Source: Candidatus Latescibacterota bacterium
GTDB taxonomy: Bacteria; Latescibacterota; UBA2968; GCA-2709665
Assembly: GCA_965219995.1 (NCBI GenBank)
Contig: CBDCOX010000002.1
Span: forward strand, 4,000,001 to 4,064,000
DNA: 64,000 nucleotides
Direction of reading: 5' to 3'
The notes under the pieces were generated by a model that was given only the letters and a program-made list of their open reading frames with translations, did no database searches and was not told the origin of the DNA. This document shows, piece by piece, positions 1-64,000 of this stretch. Position 1 is the stretch's first letter, and each line of letters starts with the position of its first letter. A program made the position numbers and the translations under genes.

Positions 1-2
1 AC

Positions 3-3000
3 GTCCGGACGCCGACGCTTCCGGCGGAAGGAATCGAGGGGTCTCTGATCTACGGGCGGCGCGGGGAGTTTTCGGATTTCAACGGCTCGGTGGTGGACGG
101 CAGCGTCGTTCTCATGGACTTCGGTTGCGGGCAGAACTACGTGAACGCGATGACGCTGGGCGCGAAGGCGATTCTGTTCTTCGACGACGGGAACGTCACG
201 CGCGGGGAAGCGGAGGACAAGTTTCTGGAGGTGCCCGTAAACGTGCCCCGGTTCTGGGTAGACCGGGAGGATGCGCGTCGCCTTCTCAATGACGTCGAGC
301 GCGGGGACGTCCGGGTGCATCTCACGGCACGGATGGACTGGAAAACGGTGGAGGCGGCAAACGTGTACGGCTATCTGCCGGGATCCGGGGAGCGTTTTCC
401 GGGAGGAACCGGCATCCGATGGAAGGACAGGCTGATTGTCGTCGGGGCGTACTACGACGCCATGTCCATCGTGCCTGCCCTTGCCCCGGGCGCCGAAAGC
501 GCCTCCGGCGCCGCCGCGCTGCTCGAGGTGATCCGCTCGCTGAAGCGGCACGGTTCCCGGCACTCCTTCCTATTTCTGGCGACGTCCGCGCACTTCGAAG
601 GGCTCACGGGAATCAACGATTTCCTGTTCCGACATTCCCGGCGAAGCGATTATTTCAGAGACCGGATCCCCGAAGGCGAACGCATTGATTTCAGCCTGTT
701 CGTCGGGCTGGACCTGTCCAGCCGCAGCAGGCAGGTGGGCGGATTCGCGATGGGGACCTTCTACAATGCCCGCAAGGGAACGGACGAATACCTGAAAAAC
801 CTGCTGACGCCGTATTCTCACCGGTTCCGCGAATACAGCCGGGCGCTCTTCCCGGACGAGGCGCGCTACGTGGACGTGGTGGCCCCGGCCAAGCGGCCAT
901 GGACGTCATATATGCCGGTACCCCTTGCCCTGGAAAGCGAGGCCGCCGTCTTCGTCGGGCAGGAAGCGATGACACTGGTAACCCTGTACGACGGTCGCGC
1001 TCGCACCGACACCCCGCTCGATCTTCCCGAGGCAATGGCCTTCGACCGCCTGACGGACCAGGTGCGGTCCGTGGCGGCCATGATGATCAAGGCGGGAAAC
1101 GACCCGGGCTTTTTCCGGGAGACCCAGCTTCGGCTGATGGATCGCGGGCACCGCCTCTCCGGACGCATTCTCTGGTTCGACAGGAACGTGGATTTCGCGA
1201 TTCCCAGGGTGCCGGTTCCAGGCGCGCTGGTGACGTACAAACAGCCGGGCCCGGGCAGCCTGGCCGGCGTCCGGACGCTGATGGTCACGCAGGCCACCAC
1301 AGGTCCTGTATATGAAGGACCGCCCTCCCGCGGGGCGGTGTTCGGCTCGAGGGACGAGGTTGGGCGGACCGGCCGGTTTGCGTTCGACATCGTGAGAAAC
1401 CGCTTCTCGAACCAGGTTCTGGCGTACGAGATCGACGCGGAGGGACGGATTGTCTCGGCGCCTGACATGGGCCTTGAGGGCGCCGGTTCTGACGGCAGAG
1501 AGGGAAAGTACCCCCTGCTTCAGGGATACGGGTGGTGGGACAACGAGATGATGGGCGTGCTGTTCAGGTGCCGGTCGCTCAGCCTGTTCGAGATTGTGGA
1601 TTCTAGCTATCTCTCGGTGCTGGACCACATGAAGGTGCTAGGGAGGGACAACAGCGAGCCGATCGAGTACGGATTCCGGTACGTGGCCAATCAGGGCCGG
1701 AAGGAGGGAAAGGTCACGCAGGCGTCGGTGGCATTCGCGCCGCCCGGGGAGCGGATCAAGATCCTGATGAGCAGCGGGCTGTTCGGAATCAAGTACCTGC
1801 TGATCAACGCGCCGGAAGACCTGTTGACCGATCCCGTCGCGTCGCGGCAGGTGAACGCGGCGACGGTGAAACGGTCCATGGGAACCGGCTACGTCCCGGA
1901 TGGAAGTGCGATCACCCTGCCGTCATACAGGGCGGCGCGGGATATGTGGATCGTGGACGACGTGCGGATGAAGCAACTGGCACGCTACGGCGTGGAAAAC
2001 CAGCGGCTTTCCCGGCTGCACGACCGCGCCCGGGAGTCTCTGCTCCAGGCGGAACGCCACCTGGAAAACCGCCGGTATGACCGGTTCATTGCATCGGCCA
2101 GGGAGGGATGGGGGCTGGAGGCACGAGGGTATCCCGAGGTCAAAGAGACGGCCAACGATACAGTCCGGGGAGTCATCTTCTATTTTGTCCTGCTGCTGCC
2201 GTTCTCGTTCTTCTGCGAGCGGCTGTTTTTCGGCTTTCCCGACGTCCATAGGAGAATTATCGGATTTGCCGGAATCCTCATCGCCATGTTTCTGGCCCTG
2301 CGGTGGGTGCATCCCGCGTTTCAGCTTTCGGGGTCTCCGTACATCATCTTTCTCGCCTTCGTGATCCTGTGTCTGGGCGGCGTGGCCATGGTGATTGTCG
2401 TTTCCAGGTTCGCGGATCAAGTGAGGAAGCTGAAGCAGGCGGCAACGGGCGTGTACGAGGAGGACGTGGGGCGGATTTCCGCCACGATCGTGGCCTTTAC
2501 GTTGGGAGTTTCGAATCTGCGAAAGCGGCCGTTGCGCAGCGGCCTGACGGCGGTGACGCTGACCCTGTTGACCTTTACGGTGCTCTCGTTTACGTCGGTA
2601 CAGACGTATCTGCGTTTCTACAAGCTGCCGAGGGACAACCGGCCGCCCTACGAGGGAGCGCTGGTGAGAGACCGGAACTGGCGGGGGTTGCAGCCCTCGG
2701 TACTGACCTATATCCAGAGCCATTTTGGCGGTTTCGCCCGGGTCGCCCCCCGGGCATTTTACATTTCCGAAAAGCGCGGCGAACGGGCTTACGTCGACTT
2801 CGAGGAGCCGGAAAGCGGCCGGCGGAGTTTCGCGAACGGTTTGTTGGGTGTAACGCCGCAGGAGCCGGGGGTGCTGGGGCTGGACCGGCTGCTGACTGCC
2901 GGCAGGTGGTTCCGGGAGGGGGAACGCCACGCGGTTATCCTTCCGGGAGAATTGGCAGAGCTGGTTGGGATCACCCCCGCGGACGTGGTAGCCGGCCGGG

Positions 3001-4280
3001 CGCGTGTGCGCATGCTTGGGGTTGAGCTTGCCGTTGTCGGGATTCTGGACTCCCGGGCCGTCGACAGGCTTGCGGACATGGACGACGAACGATTGACGCC
3101 CATCGACACCACGATGGAGACTACAGGGACGAGCGACTGGCGCAACCTGAGCCAGGACCCGAGGTTGATGGGAGCGGAGCCGATCGAGGCGTTCATCCAC
3201 CTGGACACGAGCAATACGGCGCTGCTTCCGTACGAATTTGTGATCGAAATCGGGGGCAACCTCCGGTCGATCGCGATCACCGATTTCAGGGACCCGCAGG
3301 GCAACCCGAGCCGCGACGTCCGGCGGCAGATCGAGGACTTCATGTCCAGGGTCGCGCTGACGATGTTCGTGGGGATCGGCGACGAGGTTACGGTATACAG
3401 TTCGATCGGGACGACCTCGCTCTCCGGCATCGCGAATCTCTTCATCCCGCTGCTGATCGCCTCGCTCATCGTTCTGAATACGATGATGGGCGCAGTGTAC
3501 GAGAGATTCCGCGAGATCGGCGTCTACTCGGCGGTGGGGCTGGCGCCCAGCCACATATCCGCCCTCTTCCTGGCCGAGGCGGCGGTGTTTGCCACGCTGG
3601 GGGCCGCGTTCGGTTACCTGATCGGCCAGGCGGTAGCGATGTTCCTGTATGAACGCGGGGCATTGGGCGGGATGTCATTGAACTATTCGTCGCTGTCCGC
3701 GGTTTCGTCCACCGTGCTGGTCATGCTGGCGGTGTTCCTGTCCACGCTCTATCCGGCCAGGAAAGCCGAGCAGATGTCGGTGCCGGATGTGACCCGGCGG
3801 TGGCAGTTTCCCCATCCCGACGGTGACGACTGGTCGTTCGACTTTCCGTTCACCCTGGCGGGATCGGAAGCCCTTGGGATGTATACCTATCTCTTCCGGT
3901 GTTTCGAGTCGTTCGGCGAAGGTTCCCTGGGCCGGTTCGTTTCCCGTGACGTGCGTTTCGGGTCCGAGCCGTTAACGGCCGGCACGGGGTATACGATCGC
4001 GCTGCGGATGTGGCTGGCGCCCTACGATATGGGGATCAGCCAGGACGTCCGGATGAGTGCGATTCCCACGGGAGAACACGATATCTACCGTATCGAGGTC
4101 CGGATCCATCGCCTGAGCGGCGACGTGAACTCCTGGCAGCGGGTGAACAGGGGCTTCCTGAACGACCTCCGCAAGCTCTTTCTGGTGTGGAAGACCATGC
4201 CCCCGGAAACCAGGACGGACTACGCCAGGCAGGGCGAGGTCGAACTGGAGGCGGGAGTGCAGGCGGCGAGCGCAACATGA
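3..4280 (+). CDS. FtsX/MacB-type ABC permease fused to PA and degenerate M28 peptidase-like domains (5' partial)
   Basis: Frame is open from the window edge (VRTPTLPAEGIEGSLIYGRRGEFSDF, PA-like). M28-like IVVGAYYDAMS...PGAESASGAAALLE; TM cluster; MacB-like NLRKRPLRSGLT; FtsX signature IVLNTMMGAVYERFREIGVYSAVGL. Confidence 0.85.
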   Translation, partial: VRTPTLPAEGIEGSLIYGRRGEFSDFNGSVVDGSVVLMDFGCGQNYVNAMTLGAKAILFFDDGNVTRGEAEDKFLEVPVNVPRFWVDREDARRLLNDVERGDVRVHLTARMDWKTVEAANVYGYLPGSGERFPGGTGIRWKDRLIVVGAYYDAMSIVPALAPGAESASGAAALLEVIRSLKRHGSRHSFLFLATSAHFEGLTGINDFLFRHSRRSDYFRDRIPEGERIDFSLFVGLDLSSRSRQVGGFAMGTFYNARKGTDEYLKNLLTPYSHRFREYSRALFPDEARYVDVVAPAKRPWTSYMPVPLALESEAAVFVGQEAMTLVTLYDGRARTDTPLDLPEAMAFDRLTDQVRSVAAMMIKAGNDPGFFRETQLRLMDRGHRLSGRILWFDRNVDFAIPRVPVPGALVTYKQPGPGSLAGVRTLMVTQATTGPVYEGPPSRGAVFGSRDEVGRTGRFAFDIVRNRFSNQVLAYEIDAEGRIVSAPDMGLEGAGSDGREGKYPLLQGYGWWDNEMMGVLFRCRSLSLFEIVDSSYLSVLDHMKVLGRDNSEPIEYGFRYVANQGRKEGKVTQASVAFAPPGERIKILMSSGLFGIKYLLINAPEDLLTDPVASRQVNAATVKRSMGTGYVPDGSAITLPSYRAARDMWIVDDVRMKQLARYGVENQRLSRLHDRARESLLQAERHLENRRYDRFIASAREGWGLEARGYPEVKETANDTVRGVIFYFVLLLPFSFFCERLFFGFPDVHRRIIGFAGILIAMFLALRWVHPAFQLSGSPYIIFLAFVILCLGGVAMVIVVSRFADQVRKLKQAATGVYEEDVGRISATIVAFTLGVSNLRKRPLRSGLTAVTLTLLTFTVLSFTSVQTYLRFYKLPRDNRPPYEGALVRDRNWRGLQPSVLTYIQSHFGGFARVAPRAFYISEKRGERAYVDFEEPESGRRSFANGLLGVTPQEPGVLGLDRLLTAGRWFREGERHAVILPGELAELVGITPADVVAGRARVRMLGVELAVVGILDSRAVDRLADMDDERLTPIDTTMETTGTSDWRNLSQDPRLMGAEPIEAFIHLDTSNTALLPYEFVIEIGGNLRSIAITDFRDPQGNPSRDVRRQIEDFMSRVALTMFVGIGDEVTVYSSIGTTSLSGIANLFIPLLIASLIVLNTMMGAVYERFREIGVYSAVGLAPSHISALFLAEAAVFATLGAAFGYLIGQAVAMFLYERGALGGMSLNYSSLSAVSSTVLVMLAVFLSTLYPARKAEQMSVPDVTRRWQFPHPDGDDWSFDFPFTLAGSEALGMYTYLFRCFESFGEGSLGRFVSRDVRFGSEPLTAGTGYTIALRMWLAPYDMGISQDVRMSAIPTGEHDIYRIEVRIHRLSGDVNSWQRVNRGFLNDLRKLFLVWKTMPPETRTDYARQGEVELEAGVQAASAT

Positions 4281-4330
4281 TCGGGCCAACCGAGAAGCTG
4301 TTTTCAAACAGCTTCTGAGGAAAACGCGGT

Positions 4331-6298
4331 ATGGCGAGACCTGCCGGGCAGCGCGAAACGGAGGCAGCCGGCAAGAACGCGGAGATGCGCGGGGTTACGG
4401 CGCGTGCCCTGAGCGTGGGGCTGGGGATTGCCGCCCTGCACAATTTCTGGAGCCTGCACTCGCTCTATATCATCCGGGGATCGTGGCTGAACCGTACGCA
4501 TTTCCCCATGGGCGTGTTCGTGCCGTTCCTGATCCTCGTCCTGGCAACCCCGGTCCTCCGTCGATTCGTTCCCAGAATGGCGATGTCCGGGCCCGAACTC
4601 CTGGTGGCGCTGTGTGCGGGTCTGGCGGGAGGTATGGTTCCGACGTTCGGTCTATCCACGACCTGGATCGGCATGCTGGCCATTCCGCACTATCTCGCCA
4701 CGCCCGAGAATCAGTGGGGAGAGTACCTCCTGCCCAACGTGCCCGGGTGGATGGTGCCTTCCAACGCGCAGGGGGCCATGAGATGGCTTTTCGAGGGTCT
4801 CCCCCCCGGCGAAGGGGTTCCCTGGGGCGAATGGGCCGCCCCCCTGTTTTGGTGGACGGCGCTGCTGGGCGGGTTGGCGCTGGTTTCCTTCTGTACGGTC
4901 GCGGTCCTGCACCGGCAGTGGTCGGAGCACGAACGGCTGGCCTATCCCATTCCCTCGGTGGCCGGGGACATGGCGGAAGGGGCCGAGGGCAGAGGCGAAT
5001 GGGCCGGGTTGTTGCGGAACCGGTTGTTCATCGCGGGATTGTCGGCCGCGCTGGCGATCAAAATCTGGAACCTGGTGCCCGCGTTCGTGCACGGGTTTCC
5101 GATGATCCGTTTGTTTCACCAGCAGCTGTGGGTGTACTTCACACAGTACTCCATGGTCCACGTGAGCCTGAATTTCTACACGATCGGGTTCGCGTACATG
5201 ACGGGCCTGGACCTGCTGTTGAGCATCTGGCTGTTTCATCTCCTTTACATTATGGAGATCGCGGCGTTCGCCCGGATCGGACTGGGCATCGCGGGATTCT
5301 CCGGCGGGGACGTGTCGTGGCAGGGCGGCGGCGCGATGATGTGCTACGTGGGCCTGGCGCTGTGGACGGCACGGGGGCACCTCGGACGCGTGGTACGGCG
5401 AGCGCTGGGCCGGGCCGGCGGCGCGGACGACGACGGGGAGTTGATGCGGTACCGGTGGGCGGTGTGGGGCCTGGTTCTGGGGGTGGCCTTTGTCATTTGC
5501 TGGTTGCGGATGGCCGGTATGGGAGTGCTTCTGGCCACGGGGTTGACGGTGTTGCTGTTCACGAGCTACCTGGGACTCGCGCGGATTGTGGCGCAGACCG
5601 GCCTGCTCTACGTCAACCTGCCCCAGAGCGGCCAGGGGCTTATTCTGGGCACCGTGGGTGCGGCGTCCATTCCGGCGCCGGGTCTCACGGCGATGGCGTT
5701 TACCAATGTCTTCGCCAACGACCACATGGGCCTGTTCATGCCCGCTTTCGCGCAGATTGCGAAATTGGCCGAACGGGTGGAGCGCCACCGAAGGCGGCTG
5801 GGATGGGTTGTGGGGCTGGGCCTGCTTGTCAGCATTGCGACGTCGGTGGGTCTGACGCTCTATTGGGGATATTCCGGCGGGGCGTACAATTTTGGCAGTA
5901 TCGCGCTCTTCCGGCGGACGGTCCCCAGCGTGAACGGGTACGTGAGCCATATGCGCAGCCCCGATCCCGTTTACGCGGCGCCGATTGTTCTCTTCGCGGC
6001 CGGCGCGGCGGGGATGGCCCTGCTGGCATTCCTGCGATACCGGTTCAACTGGTGGCCGGTGCACCCGGCCGGGCTGGCAGTGGGCTACACCGGCATGACG
6101 AGGCACGCGGCCTTCAGCATCTTCGCTGCCTGGGTGTGCAAGTTTATCGTGATCAAAACCGGCGGCATGCTGCTTTACCGGCGGACCGTGCCGTTCTTTA
6201 TCGGGACCATTGTCGGTTACGCGTTGTCCGTTCCCCTGGGTTACGTGCTGGACGTGATCTTTTTCGAGGGGCAGGGGCACGCCGTGCACGCGTATTGA
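4331..6298 (+). CDS. DUF6785/DUF6784-type polytopic membrane protein (putative oligomer/peptide transporter)
   Basis: 655 aa, many TM helices; motifs LHRQWSEHERLAYPI, YLGLARIVAQTG, LRYRFNWWPVHPAG, YRRTVPFFIG recalled as typical of this family. Confidence 0.75.
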   Translation: MARPAGQRETEAAGKNAEMRGVTARALSVGLGIAALHNFWSLHSLYIIRGSWLNRTHFPMGVFVPFLILVLATPVLRRFVPRMAMSGPELLVALCAGLAGGMVPTFGLSTTWIGMLAIPHYLATPENQWGEYLLPNVPGWMVPSNAQGAMRWLFEGLPPGEGVPWGEWAAPLFWWTALLGGLALVSFCTVAVLHRQWSEHERLAYPIPSVAGDMAEGAEGRGEWAGLLRNRLFIAGLSAALAIKIWNLVPAFVHGFPMIRLFHQQLWVYFTQYSMVHVSLNFYTIGFAYMTGLDLLLSIWLFHLLYIMEIAAFARIGLGIAGFSGGDVSWQGGGAMMCYVGLALWTARGHLGRVVRRALGRAGGADDDGELMRYRWAVWGLVLGVAFVICWLRMAGMGVLLATGLTVLLFTSYLGLARIVAQTGLLYVNLPQSGQGLILGTVGAASIPAPGLTAMAFTNVFANDHMGLFMPAFAQIAKLAERVERHRRRLGWVVGLGLLVSIATSVGLTLYWGYSGGAYNFGSIALFRRTVPSVNGYVSHMRSPDPVYAAPIVLFAAGAAGMALLAFLRYRFNWWPVHPAGLAVGYTGMTRHAAFSIFAAWVCKFIVIKTGGMLLYRRTVPFFIGTIVGYALSVPLGYVLDVIFFEGQGHAVHAY

Positions 6299-6344
6299 CG
6301 CAAAAAGGCAGGCCAAGGCCGCGCCTGACGGAGGGAATGATCCG

Positions 6345-9300
6345 ATGCGTATTCCACCGGTGTACACGGAACTGAAAGATCTCAATCTCGACACGGACCT
6401 GGTCCGAAACGGCCGGCCGAACGTCACGATTGTCGTCCCCGCGGGCGGGGTCTACGCAGGCCCCGCGGAACGGATTCAGGCGGCGATTCACGCGCGGACC
6501 GGCGTGCGCGTGCCCGTTGAAGAGGACACGTCCGCCGCAGGGGCCGTACCCATATCCGGACACATGATCGTCCTGGGCAACCGGTCCACGAGTCGAACGA
6601 TCGAAGCGCTCTACAACCTGTACTACACGCTGCTGGATCTGCGCTATCCGGGCCCCGGCGGGTACGAGGTACGCTCGCTTCACAACCCGTTCGGTAACGG
6701 ACACAATGTGATCTTTGCGGGGGGCAGCGATGAGGGCGGTGTGGCCGCGGCGGCGGACGTGCTGGCCGGAAAAGTGTTGGACGCCAACGAAGAAGGTGGC
6801 GGGCATTCGCTGGGCTGGCTGATGGAGATCCAACTGGGACGAGGGATCGGGGTTCCCGATGATATCCGGGAATTCGAGACGTGGGAGGCCTCGGCGGGAT
6901 ACGGGTCGGTCGGGTATTTCGGGTGGAACAGCATCAGCAAACGAATGGCGATGTACTATATGACCGGTGACCCCTTTCACGCGCGGGAAGCTCTCCGGCT
7001 GGCCTTTCCCGACGACCGGGCGATGGCGGAGATCACCGAAATCGACGGGGAGCGGATCGAAAACAAGGACGAGCCGCTCAGCGGACCCTATCACTATAAC
7101 GCGCACATGATGATTCTGTATTGGGACCTCATCGAAGAGAGTCCGGTCTTTACGGATGACGAACGCCTGCGGGTCACGAACGCCTTCGCCGCACAGTTCG
7201 GCCACGCGCAGGACCAGGGCGCCAGGCGGCGGGTCGTTGAAAACGTGCGTCGCGGCGCGAGTGGATTCGGAAAACCGCCGTACAGCGTGGGGTCGCGGCA
7301 CGGGCAGTGGTCCGCGATTTCGCTGTACTGCCTGGGCCGTTACTTCAACAACCACTACCCCAGCGCGCTCTGGGAGCAATCCATGGCGGCGGCCAGGTGG
7401 CATTTCGCATCGCTGCATCACCACGCCCTGGTGGACGGTGAACACGACAATCTGTTCTGGTACAATACGGGAATGGCTCCTGTTCTGAGCTATATGCTGC
7501 TTACGGGCGACCGGAAGCCCATTGAAAACGGCGTTATGGCCGACCTGCTCCGCGGGCAGGAGATCCTCGCCTCGGGGCGCGAACCCGACTGGGCCCTGAA
7601 TTCCGCGTCCATCGGATTTCTCAACAAGGCCGCCTATCTGACGGGTGACGGCCGTTACCGCGAGTACCTGCGCCGGACCGGGATGGACCTGAGCATCTTC
7701 CGGCTCGGGCAGTCCTTCTGGCCGGAGGACGATATCGAGCCCCGCCTGCCCACGGATCTTGTGAACCAGTGGTCCATCCATCCCATCCCCGAGCCGCTGT
7801 GGCAGGAGCGTCACAGCGGACTGCCGTTGGAGTACTCGTATCTGTTCGGCAGTTTTCGCAGCGAGGCGGATTCAACCGGCGATTTCATCCTGGTGAAGGG
7901 GATGAACGGCGCGTCCCGAAACGCGTATCACACCTTTGTGGTACTGGAGCTGCGACTGGATGGAGAGACGTTGCTGGAAGGCTACCTGAACCAGGTGCTG
8001 ACCCGGTCGGAGGGAACGGTGGAAGCGGTGGTGGCGATGGATTCCGCGCTGAAGTACCGGGACGTTGTCGGGGGAACCGCCGTGATCGCGGCCGAAGTGC
8101 CCAGGGCGGCCTTCTGCGCCTGGCGCCGGACGCTCGCGCAGCGGGTGGGTCGGTACGCGCTGTTCGTGGACCACCTGACGTTCCGCGAGGACAGCGAGGA
8201 ACTGGAGGTGGAGGTGTTGTGGCAGGGCAAGGGCGCGTGGGAGGCGCTGCCGGACGGCGGCGCGGTAAGGATCCGGGACGCTGCGGAGGTCCATATGTCT
8301 GATCCTTTGGAGACCGTGGTTGCGGACGGCGAGGCGCGTATGGTCTGGCGGGGGCGGGTGGAGAATGGAGACGAGAGATGCGCCTTCTCGCTGCTGGCAG
8401 GGGATGGCACGACGTGCGCGCGGCTGGACGAAAACGCGGCCGCACTGTCGCTCCCGGAGCCTGCCGTGGCCGCTGCCGGTGAATACGAGGGTCTCAAGGG
8501 CGACCTGGTGGTGCTGGCCGCAACCCACCTCCACGGGGTCAACGCGACCGGGGCGGCGCTCGCCGCATCCCTGTTCCACGCGAGCGCGCCCGTGCAGCTC
8601 GACTGGGACTTTCAGAGCGGTGTCCTCGAGGTGGTTGCGGGTGAGGAGACGGAAATCCGGCTCGCCGTTGCCGATCCGGGTCGCGTGCATGTGGCCGGTA
8701 GTGTACCGGGTGGCCTGGTGGATGACGAGGGTGTGGTCGTCATCGCAATCCCTGAGGGGCGGCATTCGGTTACCGGCGCGGCGCCCGACGCGGCCGCGCT
8801 TGCAAGGGTGACGGCGCGGCTCGAGCGCCTTCTGGAGCAGGGCCGGGATGCCAGACGGCAGACCGCTGCCGCGCCATCGCCCGTTCTTCCGGATGTTCCG
8901 TCCCTGCGATCGGCTTTCACGACCGGCGTGGGTGGTACTGTAGTAGACCTCGTCACTGTCGAATCCGGCGGGGCAGCGCGAATCTGCGCGGCAGAAGGTC
9001 AGAGCGTCCATGTGCTGTCGCAGGAGGGAGCCATCCTTCGGACCCTGCGGACGGACGGTCCCATCCGCCTGCTTCATTGGTGGGGTGAGCACAACCTGCT
9101 CCTGGCGGGATGCGAAGACGAAAAGGTCATCGCGTTCGATCCGGATTCGGGCGTTCGGAAATGGGCGTTCACGTCGGAGGAAGACCCGGCGGTATTCCGG
9201 GCCGCGAAGCCGTACTGGTTCAAGACGGCGCCGGGGCACGCCGGCGTCCACGGACTCCATTCAGGCGTTTTTCTGGACGGGAAGAGCCAGGCATTCGTGG

Positions 9301-10061
9301 GCAGCGCCTGCACGCTGGAGATACTGGATGAGGACGGGAATCTCGTGAAACGGCTTCCGGTATTCTGGGGGCCGGGTTCGCGTTTCGCTTTGATCGAAGG
9401 GCCCGAGGGCAGCATCGATCTGCTCATCGCGCGGCAGCCCACGGACTCGCACGCGATGGCGGTCGTGAACAACCGCGAACTGGATCCGAAGCAGCGGAGC
9501 TTCCGGGACGTGCCGGACGGACACACGAATATCGGCGGATGGGCGTGCATGAGCCGGAAGCACATTTTCAATGAGGACCTGGATGGGGACGGCAGGAGGG
9601 AAGTCGTGAGCGAGATCAACGGGACCTGGAACCGGGTGACGGTGTGGGCGGAAGACGGGCGCGCCCTGCACAATGTCCACCTGGGCCCGGGGGAGCGTAT
9701 TCCCGCGGACAACGTTCGGGACTTTGACGTTTTCGACCTGGATGGCGACGGAAGGAAGGAGCTCCTCGCTGCGCTTTCGGGCGGGCTGATACTCGCCCTG
9801 AATCACCGATGCGAAAGGGTCTGGTCCAGGCGGATGCCGTCTCCGCCGACAGTAATGGCGGCAGTCGGGGCAGGGGGCGGCGCCAGGGTCGTGGCAGGCT
9901 GTGAAGACGGCGCGCTGGTCGTTCTGGACAGCGCCGGAGCAGTCGTCCAATCGGGCAGGACGAACGGGAGGCCGACCTGCATACAGAAGGTGAACGGAAC
10001 CGTTGTCCTGGCGACGGATCAGGGCGAGATCACGGGGTGGCGGATCGACGGCCGCCGGTGA
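6345..10061 (+). CDS. Large multidomain lyase-like/beta-propeller protein, paralogue 1 (divergent active-site motifs)
   Basis: 1238 aa; N-terminal DLRYPGPGGYEVRSLHNPFGNG motif, WDLIEESPVFTDDERL helix, C-terminal DLDGDG repeats; GGAGG upstream. Confidence 0.75.
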   Translation: MRIPPVYTELKDLNLDTDLVRNGRPNVTIVVPAGGVYAGPAERIQAAIHARTGVRVPVEEDTSAAGAVPISGHMIVLGNRSTSRTIEALYNLYYTLLDLRYPGPGGYEVRSLHNPFGNGHNVIFAGGSDEGGVAAAADVLAGKVLDANEEGGGHSLGWLMEIQLGRGIGVPDDIREFETWEASAGYGSVGYFGWNSISKRMAMYYMTGDPFHAREALRLAFPDDRAMAEITEIDGERIENKDEPLSGPYHYNAHMMILYWDLIEESPVFTDDERLRVTNAFAAQFGHAQDQGARRRVVENVRRGASGFGKPPYSVGSRHGQWSAISLYCLGRYFNNHYPSALWEQSMAAARWHFASLHHHALVDGEHDNLFWYNTGMAPVLSYMLLTGDRKPIENGVMADLLRGQEILASGREPDWALNSASIGFLNKAAYLTGDGRYREYLRRTGMDLSIFRLGQSFWPEDDIEPRLPTDLVNQWSIHPIPEPLWQERHSGLPLEYSYLFGSFRSEADSTGDFILVKGMNGASRNAYHTFVVLELRLDGETLLEGYLNQVLTRSEGTVEAVVAMDSALKYRDVVGGTAVIAAEVPRAAFCAWRRTLAQRVGRYALFVDHLTFREDSEELEVEVLWQGKGAWEALPDGGAVRIRDAAEVHMSDPLETVVADGEARMVWRGRVENGDERCAFSLLAGDGTTCARLDENAAALSLPEPAVAAAGEYEGLKGDLVVLAATHLHGVNATGAALAASLFHASAPVQLDWDFQSGVLEVVAGEETEIRLAVADPGRVHVAGSVPGGLVDDEGVVVIAIPEGRHSVTGAAPDAAALARVTARLERLLEQGRDARRQTAAAPSPVLPDVPSLRSAFTTGVGGTVVDLVTVESGGAARICAAEGQSVHVLSQEGAILRTLRTDGPIRLLHWWGEHNLLLAGCEDEKVIAFDPDSGVRKWAFTSEEDPAVFRAAKPYWFKTAPGHAGVHGLHSGVFLDGKSQAFVGSACTLEILDEDGNLVKRLPVFWGPGSRFALIEGPEGSIDLLIARQPTDSHAMAVVNNRELDPKQRSFRDVPDGHTNIGGWACMSRKHIFNEDLDGDGRREVVSEINGTWNRVTVWAEDGRALHNVHLGPGERIPADNVRDFDVFDLDGDGRKELLAALSGGLILALNHRCERVWSRRMPSPPTVMAAVGAGGGARVVAGCEDGALVVLDSAGAVVQSGRTNGRPTCIQKVNGTVVLATDQGEITGWRIDGRR

Positions 10062-10086
10062 TCCCGACGCCGTGACGGAGGAAGAA

Positions 10087-13000
10087 ATGGAAACGGATAA
10101 AGGGTCGGTCGGACTGAAAATCGATACCTTGAAGGAAATGCACCTGGAGACGGTGCTGGCGGCGGACGGCGATGCCAGCGCGAAGATCGTCATCGGGGAT
10201 ACTTCCGCGCACGAACGGCAGGCGGAGCGAATCGCGACAGGGATCGAGGCGGCCACGGGCGCCCGTCTGACCGTGGTCCGCGCCGGCGACGTGCCGGCTT
10301 CGAGAGGACGGCTCGATACGCACGTGGTTGCGCTGGGGAATATGTCCGACAACCCCTTCATCCGCTGGCTGTATTTCCAGTGGTGGGCCATCGAAGACCT
10401 CTGCTATCCCGGCGAGGGGGGTTATACGCTCCGGACGCTCCACAACCTTCTGGGAAACGGGAGGAATGTGGTCCTGCTGGGCGCCAGCGACGAGAACGGG
10501 CTGGACCTCGCGGCGTCCCGTTTTCTTTCCCGGGTCGGTGACGGCGGGACACTGCGTCTGGGGTGGCTGATGGACGTTGCGCCGGGCCCGGCATTCGATT
10601 CGCTCACCTGTCCGCCGGATGGGTGGCTCGACGAGCGGCGGGAGGACTATATCCGGCAGGTCAGCCAGCCGCATGCCTCTAAAGCCGGGGCGGGGCACGG
10701 TATGGTCACGGAGGCGGGAAGGCAGGGCTTCGCGTATCATCGGACGGGGTTCGAGGTCTTTGCGATGGCGCTCCGGGAGGCGGTGGATGCGCATCTGAAG
10801 ATGGGGGAACACGGGGTAATGGCCCATTTCAACGTGTGGTGGCTGGCGGTGATCTGGGACCTGATCGAGGAGAGTCCGGTATTTACGGACGCGGACCGCC
10901 TGCGGATCACGCGTTATCTGCTGTGGTTGATGGATTCGCACGAAGGCGCGTATAACCGGTTCTTCCGTGAGGGCGTGGGTCACCGGATGGTGCGCCAGAA
11001 CCACCAGACGCTGGTGGGCCTCTCGTCGTGGTTCGCGGGCAGGTACTTCGCCACGCACTACGGGATGCCCGAGGCACAGGAGTGGCAGGCGGCGTCGGCG
11101 GACCTGTTCAAGGGTCAGGCGGCGTCGTTCAAGCCGACCGAGGATGCGAACGCCTATCAGTGGACGACACTGGACCATCTCCTGACCTATACGCTGGCCA
11201 GCGGGGACGAGACGTACGTGGAAAACGGGAATTGCCGGCGGTCGCTGGACCAGGCCGTGTTGTACTGCAACAACCGGGGCGCCATGCCGCCATTCGGAGA
11301 CTCGGGGGGATGCCAGGTGCCGCCGCCCGCGAGTTTCCTGGTGAAGGCGGGGCACGTGCTGGGCGACGGACGCGCGGAGTTTCTGATTCGCACGCGGTCG
11401 GACCGGGTTTCGCTGATCCACGGATTCGAGAAATATTTCGGTGACGGCCTGGCCCCGAAAACGCCATCGGACATGGCCGGCGTGCGGGTGCTGGAGGTCG
11501 CGAAGGGGTATTACGATTTCGCCGCCGACCCGAAAGCGCGCCCGTCGGAGGTGAAGCCGCTGAATCTGCCGCGCCCTGAGGCGTTCGACACCCTGTGTTT
11601 CCGCGAGGGATTCGACCGTGACGATCAGTACCTGATGTTGCACGGGATTTCCTATGGAAACCACGGGCACGACGACGGAAACACCATCGTGGAGTTCTCG
11701 GCGAACGACCGTGTGTTCCTGGTGGATGCCTCATATACCGAGGGGCCCACCCTGAAACACCACAACGGATGCACGGCGGTGCGAAACGGAGAGCCGTGGG
11801 AGGTGCCCGCGCTGTGCCGGCTGGACGGCCTGGCGGACCTGGAACGCGTGGGAATCAGCCGGTCGTCCATGGAGGGAGAATGGGGCGCGAGTTGGACACG
11901 GAACGTGGTCTGGCGCAAGGGGCGTTTCTTCGTGATTATCGACGAAATCGAAGCAACGAAGGCCGGGACGTTCGCGCTTGAGTGCAACTGGCGCACGCTG
12001 GGGACGCCGTCGCTGGACGGGGACCGGCTGGAGGCCGTGCAACGGGACCCGGACAGCGGGCGGGAGGACCGGTTCCTGTTGGAAGGCGTTGGCAGCGACC
12101 GGGTGACGATGGAACGCGACTGGGAGGCCTTCGGGCACTGGTGGAAGGAATATCCGTATTCGGACGATTTCGTGAATATCCTGCGGCAGTCCGTCAGCCG
12201 CGAGATGGCGACGGGCGACCGGCATACGTTCATCAATCTGTTCTACGCGACAAACGACGCGAAACCGCTGGACGTCCGGATGCGGCGCGTCGGGGAGACC
12301 GCGGTCCTGATCGAGGGGTCGGAGGGACGGATGCTGGTTGGGACGGGAGGACCGGACGGCGCGTTTGCGATGGGGCCGATTTCGGGTGAAGCCGACGTCT
12401 ACGTGATTGGCGAGGGTTGGTTCGCCCTCTGCGGAGGACGGCGGTTGTTGCGCGGGAAAACGACGCTTTTCGAATGCGACCGCCCGGTGTCGGTTGAGGT
12501 CGATCTGGAGTCGGGCGCCGGCGTCTCGGACACAACCGGAAACGCTGGCGCGACGCTGTTCGGTCAGCGACGAACGCTTGCCGAAGGGAGACACCGTCTC
12601 GGCGTGCCAACCGAGGACGCCGAGACCCCTCTCGATGGGATATGGGACGTTCCCGAGTGGGAATCCGGCGCCGGGAGACGGTTGGGCCGTGTTTCAGACG
12701 CGGGATTGCGCAGCATCTGGTCGCACGACTTCGGGTCCGCTGTCCGATGCGTAGCGCGCCGCGGCAGCGGCTCGGTCGCGGGTACGCAGGACGGACGTGT
12801 GATCGCGTTGGGCGAGGACGGGGAGCCGTCCTGGACGTTTCGCGCAGGGGACGCGGTGCTGTCGGTGTGTGCCGCGGGGCCGCCGGGCGACGTTGACGCT
12901 CCGGTGGCGGTTGGAGCGAACGACCGGCGCCTCACCTTCCTCGAGGGCGACGGGGTGGAGCGATGGTCCCACAGGTTCGAGATCTTCCGCGGCGGATGGG

Positions 13001-13791
13001 CCTGGTATACCCGGAATTCCTCCGTCGAAGTGGTCAAGGCCGCCGACCTCCGCGGCACAGGACGGCCGGACGTCCTCGCCGCGGTCACGGACCGGCAACT
13101 CCATTGTTTCGACGCGGACGGCAACAAGCGATGGAATTTCTTCATCTACGGAATTTTCGATCCATTCTGCATTGCGGACGTGAACGGGGACGGCCTGCCC
13201 GAGGTGGTCGGCGGGCCGGGCAGGATTTCCTGCGGGGGGACCTGCTACGTGCTGGATGCGGACGGTAGGGAGATGGCCAGCAACGGGCTGGACGGGTGGC
13301 CGTCCATGCTGCCGGGGTGCGACGTGTATCTTTACGGGAACGGCGACAATCTGATCGCGTGCGGAACGACCCGGTCGAAAGTCCACGCGCTGAGACTGGA
13401 CGGCGAGTCGCTGACGCGCCTCTGGACGCGGGAAGTGGGCGAAGAAGTGCACGCGGTCGCGGCCGTCGACCTGGACGGCGACGGGAAGCCCGAGGTGGCG
13501 GCCGGTTCGGACTGTTTCTACCTCTATCTGTTCGATGAAGACGGCACAGAGCGATGGCGGGCCAATCTGCAGGCTCCCGTACGGCGGTTGTTCGCCGCCG
13601 ACGTCAACCGGGATGGTGCTCCGGAGATCGTCGCGGGATGTGAGGACGGAAGCGTGTGGGTCCTGGACGGGGACGGAAGCACTCTGGCCGTCCATCGCAC
13701 GGAGGCGAAGATCCACGCCCTGACGCCCCACGCCGAAGGCCGCCTTCTGCTGGGAACTTCAGACGGGACCCTGTCGCTGCTGGGGCTGTGA
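10087..13791 (+). CDS. Large multidomain heparinase II/III-like + FG-GAP beta-propeller protein, paralogue 2
   Basis: Start moved to ATG 10087 (GGAGGAAG RBS, avoids overlap with the upstream gene); RQNHQT, KPTEDANAYQW, GNHGHDDGN motifs; DVNGDG/DLDGDG repeats. Confidence 0.8.
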   Translation: METDKGSVGLKIDTLKEMHLETVLAADGDASAKIVIGDTSAHERQAERIATGIEAATGARLTVVRAGDVPASRGRLDTHVVALGNMSDNPFIRWLYFQWWAIEDLCYPGEGGYTLRTLHNLLGNGRNVVLLGASDENGLDLAASRFLSRVGDGGTLRLGWLMDVAPGPAFDSLTCPPDGWLDERREDYIRQVSQPHASKAGAGHGMVTEAGRQGFAYHRTGFEVFAMALREAVDAHLKMGEHGVMAHFNVWWLAVIWDLIEESPVFTDADRLRITRYLLWLMDSHEGAYNRFFREGVGHRMVRQNHQTLVGLSSWFAGRYFATHYGMPEAQEWQAASADLFKGQAASFKPTEDANAYQWTTLDHLLTYTLASGDETYVENGNCRRSLDQAVLYCNNRGAMPPFGDSGGCQVPPPASFLVKAGHVLGDGRAEFLIRTRSDRVSLIHGFEKYFGDGLAPKTPSDMAGVRVLEVAKGYYDFAADPKARPSEVKPLNLPRPEAFDTLCFREGFDRDDQYLMLHGISYGNHGHDDGNTIVEFSANDRVFLVDASYTEGPTLKHHNGCTAVRNGEPWEVPALCRLDGLADLERVGISRSSMEGEWGASWTRNVVWRKGRFFVIIDEIEATKAGTFALECNWRTLGTPSLDGDRLEAVQRDPDSGREDRFLLEGVGSDRVTMERDWEAFGHWWKEYPYSDDFVNILRQSVSREMATGDRHTFINLFYATNDAKPLDVRMRRVGETAVLIEGSEGRMLVGTGGPDGAFAMGPISGEADVYVIGEGWFALCGGRRLLRGKTTLFECDRPVSVEVDLESGAGVSDTTGNAGATLFGQRRTLAEGRHRLGVPTEDAETPLDGIWDVPEWESGAGRRLGRVSDAGLRSIWSHDFGSAVRCVARRGSGSVAGTQDGRVIALGEDGEPSWTFRAGDAVLSVCAAGPPGDVDAPVAVGANDRRLTFLEGDGVERWSHRFEIFRGGWAWYTRNSSVEVVKAADLRGTGRPDVLAAVTDRQLHCFDADGNKRWNFFIYGIFDPFCIADVNGDGLPEVVGGPGRISCGGTCYVLDADGREMASNGLDGWPSMLPGCDVYLYGNGDNLIACGTTRSKVHALRLDGESLTRLWTREVGEEVHAVAAVDLDGDGKPEVAAGSDCFYLYLFDEDGTERWRANLQAPVRRLFAADVNRDGAPEIVAGCEDGSVWVLDGDGSTLAVHRTEAKIHALTPHAEGRLLLGTSDGTLSLLGL

Positions 13792-14109
13792 TTGCGCCAG
13801 TGTCACCTGCAGGAGTTCAATCTGGGTGGTGTCAAAGCGCGATTGTTCACTTTGGTTGTTTCAACATTCATAACGCAACGCCTCGATTACGGCTGAAATC
13901 CGGGTCGGAACCCCAACGCTGTCGTTCACTTTGAGCAGGTCGCTGACGAAGTTCGGGGCGCGGAACACACTCTTGGTCCGTTTTTTCTCACGGTTTCGAA
14001 GACGGAAAGCGCGCGTTCGTTTGTGATGGTTCCGAAACGACGCGTGGAATTAAGAAAATCCAGCGGATTTCGGTCCTTGAGGCTCCGTTAAATGCGGTCG
14101 ATATCGTAT

Positions 14110-15261
14110 CTAATGCAAGTGACGAAGTCGAATATCGCGGAAGGCTGTTTTACATTGCCACACGTTTAGCGCAATCGGACCCGACTGGTAGCTGAATTCC
14201 GTCAACTGGTTGACCAGCCTGCCGTCAATATATGAGGTTAGGGATGCGTCCCTCGCGGCGATTTGGACGTCGTACTCCTGTCCCCGTTCGATGGGAAAAT
14301 TAACCACGCTCAGTTTTTTGAGTCCTTCGGGAGCGACTTTGCTAATCGCGATGGCCTGCCATCCCAAGAGGAAGTCGAGGACATACCAGTTCCGCTCGTC
14401 TTCGGACATTCGAAAGAATACCTGAGCGTTGCCGCCTGAAATGGGCGTAATGAGGAGAGACAGTTCGTAATTCTTCCAGGACGAGTCCCCAATGATCAAC
14501 GGAAAACCCTCGTCGCTGGAGGGATCAGCTTCGCCCACGATTCCGTCGCCGGTGCGGGTCCAGACGTGATCACTGGTCGCTTTACTCTGCTTCCGTGCGG
14601 GTCGCCACTCTGCCAATCCATCGCTCTCGATCAATTTCTGCCAGTGGATGACCCCTCTCATTCCGGCAACAACCTGCCGTCCGTAATCTTCCTGTCTATC
14701 TCGTTTGTCGAGCGTATCATGTTCCATGCTTGAAAGCCTCCTTTTCAGTCTTTGGCGCGATCTGTGTAACCGGCTCTTGACCGTTCCCACTGGTATGCCC
14801 ACGGTGTTGGCAATTTGATCTTGAGGTAATCCGACAAGATAATATAGCGTCGTAACGGTGCGGTCCGCCGCAGGAAGCGACTTGATGGCATCTCTTAGGG
14901 CCGACGTACGGTCTGGATGTATCCCTTTCTCAGTATGAGCAAGTTGTGAGTATTCCCGCATTCTGGATAGTCCCCGCGCTTCAAGGGTTCGCTTTCTGAC
15001 CCACTTGCGGGCTACGTTACGCGCAATCGAATGAAGCCAGGACGGGAATTTTCCGGAATCATCAAGTTGGTCCAAATTCCGAAACGCGAGAATGAACGTC
15101 TCTTGCGCGGCATCAGCGGTGTCATCGGAATCTTGAAGCAGGCCGCAAATCGTACCGAACACTAATGACCGGTACCGGTTCACCAAGTCGGTAATTGCAG
15201 TTTCAACTCCGCGGCGGGCTTGAAAAACCAAAGTGTTGTCGCATGGCGACGGCGCATCCAT
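14110..15261 (-). CDS. ECF sigma-70 factor with C-terminal DUF1080-like (3-keto-disaccharide hydrolase fold) domain
   Basis: DAAQETFILAF, FPSWLHSIARN, IPVGTVKSRLHRSR; C-terminal WKNYELSL...SGPIALNVWQCKTAFRDIRL resembles DUF1080; start at ATG 15261 with GAGG RBS. Confidence 0.85.
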   Translation of the reverse strand: MDAPSPCDNTLVFQARRGVETAITDLVNRYRSLVFGTICGLLQDSDDTADAAQETFILAFRNLDQLDDSGKFPSWLHSIARNVARKWVRKRTLEARGLSRMREYSQLAHTEKGIHPDRTSALRDAIKSLPAADRTVTTLYYLVGLPQDQIANTVGIPVGTVKSRLHRSRQRLKRRLSSMEHDTLDKRDRQEDYGRQVVAGMRGVIHWQKLIESDGLAEWRPARKQSKATSDHVWTRTGDGIVGEADPSSDEGFPLIIGDSSWKNYELSLLITPISGGNAQVFFRMSEDERNWYVLDFLLGWQAIAISKVAPEGLKKLSVVNFPIERGQEYDVQIAARDASLTSYIDGRLVNQLTEFSYQSGPIALNVWQCKTAFRDIRLRHLH

Positions 15262-15294
15262 CGAAATGCCTCGATTTGTGGTTTCACCGTTTAG

Positions 15295-16847
15295 CCTCAA
15301 TGTGAAATAAATCAGGCGGCATTCTGTAGTGCGTTGCAGATTTTGCGGTATTGTTTTTCGGTGTGCTTGTTGCGTTGGAGACGCAGGGTAAGCCGCCCTT
15401 CGGGTCGGATAAGGTGTCCGGCGCGGTTGATGATCTCGAACCGGAGGGTGCGTATGGATTTGAGGGGCCATCGGTTGGTATTTTTCAAGGTGCGATTGCG
15501 TTTTGTCAGTCCGGTTTCAATTTGGAAGTTGACCAGGAGGTTGTGCGCGAGAATGACGAACTGTTGCCAGGCACTATTGGCGTCGTAATTGTGTGTGGGG
15601 ATGGTATCGAAGCTGAGACCGGTCTTGAGTTCGCCGATGGCTTTCTCGTGGATGCCACGTCCTGCCATGAAGCGCCAGAGCGCGCGCAACTTGAAGGGTA
15701 GATTGGTGGCCACCGCGGAGTATTCGAAGGTGCCGTCATCGGGATCGAACAGGTCCAACTGGTAGTTCTTGCGGGTTTTATGGAAGACGCGTTTTCGAAA
15801 GATGGCGATGTTGAGGGTGCGTTCCCATTTTTTGACCGTCAGCGTTGACGGAAAGCCGTCGACGCCTTTCTCGATGCGCTGCCAGTTGCTGCATTGACGG
15901 ATTTTGTGCTGTAAGTCCAGGCCTTTCCAGAAGGGCACCTTGATGGCATACGAGGCCTTGTTCTTGATAAGCGTGTTCACCACATCCTCTTTGAAAAAGT
16001 CGCCATCCATGCGGAATCGCAGGGTGTAGGCGTGCCCCAAGCTTTCTTTGATCTGAGAGAACACATCTTTTAGAAACCCGATGGAGGCGCTGCCATCGTT
16101 GATGTTGCCGGGCCGGTTGTGCGCGCGGAGAAAATGACCGCTGTCGGCCAGGTAGGCGGTAATCGGATAGTAACTGGGGACTTTGCGATGATGCGGATTA
16201 TACCCGCGGTGGGCGCCGCCGACGCGTTTGCCCGTGCACAAGACGGTGCCGTCCACGTCGATCGTCAATTTTCGTGCGCGCAACAACTTGATCTTATGAG
16301 CAACCACGGCGGCGTTGAGGGCTTTCAGGGCGTCGAGACCCTTGTCGGTAAACCGTCTCAGAAACAGGCTCATACTGCGGGGGGTCGGTAAATCCTTCAG
16401 ACCGCAAAACCGCTGCAGCAGGGGATCTCCTTTCAAGAAATCCAGATGCCGCAACCGACGGCCGCCTATCCACAGCAAACCCAACAGAACACGGGAAAGG
16501 CTCACCACACCGAAGTCGCCGCCAAAGCACGCACTGCCCAGGTGACGGCGCAATTGCCTGTTCCAATCGATGGTTCGCAAATAGCGCATCAACAACTCCA
16601 AACCCGCATACGAGGTGAGGCCTTCACCCGTGAATTCCATCTTCAAATCGTCGTTGACACGCGCGTGCAAATCGGCTTTCTTTCGTCTCACTGTACGTGG
16701 CCTTTCGTTTTGGGTGAATTGGGGGTTTCGTCGCTTCCCAATATACCAAAATGGAAGGCCTTTTCCTATTGAAAAATAGAGACTTATCACCATATTTGCT
16801 TCGTCTTCAATACACCGAAATTCATCAACATTATTTTCACATTGAGG
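15295..16847 (-). mobile_element. IS1380-family insertion sequence, complete (1553 bp)
   Basis: Perfect 13-bp terminal IRs CCTCAATGTGAAA (15295-15307) and TTTCACATTGAGG (16835-16847), flanked by a TTAG direct repeat (15291-15294, 16848-16851). Confidence 0.93.
15312..16691 (-). CDS. IS1380-family DDE transposase
   Basis: LTSYAGL, TIDVDGT, GYNPHHRKVPSYYPI, RPGN, RMDGDF, RGIHEKAIGELK, ANSAW...AHNL; likely GTG start at 16691. Confidence 0.92.
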   Translation of the reverse strand: MRRKKADLHARVNDDLKMEFTGEGLTSYAGLELLMRYLRTIDWNRQLRRHLGSACFGGDFGVVSLSRVLLGLLWIGGRRLRHLDFLKGDPLLQRFCGLKDLPTPRSMSLFLRRFTDKGLDALKALNAAVVAHKIKLLRARKLTIDVDGTVLCTGKRVGGAHRGYNPHHRKVPSYYPITAYLADSGHFLRAHNRPGNINDGSASIGFLKDVFSQIKESLGHAYTLRFRMDGDFFKEDVVNTLIKNKASYAIKVPFWKGLDLQHKIRQCSNWQRIEKGVDGFPSTLTVKKWERTLNIAIFRKRVFHKTRKNYQLDLFDPDDGTFEYSAVATNLPFKLRALWRFMAGRGIHEKAIGELKTGLSFDTIPTHNYDANSAWQQFVILAHNLLVNFQIETGLTKRNRTLKNTNRWPLKSIRTLRFEIINRAGHLIRPEGRLTLRLQRNKHTEKQYRKICNALQNAA

Positions 16848-16875
16848 TTAGATCCCATTCTTGGTACAAGGTTCA
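16848..16875 (-). promoter_or_regulatory. Putative ECF-type promoter (TGAACC-N16-ATCTAA), originally upstream of the ECF gene
   Basis: Minus strand reads TGAACC TTGTACCAAGAATGGG ATCTAA; the final CTAA is the IS target duplication. Confidence 0.5.
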
Positions 16876-16999
16876 CGGTTTTTCGCAGCACACATGCGGA
16901 ACAGACGAATAAGCTGCATCGAGTTCGCTGTAGCGCATCATTGTCCACAGACTCTCGCCAGACCTATTCGGGTCAATCGCCCGGAAAATTCAATAGGCG

Positions 17000-18835
17000 C
17001 TATTTGTCACTTTCCTCAGATTTCAACCAGGATGCGGCGCTCGTCGTGATTACGTCCATCGCTCTATCCAGGGCCACGTCCCGGCCGTTGTAGATATCCT
17101 CCCTGGTGGGACGAACCTCTACGTCCGGAATAACGCCGATTCCGACAAATTCCCTCCCGTCCGGATAGGTATCACGTTTGGTACAGATCCTGGCCGTGCC
17201 GCCCGGGAGCGAGACAAGAAGCGGTTGACCCGTGGTACCTGCCGTTTTCTCGCCGACCAGCGTGGCCCGCTTATTGTGATGTAGAGTGATCAGGAAGTCT
17301 TCCGCCGCACTGACCGTGCCCGGTCCGATCAATACGACGAGCGGACCGAGAAAGGGATTCGGCGTTCCGGGCTGGACGGGTTCGTGTGTCCCTTCGTACC
17401 ACTTCTCTCCATAATCCCAGGCTCGAAATGAAGGCATGTATTGCCGTGTCTTCCACCGGGCTCCGGTCAGGGTTCTGTCGGTCAGATAGCCGATGATGGC
17501 CGACCCGTTGCGTGTATCGCCTCCCCCGTTATCCCTCACGTCAATGATGAGTCCCTTCGCTTTTTTTACTTTACGAAAGACGTCGTCGAACTGTTCAACA
17601 ACATCCCCGGAAGCAAACGTGCGGATTGCCAGGTACGCGATCCCCTGGGAAATTTCTCTAAATTCGAAGTTGGGAAGCTGGGTCCACGGTCTATCTTCCC
17701 ATTTTGAACGTCGGATCAACGTCAGGTTCCGCGTGGCGCCATCGGATCCCCTGATGCGAATATTGACAGAACTGTTTCGAAGTCCCTCAAGGATTTTTCC
17801 ATAGGCCTCCAGGTCCCGCCCCTGAGGTGTAGATGAGGAAATGTAGGGATAGATTTCTTGTTCCAATTTCTTCTGCGCAGTGAGGCCATCAACGTGGGTA
17901 ATCTCGTCGCCCCGTTTCAATTCCGATGTGCCAATCTCGCTGGATGTGCCAATGTCTACGATAACCGCCTTTCCATCGACTGGACGAATGAGCAATGGCG
18001 GACCGCCCGTCGCTGAGGTTGGGACTCGCGGCCAAACTCCTGTATGACCATCATTGAGTCGGGCGATGCAGCGCTGCAACAATCGATAGTACTGACCATA
18101 TGATTGCTCTTCCATCACTCTTGAAAGGTATTCTTCGAGTACCGTGTCCCAGTTGAGATCCGGGACCTGATCGAAGAACGCGAAGTTGTATTTCACTTCA
18201 CTCCATAGGCGGACAAACCCCGTCACGCGTTCGTTGGCCGTGAGTTTCGGGATGGGCATGTGTTCCGTAGCGGTCAACACATTCCAGTTTCCCCTCTGCT
18301 GGTTAGCTATTCCGCCGATCTTCAGGTATTCTTCGTAAGCGCGCCGGTTCTCGGCGGGATCGGTCTGGACGCGGAAGCGCATCGCAATCTTGCCGTCCTT
18401 GAGGTCATATCTGGCGACCGCCAGGCAGGGCGTGTAACGGAATTGGCGAAGGAAGCCCCTGGCTCTGGGAAAAAAAGAACCCCCGCCACCAATTTTCCCT
18501 TGATCAGACACAAAACGCAAGTCCACAAAGTCACCTGATATGCCCAGGGAATCATTATCGGAGATCCAGCCTATGTAGATTTCCCGCAAACCGTAGGGAT
18601 TATTACCGCACCTTAGTCGAGCTGCCTCGTTTTCTCCCAAGGCAATTTCGATCCGCTCGCCCAGCTCGTATTGACGATCGACGACCGCAATGCGCCTTAA
18701 GTGATCGGCAAGCTTCCGGGAGGTTAGCCTGCCTAGTATTCGGCCTGCCTTTGCGCCTCCATCAGCGTGAGCCTCTACTTGCACTGGATGCGCGAAGATT
18801 ACGACGATTAGCAAAGCTGCACGAAACAGGTTCAT
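17000..18835 (-). CDS. Secreted S41-family peptidase
   Basis: Signal peptide; LNDGHT, IIDVRDNGGG, TVSAAEDF (catalytic Ser), GEKTAG, GIGVIPDVEV. Confidence 0.9.
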   Translation of the reverse strand: MNLFRAALLIVVIFAHPVQVEAHADGGAKAGRILGRLTSRKLADHLRRIAVVDRQYELGERIEIALGENEAARLRCGNNPYGLREIYIGWISDNDSLGISGDFVDLRFVSDQGKIGGGGSFFPRARGFLRQFRYTPCLAVARYDLKDGKIAMRFRVQTDPAENRRAYEEYLKIGGIANQQRGNWNVLTATEHMPIPKLTANERVTGFVRLWSEVKYNFAFFDQVPDLNWDTVLEEYLSRVMEEQSYGQYYRLLQRCIARLNDGHTGVWPRVPTSATGGPPLLIRPVDGKAVIVDIGTSSEIGTSELKRGDEITHVDGLTAQKKLEQEIYPYISSSTPQGRDLEAYGKILEGLRNSSVNIRIRGSDGATRNLTLIRRSKWEDRPWTQLPNFEFREISQGIAYLAIRTFASGDVVEQFDDVFRKVKKAKGLIIDVRDNGGGDTRNGSAIIGYLTDRTLTGARWKTRQYMPSFRAWDYGEKWYEGTHEPVQPGTPNPFLGPLVVLIGPGTVSAAEDFLITLHHNKRATLVGEKTAGTTGQPLLVSLPGGTARICTKRDTYPDGREFVGIGVIPDVEVRPTREDIYNGRDVALDRAMDVITTSAASWLKSEESDK

Positions 18836-19785
18836 CTCAAACCTCCTTTGCCAGGCTGGAAGATGGCATCCCTGACGTGGACGAGATCGTCAGAGTCGGG
18901 TTCGTATAGCAATTCTTGCGTCATTAGATGCGACGGTGCATGCTCGGCTACATATCCCCTGCATGGCGTTGTGTAGACGATCCCTTCGACTGAATCTATG
19001 AGTGTCTCGGCTTCTGTGTTGTCCATAAGCGCCACCGGGACGTCGCCCTTTACGTCCACATGTTCCCGGACCAGTGTCCGGTATCCCGGTTCGGACTCAG
19101 CATCCCGCAGGATCAGCCCGATCTTTAAGCCGTTCAGCCTGCGTACGCCTTCAAAAAATGACCTGGAGAGTTCGACGCTAACGCCTTGAATGCCTTTGGC
19201 TCGCTGTTTCAGTCGCTGCTGAACTTCCGCGAGGTGCCAGTGAGTGGTCAGCACATAGTGCGTAGAGGATGGGAGCGAATCCATATTCTCCTGTAGTCGA
19301 TTCAAGTCTATTCCAACAACGTGGCGGCCCCATGCCTCACGGGTTGCAGCCGCAAAGTCGTCCGCCTGGTATTGACTGCATTCGATGAAGGCACACTTGG
19401 CGTAGCGTCGGTCGTGATCCACGGCAGCCTTTTCAAATGCAGAAACAAACTGAACGCCATCGAATCCCCTGGCCTCTGCTTCTTTCACCATCCGGAGGGC
19501 GAGCGCGTCAGCCTGCGACGCGGATACTCGTCCATGAGATTGAAGGGTGCCAGCGGCAACCACGGCCTTCTTACCCTGCCGGATCGTCAGTGTTCCTTCG
19601 CTCTCCAGTTCCAGATAAGCTCGGCGAATGGTATTGCGGTTCACGCCGAGCTCCGCTTCCAATACCCGAATGGAAGGCAGAGGATCTCCGGGGCGAAGCT
19701 CTCCCACAGAGATGGCATACAAGATCTGGTCTTTAATCTGAAGGTAGATGGATGTTCTGGAATCCTGATCTACTGAAAAACGCAT
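18832..19785 (-). CDS. GntR-family (YtrA-like HTH) transcriptional regulator with C-terminal extension
   Basis: IYLQIKDQI...LRPGDPLPSIRVLEAELGVNRNTIRRAYLELESEG; GGAGG RBS before ATG 19785; 4-bp overlap with the S41 gene. Confidence 0.9.
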   Translation of the reverse strand: MRFSVDQDSRTSIYLQIKDQILYAISVGELRPGDPLPSIRVLEAELGVNRNTIRRAYLELESEGTLTIRQGKKAVVAAGTLQSHGRVSASQADALALRMVKEAEARGFDGVQFVSAFEKAAVDHDRRYAKCAFIECSQYQADDFAAATREAWGRHVVGIDLNRLQENMDSLPSSTHYVLTTHWHLAEVQQRLKQRAKGIQGVSVELSRSFFEGVRRLNGLKIGLILRDAESEPGYRTLVREHVDVKGDVPVALMDNTEAETLIDSVEGIVYTTPCRGYVAEHAPSHLMTQELLYEPDSDDLVHVRDAIFQPGKGGLR

Positions 19786-19808
19786 AATTCCTCCTGGATC
19801 AACTGTTA

Positions 19809-19851
19809 TACTGTTATATTTAAACATAACAGTAGATATTCTTTTTGTCAA
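19809..19851 (-). promoter_or_regulatory. Sigma70 promoter TTGACA-N17-TATGTT (extended TG) overlapped by a 9-bp inverted-repeat operator
   Basis: TTGACA at 19851-19846 and TATGTT at 19828-19823; IR TACTGTTAT-N8-ATAACAGTA at 19809-19834. Confidence 0.7.
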
Positions 19852-19989
19852 TGTTATTTTTCGCCATCGTGTTATTTTATGTATGTACCACGTATGTCCC
19901 GGCTACAACGAGCTTTGGTTTGCGTAACTGGACAAACGGTCCTGCAGTACGTAAATTTAATTTTACCTGAGCCTTCTCTGGAGACCCCT

Positions 19990-20982
19990 ATGCCGAAAAC
20001 ACTGCGTGTCGGGCTGGTCGGATGCGGCGGGCAGACCCGCCTCAATCTCGCCCCGGCTTTCTCCCGGATAGACTCCGCCCGGCTGGTTTCGTGTGCAGAC
20101 GTGGATGAAGCCCGGGCGCGACAGGTGGCTGACGCCTTCGGGATCGAAAATGTACACGTCGATTCACAGGAGGTTACCACCGCCGCCGGCGTGGACGCGG
20201 TGATCGTGGCCGTCCCGCACCGTTTCCTCAAGGACGTGGCGCTCTCGGCGATCGGCGCCGGAAAACACGTGTTTATCGAGAAGCCGATGGGACTGAGCGC
20301 GGCGGAGGGCGCCGAGGTGGTGGAAGCCGCCGAAAGCCAGGGCGTGGTGGCGATGGTGGGCTATTGCATGCGCTATTCGCTCAGCCGGATGTACATCAAA
20401 TCCCTGCTGGACCGGGGCGCGGTGGGAGACGTCGGCTTCGTGGCGGCCGGCAAAGGCGGCGGCCCGCTGGGAGGATGGCTTGGAGGGCCCTGGGCGGAAG
20501 GGGGCGGTCAGCTCTTCTTTCTGGGCTCCCACCTTACCGACCAGGTGCTCTGGATGACGGGCGACGAAGCCGAGGCCGTCTCGGGGACCGTGCGATGGAA
20601 CGCCGGCGGCACGGACGAGACGTCGGCCTATACCGTGCGCCTGAAAGGGGGGGCGGTGGCCACGTTCTCCGTGTCCCAGGCCTCGGGGGTCGGGTACGAT
20701 TTCGTGGACATTTTTGGTACGCGGGGACGGGTTCGGGGCGACTGGAAGGGCGACGTCGTGACCGTGGAGAGCCGGGTGATCCCCGAATACGCGCACCCCA
20801 CCGTCCTGCGCATCCCGGGCGACAACCTGGAAGAGATGTGTTACCGCGAGTTGGCCGCGTTCGTAGACGCTACGCGATCGGGAGCATCTGCTCCCGTCCC
20901 GGTGTCGGACGGCCTGCGCGTGCTCCGGATCCTGGACGCGGTCGTCGCGTCGTCGAATGAGCGAAGCTGGATCGAGGTTTAG
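19990..20982 (+). CDS. Gfo/Idh/MocA-family oxidoreductase
   Basis: LRVGLVGCG, AGKHVFIEKPM, GSHLTD. Confidence 0.92.
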   Translation: MPKTLRVGLVGCGGQTRLNLAPAFSRIDSARLVSCADVDEARARQVADAFGIENVHVDSQEVTTAAGVDAVIVAVPHRFLKDVALSAIGAGKHVFIEKPMGLSAAEGAEVVEAAESQGVVAMVGYCMRYSLSRMYIKSLLDRGAVGDVGFVAAGKGGGPLGGWLGGPWAEGGGQLFFLGSHLTDQVLWMTGDEAEAVSGTVRWNAGGTDETSAYTVRLKGGAVATFSVSQASGVGYDFVDIFGTRGRVRGDWKGDVVTVESRVIPEYAHPTVLRIPGDNLEEMCYRELAAFVDATRSGASAPVPVSDGLRVLRILDAVVASSNERSWIEV

Positions 20983-20997
20983 CGGGTGGAAACCGAA

Positions 20998-21193
20998 AAT
21001 CGGCTCACACGGAGACACAAAGACACAAAGGGAACCCTGAAACACCCGAAAGGCGGGCAACCACAAGAGGCGGGGAGAAGGAAGACGTGAGAGATCGCCT
21101 GCCGTATGCGGGTTCATTTCTTGCCGGAGGCGTAAGGGTAGATCCGATCGGGCAAGGATGTCATCTACCGGCTCACGGCTTACGTCTCACCGC
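20998..21193. repeat. Intergenic repeat modules (CACACGGAGACACAAAGACACAAAG module + TTCATTTCTTGCCGGAGGC module)
   Basis: 20998-21068 recurs at about 26016-26085; 21105-21193 recurs at about 25559-25640. Confidence 0.7.
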
Positions 21194-21265
21194 TTTTGAA
21201 AAGGGCAGCGGAATAGGGGAATTCAGGGGGTTGGGGGAGATGATACCTCAATCAAGGACATACAC

Positions 21266-22459
21266 GTGCCAGCCGTAGCGCAAAACAACTGGAAAAATCA
21301 CACGGTGATCCGTCTGAATCCGGACGGAGAACCGATTGAACGCCCGGCCCGATCGCAGATTGTGACCGAAAGCTGGAACCGGGTGACGGCAGTGCCGCAC
21401 ATTGTGTATATGCCGGAGAAGGACCGGGTGCTGATGCTGCTGAGCTGCGACTACCCCGGCAGTCCCTGGGTACACTTCGCCATGGTGCTCTTCAGCGACG
21501 ATCGTGGCGCCACGTGGAGCGAACCCGCCTGCGTACACACCGACGCGCAAGGCAACCCCGCCTGCGGGTTGGGACACGGACTGACCAACCTGGGGGGCGG
21601 CAGGTTGATGCTGTATTCGTGCCATCCGCCCGCGAGGTGGTTCAGCGACGATAATGGAGCGACATGGGGTGACACTGTGCCCGTGGAACCGGCGCCCAAC
21701 GGGAGAACGTGGATGGCCTGGGACCCGGCTCTGGTGGACAGAGATCCACAGTCGGGACGGGTAACGCGGCTGATGGAAACCGGCTACTGGGGCGATTCCG
21801 GGACCATGGACTCGCAGGCCTACGTCAGATTCAGCGCGGACGGCGGCCGAACGTGGACCGGCGCCCATCATGTACCGGAGTTCGAAGGCGTCAACGAGGT
21901 CTGCCCCGTTCGAGCGGCAAACGGCGATATCGTCGCAACCTGCCGGACGGACCCCCCGAAAGCGCTCAAGCCCCATCAGTTCGATCACTACGAAGGGTTC
22001 GGCGTTTCCATCTCCCGGGACAACGGCTATACCTGGAGCGAGGTCCGGCAACTCTACGACTGGGGACGCCACCACGCCAGTCTGGCGCTTTTGCCGTGTG
22101 GGTCCATTGTAGCTACATACGTGGTCCGGCTGGGCTATCCGGACACCGCTGACGGGTTTCCGCGCTTCGGCATCGAGGCGGTCGTGAGCCGCGACAACGG
22201 ACAGACATGGGACCTGGACTGCCGCTATGTCCTTGCCGAGTGGACCGGAAACAGGAAGGGATCGCCCTCGCCCGCGGGAAAGCTGCGCTCCGGAGGGTGG
22301 CATGCAAGCCCTCACACCACGTCCACTCTGGTGCTCCCGGACGGCTCGATCCTGACCGCCTACGGGACGGGGTATCGCCAGCGGGACGACGCCTTCGGAC
22401 CCGGTCTGTACGGGCCGCGGGACGTCGGCCTGGTCAGGTGGAATGTCGAAAGAGGATAG
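21266..22459 (+). CDS. BNR/Asp-box (sialidase-like) beta-propeller protein
   Basis: Five Asp-box motifs: SDDRGATW, SDDNGATW, SADGGRTW, SRDNGYTW, SRDNGQTW. Confidence 0.85.
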   Translation: MPAVAQNNWKNHTVIRLNPDGEPIERPARSQIVTESWNRVTAVPHIVYMPEKDRVLMLLSCDYPGSPWVHFAMVLFSDDRGATWSEPACVHTDAQGNPACGLGHGLTNLGGGRLMLYSCHPPARWFSDDNGATWGDTVPVEPAPNGRTWMAWDPALVDRDPQSGRVTRLMETGYWGDSGTMDSQAYVRFSADGGRTWTGAHHVPEFEGVNEVCPVRAANGDIVATCRTDPPKALKPHQFDHYEGFGVSISRDNGYTWSEVRQLYDWGRHHASLALLPCGSIVATYVVRLGYPDTADGFPRFGIEAVVSRDNGQTWDLDCRYVLAEWTGNRKGSPSPAGKLRSGGWHASPHTTSTLVLPDGSILTAYGTGYRQRDDAFGPGLYGPRDVGLVRWNVERG

Positions 22460-22537
22460 ATTCGCCGCGCCGGCAGCATCTGCGCGTTTCCGCGGACTCA
22501 CTGAAAAGGCCGGTTCGGCACAGCGAAAGGGGCGGGT

Positions 22538-23308
22538 ATGATCAGCGATCAACAGGTCGAATTCTTCCGGACATTCGGCTTTCTTCCGCTTCGCGAAGCA
22601 TTCAATCCGGAGGAGATGGCCGCCATCGGCGACACGTTCGACGACATGCTGGAAAAAGACCGCGAGGGTCAGCCTTTTCCGGGGGAGAAACGACAGGCGC
22701 TCTACGGCATTGCCGAGCGCAACCCTCTGCTGACGGAACTCGTCGAGGACGGCCGCATCTATGAAACCGTGGAGCGCCTTCTGGGACCCGGGTTTCACTG
22801 GCTGTGTTCCGAGGGCAATCTGTACGTGGGCGAAACGGAATGGCATCCCGACGGCAGCCGGCTGAATTATCCGCCGATGAAGGTCTCTCTATATCTGGAT
22901 GCCCTCACAAAGAGTACGGGCTGCCTGCGGGTGATTCCGGGGTCGCACCGGCTGCCGTTTCACGAGGCGCTGAGGCCCATGGAAAAGATGGGCGTGCCCG
23001 GCGCGGACGTGCCGTGCTATTTCCTGGAATCCAGTCCGGGAGACGTTCTGTTCCTGAACATGAACATCTGGCATGCGGCGTACGGCGGCGCGGCGGGAAG
23101 ACGCCACCTGGCGGTGAATTTCGTTCCCGAGGCCACGGAACCCGAACACGTCGAGATTCTGAAAAGGAACCACAGGGTCCTGATTGACCTGATGGAGCGG
23201 TACCAGTACAGCCGGCCGGGCCGGGCTTTCACCGACGACTTCCTGAATAGCGAAAAGCCGCGTATCCGCCGCATGGCCTCGAAGTGGGTCGAACTCGGAC
23301 TGCAATAG
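22538..23308 (+). CDS. Phytanoyl-CoA dioxygenase (PhyH)-family Fe(II)/2OG oxygenase
   Basis: QVEFFRTFGF, WHPD, GCLRVIPGSH, PGDVLF...WHA. Confidence 0.9.
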   Translation: MISDQQVEFFRTFGFLPLREAFNPEEMAAIGDTFDDMLEKDREGQPFPGEKRQALYGIAERNPLLTELVEDGRIYETVERLLGPGFHWLCSEGNLYVGETEWHPDGSRLNYPPMKVSLYLDALTKSTGCLRVIPGSHRLPFHEALRPMEKMGVPGADVPCYFLESSPGDVLFLNMNIWHAAYGGAAGRRHLAVNFVPEATEPEHVEILKRNHRVLIDLMERYQYSRPGRAFTDDFLNSEKPRIRRMASKWVELGLQ

Positions 23309-23335
23309 GCCTGGCGGAAGCGCGGGGTGACCGGA

Positions 23336-24307
23336 ATGCGCAAAGAGATCCGGATTTCCGAACGGGACGGTTTCGCCAGAAGAAACTTTCCCTGTGCGGT
23401 AGAGATGTGCTTTGAGCCAGGCGAGTTCCAGGCGGACGGTTCGTCGCGAATGCTGGACTCGGAGGGGGAACCGCGCCCCGTGCAGGTGGACGCACTGGAG
23501 TCCTGGGACGATGGCAGCATGAGGACCGCGGAGGTCTCGTTTCCGGTCCGGCTGGCTGCCGGAGGAGCGGAGGTCCTTGCATTCGAATTCGGAGACGGGA
23601 CGCCGCCGCCCCCGAGGCAGACGAACCCGATCAAGGTCCGCGATCGTAAAGACCCGATCGAGGTGCAGCAGGGGCCGGTAATCTACCAGGTCCGGAAGTG
23701 GCGTTTCAACTTCGTGGAGAATGTGATCTTCGACGGCAGGGCGTTTCACGGACCCGGAGCGCCCGGGCCGGCGCTTCTCCGCAAGGACGGCAGGATCCTG
23801 TTCCCGTCCGGCGAGGTCCGGATCGATATCGAGACGCAGGGTCCCCGCACGGCCCGCCTGCGAGTGGACGGGAACTACGGCGGCGGGTATGAGTTTGTCG
23901 CGTATCTGACCTTTTATTCGGGCGTTTCCTGGTTCAGGGTGGAACACGAGATCGTGTCTGGCGATGTGTCGCAAATTGCGTCACTCGTCGTCGAAAGTAC
24001 CTTCGACCTGCCGGATGCGCCGCTTATCTGCGCATTCGGAGCACGTCAACGGGCCGATGGCGAAGGTACGAGCTGGGCCGTGGTAACGGACAATGCGGCG
24101 ACGGTGGACGTTGCGGCTGTTGGCGCGTGGTCCGGGAAAGACACCGTCCGCTACGAAGTCGAAGCCAACGGACGCTTCCGGACGCTGTTTCCCTGCCTCG
24201 AGAAGCCCGCGATCCTGTATATGCATTACCTGACGACTCCCCCGATGGACCATCACCATACGCCGGCGGCGGCGATGGCCACGGACCCGGAGTGCCAGGT
24301 GATATAA
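23336..24307 (+). CDS. Hypothetical protein with PcRGLX/YetA-like N-terminal beta-barrel region
   Basis: FEPGE...PVQVDALESWDDGSMR resembles the WxDGS motif of PcRGLX/YetA N-termini; too short to hold the catalytic toroid. Confidence 0.55.
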   Translation: MRKEIRISERDGFARRNFPCAVEMCFEPGEFQADGSSRMLDSEGEPRPVQVDALESWDDGSMRTAEVSFPVRLAAGGAEVLAFEFGDGTPPPPRQTNPIKVRDRKDPIEVQQGPVIYQVRKWRFNFVENVIFDGRAFHGPGAPGPALLRKDGRILFPSGEVRIDIETQGPRTARLRVDGNYGGGYEFVAYLTFYSGVSWFRVEHEIVSGDVSQIASLVVESTFDLPDAPLICAFGARQRADGEGTSWAVVTDNAATVDVAAVGAWSGKDTVRYEVEANGRFRTLFPCLEKPAILYMHYLTTPPMDHHHTPAAAMATDPECQVI

Positions 24308-24326
24308 CGCTGAGACGGGCGCAATT

Positions 24327-25379
24327 GTGAGCGAAACGACCTACCGCGTGGGAATCATCGGCTGCGGTCGCATGGCCAGTACGATGGACGACGAAAAGCG
24401 CCGCCAGCCGGGTCGGGTGCCCCAGCCTGGAGTCCTGGCGGCCGCCTATGGTCAGGTGGAGCGGACAGAAGTGGTTGCCGTGGCGGACATCAACCGGGAC
24501 CGGCTGGCCGACTTTTCCACCCGCTGGGGTGTGCAGCGTCTCTATTCCGACTATCGCGACATGCTGGAGGCGGAGTCGCTGGACATCGTCAGCGTTGCCA
24601 CGCACGCGAACCTGCACGCCGAGATGACGGTGGCGGCCGCCCAGGCGGGCGCGAAGGCCGTCCTGTGCGAGAAGGCGATGGCAACCAGCCTGCGCGACGC
24701 GGACCGGATGATCGACGCGTTCCGAAAGTCAGGAACGATCCTGTCGGTCCTCTATCACAACCGGTGGGACCCTCTGATGGTCCGCGTGAGAGACCTGGTT
24801 CGGGAAGGCGCGATCGGGGAGTTGATCAGCATCGCGGGCAACATGGGTCCCGAACTGGTGCACGAGGGAACGCACATGTTCGACCTGATGCGGTTCTGGT
24901 CCGGTGACGAGGCGGCCTGGGTGTTCGGGCAGTTGGACGGGGGGCGGGATCCGGCAGATGATCCGGGGGGAAGCGGGTATATCCGATTCAAAAGGGGGAT
25001 GCACGCCTTCGTGAACGCGGTGGAAGGATCTCCGGTGGGATTCGAGTTCGATCTGGTGGGTACCATGGGCAGGATCCGGATCGGCTACCACGTGGACGAA
25101 CTCTGGACCGTGGAGGAAGGCCTGTACGAAGGACGGGCGCTGCTGGGGCGGAAGATCCCGCAGAATATCGAAGCCAGGAGCGGCGTGATCAAGGCGATCG
25201 AGGACCTGGTAACGTGCATCGAAGAGGGAAATGCGCCTGCATGCGCGGGCGAGGATGGCCGCAAGGCCCTGGAGATCGCGCTGGCCTTTCACGTTTCCCA
25301 CCGCGAAGGCGGCGCGAAAGTCGAGTTGCCGCTGGAAGACTCGTCTCTGTCGGTGACGAATCCGAAGTACTATAGTTGA
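24327..25379 (+). CDS. Gfo/Idh/MocA-family oxidoreductase
   Basis: YRVGIIGCG, AVLCEKAM, HEGTHMFD. Confidence 0.92.
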   Translation: MSETTYRVGIIGCGRMASTMDDEKRRQPGRVPQPGVLAAAYGQVERTEVVAVADINRDRLADFSTRWGVQRLYSDYRDMLEAESLDIVSVATHANLHAEMTVAAAQAGAKAVLCEKAMATSLRDADRMIDAFRKSGTILSVLYHNRWDPLMVRVRDLVREGAIGELISIAGNMGPELVHEGTHMFDLMRFWSGDEAAWVFGQLDGGRDPADDPGGSGYIRFKRGMHAFVNAVEGSPVGFEFDLVGTMGRIRIGYHVDELWTVEEGLYEGRALLGRKIPQNIEARSGVIKAIEDLVTCIEEGNAPACAGEDGRKALEIALAFHVSHREGGAKVELPLEDSSLSVTNPKYYS

Positions 25380-25397
25380 GGAAAACAGCTAAAGTCG

Positions 25398-25646
25398 GTG
25401 AGACGGGAGAGGTGAGACGGGAGATGATATCAGTGCCCTATGGTCTTTCTTATCGTTACGATAACGGTAAATAAACAGGCACGGTTTATATGGAAACACT
25501 GCTGTAAATGTCTTCATCTACCGTCTACCGGCTCACGTCTAACGGGTTTTATTGCCCCGTGCGGTTTCATTTCTTGCCGGAGGCAAAATGGAAGAACCAA
25601 TCGGGCAAGGACGTCTTCTCCCGTCTCCCGTCTACCCTCTCCCCGC
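25398..25646. repeat. Dispersed MITE/REP-like element, copy 1 (GAGACGG...CCGTCT termini, TTATCGTTACGATAA core) plus second module
   Basis: 25398-25543 is similar to 41070-41215; 25559-25646 is similar to 21105-21193. Confidence 0.75.
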
Positions 25647-25738
25647 CTTTAGGTGACCTCTCCCCCCGGCCCCATCTCCCGGAGGGAAAGCGGGCAATTG
25701 AACAAGAAACCCGCTCACAACAATTGGAGGAGACGCTC

Positions 25739-25957
25739 ATGAGAGACCACTATGATTTCTCAGAGATGGAGGGACGCAAGAATCCCTACGTCAAGCACCT
25801 GAAGCAGCCGGTCACCATGCGGCTCGATCGGGACACGGTCTCCTATTTCAAGGATATGGCGGCTGAAGAAGGGATACCGTACCAGACCCTGATCAATCTC
25901 TACCTTCGCGATTGCGCGGTCCATAAGCGAAAGCTGCAGATGAAGTGGGCGACGTAG
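25739..25957 (+). CDS. BrnA/CopG-like antitoxin (orphan)
   Basis: MRDHYDFS...KNPY...VTMRLD...YFK...GIPYQTLINLYLRDC; GGAGG RBS. Confidence 0.85.
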   Translation: MRDHYDFSEMEGRKNPYVKHLKQPVTMRLDRDTVSYFKDMAAEEGIPYQTLINLYLRDCAVHKRKLQMKWAT

Positions 25958-26015
25958 CGCTTCGCCATTCAAGTGACCCGGAGCCCTCCCCGATGGACTG
26001 GTGCAGGCCATAGAA

Positions 26016-26258
26016 AAATCAGCTCACACGGAGACACAAAGACACAAAGGAAATCCGGAACAACGACGAAGGCGGGCGACCACAAGGATCGCCCCTACGA
26101 CTTCAGCGGTCGCGCAGACCTCTCCCGGAAGGAATGCCGGAGGAAAACCAGCAACTTGCCGTTTGCAGCCAGCTAAACCCGGTCAGCGAGATGGATCCGC
26201 GATATCGATTTACGGATGTGCGGTATTGTTGTCGGGGCGGTTCGCGAACCGCCCGTGG
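26016..26258. repeat. REP-like palindromes
   Basis: GGGCGACCACAAGGATCGCCCCTAC (about 26074-26098) and GGGCGGTTCGCGAACCGCCC (about 26235-26254); upstream module shared with about 21000. Confidence 0.6.
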
Positions 26259-26298
26259 GACTCTTGTACCTGCGTGATCATTCGAAAGGAGTTACAGG

Positions 26299-28704
26299 AT
26301 GATCGGTATTATGGTCATTATTGGAGCGGTCTTGCTGCTCGCGGCGACGTCGCGTTATGCCGTGGCCCGGCAGCCCGAGCTCGACGAGACGCCCGCGCGG
26401 CCCGGCGAGTGGGGGTTCCGCCCCGCCAACGGGAGCGTCTCACAGGTGACGCCGCCGGGGTTTTCCTGGCGGCCGCAGAAGAATGCCGCGAGCTACGACC
26501 TTCAGTGCGCGCGTGAAAGCGGCTTCGGAGACGTGGCGTATGAAGCGAGCGGCGTGACGTTCAACGTCCACTGTCCGCCACAGACGTTGCCCGCGGGCCG
26601 CTGGTTCTGGCGATTCCGCTCTCACGATGAGTCGGGTGCGGTTTCCGAATGGAGCCGGGAGCGGGCGTTTACGATTGCAACAGATGCAAACGCGCTTCCG
26701 CTGCCCTCGCGCGAGGACCTGCTGGCGCGCATTCCCGCGGGTCATCCCCGGCTGTTTGTACGGCCGGAGCAGATACCGGAACTCCGGCGGCGCGCCGGAA
26801 CGGACCTGGCGGGTAAATACGAAGAACTCGTGGCGGCCTCGGAGAAACTGCTCGAGAATCCGCCGCCCACCGAAGAGCCGCCGCTCTACCCCGAAGGCAC
26901 GGTGCGGCTGAGCGAGGAGTGGCGGGCCATCTGGTGGCCGAACCGGGAGTATACGATTGCCGCTCTGAACGGCGCGGCGACCCTGGCATTCACCCGGCTG
27001 CTGGGCGGGCGCGAGGAATACGGGCAACTCGCCCGGAAGATCCTGATGGCCTGCGCCGAATGGGACCCGAAAGGGGCGACGGGATTCAAGTACAACGACG
27101 AAGCCGGAATGCCCTACGCGTACTATTTCTCACGGACGTACAGCTACCTCAACGATATTCTGACGGAGGACGAAAAGAAAAAGTGCCGGCGGGTGATGAG
27201 GGTCAGGGGCAATGAAATGAACGCGCATCTGAATCCGCGCTTCCTCTGGCGTCCGTACGGGAGTCACGACACCCGGTCCTGGCATTTTCTGGGTGAGGTG
27301 GGCATCGCGTTTCTGGACGAGATTCCGGAGGCGGCCGACTGGGTGTGGTTCGCCGCGAACGTGTTCGCCAACACGTATCCGGTCTGGAGCGATGACGACG
27401 GGGGCTGGCACCAGGGCATGGGCTACTGGAGGAGTTACATCCAGCGGTTTACCTGGTGGGCGGATATCATGCGCGAGGCCATGGGCGTCGATGCCTTCGA
27501 TAAGCCCTATTTCTCAAAGGTCGGTTACTATCCGATGTACCTCCAGCCGCCCGGTACGCGGGGAGGCGGTTTCGGGGACCTGACGGCGCATCTCGTATCC
27601 GCGCAGAACCGCGGCGTGATGGCCCTCTTCGCGGCAATGGCGCAGAATCCGTACTGGCAGTGGTACGTGGAGGCGCACGGCGACTTGCCGTCCGAACCCG
27701 GCTATATCGGCTTTGTCCGGGGCGCACTGCCCAGGGTGGAATCGAAACGGCCTGTCGACCTGCCCACCTCGCGCTGTTTCCGCGGCACGGGCCAGGCCGT
27801 GTTCAATACCGATCTGGAAGATGCCCGCAAGAACGTGGAGCTGATTTTCAAGAGCAGTCCGCTCGGGTCCCACAGCCACGGGTACGAAGCCCAGAATTCC
27901 TTTCTCCTCTATGCCTTCGGAGAACGGCTGCTGATTCGCACGGGCAGGCGGGACATCCACGGCAGCGAGCATCACAGGCGCTGGATGCACCATACGAAAT
28001 CGGTCAACTGCATCACGGTCAATGGAGACGGGCAGTTGCCGAATTCCAGCGACGCCCAGGGCGAAATCCTGGACTTCCACACGTCGGCGCAGTTCGATTA
28101 CGTGGCCGGAGAGGCGTCCCGCGCGTATGCCGGTAAACTGGAGCGGTTCACCCGGCGCATCCTGTTTGTGAAACCGGAAGCGGTCCTCATCTTCGATACG
28201 GTGCGAGCGCCCGAGCCCGCGAGCTTCGAGTGGCGGCTGCACGCTCCCGTGGAGATGGACGTCCGGAACCAGCGGGACGTCCGGGTGGTCAACGGGGCCG
28301 CCGGTTGCCGGGTGTCGTTTCTGTGGCCGGATGGGTTGAAACTGGACCAGACCGACCGGTTCGATCCTCCGCCTCGCGCCCGTATCAAACTGGTGGAATA
28401 TCATCTGACGGCGATTCCCTCCGCGCCTGCCGGCGAACGTACATTCGTGACGCTTCTCAGGCCCCACCGGTCCGCCGACGTGTTGATCGGCGACGCGGAA
28501 CTGGTGAAAATCGACGGCGGGTACGCGGTCACCATTCCGCTGACGGAAGGCCGCGCGGGAGTACTCCTGCAGCCGTCCGGAGGCAGCGTCGTGGAAGGGG
28601 CAGGCCTCAGGACCGACGGCGAGGTCGGCGCGGCCACGTTCGACGATCGAGGAGAGGTGAAAGAGACGTTTGTGGCATCAGGCAAGCTTGTTGAAGCCAT
28701 GTGA
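26299..28704 (+). CDS. Secreted DUF4962/heparinase II/III-family polysaccharide lyase
   Basis: Signal peptide, FN3-like FSW...WFWRFRS region, HPRLFV, YGSH, GGWHQGMGYW, FKSSPLGSHSHGYEAQNSF. Confidence 0.85.
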   Translation: MIGIMVIIGAVLLLAATSRYAVARQPELDETPARPGEWGFRPANGSVSQVTPPGFSWRPQKNAASYDLQCARESGFGDVAYEASGVTFNVHCPPQTLPAGRWFWRFRSHDESGAVSEWSRERAFTIATDANALPLPSREDLLARIPAGHPRLFVRPEQIPELRRRAGTDLAGKYEELVAASEKLLENPPPTEEPPLYPEGTVRLSEEWRAIWWPNREYTIAALNGAATLAFTRLLGGREEYGQLARKILMACAEWDPKGATGFKYNDEAGMPYAYYFSRTYSYLNDILTEDEKKKCRRVMRVRGNEMNAHLNPRFLWRPYGSHDTRSWHFLGEVGIAFLDEIPEAADWVWFAANVFANTYPVWSDDDGGWHQGMGYWRSYIQRFTWWADIMREAMGVDAFDKPYFSKVGYYPMYLQPPGTRGGGFGDLTAHLVSAQNRGVMALFAAMAQNPYWQWYVEAHGDLPSEPGYIGFVRGALPRVESKRPVDLPTSRCFRGTGQAVFNTDLEDARKNVELIFKSSPLGSHSHGYEAQNSFLLYAFGERLLIRTGRRDIHGSEHHRRWMHHTKSVNCITVNGDGQLPNSSDAQGEILDFHTSAQFDYVAGEASRAYAGKLERFTRRILFVKPEAVLIFDTVRAPEPASFEWRLHAPVEMDVRNQRDVRVVNGAAGCRVSFLWPDGLKLDQTDRFDPPPRARIKLVEYHLTAIPSAPAGERTFVTLLRPHRSADVLIGDAELVKIDGGYAVTIPLTEGRAGVLLQPSGGSVVEGAGLRTDGEVGAATFDDRGEVKETFVASGKLVEAM

Positions 28705-28754
28705 TCCGCTCGAAGGGTTGCAGTTTTCTGAAGGAATGACGCGAGGTGAAGACA

Positions 28755-31700
28755 ATGTCCGAAACTCCGGGACGCAGTGCACGAAGGCGTAAGCAGGAGT
28801 CGTACGATATCGAGATCGTGAACAGGGAGATCCCCGAGCTCAAGGACCTCTGCCTGGAGACGGACCTGTCGAAGGACGTGCTGGTCGTCCCGCCGGAGGG
28901 TGAGAGCGGAGAGCGTATCGGCCGTAGAATCGCGCAGGTGCTGGGAGATGGGGCGGAGGTAAGGCCCGCGTCGGAGGTTGGCGAGAGCGATTGGGATTCC
29001 GCGCATATTGTGGCCGCGGGCAACGTGTTCAGCAACCGGGCGGTCCGGCGCCTGGGTATGAATTTCTACGCGTGGACCGACGAATACTATCCGGGCGGGG
29101 ACGGGTACGAAGTGAGAACGATACACAATCCCTTCGGGGCGGGAAAGAACGTGGTGCTGCTTGGGGGAAGCACGCCCGAAGGGGTCGAGCGGGCGGTGAG
29201 CGAATTCCTCGGGATCGTGGAAAGGGAGGGACCGCGCATCGGACGGATCAACCGGTCGGTATCGCGGCAGAACCCCGAGTCCTCCCCCACGGACGCCGAA
29301 GCGCGCAGGATTATCGATACCGTGAACGAGCAGGTGGCGCTTTCGGGAAGCCAGGGTCCGCTTCGCCGCATGGTGGACCACGCCATGCTGTATTATCTGT
29401 CCGGCGACGACGCCTGGGGCCGGATCTTCAGGGAGGAGTTCCTGTTCTTCATCGATCTCGCGCACGAGGTGGCCGACTGGTGCCTGTCGCAGGGGACCCA
29501 CCTCTACTTCTGGATCTACCGGATGCTGACGGCGTGGGATGTGATGGAGGAGGGGGAGGTGTTGAGCGACGCGGACCGGCTGAAGATGACGAACGCCATT
29601 TACAATATCATCCGGTGGACGTCCGAACTGACCCACTTCCGGTTCAAATCCGTGGACGACGTGGTCCAGAATCAGAACCACCAGAGCTTCGCCGCGCTGA
29701 GTCTTTTTACCGGGGCGAGGTACTTCAAGAAATATTACGGATTGACGGATTTCGACGAAAAGCTGCCCCTGGCGCACCGGACGCTGGAACTGCACGCCAG
29801 GTCGTACAAGCCTAACGACAACGCCGGTACCGGGTACGTGTGGATCACGCCCGGTCACCTGATCAAGTACGGGTTGATGACGGACGATCTATCGTACCTG
29901 GAAGACGGCCATCTCGCCCGCCTTCTGGACAGCGCGGTGCTGACCATCGACAGCCGGGGCGACGACTGCTCGTACGGCGACGTCGGCGCGTACCGGGCAT
30001 CCCGCGCCAGCCGCCCGAGCGGCTTGCAGACCGCGGCGATCGGCGCCTGGTTCTACAACGACGGGCGCTACCGGTGGCTTTACGACTGGATGGAGCAGGG
30101 GCAGGAGTGGAAGGATTCCTTCCAGCGGGACCGGAACTGGGGCATCGGCGGCTGGGAGGTGTACGACGGGTTCTTCTTCAAGGACGTTCCGCCCGTGGAG
30201 CCGGTGGAATTGCTCGGCGTGCGTGCTTCCATGCTCGATGCGGCCGCGCACGATTTTGCAAAGGACCGCGCCAGAAATACGGATCAGTACCACGGCGATC
30301 CCCTGCATGAATCGGACGTACCCCTCGCCGAGGCATTCGACAAGCTCGCGATCCGGCGCAGCTTCGACAGGCGCAGCGAATACCTGCTGATCGACGGCCC
30401 GACGGGGTTCTCACATTCCCAGGAGGACGGCAACTCGATCATCCGCCTGTGCTGGAACGACCGGATCTGGCTGGCGGACCTGGACTACATCCGCCGCCTC
30501 GCGAGATATCACAACACGGTCGTGATCGTGAAGGACGGGACCTGTTATTCCAAGCCGTCGCAGGTGGCACTCAGGGCGATCGGGGATTTTGAGGACTGGG
30601 GGTTCAGCCGGACGGTTTCCCCCGGGGACAACGGTACGGACTGGGCTCGCAATATCTTCTGGTGCAAGGGATCGTATTTCCTGGTGATTGATACTGTCGA
30701 CGCGCTCGAGCAGGGGGACTTTCACCTGGACGCCATCTGGCGGGTGCTCGGAAACGTGGTCGTCGAGGACAACGTGTTGAACCTGGAGCAGGACGGCGAG
30801 CGTTTCCACGTCGTGAACGCGGACGGTTCCGGGAAGACGCTGACGGACCGGGAGGCGGACTTCGCGCCGGACTGGGAGGCCAACTGGGAAAACTACGAAC
30901 ACGCCGACGGGACGGTTCGGATGTGGCACCAGAAGCAGCGGCTCACGCTGGGCGCCGGCGAGCAGGCCGCATTCGTCAATCTGTTGTATCCGTCCAATGC
31001 GGAAATGGACCAGGCGTTCGCCCTGGAGCGTGTGGGCCCGTCCGTCGCGCGGGTCCGGGACAGACGTTCCGGTGAGTCGCTGATGGCCGGGGTGGGGGCT
31101 TATGCGGCCGGGGACTTGCAGGTGGATGCGGAACTGTTCCGGATCGACGCCGGCGGATTCGCGCTGGTGGAGGGGACCTCGCTCGCGTGGGACGGCCCGC
31201 TGTTCAGGAGTTGGGCGCCGGTGTCGGTTGAATTGGATCTCGCGCGGGGAGAGGGGATTGTCGAGGCGCGCGCGGAAACCCGCGTGGGCGTCCGCGCGGA
31301 GTCGGTCCACGTGGACGGCGAACGGATGACCGGTGGAGGCGAGGGAAAGCTGCTCTGGTTCACGCTATCGGCCGGACGTCATCGTCTGCAGGTCTCCCCG
31401 TCAGGTGAGTCGGTTTTCAAGCGGTTGTTGGGAGACGCGGCTCCATACCGAGAGCCCGCCGTGAACGGTGGCCCCACGCCCGGTCCCGGTCCCGGGCTGG
31501 CGCCGCTGTGGTCCGTTCAGGCCGGCGCGGCGGTGACGGCGGCGGCCTCGGATGCATCGGGCGGCACGCTGGTCGGCACAGCCGCCGGCGACGTTCGCCT
31601 GCTTGGCGTCGACGGCGCCGAAAAATGGTCGTTCCGGGCGACGGGCGGGGTGCGCGCCGTTCACCTGGAGGATGTCGATGGAGACGGCGAATCCGAGGCG

Positions 31701-32618
31701 ATCGTCGGTACGCGCGACTGCTGGATGCACGTCCTGAATGTTGACGGCGACGTTCGCTGGGAGCACGAGTTTCCGCCCGGAAGCGGGATGCGGCCACAAC
31801 GGCTAACGACCCTGTCCACGGCCGACCTGGATGGAGACGGCCGACGCCAGATACTGGCCGGCGCGGAGGGGTGGCTGTTCCATGCGTTCGAGGCGGATGG
31901 AACGCTGAGGTGGCAGACCGAGACCCACTACCACTGCATTACCGGATGCCTGTCCGTGGACCTGGATGGCGACGGGCGGGACGAGATGCTGGTCGGCACG
32001 GAATACTACACGATCAACTGCCTGAACCCGGACGGGACGGCGCGGTGGCGTCGGAGCACCGGCTGCGTCTCACCGACGATTCTCGCGGCCGACCTGGACG
32101 GCGACGGGTCAATCGAGGTGGTCTACGGGGACTGGCGGGCCGTAAACGCGGCGTCGAGCGGGGAGTTGTTCGGCCAGACCGGGTTGGGCGGCAGCGGCAA
32201 GTTCGCGGGGCCGGGGACCTACAGCAGCCGTCCCGGCAGGATGGGCGCCCTGTCATGGCGCGTGAATATGGGCGGCGAGGTGGAGGATATCGCCCTGGCG
32301 GACGTGGACGGCGACGGGAATCCGGAGGTGATCGCCGGCAGCGACGTGGGACAACTGGTCTGCATCGCGGGCGACGGCAACGTCGTCTGGCGGCACGACC
32401 TGGTGGACAAGATCACGTGGCTGACACCCGTCGACCGCGGCACCGAGGTGAAGATCCTGGTGGGTTTCGATACGGGGGAAATCCGGACGTTCGACGAGAA
32501 AGGCGATCTTGCCGCCGTGGATCGGGTGGACGGAGAAGTCACCCATCTTCGAGCCGCCGGCGACACGGTCGTGTGTGCGACGTCCGCGGGTACCGTGACG
32601 GCGTTCCGTCCGGTCTGA
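28755..32618 (+). CDS. Large multidomain heparinase II/III-like + FG-GAP beta-propeller protein, paralogue 3
   Basis: DEYYPGGDGYEVRTIHNPFGAG, NQNHQS, KPNDNAGTGYVW, SHSQEDGN, five DxDGDG repeats. Confidence 0.8.
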   Translation: MSETPGRSARRRKQESYDIEIVNREIPELKDLCLETDLSKDVLVVPPEGESGERIGRRIAQVLGDGAEVRPASEVGESDWDSAHIVAAGNVFSNRAVRRLGMNFYAWTDEYYPGGDGYEVRTIHNPFGAGKNVVLLGGSTPEGVERAVSEFLGIVEREGPRIGRINRSVSRQNPESSPTDAEARRIIDTVNEQVALSGSQGPLRRMVDHAMLYYLSGDDAWGRIFREEFLFFIDLAHEVADWCLSQGTHLYFWIYRMLTAWDVMEEGEVLSDADRLKMTNAIYNIIRWTSELTHFRFKSVDDVVQNQNHQSFAALSLFTGARYFKKYYGLTDFDEKLPLAHRTLELHARSYKPNDNAGTGYVWITPGHLIKYGLMTDDLSYLEDGHLARLLDSAVLTIDSRGDDCSYGDVGAYRASRASRPSGLQTAAIGAWFYNDGRYRWLYDWMEQGQEWKDSFQRDRNWGIGGWEVYDGFFFKDVPPVEPVELLGVRASMLDAAAHDFAKDRARNTDQYHGDPLHESDVPLAEAFDKLAIRRSFDRRSEYLLIDGPTGFSHSQEDGNSIIRLCWNDRIWLADLDYIRRLARYHNTVVIVKDGTCYSKPSQVALRAIGDFEDWGFSRTVSPGDNGTDWARNIFWCKGSYFLVIDTVDALEQGDFHLDAIWRVLGNVVVEDNVLNLEQDGERFHVVNADGSGKTLTDREADFAPDWEANWENYEHADGTVRMWHQKQRLTLGAGEQAAFVNLLYPSNAEMDQAFALERVGPSVARVRDRRSGESLMAGVGAYAAGDLQVDAELFRIDAGGFALVEGTSLAWDGPLFRSWAPVSVELDLARGEGIVEARAETRVGVRAESVHVDGERMTGGGEGKLLWFTLSAGRHRLQVSPSGESVFKRLLGDAAPYREPAVNGGPTPGPGPGLAPLWSVQAGAAVTAAASDASGGTLVGTAAGDVRLLGVDGAEKWSFRATGGVRAVHLEDVDGDGESEAIVGTRDCWMHVLNVDGDVRWEHEFPPGSGMRPQRLTTLSTADLDGDGRRQILAGAEGWLFHAFEADGTLRWQTETHYHCITGCLSVDLDGDGRDEMLVGTEYYTINCLNPDGTARWRRSTGCVSPTILAADLDGDGSIEVVYGDWRAVNAASSGELFGQTGLGGSGKFAGPGTYSSRPGRMGALSWRVNMGGEVEDIALADVDGDGNPEVIAGSDVGQLVCIAGDGNVVWRHDLVDKITWLTPVDRGTEVKILVGFDTGEIRTFDEKGDLAAVDRVDGEVTHLRAAGDTVVCATSAGTVTAFRPV

Positions 32619-32650
32619 CAGGTCACCAACCGGCGCGTGAAGAAAGCTTT

Positions 32651-33514
32651 ATGGCAGGGTTGAGCGAAAATCAGCGATCCACGTATCTCAACGACGGCTA
32701 TCTCCTGCTGGAAGACGTGTTGTCGCCCGCGGACCTGCAGCCGTTGATCGACGACATCAACGCGGGGATTGACGGGAAGGCAGGGGAGGCCGTTGCGCTC
32801 GGTCGTCTGCGCGGTCCGTTCGAGGATGTACCCTTCGACCGGCGACTGGCCTGTATCCGCGACGCGATGGACGATTCGTCGGAAATCGAGCGGGAGGTAA
32901 CTGGGAAGCGTCTGAAGACGGCCGGGATGTTTTCGCTGATCACGCACCCGGCGATCCTGGACATCGTGGAGTCGATCATCGGACCCGAGATCCTGGCCCA
33001 TCCCCAGTTCAACTGCCAGGCGAAAATGCCCAATGAAACCCGGTCGCAGATCCCCTGGCACCAGGACCTGGGATTCCTGCATCCCGAGGCGGAAGCGACG
33101 TTTATGGTCAACTTCTGGATTCCGCTGGTGGACGTAACCGTTGAAAACGGATGCCTGGAGGTGATTCCAGGGAGTCATCGCGCAGGTCTGATGCCGCACG
33201 GAGAGGTTCGCGGGTATCCGAACGAGGGAATCCAGGAAGGGTACGTACCCGTCGGGCGGCAGGTTCCCTGTCCCGTGCGAAGAGGAGGCGTGGTGGTGTT
33301 CCAGCACAAGACCGCGCACCGCTCGTTCCCAAACCGGACGGACCGCATCCGGTGGAGCGTGGACGTCCGTTATTCCGATCCTTCAAAGCCAACGGGGCGT
33401 GATGAGGTGCCGGGATTTGTGGTGCGGAGCCAGGCCCACCCCGAGCGTACGGCGAAGTCCCACCTGGACTGGCTGAAACGGATGCAGGGGGTGGATGAGC
33501 TTCTCTACGAATAG
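32651..33514 (+). CDS. PhyH-family dioxygenase
   Basis: IPWHQD, NFWIPL, NGCLEVIPGSH, TAHRS, RWSVDVRY. Confidence 0.9.
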   Translation: MAGLSENQRSTYLNDGYLLLEDVLSPADLQPLIDDINAGIDGKAGEAVALGRLRGPFEDVPFDRRLACIRDAMDDSSEIEREVTGKRLKTAGMFSLITHPAILDIVESIIGPEILAHPQFNCQAKMPNETRSQIPWHQDLGFLHPEAEATFMVNFWIPLVDVTVENGCLEVIPGSHRAGLMPHGEVRGYPNEGIQEGYVPVGRQVPCPVRRGGVVVFQHKTAHRSFPNRTDRIRWSVDVRYSDPSKPTGRDEVPGFVVRSQAHPERTAKSHLDWLKRMQGVDELLYE

Positions 33515-33548
33515 CTCCCCTGCACTGCCCGCAGGGTTGCATTCGCCG

Positions 33549-34382
33549 CTACGCGGGAACCGGAAAATCGGGCTTTCCGTAAAACATGTGGTGAAACGCC
33601 TGCCAGAAGGATTCGCCTTTGCATCGGACCGTAAAGTCGTCCACGCGCTCAACCCCTTCCCGCACGGAAAGTCGGTTGGGTTCGGGACGGGTCATCTCTA
33701 CCGCCACGGGACTTTTTGCAACAATCGGTTCGATGCCTTTTGCGACCGCTACGGCTTCCTGAACGCGCGTCTTGATCAGTTCGCGGGCATCCGCCGGCGC
33801 CATGTGAAGGGCGCATAACTCTCCCAGGCCTTCTTTTACAGGCGCCGTGACAATGCCGCTGACCCAGCGCTCGGATTCGGTGCAGGCGTGCAGGTCGCCC
33901 GATGTAAAGACCCAGGGGATGCCCAGATGTCCGCACAGATATGCGGCCATTTCCATTTCGCCGACTTCGGCGCCGTTGACGCGGTAGATCGTATCACGGC
34001 TCATCGAATGTGCGAGGCATCCGTCGGGCGTGCCGGTCATTGCGTGCATGCCGACCTGGATCAATGCGTCGAATCCGGGCGATAGGCCCGGCAGCCAGCA
34101 CGGCCGATTGACACCCTGCACCAGTTTCACGCCCGAGACCAGTTCTTCCGACAGAATTGTGCGCCCCGCCCCGTGCGCGTCATTGATGATCACTTCTTCG
34201 ACGCCGGCTGCAAAAAGGCCTTCGGCTGCGGCGTTGACTTCGCCCGTCAACAGGCGCTGCATCTCGGCGCGGTCGTACACGCCCTTCGCCGTTGTCGCAT
34301 CTTCCCGGTGTCTCGGGTCCCAGTCATCGACGCCGGCGACGCCTTCCAGATCGGTCATCATATAAACGGATTTTACGACCAT
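33549..34382 (-). CDS. M55-family D-aminopeptidase (DppA-like)
   Basis: TDLEGVAG, EVNAA, INDAHG, GMHAM, LAHS, VGEM, SGD, VKEG. Confidence 0.9.
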   Translation of the reverse strand: MVVKSVYMMTDLEGVAGVDDWDPRHREDATTAKGVYDRAEMQRLLTGEVNAAAEGLFAAGVEEVIINDAHGAGRTILSEELVSGVKLVQGVNRPCWLPGLSPGFDALIQVGMHAMTGTPDGCLAHSMSRDTIYRVNGAEVGEMEMAAYLCGHLGIPWVFTSGDLHACTESERWVSGIVTAPVKEGLGELCALHMAPADARELIKTRVQEAVAVAKGIEPIVAKSPVAVEMTRPEPNRLSVREGVERVDDFTVRCKGESFWQAFHHMFYGKPDFPVPA

Positions 34383-34441
34383 GGGATTCTCCTGCGTTTT
34401 GGATATCTCCGCGAACTCTTGCATTGCCAGTGATGCCGCTG

Positions 34442-36262
34442 TCAGCTTCCCGCGTGCGCAAGGGCCTTGTCGACCCTTTCTGTCCAGGGGTCTGCGACGC
34501 GGGCTTCGTATCTGCCGTCGTTGAAGTAGGCGGCTTTGGGCATATTGCGGTCTTCCAGAATCGCCTGGCGATGTGACTTCCTGAGGCGCGGCCTGAGTCT
34601 GCGAAGGCCAGCGGCCATCCGGCTCGCCTCGGGTCCGGCAGGCATTGCGCATAATTCGTCGGCGACATGCCAGCCGCGGATGAGGGTTGCGGGAAAGGGG
34701 AACCAGCGGCGGACGTAGTCGATTCTCAGCCGGACGAGCGGGTCCCGCGTGGCGTTATAGGCGCGGCCGAGGGTGGTTTCCAGGGTATCCACGTCGTCGG
34801 TGGTGAAACAGTCGACCTGGTCGTACAGTCCCCGGAGTCCCTGGAACCACCGGCCCTGCCGGGGACGGCGCCAGATGGTCTCGAGGTGATCGTAAAAGGC
34901 GCGGACTTCGCCGGCGGCGCCGCGGAACAGGCGCGTGAAGAAATCGTCGAGCAGCTTCTCCGCGTCCTGGTCCGCGTTCCACCAGAGCTTGGATGCCAGC
35001 CAGATCTGCGGTCCGAAGCCGGGCCAGTGCGGATAGGCCTCGGCGTAGAATCCTTTGACGCCGGCCTGGTGCTGGAACTTGATGTCGTCGGCCATCAGGC
35101 CCGGGAAATAACGCGGCAGCACCCAGCCCAGGCCGTAGTAGTCGTACTTGCAGACGTGGTCGCACTGCTTGAGCCATGAGAGGATGAACTCCCGGTCTTT
35201 GTCCCGGTACTCCGGATCCAGGTGCTGCGCCGTGTCCTGCGTGAGGTAGATGGCCGCGTTGGGCTCCAGGCGATCGATGCGTTTCGGGGTCTCCTCCACG
35301 TTGTGATAGGCCAGGCATCCCACGAATTTTCCGGGATGGGACTCCTGTAAGGCGCGGGCGACTGTGTTGAAATAGGTGAACCACCGGTCGGAGTAGATCG
35401 GACGCCCCCGGAACTCCAGACCGGGTATATCCAGCGCGCGGCAGTTGGCGCACAGGCAGAAGTTCCCGTTGTCGTTCATCCCGAGTGAGAAACAGTGCGC
35501 CTCCGGGTTTTCGTCAAAATAGGCTCGCGTGGCCCTGATGGTGATATCCACGACCTCGGGGTTGCTGGTGCAGGGCTGTCCGAACAGGCCGTTGCTCACG
35601 TTGTCGCTCTCCGGTACGAGCCGCTCCCCGTCGATGAGCGCGTAGTACTCCGGGTGGGTTTTTCCGTATCTGGCGACCGGGAAGATCTTGTACAGGGCGT
35701 GGTGGAAGCCGGCATAAGGCAGTTCGTGCCTGCGGCTGGAAACGCGGTTGCGGCGTTCCCAGCGATGTCCCTCCGATCCGGCGATTCCGCTGAACACGCG
35801 GAAGAGGAAGTGGGGCGTCTTCGTTTCGTCGACAGGCTCGATTTTGAGCGTGGTTTGCACCGGGACGTCTTCGAAGAGCTCGCCGGGCATGAACCAGCGT
35901 ACGCCCAGGTGGTCTTCCAGAAAGCCGTATACGCCGTATACAGTGCCGGCTTCGCTGCCGCCGAGGATGAATAGGTCCCTGCCGGCGGTATGGATGCGGT
36001 AGCCCTCCACGCCGGCGTCTCCGGCATCGAGGTTCAGCTCTCGGGCGTACGCAGTGGCTCCCACGTGGATGGCTGTTCTCCCGCGGGGCGCGGGTTTTCC
36101 GCTGTCGGTACCCATCGGGGGCGACATCCCGATGATTTTCTCCAGGATTGCCTGCAGGTCTGCGGCGGCGTCGCAAAGCGCGTCTCCGGCGCCATCGGGC
36201 ACGACGATGGTGCTCCGTGGCTGACCATTTTCTGCGAGGGTGAGGGTTCTGTATCGGCGCAT
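34442..36262 (-). CDS. DUF4838-domain protein (glycoside hydrolase-like)
   Basis: EGYRI...GTVYGVYGFLEDHLGVRWFMPG, HPEYYAL, QPCTSNPEV, SLGMND, KLWWN. Confidence 0.8.
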   Translation of the reverse strand: MRRYRTLTLAENGQPRSTIVVPDGAGDALCDAAADLQAILEKIIGMSPPMGTDSGKPAPRGRTAIHVGATAYARELNLDAGDAGVEGYRIHTAGRDLFILGGSEAGTVYGVYGFLEDHLGVRWFMPGELFEDVPVQTTLKIEPVDETKTPHFLFRVFSGIAGSEGHRWERRNRVSSRRHELPYAGFHHALYKIFPVARYGKTHPEYYALIDGERLVPESDNVSNGLFGQPCTSNPEVVDITIRATRAYFDENPEAHCFSLGMNDNGNFCLCANCRALDIPGLEFRGRPIYSDRWFTYFNTVARALQESHPGKFVGCLAYHNVEETPKRIDRLEPNAAIYLTQDTAQHLDPEYRDKDREFILSWLKQCDHVCKYDYYGLGWVLPRYFPGLMADDIKFQHQAGVKGFYAEAYPHWPGFGPQIWLASKLWWNADQDAEKLLDDFFTRLFRGAAGEVRAFYDHLETIWRRPRQGRWFQGLRGLYDQVDCFTTDDVDTLETTLGRAYNATRDPLVRLRIDYVRRWFPFPATLIRGWHVADELCAMPAGPEASRMAAGLRRLRPRLRKSHRQAILEDRNMPKAAYFNDGRYEARVADPWTERVDKALAHAGS

Positions 36263-36263
36263 G

Positions 36264-37502
36264 TCAGTTTCCCCCCTGATGAGGTTGAGAGTGGTTCTGA
36301 AGGAACCGTGGGGTCAGGCGACGGCTGATTTCCGGATAGACGGCGATGAAGTGGTCCCGCATGGTTGGAAACTGAAAGGCATCGGCGGTCTCGAATTCCG
36401 TTTCGAGATCCTGTTTCCGGGGCATGTGGCAGTCGATGCAGTTGGACTGCATCGCGTCACCGAGTTCGGCCGTCAACCCGCAGACGTGGGTCTGGTGGCA
36501 TGCGGCGCAGCGCCGGGAGAACAGGGCCAGGTTTCCACGTTCCAGGGCGTGCGGGTCGTGGCAGGTGATGCAGGTCATCGCCGTACTTTGCTGGAAACAC
36601 TTCGATTTGGTCAGACGCGGCAGCTGGTTGGTGCTGTGGACGCCGATTCTGTTCTGTTCTTCGTGGGCGTCCAGTTCGAGATAATCGCTCAGGTGCTCTC
36701 CGGGACGGAAGGAAAAGGGCCGCTGAAGCGGATTGCCCACGCCGGAATGGCATTGCGCGCAGAGGTCGATCAATCGCGGCGGGTCCAGCGTTCCGGGGTG
36801 CAGGATGTGGGGCATTTCCTTCGCATCGGGATTGGCGCGCTGATAGGCGGCGTGGTCCGCGCCGGGTCCGTGGCATCGCTCGCATGAAACGCCAAGAACC
36901 AGGTGGTCCCTGTTGTATGCGTTACTGGAATAGGATTCCGATTCGGAATAGGTTGTATGACATTCAAGGCATCGGGGGACAACGCCGCGTGAGAAGTTCA
37001 CCTCGCCGTCCGGATAGCCCGGGCTGTTAATCCACCGGTGCTGCTGCGTGAAGTAGGAAATGGGCAACTGAAAGAGGCGGTCGCCCTGCCAGAAGAGATA
37101 GGTCTGGCCGATTTTTCCGGACCCGGTGACAATGTCGATGCGTTCGGTCCGCCGGTAGGTGCCGTCCCCCTTTCCGATCACGGCGGTTTGATAGAATCCA
37201 TCTGCTGCGGACGTGACTTCGAAGCGGAGATTGGGATTCCGGGTCCGGACGACGGCGCGATCGGGAGAGAAACTGCCGAGAATCGCTTCGGCTTCGGGCA
37301 GGCGGGAGGTGAGATGGTGGGCGGTGCGCCGGAACGACTCGAACCGGTCCCGGTGACACTCCGCGCAGGCCTGCGCGCCGATGTAGCCCGGTGAACGGGT
37401 TTCGCCGTCCGCGTCTCCGGCATTTCCGAAAAGAAGCGGACCGCCCAGCCCCAGGCATACCGCAGAGCCGAGTAACACCGATCTGAAGAGAACCCTTGCC
37501 AT
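36264..37502 (-). CDS. Multiheme c-type cytochrome (7 CxxCH)
   Basis: CAECH, CLECH, CERCHGPG, CAQCH, CITCHDPH, CAACH, CIDCHMP; N-terminal signal. Confidence 0.9.
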   Translation of the reverse strand: MARVLFRSVLLGSAVCLGLGGPLLFGNAGDADGETRSPGYIGAQACAECHRDRFESFRRTAHHLTSRLPEAEAILGSFSPDRAVVRTRNPNLRFEVTSAADGFYQTAVIGKGDGTYRRTERIDIVTGSGKIGQTYLFWQGDRLFQLPISYFTQQHRWINSPGYPDGEVNFSRGVVPRCLECHTTYSESESYSSNAYNRDHLVLGVSCERCHGPGADHAAYQRANPDAKEMPHILHPGTLDPPRLIDLCAQCHSGVGNPLQRPFSFRPGEHLSDYLELDAHEEQNRIGVHSTNQLPRLTKSKCFQQSTAMTCITCHDPHALERGNLALFSRRCAACHQTHVCGLTAELGDAMQSNCIDCHMPRKQDLETEFETADAFQFPTMRDHFIAVYPEISRRLTPRFLQNHSQPHQGGN

Positions 37503-37564
37503 CGCCCTGCCATTTCGATTGGAAGGTGGGAGGGTTTCTCAAACCGTACGTCTTCCACGTCCGG

Positions 37565-38590
37565 ATGTCAAACGAAAACTCGAAAGGAAGCGTCGTGTTG
37601 AAAGAACGGATTGCGAATCGATGGTCCTGCCGGGTCGCCAACGGCGTTCGCCTCGTGACGGCGGTTGTCGTCGCCGCGATGAGTTGGGTTGTAATCCCCC
37701 TGCCGTTGAACGCGCAGGGTCAGGACGGGTTCTATCTGCGGGGCGATTTTGGCGACTCGGACGCGCTGACCGTTCGGGGGAGCATCGAGGGCGTCGATCA
37801 GCCGACGCGTTGCGACCGGCTGCTGCATCCGGATGCGGCCACGATCCCGCGCGATCCGGCATGCTCCGGAGTCGCATCCGGCGTGCTTGCGACAGTGGCG
37901 TTTGATCGGGGCGCAGAGACGATGACCAGCGCAACCGCTTTCGCGGTGGGGTACTCCCGTGGTTGGCTCCGGCTGGAAGCCGAATTGAGCAATACGGTAC
38001 TGGGCGCAACCTCGGCGCCGCTGCTGGACGTTGGCCGGCTGGCGCCGGAAAGAGTGAATGAGTGGAGCGGGGTCGAACAACCTCGAGCCAGAATTTCGGG
38101 GTTCAACATCACGGACATGTTCGCGAACGTAATCCTCGACTTCAATAATTCTTCCCGCTTCACGCCGTTCGTCGGCGTTGGAGGCGGCGTGTCCAATGTC
38201 ATTCTCGTCTTTGACGGTTTGCGGGTGCGGCGAACGCTCGCCAACGGATTCGCTCCGGCGGGCGGCGTAGATCCTGCCTCGGACGTCGCAATTCCTGTGT
38301 GGCAGACACGAGCTGCTGGCACGACCGATGCCGTGTCGCTCCCTTTGGCAGAATCGACACAGGGATCGAATCTGATCGGCGGGGTGGCGTTTGAGGCAGA
38401 CGAGCGATTCAGCATTGCGCTCAGGGGGCGCTATGCCCGTTACCGGGATGTCCGGAAGCAGGGAAAGTGGGACCTGGTGCGAAGTCACTCGCCGGTGCTC
38501 GCGGACGGGACGACGCCTGCGACTTTCGACCTGGTGCTCAGCGGCATCGTGTTCTATGCGGTCTCCGTCTCGTTCGTGTACGACATCTAA
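37565..38590 (+). CDS. Outer-membrane beta-barrel (opacity/OmpA-like) protein
   Basis: Signal peptide ending LNA; GFYL, AVGY...LRLEAE, FANVILDF...FTPFVGVGGG; C-terminal amphipathic strand. Start uncertain. Confidence 0.7.
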   Translation: MSNENSKGSVVLKERIANRWSCRVANGVRLVTAVVVAAMSWVVIPLPLNAQGQDGFYLRGDFGDSDALTVRGSIEGVDQPTRCDRLLHPDAATIPRDPACSGVASGVLATVAFDRGAETMTSATAFAVGYSRGWLRLEAELSNTVLGATSAPLLDVGRLAPERVNEWSGVEQPRARISGFNITDMFANVILDFNNSSRFTPFVGVGGGVSNVILVFDGLRVRRTLANGFAPAGGVDPASDVAIPVWQTRAAGTTDAVSLPLAESTQGSNLIGGVAFEADERFSIALRGRYARYRDVRKQGKWDLVRSHSPVLADGTTPATFDLVLSGIVFYAVSVSFVYDI

Positions 38591-38785
38591 CCTTGATTCG
38601 CCATTTTTCGGGGACGTTAATTCGAATATACACAAGAGAACAAGGGCGATTTGAAGTAAAATTTCCAGGATCCTTCCGGTCACTGAACGTGAACGGAAAG
38701 AATGCCCTTCCGGACGATCTTTACGCCCCGTTTCGGAAGGTTTCTCCACAGCGTCGGTTTGTCGGATTTTTCGATGTAAGGCAAA

Positions 38786-38927
38786 TTGCCACAAGAGGCA
38801 CAAAAACAGCGATCCAGTTAAAGGGCGTATCGCCGAAAGACAAGGAAATCACTGCAGGGTCACGTCGTTACGGTACACGCCGTTTCGCACCGAACCCTTT
38901 TGTGACTTTTGTGCTTTTTGTGGCTAA
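38786..38927. repeat. Inverted GCCACAA/GCACAAAA-type intergenic repeat
   Basis: TTGCCACAAGAGGCACAAAAA ... TTTTGTGACTTTTGTGCTTTTTGTGGCTAA. Confidence 0.55.
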
Positions 38928-38980
38928 TGTAACGGTTGTCTTTTTTCGAATTAAGGCTAAGATTGACAAGGGTGTCTATC

Positions 38981-40036
38981 ATGTCGAAAGTACGAATCGC
39001 GGTTGTCGGAGCGGGGAACATGGCCCGGGTTCGCGGCCACGCGTTTCTGGATACCGGCCGTGCGGAAATCTGCGGCGTGGCCGCGCGCAGGCGGGAAACG
39101 GCCGAACGTTGTGCGGCGGAATTGAGGTGCGAGGATTTCTTCGACGACTACCGGCTGTTGGTCGAATCGCGCCCAGACGCGGTCCTGATCGAGGTCCCGC
39201 ATCGCGTTCAGGACGAGGTCTCTCTGTGGGCGCTGGACGCCGGCTATGACGTCCTCATCGGCGGCTGTCTCGCGTCGTCTCTGGAGAACGGGAAGCGGAT
39301 TGTGGAAATGGCGAAGCGGTCGGGACGGATCGTGGAGGCCGGATTTCAGCGCCGGTACGATCCGGCCTGGGAAGAGATCCGGCGCCTGGTGGCGGACGGC
39401 GAACTCGGCGCGCCTGTGATGGCGGTGACCATGGCCCTGTGGAACGCGGATCCGGACGCCTGGTACTATGATCAGGCGGAGAGCGGTGGCATGCCGCTGA
39501 CCCACATGAGCTACTGCTATTTGAATGCCGTTCGCTGGATTCTCGGAAGGCCGACCACCGCGTCCGCAATGGCCAATCGCAAGCGGAATACCGCGCCGGC
39601 TTACGTTACGGAAGAGACCTGTGGGGCCCTGATCGGCTTCGAAAACGGCGCCTTCGCTTCGGCCACGGCCAGCTATATCGGCCCGGATGGCATGTCCGAT
39701 CCGCAGCCGCGGTTCGTCTGCTCGGAGGGCGGTGTCATGCCCAATGCGGACAGCTCGCCAGGCAAGGATTCCATAACGGTTTACAAGGAGGGCCGCTCCG
39801 AGATCCGGGAATTCGAGAATGAGCCGTCGTCGATGGTCCGGCAGGCGCACGCCTTTCTGGATGCCATCGAGAACCGCGGCGAGGCGCGCAATCCTCCGGA
39901 AGACGCCCTGCTGGACGTCGAAATCGCCGAAGGCATCGCAATCTCGGCCAGGGAACACAGGACGGTTTCGCTGGCGGCCCTTACCCCCCGCCCCCCTCTC
40001 CCGTGGGGAGAGGGGGAGAAAACCCGGAGACCCTGA
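38981..40036 (+). CDS. Gfo/Idh/MocA-family oxidoreductase (atypical: EKP replaced by GGC)
   Basis: VRIAVVGAG, AGYDVLIGGCLA, GFQRRYDP, WYYDQAESGG. Confidence 0.85.
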   Translation: MSKVRIAVVGAGNMARVRGHAFLDTGRAEICGVAARRRETAERCAAELRCEDFFDDYRLLVESRPDAVLIEVPHRVQDEVSLWALDAGYDVLIGGCLASSLENGKRIVEMAKRSGRIVEAGFQRRYDPAWEEIRRLVADGELGAPVMAVTMALWNADPDAWYYDQAESGGMPLTHMSYCYLNAVRWILGRPTTASAMANRKRNTAPAYVTEETCGALIGFENGAFASATASYIGPDGMSDPQPRFVCSEGGVMPNADSSPGKDSITVYKEGRSEIREFENEPSSMVRQAHAFLDAIENRGEARNPPEDALLDVEIAEGIAISAREHRTVSLAALTPRPPLPWGEGEKTRRP

Positions 40037-40083
40037 GCGGGTCACAGTTCCCCCCTCCCGTGGGAAGGGGGAAAGGGGGTAGG
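39979..40083. repeat. Pair of REP-like hairpins in inverted arrangement
   Basis: CCCCCTCTCCCGTGGGGAGAGGGGG and CCCCCTCCCGTGGGAAGGGGG, with CCTTACCCCC/GGGGGTAGG outer arms. Confidence 0.7.
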
Positions 40084-40087
40084 TCGG

Positions 40088-40939
40088 ATGGGCGGTGTGA
40101 CCGTGATGGAATTGTGGCCGGACGAGGTCCCCGGAGACGTCGGGATATCCGGTCAGGAGAAAAGCCGAATACACGACTCCAGGTTTGTTGGAAACACACT
40201 GCTGATCACCAACGTCACGCGACCCTCCCTGACGGTACACCTTCCGCCGGCGGAGATGAATACGGGCACGGCGATGGTCATCTGTCCGGGAGGCGGGTAC
40301 TGGGACCTCTTTTGGCAACTGGAAGGCGAGGAGGTTGCGGCCTGGCTGAATTCCCGGGGCATCGCCGGGATCATTCTGAAATACAGGGTCCCGCGACGTC
40401 CGGGCGACGAAAAGGGTGTTCCCCCGTCAGGCCCTCTCTCGGACGCCCAGCGTGCGGTCAGTATGGTCCGCGCATACGCGAGCGAATGGCGTATCGATCC
40501 CTGTCGGATCGGTGTCGTCGGGTTCTCCGCGGGGGGCCACCTCGCGCTGGCGACTGCTACCGGTTTCCGGGACCGAAACTACCGTCAAATTAACGCCATC
40601 GACGCCGTGAGTTGCCGGCCGGACTTTGCCGTGTTATGCTACTCCGGGTACCTGAAGGATAAGGAAAGCGATCGAGTTGCGGAGGGGGTCCACATTCCCG
40701 CCGATACGCCTCCGGTATTTCTGACCCACGCCAGCGATGACAGCGAGTCCGAGGTCGCGCACAGCGTGATCGCGTATCTGGGGTTGCACCGAGCGGGAGT
40801 TCCGGCAGAATTGCACGTCTACGCTTCCGGCGAGCACGATTTCGGCGTCCGCCGCGACGGCAAGCCGCCATCCAGCTGGCCTCAGCTGTGCCTCGATTGG
40901 CTGCGCAGCCTGGGTCTGTACAAGGCGCCATCAGGTTGA
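40088..40939 (+). CDS. Alpha/beta hydrolase (carbohydrate esterase-like)
   Basis: ICPGGGY, GFSAGGH, HASDD, GEHDFG. Confidence 0.9.
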   Translation: MGGVTVMELWPDEVPGDVGISGQEKSRIHDSRFVGNTLLITNVTRPSLTVHLPPAEMNTGTAMVICPGGGYWDLFWQLEGEEVAAWLNSRGIAGIILKYRVPRRPGDEKGVPPSGPLSDAQRAVSMVRAYASEWRIDPCRIGVVGFSAGGHLALATATGFRDRNYRQINAIDAVSCRPDFAVLCYSGYLKDKESDRVAEGVHIPADTPPVFLTHASDDSESEVAHSVIAYLGLHRAGVPAELHVYASGEHDFGVRRDGKPPSSWPQLCLDWLRSLGLYKAPSG

Positions 40940-40960
40940 CGGGCGTCGAAAGGAAGCAAG

Positions 40961-40997
40961 AGTCAGCAGTCAGCTTTCAGCTCTCAGCAGTCAGCTT
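40961..40997. repeat. Heptamer tandem repeat (xxTCAGC)x5
   Basis: AGTCAGC AGTCAGC TTTCAGC TCTCAGC AGTCAGC. Confidence 0.7.
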
Positions 40998-41069
40998 GAA
41001 GCAATTGCGAAAATCATAATCAAAAGTCAACTTCAACATCCACATCTCCCCAAATTCCCTAAAGGCGGG

Positions 41070-41215
41070 GAGACGTAAGACGGGAGACGGGAGATGATAT
41101 CAGTGCCATATGGTATTTCTTGTCGTTACGATAACGGTAGAGAAACAGGCACGGTTAGCGTGAAAACACGGTGGTAACGTTATCTTCTACCGTCTCACGT
41201 CTACCCTCTTACCGC
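41070..41215. repeat. Dispersed MITE/REP-like element, copy 2
   Basis: GAGACGGGAGATGATATCAGTGCC...TCGTTACGATAACGGTA...AAACAGGCACGGTT...TCTACCGTCT shared with 25398-25543. Confidence 0.75.
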
Positions 41216-41529
41216 ATTTAGAATAGTCGCCGCTGGGCGCGGGGCCTGCTATATGCACAGCGCGAATCCCCTCACAGGATGCACAGGATCCTCTGCCCTG
41301 AGACTCTCGGAGGAACATCTAACCGCGTCACTGGACGGATAAGCGCGCTCTGCTCTGGTAGTCCTCCTGTCAGGAAGTACCTTTGTAGACCGATTGACCC
41401 CTGGATGATGAGGACACCAGTTCGCAATAAGCGGCCAGCTTGAAATGAAAATCAGCTCACGCGGTGACACTATCCGTATCGACAAACTCGCCGCGGGCAG
41501 AACAATCAACACATCGAGAATGCATAAGG

Positions 41530-44361
41530 ATGTACAGGGAAAACTATCGAATATTGAGTGCGTTGCGATGTCTGTTCGTCGCGGTGCTTTTCATTGCCGT
41601 CTCAACAAACGCCGAGGAGATCAATACCATGAAGACAGGAGAAGGTGCCAGTGCTCATGCCGGGGCCCGAATTTTTGCATTGGAAGGACAGGTCGTCCTG
41701 CAGGCGGAGGAAGCCGTCATAGACCCCGGTCGGACGGAAATTGTCATGCAAGGTTCGTTCGCCAGTGAGAAAGGCGTTGCGCTCAAGGCTGAAATGGCCA
41801 CCAGCGTGGGTTCGCCGGGGGCCGAACCGGATCTCGTATTCAAGGTGCGGGCGGCCAGGGCGGGGCGGTACGTGATTCGCACGCACGCGGCCACGGACGC
41901 CCGGGGAAGTGAGGCGATGCGCAAGGCCGGGAGCAAATTCGATTCGCTGTTCCTGGCGATCGCCGTGGACGACGGCCGCCCCACCCGGCGCGTGGTGTTC
42001 GTGCCGTGGAGCCGACCGGAGAGCTGTACGCAGAGTACCGGAAAGTTCGATCTCAACGGACGGGAGCAGGAGATCCGGATCTGGCTGCCTGCGGGCGTGC
42101 GCCTCGATTATCTGGAAGTCAGCCCGTACAGGCCGCCGGAAGTCCCATCGACGGCGGCCGACTATCAGCCGTCGGTCGTTCCGCCGGCGTCCCGGCCGCG
42201 TATCTGGGTGAACGAGCAGTCGCTGCCGTGGGTTCGGGCGAACCTGATGAAGGGTGAAAACACGCCGCTGTGGGCCCAGGTCAGGCAAACCGCGGCCGAA
42301 CCATTCGCATTCGAGGTCGAGCCGGGTACGGAAATCAGGTATAACGCGAAACTTGAAAAAGCGGCCGTCGCCAGGGCATTCGTCTACCTGATGACGGGTG
42401 AAGAGACGCCCGGCCGGGAAGCGGTGGCGCTGGTCCGCGACTATCTCGGCGCCGTGGAATTCGGAAATCTGCTCGACATTACCCGGGAAATCGGCCGCGC
42501 CATCTACTCGGCCGCACTCGTTTACGACTGGTGCTATGAACTGATGACACCGGAAGACCGGGAAAGCATCCGCGGCGACCTCATGCGTCTGGCCGACGAC
42601 ATGGAAATCGGCTGGCCGCCGTTCAAGCAGATCATCGTCAACGGCCACGGCAATGAGGCGCAGGTCAACCGCGACCTGCTCTGCATGGCCATTGCCATCT
42701 ACGACGAGGATCCGGTACCCTACCAATACTGTGCGTACCGCATCCTGGAAGAACTGGTGCCCATGCGCCGGTTCGAATACCAGTCTCCGCGCCACAACCA
42801 GGGCGTCAGTTACGGCCCGTACCGGTTCGCCTGGGATATGCACGCCGCCTGGCTGTTCTACCGCATGTCCGGCAAGCGGGTCTTCGACGACAACATCTCG
42901 GACGTCTGCAAGTTCTGGCTCTACATGCGCCTGCCGAACGAAGAGACCTTCCGGGACGGCGACGGATTCTCCGACGGCAGGCCCGCAAGCCTCGGAGCCA
43001 CGGCACTGCTCAGCTACGCCTACAGCAACGATCCCGTCCTCAAGCGCGATTTCGAGCGGCAGGGCGGCCTGCCTTCCGACCCGATTCTGGTGCTGCTGCT
43101 GAACGACCCGGACCTGGAGGCGGCGGAGAATTTCGATTCATTGCCGAGGACCCTGGATTTCGGTCCGGTCATCGGGTCCATGGTTGCCCGGACCGGCTGG
43201 AGTATGGGCTCGGGGGTGTCCGACGTGGTCGTGGAAATGAAGGGCGGGGGTTATCACTTCGGCAATCACCAGCATGCTGACGCGGGGAGTTACCAGATCT
43301 ACTACCGGGGGCTGCAGGCGGCGGATCTCGGGCAGTACCATTTCTATGGCACGCCCTACGACTTCAATTTCTGCAAACGTTCGATTTCTCACAGCATGAT
43401 GCTGGCTGTGGATCCGAATGAGAAGTTCCTTCGCGATACGGCCAATGACGGAGGCGCCCGGTTCATTCAATCCTGCCCCACCACGCCGGAGCAGGCCCGT
43501 ACGGATCCGACATTCGCCAACGGGGAGATTCTGTCGGCCGATTTCGGCCCGTCGCCGCAGCGGCCGTTCTACAGTTACTTCTCGGTGGACCTGACATCGG
43601 CATACAGCGATAAGATCGTTGACTACGTCCGGACCTTCTGCTTCCTGAACCTGGACAACTCAGAGAACCCCGCGGCGCTGATCGTGCTGGATAACATGAC
43701 GACTGCCAGACCGGAGTTCAGGAAATACTGGCAGGTCAACACCCTCAACCCGCCCGAAAAGACGGCCGACGGCGTCATCCTGAGAAACAGCAGCGACGAC
43801 GTGACCGGCAAGGTCGTGCTCCGAATGCTGCGGCCGAAGGCGGGCGAGCGGAACCTGCAGGTCCTGAGCGGCAAGGACGCAAACAGCGTGTTCGGACAGT
43901 TCTTCACGCCGCCGAAACCGGACCGGCCGGAGGCGAACGGCCATCGCGTGATGTTCTCCCGAGCCAGCGAGCAGGAAAACGACGTGTTTCTGACGGTGAT
44001 GTCGATGTCTGACGAACGCGCGCCCGATGTGCCGGTCGATCTTGTGGAACTCCCTGACGCCTTTGTTTTGACGCTTGCCGACCGGGTCGTGGTCCTGAGC
44101 AGGTCCGGCAAGCTGCTCAGGCAGACGCTGCAGGTGAACGTGGGGGAGGATGGGAACTTCCAATTACTGGTGGCGGGCCTGGCTCCGGGCGCGTGGAGTA
44201 TCAGCGACCGGGACGGCAGGGTCCGTTTCAACTCGCGTGTCGACGCAAACAGAAACACCGCCTTCTTCGTGGTTCCGGGCGGGGCATATACGGTTCAGCC
44301 CGAAGCCATCCCCGGCGCACCCGAGTTCCACGCCGCACAGGACTTCATGCCCGCCCGTTGA
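41530..44361 (+). CDS. Heparinase II-like (HepB-like) secreted polysaccharide lyase
   Basis: Signal peptide (...VSTNA); NGHGNEAQ, HNQGVSYGPYRF, RDGD, GNHQHADAGSYQIYYRG, DLGQY, SISHS. Confidence 0.85.
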   Translation: MYRENYRILSALRCLFVAVLFIAVSTNAEEINTMKTGEGASAHAGARIFALEGQVVLQAEEAVIDPGRTEIVMQGSFASEKGVALKAEMATSVGSPGAEPDLVFKVRAARAGRYVIRTHAATDARGSEAMRKAGSKFDSLFLAIAVDDGRPTRRVVFVPWSRPESCTQSTGKFDLNGREQEIRIWLPAGVRLDYLEVSPYRPPEVPSTAADYQPSVVPPASRPRIWVNEQSLPWVRANLMKGENTPLWAQVRQTAAEPFAFEVEPGTEIRYNAKLEKAAVARAFVYLMTGEETPGREAVALVRDYLGAVEFGNLLDITREIGRAIYSAALVYDWCYELMTPEDRESIRGDLMRLADDMEIGWPPFKQIIVNGHGNEAQVNRDLLCMAIAIYDEDPVPYQYCAYRILEELVPMRRFEYQSPRHNQGVSYGPYRFAWDMHAAWLFYRMSGKRVFDDNISDVCKFWLYMRLPNEETFRDGDGFSDGRPASLGATALLSYAYSNDPVLKRDFERQGGLPSDPILVLLLNDPDLEAAENFDSLPRTLDFGPVIGSMVARTGWSMGSGVSDVVVEMKGGGYHFGNHQHADAGSYQIYYRGLQAADLGQYHFYGTPYDFNFCKRSISHSMMLAVDPNEKFLRDTANDGGARFIQSCPTTPEQARTDPTFANGEILSADFGPSPQRPFYSYFSVDLTSAYSDKIVDYVRTFCFLNLDNSENPAALIVLDNMTTARPEFRKYWQVNTLNPPEKTADGVILRNSSDDVTGKVVLRMLRPKAGERNLQVLSGKDANSVFGQFFTPPKPDRPEANGHRVMFSRASEQENDVFLTVMSMSDERAPDVPVDLVELPDAFVLTLADRVVVLSRSGKLLRQTLQVNVGEDGNFQLLVAGLAPGAWSISDRDGRVRFNSRVDANRNTAFFVVPGGAYTVQPEAIPGAPEFHAAQDFMPAR

Positions 44362-44497
44362 CGGGCGGTGGGCGGAAAGCAGGTGGGAAGGTGATATGCA
44401 GCTATCTGTAGATCCGGCCTCGTCCTGTCGCAGATTCGCGTTGTTCAGTCGCAATCGAATACGTTGAAGTGAACGCGCGACCCGTTTAACGATCCCA

Positions 44498-44586
44498 TCA
44501 CTCCCCCCTTGAGGGGGAGTCGCAGAAGCCGAGCCGGTTCCCTGAGCCTGTCGAAGCGGCCGGCGACGGCTGATGCGGTGGGGGGA
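44498..44586. repeat. REP-like palindrome between convergent genes (possible terminator)
   Basis: ACTCCCCCCTTGAGGGGGAGT hairpin followed by CCCTGAGCCTGTCGAAG. Confidence 0.55.
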
Positions 44587-44653
44587 TTTCAACGCATTGA
44601 CGAATTCAAGCACCAGGAATAAATCTGCATGAGAATTGCATTGAAGTCTTACT

Positions 44654-45823
44654 CTAATATTCCTGGATATCTGCGTTCTGGCGAAACGCTGCCAGGTCGA
44701 GGTCCCCTCGACTGTACGCATCCACGTCCCGCTTCTTGACCTTTAGCACAAGGCCACGCGGGTCGGATGAACTCCTGCCCAATCTGGGCGGAAAGCGCAC
44801 TTCCACTACAATGTATTCCTCGGGTTTGAGGGTGCGCAGCGTATAACCGTAGTTTCCCACGATTTCAACGAGCTCCTTCTTAAACCGATCCTTCGGTTTA
44901 TTTCCAATCTCTATCGCTGTGCCCGGTCTCACCTGATAGGTTACCGCTTTGGAATCATTCTTCCTTCTAACATGAATCGCCGTGCCACGGAACCCGCCTC
45001 TCACGTTTACAAAGAAGATCGCCCCCAGACCTTTCTGGTATATACCAAGAGTCCCGTCCAATCTCCGCACGCTATGTTCGGTTTGCTTCAGCGCCTTGTC
45101 CAGGATCGTAGCCATGACGCCGATCTTTTTCATTGTGGACGCATCCGGCCGGTGGTCGCGAAAGGCAATCCGCTTCCTGAACTCCGCCTCGTCAATTTTC
45201 TCACGGCGGTAAGCGACGATGTCTCTTTTCTTGCTTGTCACCTCCAGGTAGACCGGTTCGGACAACCCTGAATGAGGCTGTTTGTTCCTTACCGCCCCCA
45301 TATGCATCACTTCGCCTGGAATTCCTCTTTCAACACCATACACGACGCCGCGATCAGGCATATGATGGACCATGACAGTTATTTTTTCTTTGTCGTCTAA
45401 CTGGCGGATGCCATCCGCGTACGTTCCCAAGAAATCCACAAGCCGATTCCTGAGGGCAACGCGACGTTTTTTCCGCCGCTCCGCGATGTCCTTCTGGTAA
45501 TCCTTCTCTTCAAACTCCAACCCCTCCAACCCGGACTCTTTAAGTATTCGCATCCGATAATCTAGGCCGGATTCGCCCGGACCACGTTCTTCTTCGATAA
45601 GAAAGATCACGCCGTAATTGTCGAAGTGTAGTCCCCGTACCTGCGGTCCTCGGTGGATGCCAGCAAATCTGGGCGTATTCTGAGCGTGTAGATTCTTCAG
45701 AATGCCTTCCATGATGTCCAGGTCCTGCTTCATCCGCTTTCGGTCGATTTCGGCATCGACGGGGAATGCGGGAAGGGAGAGGCATATGGCGGTTGCGATG
45801 GCGAAAATACGATGGGTCTTCAT
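44654..45823 (-). CDS. Secreted hypothetical protein with two internal repeats, co-transcribed with ECF/anti-sigma
   Basis: Signal peptide ...VDA; repeated xMxxIL...GxIF...YxxxxRxL...K..D..AY unit. Confidence 0.7.
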   Translation of the reverse strand: MKTHRIFAIATAICLSLPAFPVDAEIDRKRMKQDLDIMEGILKNLHAQNTPRFAGIHRGPQVRGLHFDNYGVIFLIEEERGPGESGLDYRMRILKESGLEGLEFEEKDYQKDIAERRKKRRVALRNRLVDFLGTYADGIRQLDDKEKITVMVHHMPDRGVVYGVERGIPGEVMHMGAVRNKQPHSGLSEPVYLEVTSKKRDIVAYRREKIDEAEFRKRIAFRDHRPDASTMKKIGVMATILDKALKQTEHSVRRLDGTLGIYQKGLGAIFFVNVRGGFRGTAIHVRRKNDSKAVTYQVRPGTAIEIGNKPKDRFKKELVEIVGNYGYTLRTLKPEEYIVVEVRFPPRLGRSSSDPRGLVLKVKKRDVDAYSRGDLDLAAFRQNADIQEY

Positions 45824-45844
45824 ATTTCAATCTCCCTCAGTTTA

Positions 45845-46555
45845 TCATTCGGTGGTGGGAGGTGCGTACGGATCCGCCTGCGCGTATGTTACCGCAAGCA
45901 GGTGGTGCAGGAGGTCTTCGGTACGTAGAAAGCGGTTCTTCGTCGATCCCTCGATTTCCTGCAGGCCCTGGCCTACGAGCACCAGGTCGCGACGGCGCTG
46001 GGATTCCAGGTCCCGGGCGAACTGTTCGAGGATAAGACCGAGTTCCAGGCGTTGACGGTTGTGCCCGTCGTCGATTAACTCCTGAATCAGCGCCAGGGAC
46101 TGATGTTGGACCTGGATCAACTCGGCCCGCGTGACCGGCGTTTCGCGAACCCCTTCAGAGGGTTCGAGATCTTCAACTGCGGGGAGCCGCAGCTTCACGT
46201 GTAGACCCCCCTCCCCGTCGTATCGCGCCTCGAAGTTCAAGACGGCGAAAACGAGAATGACCGCCGCCAGTCCCAGGGTCACGCCCGGCGCCACCCACCG
46301 CCGGCTGCCCGCGGACGTCCGCCGCGGTAGAATGGCCTTCCACCAGGGGGTTTTCTCGGGCACGAAGACGAGGCTCGCGGGCGGGACTTCATCCGCCCAG
46401 GCGCGCATCAGGGTCCTGGTCCGCCCCAGCCTCTCCAGAGCTTGTGCGCAGGCAGGACAGGTGCTGACGTGGGATTCGATTCCGGCTTTCCCCTCGGCAT
46501 CGACTTCGTCGTAGAGATAGCCTATGAGTTTCTCTCTGGGCAGTTCACATTTCAT
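45845..46555 (-). CDS. ZAS (zf-HC2) anti-sigma factor
   Basis: MKC...YLYDE...HVSTCPAC, one TM helix; overlaps the sigma gene end. Confidence 0.88.
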   Translation of the reverse strand: MKCELPREKLIGYLYDEVDAEGKAGIESHVSTCPACAQALERLGRTRTLMRAWADEVPPASLVFVPEKTPWWKAILPRRTSAGSRRWVAPGVTLGLAAVILVFAVLNFEARYDGEGGLHVKLRLPAVEDLEPSEGVRETPVTRAELIQVQHQSLALIQELIDDGHNRQRLELGLILEQFARDLESQRRRDLVLVGQGLQEIEGSTKNRFLRTEDLLHHLLAVTYAQADPYAPPTTE

Positions 46556-47135
46556 AGTCGATCGTCTCCCGGGTGATGTTCCATTGGTCCATAACCTTTC
46601 TGAGATTTCCGAGGCCGTAGTAGAGTCGGGATTTTACCGTATTGACCGGCAGTTTCAGAATGTCGGCGATTTCGGTGAATTTCAGACGCTGGTATTCCTT
46701 CATGACGACGATTGTCCGTTGTTCATGCGGAATGCACTGCAACGCCCGGTTGAGCAGATCGCGAAGTTCGCACTCTTGAATTCCGGAATCTGTTTGCGGC
46801 GATGCTCTCGCCATTCCGTCCGGTCGCTGGTCGACGCCGGTTTCCAGACGCTCGAGTGAGATCGTCGGACGCCTCTTCCTTCTCCTCAGTTCGTCCCGGC
46901 ACGTATTGACCGCGATCTGATAGATCCAGGTGGAGAACTTTTCGGGATCCCGCAGCCGGCGGAGGTTTCGGTGAGCTTTGATGAGGACCTTCTGGCTCAG
47001 GTCATGCGCTTCCTCTCGGTCTCCGACCTGGCGCAGGATGAAGTTATAGAGCCTGCTTTGCCACCGCCCAACCAGTCCGTTAAAGGCATGCGACTCGCCG
47101 TTGCGGAATCGCCTGATCAACTGGGCGTCCGTCAT
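46545..47135 (-). CDS. ECF sigma-70 factor
   Basis: DLSQKVLIKAH, FSTWIYQIAVN, EIADIL...NTVKSRLYYG; GGAGG RBS before ATG 47135. Confidence 0.93.
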   Translation of the reverse strand: MTDAQLIRRFRNGESHAFNGLVGRWQSRLYNFILRQVGDREEAHDLSQKVLIKAHRNLRRLRDPEKFSTWIYQIAVNTCRDELRRRKRRPTISLERLETGVDQRPDGMARASPQTDSGIQECELRDLLNRALQCIPHEQRTIVVMKEYQRLKFTEIADILKLPVNTVKSRLYYGLGNLRKVMDQWNITRETIDYEM

Positions 47136-47182
47136 CTGTCCTCCGGTGCGGAAAATCGCGGATTCCTGAAGTCCTCTGCATG

Positions 47183-47210
47183 TGTGACGACGAGATTGAC
47201 GGAAAAGTTC
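47183..47210 (-). promoter_or_regulatory. Putative autoregulatory ECF promoter GAACTT-N16-GTCACA
   Basis: Minus strand GAACTT TTCCGTCAATCTCGTC GTCACA, about 48 bp upstream of the ECF start. Confidence 0.55.
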
Positions 47211-47488
47211 TGTGGCGCTGTCAAAGACTCTGTATTTTTTTCGAAGTGAGTTAAACCGTTCGCATAACGGAATCCACGAAGCAGCCAGGATCACGGGTAT
47301 GTGTCAGGATACCGATTGACATCATAAGGGATTTTAATCATGGTTGGATCCGAGTTGCACCTTGCACATCGGTTCCGCGGGATTTCGATCTGCGTGAGCA
47401 CGCAATAGGTGGCGGCAATGACGTGTCTAACCTGCGAGACCTTCTTGGGATCCTGGCGGGGAGAATGCACGATAACAGGAGAACGTGA

Positions 47489-48283
47489 ATGATATCGACT
47501 TTGCGGCAGGAATATGATGAGAAGGGTTTTTGCATCTCGCGGGGGGCCATCGACGCGGGTCTTGCGGCCGAAACGGTCGAGCACGTGCAGTGGTTGGTCA
47601 AAAGGCATCCCGACACCCGGCCCGAGAAATTGCACCATCGATTGCTTGTGGACGATCCGTTTATGCACCGCGTGGTCTGCGACGACCGGCTGCTGGATAT
47701 TGCAGCACAATTCATCGGACCCAACGTGGCCATGTTCGGCGCGCATTATATCGCCAAGAAACCCGAGACCGGGCAAGCCGTGCGTTGGCACCAGGACGGG
47801 TCCTACTGGCCGCTGGAGCCGATGGAGGTGACGACGCTGTGGGTCGCCGGCACGGACTCCACCGTGGAAAACGGGTGCATGCGGGTCCTGCCGGGGTCGC
47901 ACACCCGGCAACTTCTGGATGCCTCGGAGATGGTGAAACTGGACACCGAAAAGTACGTTCTCGGCATTGGGATGCGCCCCGATCAGATCGATGAAGCCGA
48001 CGCCGTCGACATCGAACTCAAGGCAGGGGATATTTCCATCCACCATCCCAACATCATCCACGGATCGAACAGCAATACGTCGGACCAGTGGCGTGTGGGG
48101 CTCACCCTTCGCTATATTCCCACCAGCACTCGCGTCACACGGAAAGAACAGCGGTCCATCCTGTGCTGCGGGGAGGTGGTCCCCGAGGTCGGAAACCACT
48201 ATGTGCCGCGGCCGAAATACGTCGAAGGAAAACACATGCCGTTCGCCGGGTGTGAGGCGTGGGTGGGGGATGACTGCCGGTAG
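47489..48283 (+). CDS. PhyH-family dioxygenase
   Basis: WHQDGSYW, NGCMRVLPGSH, IIHGS, RVGLTLRY. Confidence 0.92.
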   Translation: MISTLRQEYDEKGFCISRGAIDAGLAAETVEHVQWLVKRHPDTRPEKLHHRLLVDDPFMHRVVCDDRLLDIAAQFIGPNVAMFGAHYIAKKPETGQAVRWHQDGSYWPLEPMEVTTLWVAGTDSTVENGCMRVLPGSHTRQLLDASEMVKLDTEKYVLGIGMRPDQIDEADAVDIELKAGDISIHHPNIIHGSNSNTSDQWRVGLTLRYIPTSTRVTRKEQRSILCCGEVVPEVGNHYVPRPKYVEGKHMPFAGCEAWVGDDCR

Positions 48284-48296
48284 AGGAGAGCATGTC

Positions 48297-48581
48297 ATGG
48301 CGACGAACCAGTACCAGCCCGATTACGCGGTTCCACCCGGTTGGATCCTGGAGGAACGCCTTCCAGCCCATGGCATTTCGCCTGCTGAGTTCGCAAGCAG
48401 ATGCGACAGATCGGCCAAGCTAATCAGCGAGATTGTCACCGGAAAGGCACCTATCGAACCGAAGACGGCACTGCAGTTCGACAGGGTATTGGGAGTCAAT
48501 GCCGGTATCTGGCTCGGTATCGAGGACGATTATAAGTTGCACCAGAACCGCGATATGGATCCTCGGCGCGAAAATAAGTGA
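48297..48581 (+). CDS. HigA-like XRE antitoxin (orphan, possibly truncated)
   Basis: PDYAVPPGWILEERL...ISEIVTGKAPIEPKTALQFDRVLG...W. Confidence 0.75.
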   Translation: MATNQYQPDYAVPPGWILEERLPAHGISPAEFASRCDRSAKLISEIVTGKAPIEPKTALQFDRVLGVNAGIWLGIEDDYKLHQNRDMDPRRENK

Positions 48582-48817
48582 TACAGTTTCCGCTTAAGAA
48601 CCAGGCAACAATTGAGGGGCGAAGAACGATGGGGGATGCATCAGTAGCGGTTCTTGGGCAAAACAGAATGCAGAACGCCGGTGTGACGCCACATGTCTCG
48701 GGTCTGTCCGAGCAGATTCCGCATGTGGAGAATGTGGTGACGGTCACGCGGCGTCGGTTCACGAAGCAATGTGAGCACACTCCTGAGGAGACCGCAGCGC
48801 AATGAGGAGGAAATCTG

Positions 48818-49042
48818 ATGTCAGGGCAAGGTTCGGCCGGCAATGTCCTTGCGGCTCTATGTAGTTTATTCGTACCCGGTTTGGGCCAGTTGCTTCAAGG
48901 ACGTTTGCTCATGGCCCTCATCCAGTTTTGCACGGCGGCCCTGCTGTGGTTCGTCCTGTTGGGGTGGGTGATTCACCTGTGGTCAATTCTGGACGCGGCT
49001 CGGTGGAAGCCGCCGGATGATCCAACTCGTGCGAGCGGTTGA
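48818..49042 (+). CDS. Small membrane protein
   Basis: 74 aa; LCSLFVPGLGQLLQGR...IHLWSILDAA; GAGGAGG RBS. Confidence 0.75.
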   Translation: MSGQGSAGNVLAALCSLFVPGLGQLLQGRLLMALIQFCTAALLWFVLLGWVIHLWSILDAARWKPPDDPTRASG

Positions 49043-49272
49043 GGCGATGGCACGGGCTTCTCGCTCGCATGCGATTCTGCGTCAATCCGGAAAACAGGGC
49101 GAGGGAAGTTGCCGCGATCGACGCACCGGTGTCTAGAACATCGTTCCTTGGATGCGGCATCTCGTGGCGAGGATGGGTCGAAACCTTAGCTGGCGTATGA
49201 TGTAAACATACCTATATTCAATACAACACAACCCAGCGGTCCGTGCAGAGCGGCCGATGTGAGTTTTTTTTG

Positions 49273-49308
49273 ACGCCCGGCGCGCGCGGTTCCGGGCGTA
49301 TTTTTATT
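49273..49308 (+). terminator. Intrinsic-terminator-like hairpin in the leader of the paralogue array
   Basis: ACGCCCGG-N11-CCGGGCGT followed by ATTTTTATT. Confidence 0.5.
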
Positions 49309-49348
49309 GCGGCCGAGAGGGTTTTCGAGTCGCGAGGAGGGCTGTACG

Positions 49349-52300
49349 ATGGCATTTTCACCTGCGGTTCACGAGACGGATCTGGGGCAGGGGGTCTGCA
49401 TATCGGCGCCTGCGGGGGAATCCTACCAGGATGCGTCCGGTCGTTTGAAAGAGACCCTGGAGGGCGCGCTATCGGCGCCCGTGGACGTGCTTCCCGACGG
49501 GGAACTGGATGCCGGCGGCCGGCACGTGATTGCGCTCGGGAATATGATGGACAGCGCGTTCCTGAAAACGCTCTACTTCCGGGCTTACGACCTCACCGAC
49601 CGGGTGTGGCCGGGCCCCGGGGGATGGGTCGTACGCACGGTGCCTCATTCATTGGACGGTGTGTCTCAGGTCCTCGTGGCGGGCGTGAGCAGCGCGGAGG
49701 ACGCCGGCGAAGCGGCCGGCGCGCTTGCGGGCGCGATCGCGGAGAGTGGTCCAATCCTGCCGATTCAATACCAGGTCCATCCGGGAAGCTGGTCGGACCT
49801 GTACGTGACGCCGGCGAACGAGCTGATCGCAAAGAGCGAAAGGGACCTCGAGCAGGAATCCATCGGCGGGGGATCGGGCGACTGGACCTATATGATGGTT
49901 GTGGCCGATATGGGGATGCTCGCGGTGCAGACGGGAAACGAAGCGTTGATGTCAACGTTCTGCCGGCAGATCTGCCACTTTGCCCGGACGCGCTGGTTCG
50001 AGCGGACGCTGGAGGACCCGACGTTGATTCACGGCTTCATCCGGGTTCTTCTGCTGCCGTTCACGATCCTGGAAAACCATCCCGCGCTTTCCGCCTCACT
50101 CCGGGAGCAGACGCTGGAGGCGCTGCTGGGGCTCTTCAGGTCGGCGGAAGGGGCCGGCAATTCCGGGTTGCTGTCCTGCGTGGGCGTGGACAGGGTGCGC
50201 CAGAACCATCAGACCCGTTCCGCACTGGATATGTTCTACGGAGGCCGCTATTTCCACCAGGTGCATGGGCTCGCGGAGGGATTGGCGTGGATGAAGCTGG
50301 CGGAGGTCTTCTTTGCGCCGCAGATGGGATCGAACAAGCCCGTGTGCGACTCGTGGGGCCATCAGTGGGGGGCTTCGCTGTTCAACACCGCGGATTACGC
50401 GCTGGCGGCGGGGAAGACCGACTACTTTTCGAGCCAGGCCTATCTCGAGGGCGTGGACCGGGCGCTCGTCGCGCACAGCAACCTGGAGCGCGGCCCGGAA
50501 CAGTACTGCCGCATGGCCGCGGCGGTGACGGGCAACGACGAATACCTGCAGCTTTGTGAATCCATCGACGAAGAGGCTGTAGCGGAGCGGACCATTCGAG
50601 GGGCCGAAGAGCCTTTGCGGACCTGGGTGACGGGAAGGCGAGCGGCGGCGCCGGAACGGTTGGGACGCGTCGGCGTGGCCCCTCTCTCGCGGCTGTTCTA
50701 CGATTCGATCGAAGAATATACCACGTTTGCGCCGGAGAATGGCGTGTATCTGCGGAATCTGCCCTACGAACAGACGTTTGACAAGGTGTACTTCCGGTCC
50801 GGATGGACGGACCAGGACGACTACCTGCTGCTGGACGGGATCTCGGGTGGCTCGCACTCCTACCAGGACGGCAACTGCATCGTGCGTTATACCAGCCGGG
50901 GCGCGTCCTGGTTCAGGTTTGCCGGAGGCCACCAGCCGGCGACGGTTCGGGACTACACGGGCGTGAGCGTTTCGGTAGACGGCGCGGGGCCGGGCTGCGA
51001 ATCCAGGTATTCGGCGCTGCGGTATCTGCACGAAGGGGAGAACCTTGCCGTGGCCGGCACGTCGATGACCTATCCTGAGCAGGGCGACTGGTACCGGCAT
51101 ATCGTGTACAGCAGAGAGGGATGGTTTCTGGTGATCGACGAGATCTGGCCCGCCGTGGCGGGAGAATTTCTCGTGGAGTGCCGGTGGCACATTCTGGGCG
51201 ACACGACGCTGACAGACGGCCTGTTGCGGTCGGTTCAGGGAGACGCACAATTGAACATGCGCCACGCGGGGAGCGGGCGCAGGGAACTGGCGGCATCGGA
51301 CTACTGGTGCGCGGAAGACCACTCGCGGTGGATCCAGCGTTCCCTGGCGGCGCTTCGGCCGGGAACGGGGATCCGGTTCGGGACGCTTTTCTGGACCGAC
51401 GCGGTGGGAGATGGAAGGGATTTCAGCCTGGTCGAGGAGAAAAGCGGCTTCCGGATCGAGGGCGGCGGCGACAACGTCAGGATCGTCCTGGAGGAGGGGG
51501 AAGAGAACCCGGCTGTGACCGCCTCCGGCGCGACATTGCCAACAGCCGGTCGTCATGTCGTTGCGTCCGATTCCACGCCATTTCGAACTGTTGGCGGGGA
51601 TGCGAAGCCTGAATGGAGTACGCGGTGTGCGGATGTCGTGACCGCGCTGGATATCGGGTCGGAGAGATGGTTCGGCGGCGACGGCGGCGGGGTGACCGCG
51701 TTCGATCCCGGCGGAGACGTACTCTGGAAGCGAGAGATCGAAGGCGGCGTCCGGGCGCTCGCGGCCCTGAATGACGGCGGTGCGGCGGCGGGCGGCGACG
51801 AGGAGACCGTACACCGGCTGGATGCATCCGGAGAAACCCTCTGGTCGGTTCGGATCCAGTGGCAGTCCATGAACTGGGATAGCTGGTCCAGGAAGAATTG
51901 TGTGGTTTTGAGTCTGGCCGCGGGCGATATCGACGGGGACGGACGGGAGGAGATCCTGGTGGGATGCGCGGACCGTCACGTGTATGCGTTTGATGGCGAG
52001 GGCAATCAATTATGGCGTTCCCCCTGCCAGTGGGGACCGCCGGTTTGCCTGGATACCGCCCGGCTGACGGACGGGCCGGGACGGCAGACGCTCGCCGGCC
52101 TCGCGGATCCCGCCATCCACGCGCACACCCTGGTCTTCGGCAGGGACGGGACGCTGGGGCGGCCGCTGCGGCGGCCGGATATCGTCAGCTGGTCGATTCC
52201 TTCGTGGTCCCGGTGCCTGAGGGTGGCGGACGTGGACGGCGACGGCGGTGACGAGGTGATCAGCGGGGTGGATACCAACCACAGGCAGTTGATTGTGTAC

Positions 52301-52663
52301 GGGCGCGGCGGCGAGGTGATCTGGGACGCGGACATGGGCGGCGGGGTGCTCGCGGCCGAAGCCTTTGACGGGCGGGTATACGCGGGGGCGTCGAACGGAT
52401 TCGTGCAGTGCTTCGACGCCGGGGGTGCGCGTCTGTGGAGCCGGTTTCTGACCGAACGGGTGGCCGGTCTCGCGCCAGGTGGAGATGGAGGCTGTCTGGC
52501 GGCCCTTCGAGGCGGAACCGTCGTGGGTCTGGACGGAAACGGAGAGGTCCGGAAGGCGCACTCCGGAAACCCGGAGATTGCGGTAACGGACTGGGCGTCG
52601 GGATGGCCGGACGGGGGCCTGCTGGTGGGCCGGAAGGATGGGACCATCGAATTCTACCGGTAG
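49349..52663 (+). CDS. Large multidomain heparinase II/III-like + beta-propeller protein, paralogue 4 (array copy A)
   Basis: GAGGAGG RBS; DRVWPGPGGW, RQNHQT, KPVCDSWGHQW, GGSHSYQDGN, DIDGDG. Confidence 0.82.
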   Translation: MAFSPAVHETDLGQGVCISAPAGESYQDASGRLKETLEGALSAPVDVLPDGELDAGGRHVIALGNMMDSAFLKTLYFRAYDLTDRVWPGPGGWVVRTVPHSLDGVSQVLVAGVSSAEDAGEAAGALAGAIAESGPILPIQYQVHPGSWSDLYVTPANELIAKSERDLEQESIGGGSGDWTYMMVVADMGMLAVQTGNEALMSTFCRQICHFARTRWFERTLEDPTLIHGFIRVLLLPFTILENHPALSASLREQTLEALLGLFRSAEGAGNSGLLSCVGVDRVRQNHQTRSALDMFYGGRYFHQVHGLAEGLAWMKLAEVFFAPQMGSNKPVCDSWGHQWGASLFNTADYALAAGKTDYFSSQAYLEGVDRALVAHSNLERGPEQYCRMAAAVTGNDEYLQLCESIDEEAVAERTIRGAEEPLRTWVTGRRAAAPERLGRVGVAPLSRLFYDSIEEYTTFAPENGVYLRNLPYEQTFDKVYFRSGWTDQDDYLLLDGISGGSHSYQDGNCIVRYTSRGASWFRFAGGHQPATVRDYTGVSVSVDGAGPGCESRYSALRYLHEGENLAVAGTSMTYPEQGDWYRHIVYSREGWFLVIDEIWPAVAGEFLVECRWHILGDTTLTDGLLRSVQGDAQLNMRHAGSGRRELAASDYWCAEDHSRWIQRSLAALRPGTGIRFGTLFWTDAVGDGRDFSLVEEKSGFRIEGGGDNVRIVLEEGEENPAVTASGATLPTAGRHVVASDSTPFRTVGGDAKPEWSTRCADVVTALDIGSERWFGGDGGGVTAFDPGGDVLWKREIEGGVRALAALNDGGAAAGGDEETVHRLDASGETLWSVRIQWQSMNWDSWSRKNCVVLSLAAGDIDGDGREEILVGCADRHVYAFDGEGNQLWRSPCQWGPPVCLDTARLTDGPGRQTLAGLADPAIHAHTLVFGRDGTLGRPLRRPDIVSWSIPSWSRCLRVADVDGDGGDEVISGVDTNHRQLIVYGRGGEVIWDADMGGGVLAAEAFDGRVYAGASNGFVQCFDAGGARLWSRFLTERVAGLAPGGDGGCLAALRGGTVVGLDGNGEVRKAHSGNPEIAVTDWASGWPDGGLLVGRKDGTIEFYR

Positions 52664-52821
52664 GGGACGACATAGCGATTTGACACGAATCCGCCGGGTC
52701 GAAAGCACTATTGCGTTAATCGGGGTTTTATCCTGTCCATCCTGTTCATCCATGTGAATTCCCGCGTTATGACATAGAAGCTGCACACGGAGAAAGGATT
52801 GCGATATGAATTTCCGCAAAC
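52620..52821 (+). repeat. Direct repeat (gene end + 142-bp spacer + gene start), copy 1
   Basis: Near-identical to about 56068-56269; offset 3448 bp. Confidence 0.9.
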
Positions 52822-55800
52822 CGATCCACCAGACGGATCTCACATCGGGCGTCTGCATATCGGCGCCGGATGCCGAGCCGTATCGGGCGGCGGCGCAGCG
52901 TCTTCAATCTGCCCTGCGAGGCGCGGTTTCCGGCAGCGTGGAGATTATTCCCGACGCGCGGCTCGACGCGGGCAGACGCCACGTGATCGCGTTGGGAAAC
53001 ATGATGGACAGCGCGTTCCTGAGAACGCTGTATTTCCGGGCATACGATCTGACCGACAGGGTCTGGCCCGGACCCGGCGGGTGGGCGGTCCGCACAGCGC
53101 CGGATTCCCTGGAAGACGTGGGGCACGTGATTGTTGTTGGGGTGAGCGGCGCGGAGGACATTGTCGGGGCCGCGAATGCCCTCTGCAACGCGATCGAAGG
53201 CGCCGGTACCACGCTACCTTTCCAATACCGGGTACATCCGGGGAGGTGGTCGGATCTGTATCTGACGCCGGCGAGGGAACGGCTGGAGGCAGGCGATGCG
53301 GACCTGGAACGGGAATATACCAGCGGCGCCGGCGACTGGGACTATATGCACGCGATTGCAGACATCGGGATGCTGGCGGTACGGACCGGTCAGGAGGCGC
53401 TGATGGAGATGTTCTGCCGGCAGGTCTGCCATTTTGGACGTACGCGGTGGTTCGAGCGCCATCTGCCGGACCCGCCGCAGATCCACGGGTTCCTGAGGTC
53501 GATGCTGCTGCCGTTTACGATCCTGGAAAATCATCCGTCCATTCCTGCAACCCTGCGAGAGGAGACGCTGGAGGTCTTGCTGGAGCTGTACCGATCCGGG
53601 GAAGGGGCCGGGAACACCGGGTTTCTGAGCCACGTCGGCGTGAACAGGGTTCGGCAGAACCACCAGACCCGGTCGGCGCTGGACCTTTTCTATGGAGGAC
53701 GATATTTCCACCAGGTGCATGGTTTGGCCGAGGGAAGGGCATGGATGAAGCTGGCGGAGGTCTTCTTCGCGCCGCAGATGACGTCCAACAAACCGGTTTG
53801 CGACTCGTGGGGGCACCAGTGGACCGCGTCTCTCTTCAATACGGCGGATTATGCGCTGGCGTCGGGGAGACTGGAATACGTTTCGAGCAGACCGTTCCTG
53901 GAGGGCGTGGACCGGGCGCTGATTGCGCACAGCAACATGGAAGGGGGGCCGCAGCAGTACTTTATGATGGCCGCGGCGGCGACGGGGAACGATGAGTATC
54001 TGCACCTCTGCGGCGTATCCGACGAAGATGCCCTGGCGAAGAATGCCATAAGGGGACGGGAAGAGCCGCTTCGGGGGTGGGTGACAGGGCGACGCGCGCT
54101 GGCTCCGGAGAGGTTGGGAAGGGTGGGCGCGGCGCCGCTCTCGCGGCTGTTCTACGATTCGCTCGAGGGCTTCAGCGGTTTTGCGCCCGAGGGCGTGTAC
54201 CTGCGCGACGTGCCGTTCGAGCAGGCGTTCGACAAGATCTTCTTCCGCTCGGGCTGGACGGATGACGACGACTATTTGCTGTTGGATGGCATCTCGGGCG
54301 GGTCCCATTCGTATCAGGACGGCAACTGCATTGTGCGGTATACGGGGCGGGGAAGGAACTGGTTCGGAGATCGCGTGGGTCCGGCCTCGGTGCGCGACCA
54401 CAACGGAGTGAACATCGCAGTGGACGGGGCGGGCCCCGGACGTGAGTCCCGATACGCCGCATTGAAATACGTTGAGGAGGGTGCAGCGTTTTCGGTGGCG
54501 GGCACTTCGATGCGATATCCCGGTCAGGGCGACTGGTTTCGGCATATCGTATACGGCACGGCGGGGTGGTTTCTCGTGGTCGACGAGATTCGGGCGCGGG
54601 TGGCGGGAGAGTTCCTGGTTGAGGGCCGCTGGCACGTACTCGGGGAGGTGACGCTGTCCGACGGGGTCCTGAGTTCGGTTCAGGGGAATGCGACACTGAA
54701 TATGCGGCACGCGGGCAGCGCGTCGCAGGACCTGATGCGGGTAACCGCAGCCCTTGAAAAGGGTGGCATGCGATGGATCCAGCGCTCATTGAAGGCGCTT
54801 CAGCCGGGCGAAGGGGTGAGGTACGCGACACTTTTCTGGAGTGACAATGTGGAGCAGGCCCGGTCGTACGCGCTGGAACCGGAAGGGTCGGGCTATCGCA
54901 TCGAGGGGCAGGGCAGGTTGGTGACGGTCTCGTTCTCCAAGGACAACGAAGGCGTGAACCTGGAAGCCGATGCAGTCGTACTCCCAGCGGCCGGCCGCAT
55001 CGTCGAAACAACGGACCCGGGGCCGTTTGTAGTCACACAGGCCGAGTCGAAGCCGGTGTGGAGCGGGGCATGCGGCGGAAGGGTGGCGTCGGTCGATGCG
55101 GGGGAGGGGGGCTGCTTCGCGGGCGACGACAGAGGAGGCATCACGGCCTTCGACCTGAACGGCGGTATACGATGGACCCATTCGATATCGGGAGGCGTCC
55201 GGACGGTGCTGGCCCTTGCCGACGGCGGGGTCGTGGCCGGCGGGGAGGCAGAAGCCGTACACCGGCTGGACGGATCGGGCCGTGAGGTATGGTCCTGTCA
55301 ACTCGAGTGGCAGCCGATGAACTGGGACTACTGGACGTGGCTGAACTGTAAGGTCCTCAGCCTCGCGGCCGCCGATATCGACGGCGACGGTCGGGAGGAG
55401 ATTCTGGCCGGCTGCGCCGATCGTCACGTGTACGCGTTCGACGAGGGCGGCGCGTTGTTGTGGCGGTCCGCCTGCCAGTGGGGCCCGCCCACGTGCCTGG
55501 CGGTGGTGCGGTTGCCGGACGGGAAAAGCCGGCATGTGCTGGCGGGAATGGCGGACCCGTCGATTCATGGGTGCGTGCGGGTGTTCGATGCCGAAGGCGA
55601 GTGCGTGGAGACGCTGTCGCGACCGGATATCATGAGCTGGTCGATCCCCTCGTGGTCGAAATGCCTTCGGGCGGCGGACCTGAACGTGGACGGCCTCGAC
55701 GAGGTGATCAGCGGGGTGGATACGAATCACAGGCAGTTGATCGTGTACGGGCACGGCGGCGAGGTGATCTGGGATGCGGACATGGGCGGCGGGGTGCTCG

Positions 55801-56111
55801 CGGCGGAGGTCTGTGGCGGAAGGGTTTACGCAGGCGCGTCGAACGGATTCGTGCAGTGCTTCGACGCTGGCGGCAGGCGGTTATGGAGCAGCTTCCTGGC
55901 CGGACCGGTGGCCGGCCTGGCCCCAGATGGCGATGGAGGTTGTCTGGCGGCCTTGCGAACCGGAACGGTGGTCGTCCTGGACGGTTCCGGAGAGATACGG
56001 ACGACGCACCGCGGAAACTCGAACGTTACGGCGGCGGGCTGGTCCTCCGAGTGGCCGGACGGCGGGTTGCTGGTGGGCCGAAAGGATGGGGCCATCGAAT
56101 TCTACCGGTAG
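52806..56111 (+). CDS. Paralogue 5 (array copy B, mosaic of A-like and C-like segments)
   Basis: 1101 aa; same motifs as copies A and C. Confidence 0.82.
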   Translation: MNFRKPIHQTDLTSGVCISAPDAEPYRAAAQRLQSALRGAVSGSVEIIPDARLDAGRRHVIALGNMMDSAFLRTLYFRAYDLTDRVWPGPGGWAVRTAPDSLEDVGHVIVVGVSGAEDIVGAANALCNAIEGAGTTLPFQYRVHPGRWSDLYLTPARERLEAGDADLEREYTSGAGDWDYMHAIADIGMLAVRTGQEALMEMFCRQVCHFGRTRWFERHLPDPPQIHGFLRSMLLPFTILENHPSIPATLREETLEVLLELYRSGEGAGNTGFLSHVGVNRVRQNHQTRSALDLFYGGRYFHQVHGLAEGRAWMKLAEVFFAPQMTSNKPVCDSWGHQWTASLFNTADYALASGRLEYVSSRPFLEGVDRALIAHSNMEGGPQQYFMMAAAATGNDEYLHLCGVSDEDALAKNAIRGREEPLRGWVTGRRALAPERLGRVGAAPLSRLFYDSLEGFSGFAPEGVYLRDVPFEQAFDKIFFRSGWTDDDDYLLLDGISGGSHSYQDGNCIVRYTGRGRNWFGDRVGPASVRDHNGVNIAVDGAGPGRESRYAALKYVEEGAAFSVAGTSMRYPGQGDWFRHIVYGTAGWFLVVDEIRARVAGEFLVEGRWHVLGEVTLSDGVLSSVQGNATLNMRHAGSASQDLMRVTAALEKGGMRWIQRSLKALQPGEGVRYATLFWSDNVEQARSYALEPEGSGYRIEGQGRLVTVSFSKDNEGVNLEADAVVLPAAGRIVETTDPGPFVVTQAESKPVWSGACGGRVASVDAGEGGCFAGDDRGGITAFDLNGGIRWTHSISGGVRTVLALADGGVVAGGEAEAVHRLDGSGREVWSCQLEWQPMNWDYWTWLNCKVLSLAAADIDGDGREEILAGCADRHVYAFDEGGALLWRSACQWGPPTCLAVVRLPDGKSRHVLAGMADPSIHGCVRVFDAEGECVETLSRPDIMSWSIPSWSKCLRAADLNVDGLDEVISGVDTNHRQLIVYGHGGEVIWDADMGGGVLAAEVCGGRVYAGASNGFVQCFDAGGRRLWSSFLAGPVAGLAPDGDGGCLAALRTGTVVVLDGSGEIRTTHRGNSNVTAAGWSSEWPDGGLLVGRKDGAIEFYR

Positions 56112-56269
56112 GGGACGACATAGCGATTCGACACGAATCCGCCGGGTCGAAAGCACTATTGCGTTTATCGGGTTTTTATCCTGTCCATCCTGTTCATCCA
56201 TGTGAATTCTCGCTCTGTGACATAACAGTTGCACACGGAGAAAGGATTGCGATATGAACTTCCGCAAAG
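56068..56269 (+). repeat. Direct repeat (gene end + spacer + gene start), copy 2
   Basis: TAGGGGACGACATAGCGATT...ATCCTGTCCATCCTGTTCATCCATGTGAATTC...GCACACGGAGAAAGGATTGCGATATGAA. Confidence 0.9.
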
Positions 56270-59200
56270 CGATCCACGAAACGGATCTGTCTTCGGGCAT
56301 CTGCATATCCGCGCCGGATATCCAGCAATACCAGGAAGCGGCGCAGCGTCTTCAATCTGTCCTGGGAGGCGCGGTTTCCGGCAACGTGGAGATTTTGACG
56401 GACACGCGGCTCGACGCGGATGGACGCCACGTGATCGCGTTGGGAAACATGATGGACAGCGCGTTCTTGAAGACACTGTACTTCCGGGCATACGATCTGA
56501 CCGACAGGGTCTGGCCCGGTCCGGGCGGGTGGGCGGTCCGCACCGCGCCGGACTCCCTGGACAACGTAGGGCACGTGATCGTCGTTGGTGTGAGTGGCGC
56601 TGACGACGTTTCCGAGGCGGCGTATGCGCTTTCCCGTACGATTGAGTCCGAGGGCGCCACCCTCCCGTATCAGCAACGGGTGAAGCTCGGCAAGTGGGCG
56701 GACCTGTATCGGAAGCCGGCGCGTGATCGGCTGGACCAGGGGGACGAGGCTCTGGAGCGGGAGTTCACGAGCGGCCCCGGGGACTGGACCTACATGTGGG
56801 CCATCGCAGAGATCGGGATGCTGGCGATACAGACGGGCAGGGAGGATCTGATCCCGATGTTCTGCCGTCAGGTCTGTAACTTCGCGCGCACGCGGTGGTT
56901 CGAGCGCCACCTGCCGGACCCGCCGCAGATCCACGGATTTCTGAGGACCATGCTTCTGCCCTTCACCATTCTGGAGAATCATCCCGCCCTTTCCTGTAAC
57001 CAGCGACAGGAGACGCTGGAGGCATTCCTGGGGCTCTACAGGTCCACGGAGGGCGCCGGAAATTCCGGGTTTCTCAGCCACGTTGGGGTCGACCGCGTGC
57101 GGCAGAACCATCAGACGATGTCGGGGCTGGATCTGTATTATGGAGGACGGTATTTCCACCAGGTACACGGATTGGCCGAAGGGCGGGCGTGGATGAAACT
57201 CGCGGACGTGTTCTTCGCGCCTCAGATGGCGTCGAACAAGCCGGTCTGCGACTCATGGGGGCACCAGTGGGCGTTTTCGCTCTTCAATACCGCCGATTAT
57301 GCATTGGCTTCCGGAAAGATGGACTATTTTTCCAGCAAACCGTACCTGGAAGGCGTGGACCGGGCGCTGATCGCGCACAGCAATCTGGAAGGAGGGCCGC
57401 ATCAGTACATGCTGATGGCCGCGGCGGTCACGGGAAACGACGAATACCTCCGGCTTTGCGGGGCGTCGGATAGCGACGCCCTGGCGGAGAGGGCCGTGCG
57501 GCCGAACGTGGAGCCCTTCCGGACCTGGGTGACCGGACGCGACGCCGCAACGCCGGAGCGGATGGGCCGTGTGGGCGTTGCGCCGCTCTCGCGGCTGTTT
57601 TACGATTCCCTCGAGGATCTCGGTGGATTCGCGCCGGAGGGCGTGTACCTGCGTGACGTTCCATACGAACAGACGTTCGACAAGGTGTATTTCAGGTCCG
57701 GTTGGACGGATGACGACGACTATCTGCTTCTCTGCGGCATATCGGGCGGCTCCCATTCCTACCAGGACGGCAACTGCATCGTCCGGTATACCGGTCGCGG
57801 GCGGAACTGGTTCGGAGGGCGCGTGGGTCCGGCCTCGGTAAGGGATCACAACGGGGTCAGCATCGCGGTTGACGGCGCGGGGCCGGGTTGCGAGTCCCGG
57901 TACGCCGCCCTTCGATACCTGGAGGAGGGAGATGGCCTGTCCGCGGCCGGGACGTCGATGGGTTATCCCGGACAGGCGGACTGGTACCGGCATATCGTAC
58001 ACGGCAGGCAGGGGTGGTTTCTGGTTATCGACGAGGTCTGGGCGAAGGCGGAAGGCGAGTACCTGATCGAGTGCCGCTGGCACGTGTACGGAGACGTGGA
58101 AACGGTCGACGGCGGGATTCGTTCAGTCCAGGACGACGCGAAGCTGGAAATGCGGCATTCGGGAAGCGGATCCCGGGAGTTGATTCCGGTGACCTCGGCG
58201 CTGGCAAACGAAGGAACGCGGTGGGTGCAGCGCTCGCTGAAATCGCTTCGGGCCGGAGAAGGCGTGCGGTTCGCGACACTTTTCTGGAGTGACCAAGAGG
58301 CGCGGCCCCGGAATTACGCACTGGTACCGGAAGCGTCAGGTTACCGGATTGAAGGCGAGGGCGAGGCGTCCACGATTTCGCTTTCGGCAGGATGTGAGGA
58401 TGTCAACATCGAGGCTCAGGTGGCCGTACTTCCAACTACCGGTAACGCCGAGGATGCGTCGGACGCCGGGCCGTTCATTGCTTCGGGCGGAGACGCGAGG
58501 ACGGCCTGGCGCGGACAGTGTGGCTCGGCCGTGAAAACGGTGGACGTTTGGGCGGGAGGATGTTTCGCGGGTGACGAGAGCGGCGGCATCACGGCATTCG
58601 ACCGGAACGGCGGGAAACGGTGGACCCATTCCGTGTCAGGGAGAATCCGGACGGTCCTTGCCCTTGCCGACGGCGGGGTGGTGGCCGGCGGGGATGGCGA
58701 AGCCGTTCATCGGCTGGACGCGTCGGGCAGGGAAGTGTGGGCGTATCAGCTCGAGTGGCAGCCCATGAACTGGGACTACTGGACGTGGCTGAACTGCAAA
58801 GTCCTCAGCCTCGCGGCCGCCGATATCGACGGTGACGGCCGGGAGGAGATCCTGGCGGGTTGCGCGGATCGTCACGTGTACGTGTTCGACGAGGACGGCG
58901 CGCTGTTGTGGCGTTCGGCCTGCCAGTGGGGTCCCCCCACGTGCCTTGAGGTGGCGCGGCTGCGTGACGGGGAGAGCCGGCATGTGCTGGCGGGGATGGC
59001 GGACCCGTCGATTCACGGATGCGTGCGGGTGTTCGATTCCGACGGGGCGTGTGTGGAGACGCTGTCGCGGCCGGATATCATGAGCTGGTCGATCCCCTCG
59101 TGGTCGAAGTGCCTTCGGACGGGGGACCTGGACGGGGACGGCCTCGACGAGGTGATCAGCGGCGTGGATACGAATCACAGGCAGTTGATCGTCTATAGCG

Positions 59201-59547
59201 GGGACGGCGAGGTGATGTGGGATGCGGACGTCGGGGGTGCCGTGCTATCCATCGCGGTTGCCGGCGGGAGGGTGTACGCGGGTGCTTCGAATGGTTACGT
59301 ACAGTGTTTCGAGTCGGATGGCGTGCGGATGTGGTACCGGTTTCTGGCGGCGCCAGTGGTCGGCCTGTCGCCCCGGGGCGGCGGTGGATGCCTGGCGGCC
59401 CTGGGGGATGGACGAACTGCCGGACTGAATGGCAACGGCGGGATGGCGTGGGCCGGTGGCGGCACTGCGATCGCCGCGGCGGCGGCGTGGCTGGAGGGGG
59501 GGCTGCTGGTGGGCAGGCGGGACGGATCGGTGGAGTGCTTCGGATAG
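56254..59547 (+). CDS. Paralogue 6 (array copy C)
   Basis: 1097 aa; same motifs as copies A and B. Confidence 0.82.
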   Translation: MNFRKAIHETDLSSGICISAPDIQQYQEAAQRLQSVLGGAVSGNVEILTDTRLDADGRHVIALGNMMDSAFLKTLYFRAYDLTDRVWPGPGGWAVRTAPDSLDNVGHVIVVGVSGADDVSEAAYALSRTIESEGATLPYQQRVKLGKWADLYRKPARDRLDQGDEALEREFTSGPGDWTYMWAIAEIGMLAIQTGREDLIPMFCRQVCNFARTRWFERHLPDPPQIHGFLRTMLLPFTILENHPALSCNQRQETLEAFLGLYRSTEGAGNSGFLSHVGVDRVRQNHQTMSGLDLYYGGRYFHQVHGLAEGRAWMKLADVFFAPQMASNKPVCDSWGHQWAFSLFNTADYALASGKMDYFSSKPYLEGVDRALIAHSNLEGGPHQYMLMAAAVTGNDEYLRLCGASDSDALAERAVRPNVEPFRTWVTGRDAATPERMGRVGVAPLSRLFYDSLEDLGGFAPEGVYLRDVPYEQTFDKVYFRSGWTDDDDYLLLCGISGGSHSYQDGNCIVRYTGRGRNWFGGRVGPASVRDHNGVSIAVDGAGPGCESRYAALRYLEEGDGLSAAGTSMGYPGQADWYRHIVHGRQGWFLVIDEVWAKAEGEYLIECRWHVYGDVETVDGGIRSVQDDAKLEMRHSGSGSRELIPVTSALANEGTRWVQRSLKSLRAGEGVRFATLFWSDQEARPRNYALVPEASGYRIEGEGEASTISLSAGCEDVNIEAQVAVLPTTGNAEDASDAGPFIASGGDARTAWRGQCGSAVKTVDVWAGGCFAGDESGGITAFDRNGGKRWTHSVSGRIRTVLALADGGVVAGGDGEAVHRLDASGREVWAYQLEWQPMNWDYWTWLNCKVLSLAAADIDGDGREEILAGCADRHVYVFDEDGALLWRSACQWGPPTCLEVARLRDGESRHVLAGMADPSIHGCVRVFDSDGACVETLSRPDIMSWSIPSWSKCLRTGDLDGDGLDEVISGVDTNHRQLIVYSGDGEVMWDADVGGAVLSIAVAGGRVYAGASNGYVQCFESDGVRMWYRFLAAPVVGLSPRGGGGCLAALGDGRTAGLNGNGGMAWAGGGTAIAAAAAWLEGGLLVGRRDGSVECFG

Positions 59548-59579
59548 ATTGCGGCAGGACCTGGAAGGAGGGATCGGCG

Positions 59580-62500
59580 ATGAATATCGAACGGCCGCGC
59601 ACGCTCGAACCGGAAACCCCTTTGCGTACGCCAACGCAGGTGCTCGTGGCGGCGCCGCGGTCCGGACACGGCCGGGCGGCGGCGGAAGGCATCTGCCGGG
59701 CGTTGCGGGACCTGAGCGTTCGCGTCGAACTTCTGGATGATCCCACCGGCGACGTGATGACCGCGGCCAACGGTCCGGTGATCGTCGTCGGCAACCTGGC
59801 GGACAGCCGGTGCGTGCGCGAACTCTACTTCCGCTTGCTGTGCGCAACGGACCTGTGGTACCCGGGCCCTGGTGGTTATGAACTCCGCACGCTGTGCAAC
59901 CCGTTCGGGACGGGCAACAATATCATCCAGGTGGGATACAGCGACGCCGCCGGTGCCGTGAAGGGTACGGAGGCGTTTCTTTCCCGCCTGGACGACCCCA
60001 TTCCGCACCTGGCCGATCTCGAGGTCACCCGGCTTCCGATGTCGGCGCACGAGGCGGCGCAGGTCCGGGCGGAGCCGCTGCCGCCAACGGCGTGGCAGAT
60101 CGCGAATACGATGCAGGGAGACCAGAAAGGGTATCTCTACTATCTGACGGGAGACCCCGATCTCGGAGTGGAATACCGCCGGGCGTGGGAGGCCGTTGTC
60201 GAGAGCGGGTACGTAAAGTCGGAGAAAATCGTCCAGGCCCACCTGTACAGCCTCGGCCGCCTGCAGCCCTGGCGGCTGGTGGAACACATGGACCTGTTCA
60301 GCGAAGCGGAACGGCTCGATATCACCCGGTTCATCTACGGATGGGCGGAAAGCGAGGAGGGCTGGCGCCACGTCCAACGCTGTCCCCGCGTGGTGAGCAT
60401 GCACGTTCCAAGGCAGAACCACGAACTCATTCCCGCCCTGGCGTTGACGTACGCGGCCGGCTATTTCCGGATGTATTTCCCCGAACTGCCCGGACCGGAA
60501 CAGTGGGAGCAGGTCGCAAATCGAGCATATGCTCCCTACGGATCTTCCTGGAAGCCGCTGTGCGACGGGCTCTGCCACGGATGGTGGATGTCGCAGCCGG
60601 TGATGGTCGAGTACGGCCTGAACGATCCGGAACACGCATTCTTCGAGCAGGGCGGCGCCAGACAGGCCGCGGATGCGGCGCTGGCCGTGGTGAACAACGA
60701 GGGATGGCTTCCGTCGGCGGGTGACAGCGACCTGAACCGGCAGTTTCCCGGGCCGAGCCTGCGTACGGCGGCGGCCTGGTTCAATGACGGGCGGTACCGG
60801 TTCGTCCACGACCTCGCGCCCCCGGAACGTCGACTGGTCAGCCTGACGTCACTGCCGAGGGCATTCGACGCCGGCGTGGATCCGGTAGTGCCGGACGACA
60901 GGGTGGGCGTAACCGTCGTTCCGGTGGACCCGCTTCTGTACCACTCCTGGGAACGGGACCCCCAGGGTGCGCCGGGCGTGGTGACCACGCCCCCACCGGC
61001 GCCGATCGACCGGTGTTTCGACAAGCTCTCGGTGCGTACGGGATGGGAGCCCGACGATGACTTTCTCCTGATCGACGGACTTGGCGGCGGCAGCCACTCG
61101 TACGACGACGCGGGCGGCATTCTGGACTACGCGCGTCTGGGTCTCTCGCTGATCGTGCAGGAGGACAGCTTCGTACACTCCGCGCCCGAGCATATGTCGG
61201 CCGTTACGGTCGTCCGGGACGGTGAATTCGGGGAGATCCCGGGATTCGCGGTTCTGGAGGCGAACGAGACCGACGCCGATGGCAACGTTTATCTGCGGAT
61301 CCGGCTTAAGGACTACGCGGGCGCGGACTGGGTGAGGGAGGTCTACCTGAGCCCGGGGTGCTGCGTTGTTTTCAACGATACGGTTATTGCGAACCAGGCG
61401 GGAGACTTTGCGGTGGAAGCCCGCTTCCGATCCCCCGCGCGGCTGGTTCTTAACGGGAACGAGGCGCGTTGTGCGAGGCGGAGCCCCACCGCCGGGGACG
61501 TGACGTTCCGGATCCGGAGCCTGGGCGAGGCCGCTTCGCTGGCGGTGGAGGAAGATCCGGTCCATCTGCGGTACAAGAACGCGGTGGACCGGGAACTCTG
61601 GAAGGAGCGGTACCATACCGACGACGTCGTGCTTTCCACGTTTGTGGCGCGGCGCGCCCAGCGCCTGGAAGCCGGAGAGGGCGTGCGCCTCACCCACGTC
61701 GCGCAGGCGTGCGGACCGGGAGAAGCCACGGTCCGCTTTCTGGAGAAGAAAGGCGAGGTTTGCCTCGTGCAGGACGGGACCTCGCGGCGGCTGGAGACGC
61801 TGCCGGTGAGGACGCCCGCGGCCGGGAGATTGACGGGTGACGCTCGTTCGGAACCGGCCGATGCCGCGCTGGTTTTCACCGCCGGGGATCGCATCCGCGC
61901 AATCCGCCCGCTGGCGGACGGGTCTGTGGTCGTGGGCGCCGAAAGCGGCGGTGTCACCTTCCTCGATCCGGACGGGCGGCCGATCTGGTCGGCGGCGCTG
62001 GACGACCCCCTGTACGACATCGGCGCCGCGGAGGGAGAGGCGACGGTCCTGGCGGTCGGGCACGGCCCGAGCCGGTTGACGGGGCTCGATGTCGGAGGCC
62101 GGCAAATATGGCAGACGGACATCGAACGGGAGCCGTGCCCGTGGCCGTGGTGGGAACTGCCGACCCCGGCGCCCGTGCAGGTGGAGGGCGGCATACACGA
62201 GGGTTCGGCCTTCTTTGCCGTCGGGTGCGGGGACATACAGATCCGCGGCTTCGACGGCGAAGGCCGGGAGCGGTGGCGGCAGCGCTACAATGAAGGGGTG
62301 CCCGGGCGCATCCGGGTGGTGGACGTGGACGGGTGCGGCGGGCCGGAAATCGTCGCCGGGGGCGAAGTGCTCAGTGACACGTCCAAATGCCGTATCCTGG
62401 ACCCCAAGGGGAATTTTCTCGCCCACCTGGACGTGGAGGGATGGACGAGTATTCTGACGGCGCTGGCGTTCGCCGAATTCGAAGGACGCCGCGCCATCGG

Positions 62501-62903
62501 ATGCGGCGCAAATCGGGGCTGGAACCTGCACGTGTTCGAACACGGTGAGGGTGAGGGTTGGCATCGGCGCTGGAGGAAACGTCTGGGCGGTCGGGTTACG
62601 GGCATCCGTTTTCTCGGAACCGATCGTCGTGTGATCGCCGGTACCAGCCAGGGATTCCTTTTGGGTTACGATCCGGACGGGAATCCGGTCTGGCACCGTC
62701 TCTGCGAACAGGGCATCCGGCACCTGGCGCCGTTTGGAGACGAAACGCTCGTCATTGACGACACCGGGAATCTCAGTGCGGTGTGCGCGTCCGGGAACGG
62801 CCGGACGCTCGGCAGGATGCCGCGACCGTGCGCCATCGCGGAACCCTGCGGAGCAGGGGTGCTCCTGGCGTGCGGGCGCGAGATCTGGCGCATCGATGTT
62901 TGA
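59580..62903 (+). CDS. Paralogue 7 of the large lyase-like/beta-propeller family
   Basis: AAGGAGG RBS before ATG 59580; DLWYPGPGGYELRTLCNPFGTG, RQNHEL, KPLCDGLCHGWW, GGSHSYDDAG. Confidence 0.8.
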   Translation: MNIERPRTLEPETPLRTPTQVLVAAPRSGHGRAAAEGICRALRDLSVRVELLDDPTGDVMTAANGPVIVVGNLADSRCVRELYFRLLCATDLWYPGPGGYELRTLCNPFGTGNNIIQVGYSDAAGAVKGTEAFLSRLDDPIPHLADLEVTRLPMSAHEAAQVRAEPLPPTAWQIANTMQGDQKGYLYYLTGDPDLGVEYRRAWEAVVESGYVKSEKIVQAHLYSLGRLQPWRLVEHMDLFSEAERLDITRFIYGWAESEEGWRHVQRCPRVVSMHVPRQNHELIPALALTYAAGYFRMYFPELPGPEQWEQVANRAYAPYGSSWKPLCDGLCHGWWMSQPVMVEYGLNDPEHAFFEQGGARQAADAALAVVNNEGWLPSAGDSDLNRQFPGPSLRTAAAWFNDGRYRFVHDLAPPERRLVSLTSLPRAFDAGVDPVVPDDRVGVTVVPVDPLLYHSWERDPQGAPGVVTTPPPAPIDRCFDKLSVRTGWEPDDDFLLIDGLGGGSHSYDDAGGILDYARLGLSLIVQEDSFVHSAPEHMSAVTVVRDGEFGEIPGFAVLEANETDADGNVYLRIRLKDYAGADWVREVYLSPGCCVVFNDTVIANQAGDFAVEARFRSPARLVLNGNEARCARRSPTAGDVTFRIRSLGEAASLAVEEDPVHLRYKNAVDRELWKERYHTDDVVLSTFVARRAQRLEAGEGVRLTHVAQACGPGEATVRFLEKKGEVCLVQDGTSRRLETLPVRTPAAGRLTGDARSEPADAALVFTAGDRIRAIRPLADGSVVVGAESGGVTFLDPDGRPIWSAALDDPLYDIGAAEGEATVLAVGHGPSRLTGLDVGGRQIWQTDIEREPCPWPWWELPTPAPVQVEGGIHEGSAFFAVGCGDIQIRGFDGEGRERWRQRYNEGVPGRIRVVDVDGCGGPEIVAGGEVLSDTSKCRILDPKGNFLAHLDVEGWTSILTALAFAEFEGRRAIGCGANRGWNLHVFEHGEGEGWHRRWRKRLGGRVTGIRFLGTDRRVIAGTSQGFLLGYDPDGNPVWHRLCEQGIRHLAPFGDETLVIDDTGNLSAVCASGNGRTLGRMPRPCAIAEPCGAGVLLACGREIWRIDV

Positions 62904-62938
62904 GACGTTTATCTTCCATGTAAATTAAGGAGGGACGT

Positions 62939-63823
62939 ATGGACGCCTATGAGCGATATCATTTCGACGTGAACGGTTACATTGTGGTCGAGGACATACT
63001 GACGCCGGACGAGGTGGCGGCGCTGAACGAGGCGATTGACCACAATCCGGATCAGGTCCACATCCGAAAGGGCGAATTGCTGCTGTCCGGCGCGGCCAAA
63101 CAGCACGGAGGCAAGGCAGCACCGCTATTGAAGGGCACCCATGGCCGTGGGGACATCATGGATATACTGAAGTGGCCCAAACCCTGGTGCCAGCCCTTCC
63201 GGGACCTGCTGACGCATCCGCGGGCGATGCGGTACATGCTGGATCTGATCGGCGACGGGTTTCGCTACGGCAACGCCAACGGGATCAGCATGACGGCCGG
63301 CGCCGAGGGGTTTCTCTTTCATGGTGGAGGCACCCCCAGGGGTCCCTACTATTACGATTTTCAGGATGGGCGGATGTGGAACGGGCTGATGGCCGTCTGC
63401 TATCAGTTGACAGACGTCGGTCCGGGAGACGGAGGGTACGCCTGCATCCCCGGCAGCCACCGGGCGAACTATCCCTGCCCCAGTGACGTCCGGCGCCTGG
63501 ATGCCCACCCGGAGTGGTTCAAACATCTTCCCATGAAGGCGGGATCGGCGCTGATCTTCACCGAGGCGCTCACCCACGGCACATTTCCATGGACGGCACC
63601 CCACGAACGCAGAACCCTGCTCTACAGGTACGGCGCTGGTGATATGGTGTTCGGGTCCGGACCGGCCATCCACCCGGCCGGTTACGAGTCGTTCAAGGAC
63701 GAGTTGACGCCCTTGCAGCGCGCGCTGATGGAGCCGCCCTACGCCAGCAGGCGACCCAGTCTCGTGCCGCTGATGGAAGAAGACGAGCGACGACGGGAAG
63801 CCGCGCAATCCGCAACCGCCTGA
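62939..63823 (+). CDS. PhyH-family Fe/2OG enzyme with HxG instead of HxD
   Basis: YHFDVNGY, FLFHGGG, GGYACIPGSH, EALTHGT, RRTLLYRY; TAAGGAGG RBS. Confidence 0.88.
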   Translation: MDAYERYHFDVNGYIVVEDILTPDEVAALNEAIDHNPDQVHIRKGELLLSGAAKQHGGKAAPLLKGTHGRGDIMDILKWPKPWCQPFRDLLTHPRAMRYMLDLIGDGFRYGNANGISMTAGAEGFLFHGGGTPRGPYYYDFQDGRMWNGLMAVCYQLTDVGPGDGGYACIPGSHRANYPCPSDVRRLDAHPEWFKHLPMKAGSALIFTEALTHGTFPWTAPHERRTLLYRYGAGDMVFGSGPAIHPAGYESFKDELTPLQRALMEPPYASRRPSLVPLMEEDERRREAAQSATA

Positions 63824-63854
63824 AACCCCCGACCGGTTATTCGGAGAGGTTCGG

Positions 63855-64000
63855 ATGTTTTGTTTTGCAAATCCGGACGCCGCGATTTTGGAAATTGGCC
63901 TCCTGACGATCTCCGTCGTCCTGCCCTGCCTCGGCGCGGTGTTCACCCTTGCGCCGAACGGCGACGACACGGGGTCGGGCGGGCGCGCGTCACCCTGGAG
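63855..64000 (+). CDS. Probable secreted right-handed beta-helix protein (3' partial)
   Basis: GGAGAGG RBS; MFCFANPDAAILEIGLLTISVVLPCLGA-VFTLAPNGDDTGSGGRASPW resembles the 'YVAPxGxD...G...P(W/F)' N-terminus of pectate-lyase-fold proteins. Confidence 0.5.
   Translation, partial: MFCFANPDAAILEIGLLTISVVLPCLGAVFTLAPNGDDTGSGGRASPW

Follow-up and report, generated by a model that had tools for sequence, protein, structure and literature searches.

Which active-site residues do the tandem genes P4–P7 carry in place of those of heparinase-type lyases, and what chemistry could the altered site support? The window (the whole 64,000-nucleotide stretch analysed here) encodes seven paralogues, P1–P7. An earlier note had proposed that four of them replace the catalytic Tyr with His, gain a nearby Cys and lose the second His of an HxH motif, suggesting a different reaction. 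We found that the rewiring of P4–P7 is real and conserved and gives a known fold a new form; the mechanism presented below is an unproven proposal.

Paralogues and Reference Lyases in the Window

A MAFFT alignment, a motif table and the gene coordinates placed the motifs quoted in the earlier note in P2–P7 where it had located them, and the segment 49349–62903 that it described comprises exactly P4–P7. The genes are:

P1, 6345..10061, + strand: 1238 aa, third configuration S-R-H / LFWYNT / SRNAYH (alignment, ORF coordinates)
P2, 10087..13791, + strand: 1234 aa, Tyr-type, with QNH (QNHQT, aa 304–308), Tyr in NAYQW (aa 355–359), H-G-H-D-D (NHGHDD, aa 525–530), metal Asp and His, and second Tyr
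Canonical PL15-type lyase, 26299..28704, + strand: signal-peptide-like N-terminus, DUF4962 and Hepar_II_III_C; in-window reference
P3, 28746..32618, + strand: 1290 aa, Tyr-type with HxQ replacing HxH; QNHQS, TGYVW, SHSQED
Heparinase II (HepB)-like protein, 41464..44361, + strand: HepII_C; NCBIfam NF045571 at 424 bits, under its cut-off of 600
P4, 49349..52663, + strand: 1104 aa, His-type; QNHQT (aa 285–289), KPVCDSWGHQW with His338, SHSYQD (aa 502–507)
P5, 52806..56111, + strand: 1101 aa, His-type; IHGF, QNHQT, WGHQW, SHSYQD
P6, 56254..59547, + strand: 1097 aa, His-type; motifs as in P5
P7, 59580..62903, + strand: 1107 aa, divergent His-type with Gly at the Tyr position; QNHEL, KPLCDGLCHGWW, LCHGW, SHSYDD(AG)

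The true start of P7 is the ATG at 59580 (the listed ORF begins at 59217), and the family tree places this protein within the P4–P6 clade. P4–P7 form one tandem array, which holds all four copies in the genome and adjoins other carbohydrate-related genes. We infer that P2 and P3 represent the usual Tyr/His/metal type within this family; P3 retains the metal-site Asp and His despite its HxQ, a motif seen in four Tyr-type rows of the family alignment. P1 is more divergent than the other forms, with Arg in the place of the first His, and its configuration was found in 18 of 275 typed family members. The PL15 gene matched 3A0O with E 4.2e-84 (phmmer).

Fold and Domain Layout

The first 750–900 residues of P1–P7 gave no match in Pfam or PDB sequence searches, Pfam Hepar_II_III models did not score on P1–P7 even at E ≤ 10, and the window paralogues were found to lack a signal peptide, DUF4962 and Hepar_II_III_C; the family profile reached a single lyase by sequence, 4MMI (E 4.9e-4 over the β-sandwich). 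An AF2 model of P4 residues 1–750 (pLDDT 91.7, pTM 0.92) matched heparinase III (4MMI, E 8e-19) and dermatan-sulfate epimerase 1 (E 3e-15) in Foldseek, as well as Atu3025 (3A0O), GAGase II, exoHep, PL33, Alg17c and HepII. VIA-align gave Z 23.1 against 4NEI (rmsd 3.8, 527 aligned), 22.9 against 5JMD, 22.4 against 3A0O and 20.5 against 6HZN. With Z scores of 20–23, the model matches P4 to the fold that heparinase III, PL15, PL17, PL21 and dermatan-sulfate epimerase build from two domains, bearing out the heparinase II/III-type fold that the earlier note had assigned. P4 comprises a GH115-N-like domain (aa 5–146), an (α/α) toroid plus β-sandwich (~aa 150–735) and an FG-GAP/PQQ-type β-propeller (~aa 750–1104), the last detected by Pfam matches; P1–P7 belong to an unnamed family of ~1,100–1,300 residues that joins a GH115-N-like α/β domain, a heparinase-III/PL15/PL17-like toroid/β-sandwich and such a propeller. 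Our literature search found nothing on this family.

The His-Type Is One Conserved Clade

At E ≤ 1e-3, the family comprised 1,559 representative clusters, of which 926 reached E ≤ 1e-30; the best 150 of the 1,559 representatives included 73 Tyr-type, 39 His-type, 16 P1-type, 19 other and three untyped proteins. The His form was present in 123 of 275 typed members, with Tyr at position 505 in 109 (HxY), Phe in 12 (HxF), and His and Pro in one each; the second His of HxH is lost in P4–P7, as had been claimed, and replaced by Tyr or Phe in the clade. All His-type proteins fell into one clade (129 leaves, support 0.876) spanning at least five phyla, with loci in records titled Latescibacterota, Gemmatimonadota, Verrucomicrobiota/Opitutaceae, Kiritimatiellia, Planctomycetota and Armatimonadota. 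P4–P7 are four tandem members of one conserved, widespread subfamily (the His-type) inside a larger unnamed family, and the pattern of motifs is not due to chance, since relatives in other organisms repeat it. His338 and HxY go together because they were inherited in common within this single clade, not through repeated co-evolution. The Cys gain does not define the clade: of 123 His-type members, 97 have Cys at this position and 24 have Glu, and the Tyr-type paralogues have Glu or Asp.

Among the neighbor genes of 18 distant loci, no uronate pathway of the KduI/KduD type was found; these neighbors encode Gfo/Idh/MocA, PhyH, ECF sigma, DUF2961 and metallo-β-lactamase-fold proteins and sulfatases.

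Gln or Gly at the Position of the Catalytic Tyrosine

The roles that the earlier note had named, with Tyr and the first His of HxH as catalysts and the second His as a metal ligand, agree with PMC12088678, PMC12915356 and PMC8006597. The relevant P4 residues are:

P4 His338-Gln339, 50360..50365, + strand: Gln339 at the canonical catalytic-Tyr position, His338 one residue earlier

A fragment model of P4 residues 338–750, beginning at His338 (pLDDT 89.1), was superposed on solved structures, with reference Tyr numbers taken from PMC12088678 (Table 4), PMC12915356 and PMC8006597 and from PDB titles. In all 14 enzymes for which the number of the catalytic Tyr is documented, His338 paired with the residue preceding the Tyr; the pairs (partner / catalytic Tyr) include:

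4MMH 293 / Tyr294; 4NEI 257 / Tyr258; 6JP4 238 / Tyr239
3A0O 364 / Tyr365; 2FUQ 256 / Tyr257; 8KHV 245 / Tyr246; 8KHW 240 / Tyr241
6LJA 389 / Tyr390; 6HZN 260 / Tyr261; 8R6Z 290 / Tyr291
9VTK 304 / Tyr305; 1OJO 407 / Tyr408; 2X03 252 / Tyr253

This placement is a pairing of Cα atoms and does not imply that the imidazole reaches O4. The canonical catalytic-Tyr position is occupied by Gln in P4–P6 and by Gly in P7, and the corresponding residue in His-type members was Gln in 98, Gly in 24 and Ala in one of 123; with the invariant Tyr350/Leu352 as anchor, an ungapped backward count would likewise put the Tyr of P2 and P3 at 339 and the His at 338. The superposition that the earlier note had called for matched the lyase fold and placed no Tyr at the catalytic position of P4; the claimed substitution of Tyr by His holds in that P4–P7 lack this Tyr, but not in the position of His338.

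A direct replacement of Tyr by His338 at the same position, with the reaction changed to C5-epimerization or another non-lyase reaction, would fit the sequence aligners, because both MAFFT and hhalign (His clade against Tyr clade, prob 100) pair the two residues and preserve the following Q-W; for this reason, His338 and the Tyr may share an evolutionary origin. Lys330 also lies eight residues away in both forms (110/123 His-type members; 62 of the 68 Tyr-type members having the K-P motif), the change needs one base (TAY to CAY), and loss of the leaving-group proton donor with retention of the proton-abstracting parts fits the needs of an exchange or epimerase-type reaction. However, the same-position pairing conflicts with all 14 superpositions and requires a one-residue gap within a helix, as P3 and P4 align gaplessly only with the P3 Tyr at 339. 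Furthermore, the one epimerase of this fold considered here, dermatan-sulfate epimerase 1, cannot do without Tyr261, Tyr473 and its Mn site at His452 (PMC8006597), all of which are missing in P4–P7. Nothing specific supports the epimerase idea, and we consider this reading unlikely.

Other Active-Site Residues Kept, Lost and Gained

Three further elements of the P4 site are:

P4 His228, 50030..50032, + strand: invariant in the His-type; mostly Asp (0.44) in the Tyr-type
P4 Asn286-His287, 50204..50209, + strand: putative carboxylate neutralizer pair at the start of helix 286–306
P4 His503-Ser-Tyr505-Gln-Asp507, 50855..50869, + strand: first His of HxHxD kept; Tyr replaces the metal-ligand His

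In line with the earlier note, hhalign pairs QNH with the neutralizer His of PL15 (Asn286-His287 with S-H, His311) and SHSY with SHSH of PL15 (two runs, prob 38% and 91.5%). All 123 His-type members have the polar cleft residues His228, Asn286, His287, Arg483, His503 (in the β-sandwich) and Arg583, and all 129 clade leaves have His228; Trp581 and Asp597 are also retained. His338, present in 123 of 129 clade members, is less strictly kept than His228, His287 and His503. Compared with the Tyr-type paralogues, the His-type lost the supporting second Tyr, the metal triad (metal His to Tyr/Phe505, metal Asp to variable residues) and the toroid Asp-Asn pair, and gained Glu267 (117/123) together with His228. 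The losses of the second Tyr, metal Asp and Asp-Asn and the gains of His228 and Glu267 had escaped the earlier note.

The disappearance of both Tyr residues and the metal site, in an array of four copies beside other carbohydrate-related genes, could point to pseudo-enzymes, i.e., lyase-derived binding or scaffold proteins that perhaps present glycans to other paralogues. This seems improbable, as the six cleft residues are invariant across phyla, fixation of the new polar residues His338 and Glu267 would be unusual in a decaying site, and the signal peptide and ~200-residue N-terminal extension of some members (crude test) resemble those of secreted carbohydrate-active enzymes. Less probable still is a relocated catalytic Tyr, in which Tyr505 of HxY would enter the site from the β-sandwich and replace the toroid Tyr. 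His338 and Tyr505 do co-occur (H338/H503/Y or F505 in 121 of 282 proteins; H338 with HxH in four), and in PL35, PL40 and DS-epi1 the HxH loop lies next to the active site (PMC12088678, PMC12915356 and PMC8006597). However, the single clade origin accounts for the co-occurrence, Phe505 in 12 of 123 members makes the hydroxyl dispensable, and residue 505 takes the place of the metal ligand, a position that points toward the metal in solved enzymes.

Proposed Chemistry

The His-type has lost the Tyr and metal site of every characterized enzyme of this fold and has conserved histidines instead; therefore, it probably uses chemistry so far undescribed. We propose that P4–P7 belong to a conserved lyase-fold subfamily acting as a Tyr- and metal-independent His/His β-eliminase, a statement that, as a whole, we rate slightly short of an even chance. 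Its descriptive part (fold, clade, and residues kept, lost and gained) is held with high confidence; the mechanistic part, that the His-type is still a lyase with histidine as proton donor, is tentative. The retained Asn-His/His/Arg set suggests that the substrate would still be a uronate-type sugar acid. His503 would abstract the C5 proton, and His338, possibly with His228, would donate a proton to the leaving O4 in place of Tyr, giving β-elimination of the His/His kind, independent of Tyr and metal. Since the window copies lack a signal peptide, they may be cytoplasmic and process imported oligosaccharides. The weaker conservation of His338 relative to the other histidines and the lack of uronate-pathway neighbors at the 18 distant loci speak against this mechanism. 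In addition, the toroid Asp-Asn, second His and metal form the base-activating network of PL39/PL40; with these lost, His503 is perhaps not a competent base.

Comparison with Known Systems

Heparinase III (PL12; 4MMH/4MMI, 5JMF/5JMD, 4FNV) was the top structural match of P4 338–750 (Z 26.7–28.2, rmsd 2.8–3.1, 314–317 aligned) and shares with P4–P7 the two-domain fold and an Asn neutralizer upstream of the Tyr helix. However, it uses Tyr294 and His424 (PMC12088678, Table 4), the first of which corresponds to Gln or Gly in P4–P7, and it lacks the GH115-N-like domain and C-terminal propeller of their family. The PL15 oligo-alginate lyase Atu3025 (3A0O/3AFL; Z 22.4) superposes H364-Y365-W366 on H338-Q339-W340, and its SHSH(G)D.N corresponds to SHSYQDGN of P4; PL15 enzymes (Atu3025 and the window gene at 26299–28704) have the Tyr that P4–P7 lack. 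PL17 Alg17c, PL39 Dp0100 and PL40 Uly1040 share the fold of P4 (Z 21–23) and represent a class with a His base, a Tyr acid and a His-Asp-His-Mn tetrad, which P2 and P3 resemble; the neutralizer Asn(-His) and first His of HxH are common to this class and P4–P7. In PL39 and PL40, the base His is activated by a second His, a toroid Asp and Mn, with Tyr as the acid (PMC12915356), whereas the His-type clade lacks the Tyr, second His and conserved Asp-Asn. Human dermatan-sulfate epimerase 1 (6HZN), which scored Z 20.5 against the full model and 20.3 against the fragment, demonstrates C5 chemistry on the fold of P4 without chain cleavage; it needs His205, Tyr261, Tyr473 and a Mn site of His452/Glu470/Asn481 (PMC8006597). 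P4–P7 lack equivalents of both Tyr residues and the metal His. PL24 ulvan lyases, which have a β-propeller fold, are a protein family unrelated to P4–P7, with no homology to the toroid domain, and offer an analogy of mechanism only. Histidine has been reported in both the acid and the base role of a PL24 lyase (PMC12915356). If our proposal is true, P4–P7 may, by this analogy, work like PL24, with histidine in both proton-transfer roles.

Seven Paralogous Genes Encode a Predicted Uronate Lyase/Epimerase Fold

The window carries seven paralogous long genes (P1 to P7), the last four of which form a tandem array (49349–62903), as well as two genes that are matched by Pfam lyase models:

6345–10061, + strand, P1, ORF
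10087–13791, + strand, P2, ORF
26299–28704, + strand, genuine PL15 gene (match to 3A0O, E = 4.2e-84)
28746–32618, + strand, P3, ORF
41464–44361, + strand, HepB-like (HepII-like) gene (Pfam and NCBIfam)
49349–52663, + strand, P4, ORF in the tandem array
52806–56111, + strand, P5, ORF in the tandem array
56254–59547, + strand, P6, ORF in the tandem array
59580–62903, + strand, P7, ORF in the tandem array

P4, P5, and P6 are 66–67% identical to each other and 21–26% identical to P7, P2, P3, and P1. The PL15 and HepB-like genes encode signal-peptide-like N-termini; none was found in P1–P7, which begin directly with their first domain, and a crude test indicated a signal peptide and an N-terminal extension of ~200 residues in some other family members.

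The N-terminal parts of P1–P7 matched zero Pfam families at E ≤ 0.01, and Hepar_II_III_C, Hepar_II_III_N, and DUF4962 gave no score at E ≤ 10 for the first 750–900 residues of P1, P2, P3, P4, and P7. The C-terminal third of P1–P6 presented above-threshold matches to FG-GAP, PQQ_2, and Beta-prop_CGLA and to no other Pfam family, which identifies an FG-GAP/PQQ-like β-propeller (taken as FG-GAP, FG-GAP_3, PQQ_2, or Beta-prop_CGLA over threshold); the corresponding third of P7 aligns with the propeller region of the other paralogues, yet has no Pfam match. NCBIfam gave weak BamB-type matches limited to the propeller, and phmmer against the PDB matched propellers alone (designed propellers and BamB) and nothing on the lyase-like part. 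A profile built from 93 family members matched HepIII weakly in the β-sandwich part (4MMI, E = 4.9e-4), and the ESM Atlas led to Hepar_II_III_C clusters (scores 0.91–0.93).

An AlphaFold2 model of P4 residues 1–750, based on an alignment of 63 sequences (pLDDT 91.7, pTM 0.92), matched by Foldseek HepIII (8e-19) and DS-epimerase 1 (DS-epi1; 3e-15), as well as PL15 Atu3025, PL35 GAGases, exoHep, PL33, PL17, PL39, and HepII; E values ranged from 8e-19 to 3.5e-12 for PL12/15/35/33/17/39/21 and DS-epi1. VIA-align of the same model gave Z values of 17–23, including Alg17c (Z 23.1, rmsd 3.8, 527 aligned), BT4657 (Z 22.9), PL40 and PL15 (Z 22.4), and DS-epi1 (Z 20.5). As modelled, P4 is a helical toroid followed by a β-sandwich, the fold of the (α/α)n uronate lyase/epimerase superfamily (PL8/12/15/17/21/33/35/39/40 and DS-epimerase); at the level of predicted structure, the heparinase-type nature of the paralogues is settled, and sequence methods do not show it. 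Residues ~5–146 of the P4 model also matched the N-terminal domain of GH115 glucuronidases by VIA-align (4ZMH, Z 16.1, 139 aligned, rmsd 3.1; 7PUG/7PXQ, Z 15.1), a match of predicted fold only, which says nothing on function.

Position of the Catalytic Residues

An earlier note, made from the sequence, proposed that P4–P7 had exchanged the catalytic Tyr for His and lost the second His of an HxH motif. The motifs that it quoted are all present at their places in the seven paralogues, and its account of the reference mechanism (a catalytic Tyr, a first His, and a second His as metal ligand) agrees with PMC12088678, PMC12915356, and PMC8006597. Table 4 of PMC12088678 gives the Tyr/His/Asn sets of PL8, 12, 15, 17, 21, 23, 35, and 39, and the same source names His403, Asp405, Asp421, and His457 as the Mn ligands of GAGase II; PMC12915356 assigns, for PL40 and PL39, the base role to His485 and the acid role to Tyr305 and describes a His-Asp-His-Mn tetrad, while PMC8006597 describes His205, Tyr261, and Tyr473, with Mn at His452, in DS-epi1.

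Two profile alignments (hhalign probability 38% and 91.5%) paired N286-H287 (P4 numbering throughout) with the His311 position of PL15 and S-H503-S-Y505 with S-H-S-H of PL15. Asn286-His287, the putative carboxylate neutraliser pair, open the helix 286–306 and lie 52–53 residues ahead of position 339, as compared to a neutraliser-to-Tyr spacing of ~52–57 residues in the reference enzymes (PMC12088678, Table 4). His503 aligns with the first His of the SHSH motif in the β-sandwich loop. No Tyr was found in P4–P7 where the helix two helices past the neutraliser begins, which is the expected place of the catalytic Tyr. Neither the hhalign alignment of the family with the PL15 sequence or profile, which has a gap of 4 to 13 residues at the Tyr region, nor the alignment of Tyr-type proteins (like P2 and P3, with the catalytic Tyr kept) with PL15 (probability 97%) is reliable at the Tyr.

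Because no sequence alignment was unambiguous in the Tyr region and the fold tool reports range ends alone, P4 residues His338–750 were folded separately (pLDDT 89.1) and the partner of model residue 1, His338, was read off each superposition. The reference set comprised 14 proteins for which a Tyr number is given in the literature or the PDB title; His338 paired with the residue just before the catalytic Tyr in 14/14.

Table. Partner of P4 His338 in superpositions of the 338–750 fragment.
Entry (catalytic Tyr), partner of His338
4MMH (Tyr294), 293
4NEI (Tyr258), 257
6JP4 (Tyr239), 238
3A0O (Tyr365), 364
2FUQ (Tyr257), 256
8KHV (Tyr246), 245
8KHW (Tyr241), 240
6LJA (Tyr390), 389
6HZN (Tyr261), 260
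8R6Z (Tyr291), 290
9VTK (Tyr305), 304
1OJO (Tyr408), 407
2X03 (Tyr253), 252

The canonical Tyr position thus corresponds to Gln339 in P4–P6 and to Gly in P7, and His338 is, in the modelled superpositions, the residue that precedes it; H364-Y365-W366 of Atu3025 coincides with P4 H338-Q339-W340. The proposed loss of the Tyr stands, but by superposition the His does not occupy its position.

A swap at the same position, with epimerase or other chemistry, has some sequence evidence on its side. MAFFT and hhalign pair His338 with the P2 Tyr and insert a gap of one residue four residues further on; eight positions past Lys330 lies a His in 110/123 His-type proteins (P4–P7-like, with His338 and mostly HxY/F) and a Tyr in 62 of the 68 Tyr-type proteins with the K-P motif; and since Tyr and His codons are one base apart, the His may have arisen directly from the Tyr, with a small insertion afterwards. 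However, an ungapped count backwards from the invariant Tyr350/Leu352 places the Tyr of P2 and P3 at 339 and the His at 338, and P3 and P4 align without a gap from Lys330 to Leu352 solely with the Tyr at 339. This register, in which the P2 Tyr position is deduced from sequence, agrees with the superpositions and weakens the same-position swap. Its epimerase part is also weakened, as DS-epi1 depends on both tyrosines and on the metal (PMC8006597).

Family Survey and Residue Conservation

An exhaustive profile search that used the N-terminal parts of P1–P7 as query yielded 1,559 representative clusters at E ≤ 1e-3 (926 at ≤ 1e-30). We typed 275 proteins (P1–P7, homology-search hits, and the best 150 of the 1,559 clusters, excluding those with <500 matched columns) as His-type (123), Tyr-type (107), P1-type (18), or other (27); the unbiased best 150 of the 1,559 clusters comprised 73 Tyr-type, 39 His-type, 16 P1-type, 19 other, and 3 untyped proteins. 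The third configuration, P1-type, presents Arg-His for Asn-His, F-W-Y at 338–340, and S-R-N-P/A-Y-H for HxHxD. P1 itself, with the motif LFWYNT, sits directly upstream of the Tyr-type P2; the configuration also occurs at 2183876–2188189 of the source genome contig (C2) and is kept in 18/275 typed proteins.

The His-type, P4–P7 among it, falls into a single 129-leaf clade (support 0.876) of a FastTree phylogeny (LG+gamma, 833 columns, midpoint root). His338 and HxY occur jointly in 121/282 proteins and His338 with HxH in 4; as the His-type forms one clade, this association was inherited once and does not represent repeated co-evolution. All 123 His-type proteins carry His228, Asn286, His287, Arg483, His503, and Arg583, and 117/123 carry Glu267; His338 is kept in 123/129 clade members, less strictly than His228. 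Position 339 is Gln in 98, Gly in 24, and Ala in 1, and position 333 is Cys in 97, Glu in 24, Ser in 1, and Gly in 1 of the 123. The claimed loss of the second His is borne out across the clade, with Tyr or Phe at position 505 in 121/123 (Tyr 109, Phe 12, His 1, Pro 1). While the frequent Tyr505 might represent a relocated catalytic Tyr, the 12/123 clade members with Phe weaken this reading.

Among 80 Tyr-type sequences retained after a 70% identity filter, conservation was 0.95 for the second His, 0.89 for an Asp ~17 to 19 residues later, 0.97 for the downstream His, 0.96 for a Tyr ~24 residues past the first His, and 0.86 and 0.90 for a toroid Asp-Asn pair; the conserved Tyr corresponds in position to Tyr473, the supporting Tyr of DS-epi1. 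The His-type has lost the second His, the metal Asp (whose position is variable), the second Tyr, and the toroid Asp-Asn pair, and conserves the downstream His at 0.59; judged by sequence, a metal site composed of second His, Asp, and downstream His appears to be missing. These patterns indicate a coordinated rebuilding of the active site and not a single swap.

Genomic Context and Distribution

The source genome (5.44 Mb) contains 13 full-length family members, nine of which lie within about 100 kb on C2 (3.98–4.08 Mb). Its His-type genes are P4–P7 only, in one tandem array; the copies outside P1–P7 are five Tyr-type and one P1-type.

An apparent operon comprises, in order, an FtsX-type permease with an M28-peptidase-like domain (90–4280, 1396 aa), a DUF6785/DUF6784 membrane protein (4331–6298), P1, and P2. 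DUF6785/6784 genes near family members were also observed in two loci of relatives, L020 (14244–16319) and L028 (6788–8692), and the protein may serve specifically to transport the substrate of the family. The window also contains a gene in which an ECF-type sigma factor (Sigma70_r2/r4) is fused to a domain of the 3-keto-disaccharide hydrolase (DUF1080) type (14110–15471, − strand), adjoined by a DDE transposase (15312–16793, − strand); a multihaem cytochrome-like ORF with Cytochrome_C554/C7 matches (36264–37502, − strand); and, adjoining it, a DUF4838 glycoside-hydrolase-like gene (34442–36262, − strand) with an N-terminal domain of the GH67/GH20b type, like the first domain of the paralogues. 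His-type genes of the window have PhyH-type Fe/2-oxoglutarate dioxygenase genes as neighbours (62939–63823 and 22538–23308, both + strand), and so do those at 4 of 18 distant loci (L030, L038, L040, and L041), often with a divergent ECF sigma factor; an ECF sigma factor (46545–47294) and an anti-sigma factor (45845–46555) are also present in the window.

Related genes of the His-type were found at 44 loci, in records labelled Latescibacterota, Gemmatimonadota, Verrucomicrobiota/Opitutaceae, Kiritimatiellia, Planctomycetota, and Armatimonadota. Among the 146 flanking ORFs of 18 of these loci, the more distant ones, the recurring neighbours were Gfo/Idh/MocA oxidoreductases (6 loci), ECF sigma factors (5), PhyH dioxygenases and metallo-beta-lactamase-fold proteins (4 each), DUF2961, sulfatases, enolase-superfamily dehydratases, and M24 peptidases (3 each), and DUF6785/DUF6784 membrane proteins (2); the window holds the same families. 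Uronate pathway genes were absent from these 146 ORFs. The neighbourhood is a carbohydrate-catabolism setting that names no substrate or pathway.

The P4/P5 (52664–52805) and P5/P6 (56112–56253) spacers, 142 bases each, differ at 8 positions, despite flanking genes that are only 66–67% identical as proteins. A 28-base core (52734–52761 and 56182–56209) occurs 44 times in the genome with ≤4 mismatches (chance expectation estimated far below 1), and contigs from several runs break at it; Rfam gave no match to the conserved spacer. The core resembles either a shared regulatory element or a repeat dispersed between genes. Contigs of 250–780 bases over parts of P4–P7, mostly 90–99% alike (1/35 at 99% or more) and derived from a relative, were present in one metatranscriptome run (share 0.07); since the presence of contigs in an RNA library is no proof of transcription, no conclusion was drawn for P4–P7.

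Proposed Catalysis and Comparison with Known Systems

To our knowledge, every characterised enzyme of this fold, including lyases of at least 11 PL families and the human dermatan-sulfate epimerase, uses the same Tyr. The paralogues present a known fold in an unnamed family, with an active site that lacks the residue defining the known mechanism. We tentatively propose, as a possibility that we rate somewhat below even, that the His-type is a new catalytic class, with a site rebuilt around His228, His287, His338, His503, and Glu267, without the universal Tyr or a structural metal, which performs a Tyr-independent β-elimination or another reaction (hydration or hydrolysis of a sugar acid, or C5 exchange). 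In such an enzyme, Asn286 and His287 would hold the substrate, still a uronate-type sugar acid; His503 would abstract H5; and His338, adjoining the old Tyr position, perhaps with His228, would protonate the leaving oxygen, making the protein a Tyr- and metal-independent eliminase.

The analysis itself shows the fold, the retention of Asn-His, the first His, and Arg residues, the absence of both tyrosines and of the metal ligands, and the fixation of the new His and Glu; a competing, less likely reading takes the His-type as a non-catalytic derivative. Evidence against the proposed mechanism includes the less strict conservation of His338, the loss from the His-type of the network by which the base His is activated in PL39/PL40, and the lack of adjoining uronate pathway genes.

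In full-text literature that excludes most subscription journals, we found neither a characterised member nor any other account of the family, and no Tyr-less clade described for this fold, which does not prove absence. The family is invisible to current annotation, as its catalytic part has no Pfam, NCBIfam, or PDB sequence match, and is carried by marine and soil Latescibacterota, Gemmatimonadota, Planctomycetota, and Verrucomicrobiota. If the proposal is true, the family around the His-type clade (1,559 clusters with three active-site configurations) would justify the creation of new CAZy families, and a widespread conserved clade that keeps the carboxylate-binding residues without the Tyr and metal site would show how far the chemistry of the fold can be rebuilt. 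The occurrence of three active-site versions side by side in one genome makes direct biochemical comparison practical.

Compared with the epimerase, P4–P7 lack the arrangement of His205, Tyr261, and Tyr473 with Mn at His452; since fragment residue 1 pairs with residue 260, DS-epi1 Tyr261 corresponds to Gln339, and the second Tyr and metal His of DS-epi1 are both missing from the His-type. The proposed mechanism would instead resemble that of PL24, described in PMC12915356, which provides a precedent for histidine acting as both acid and base.
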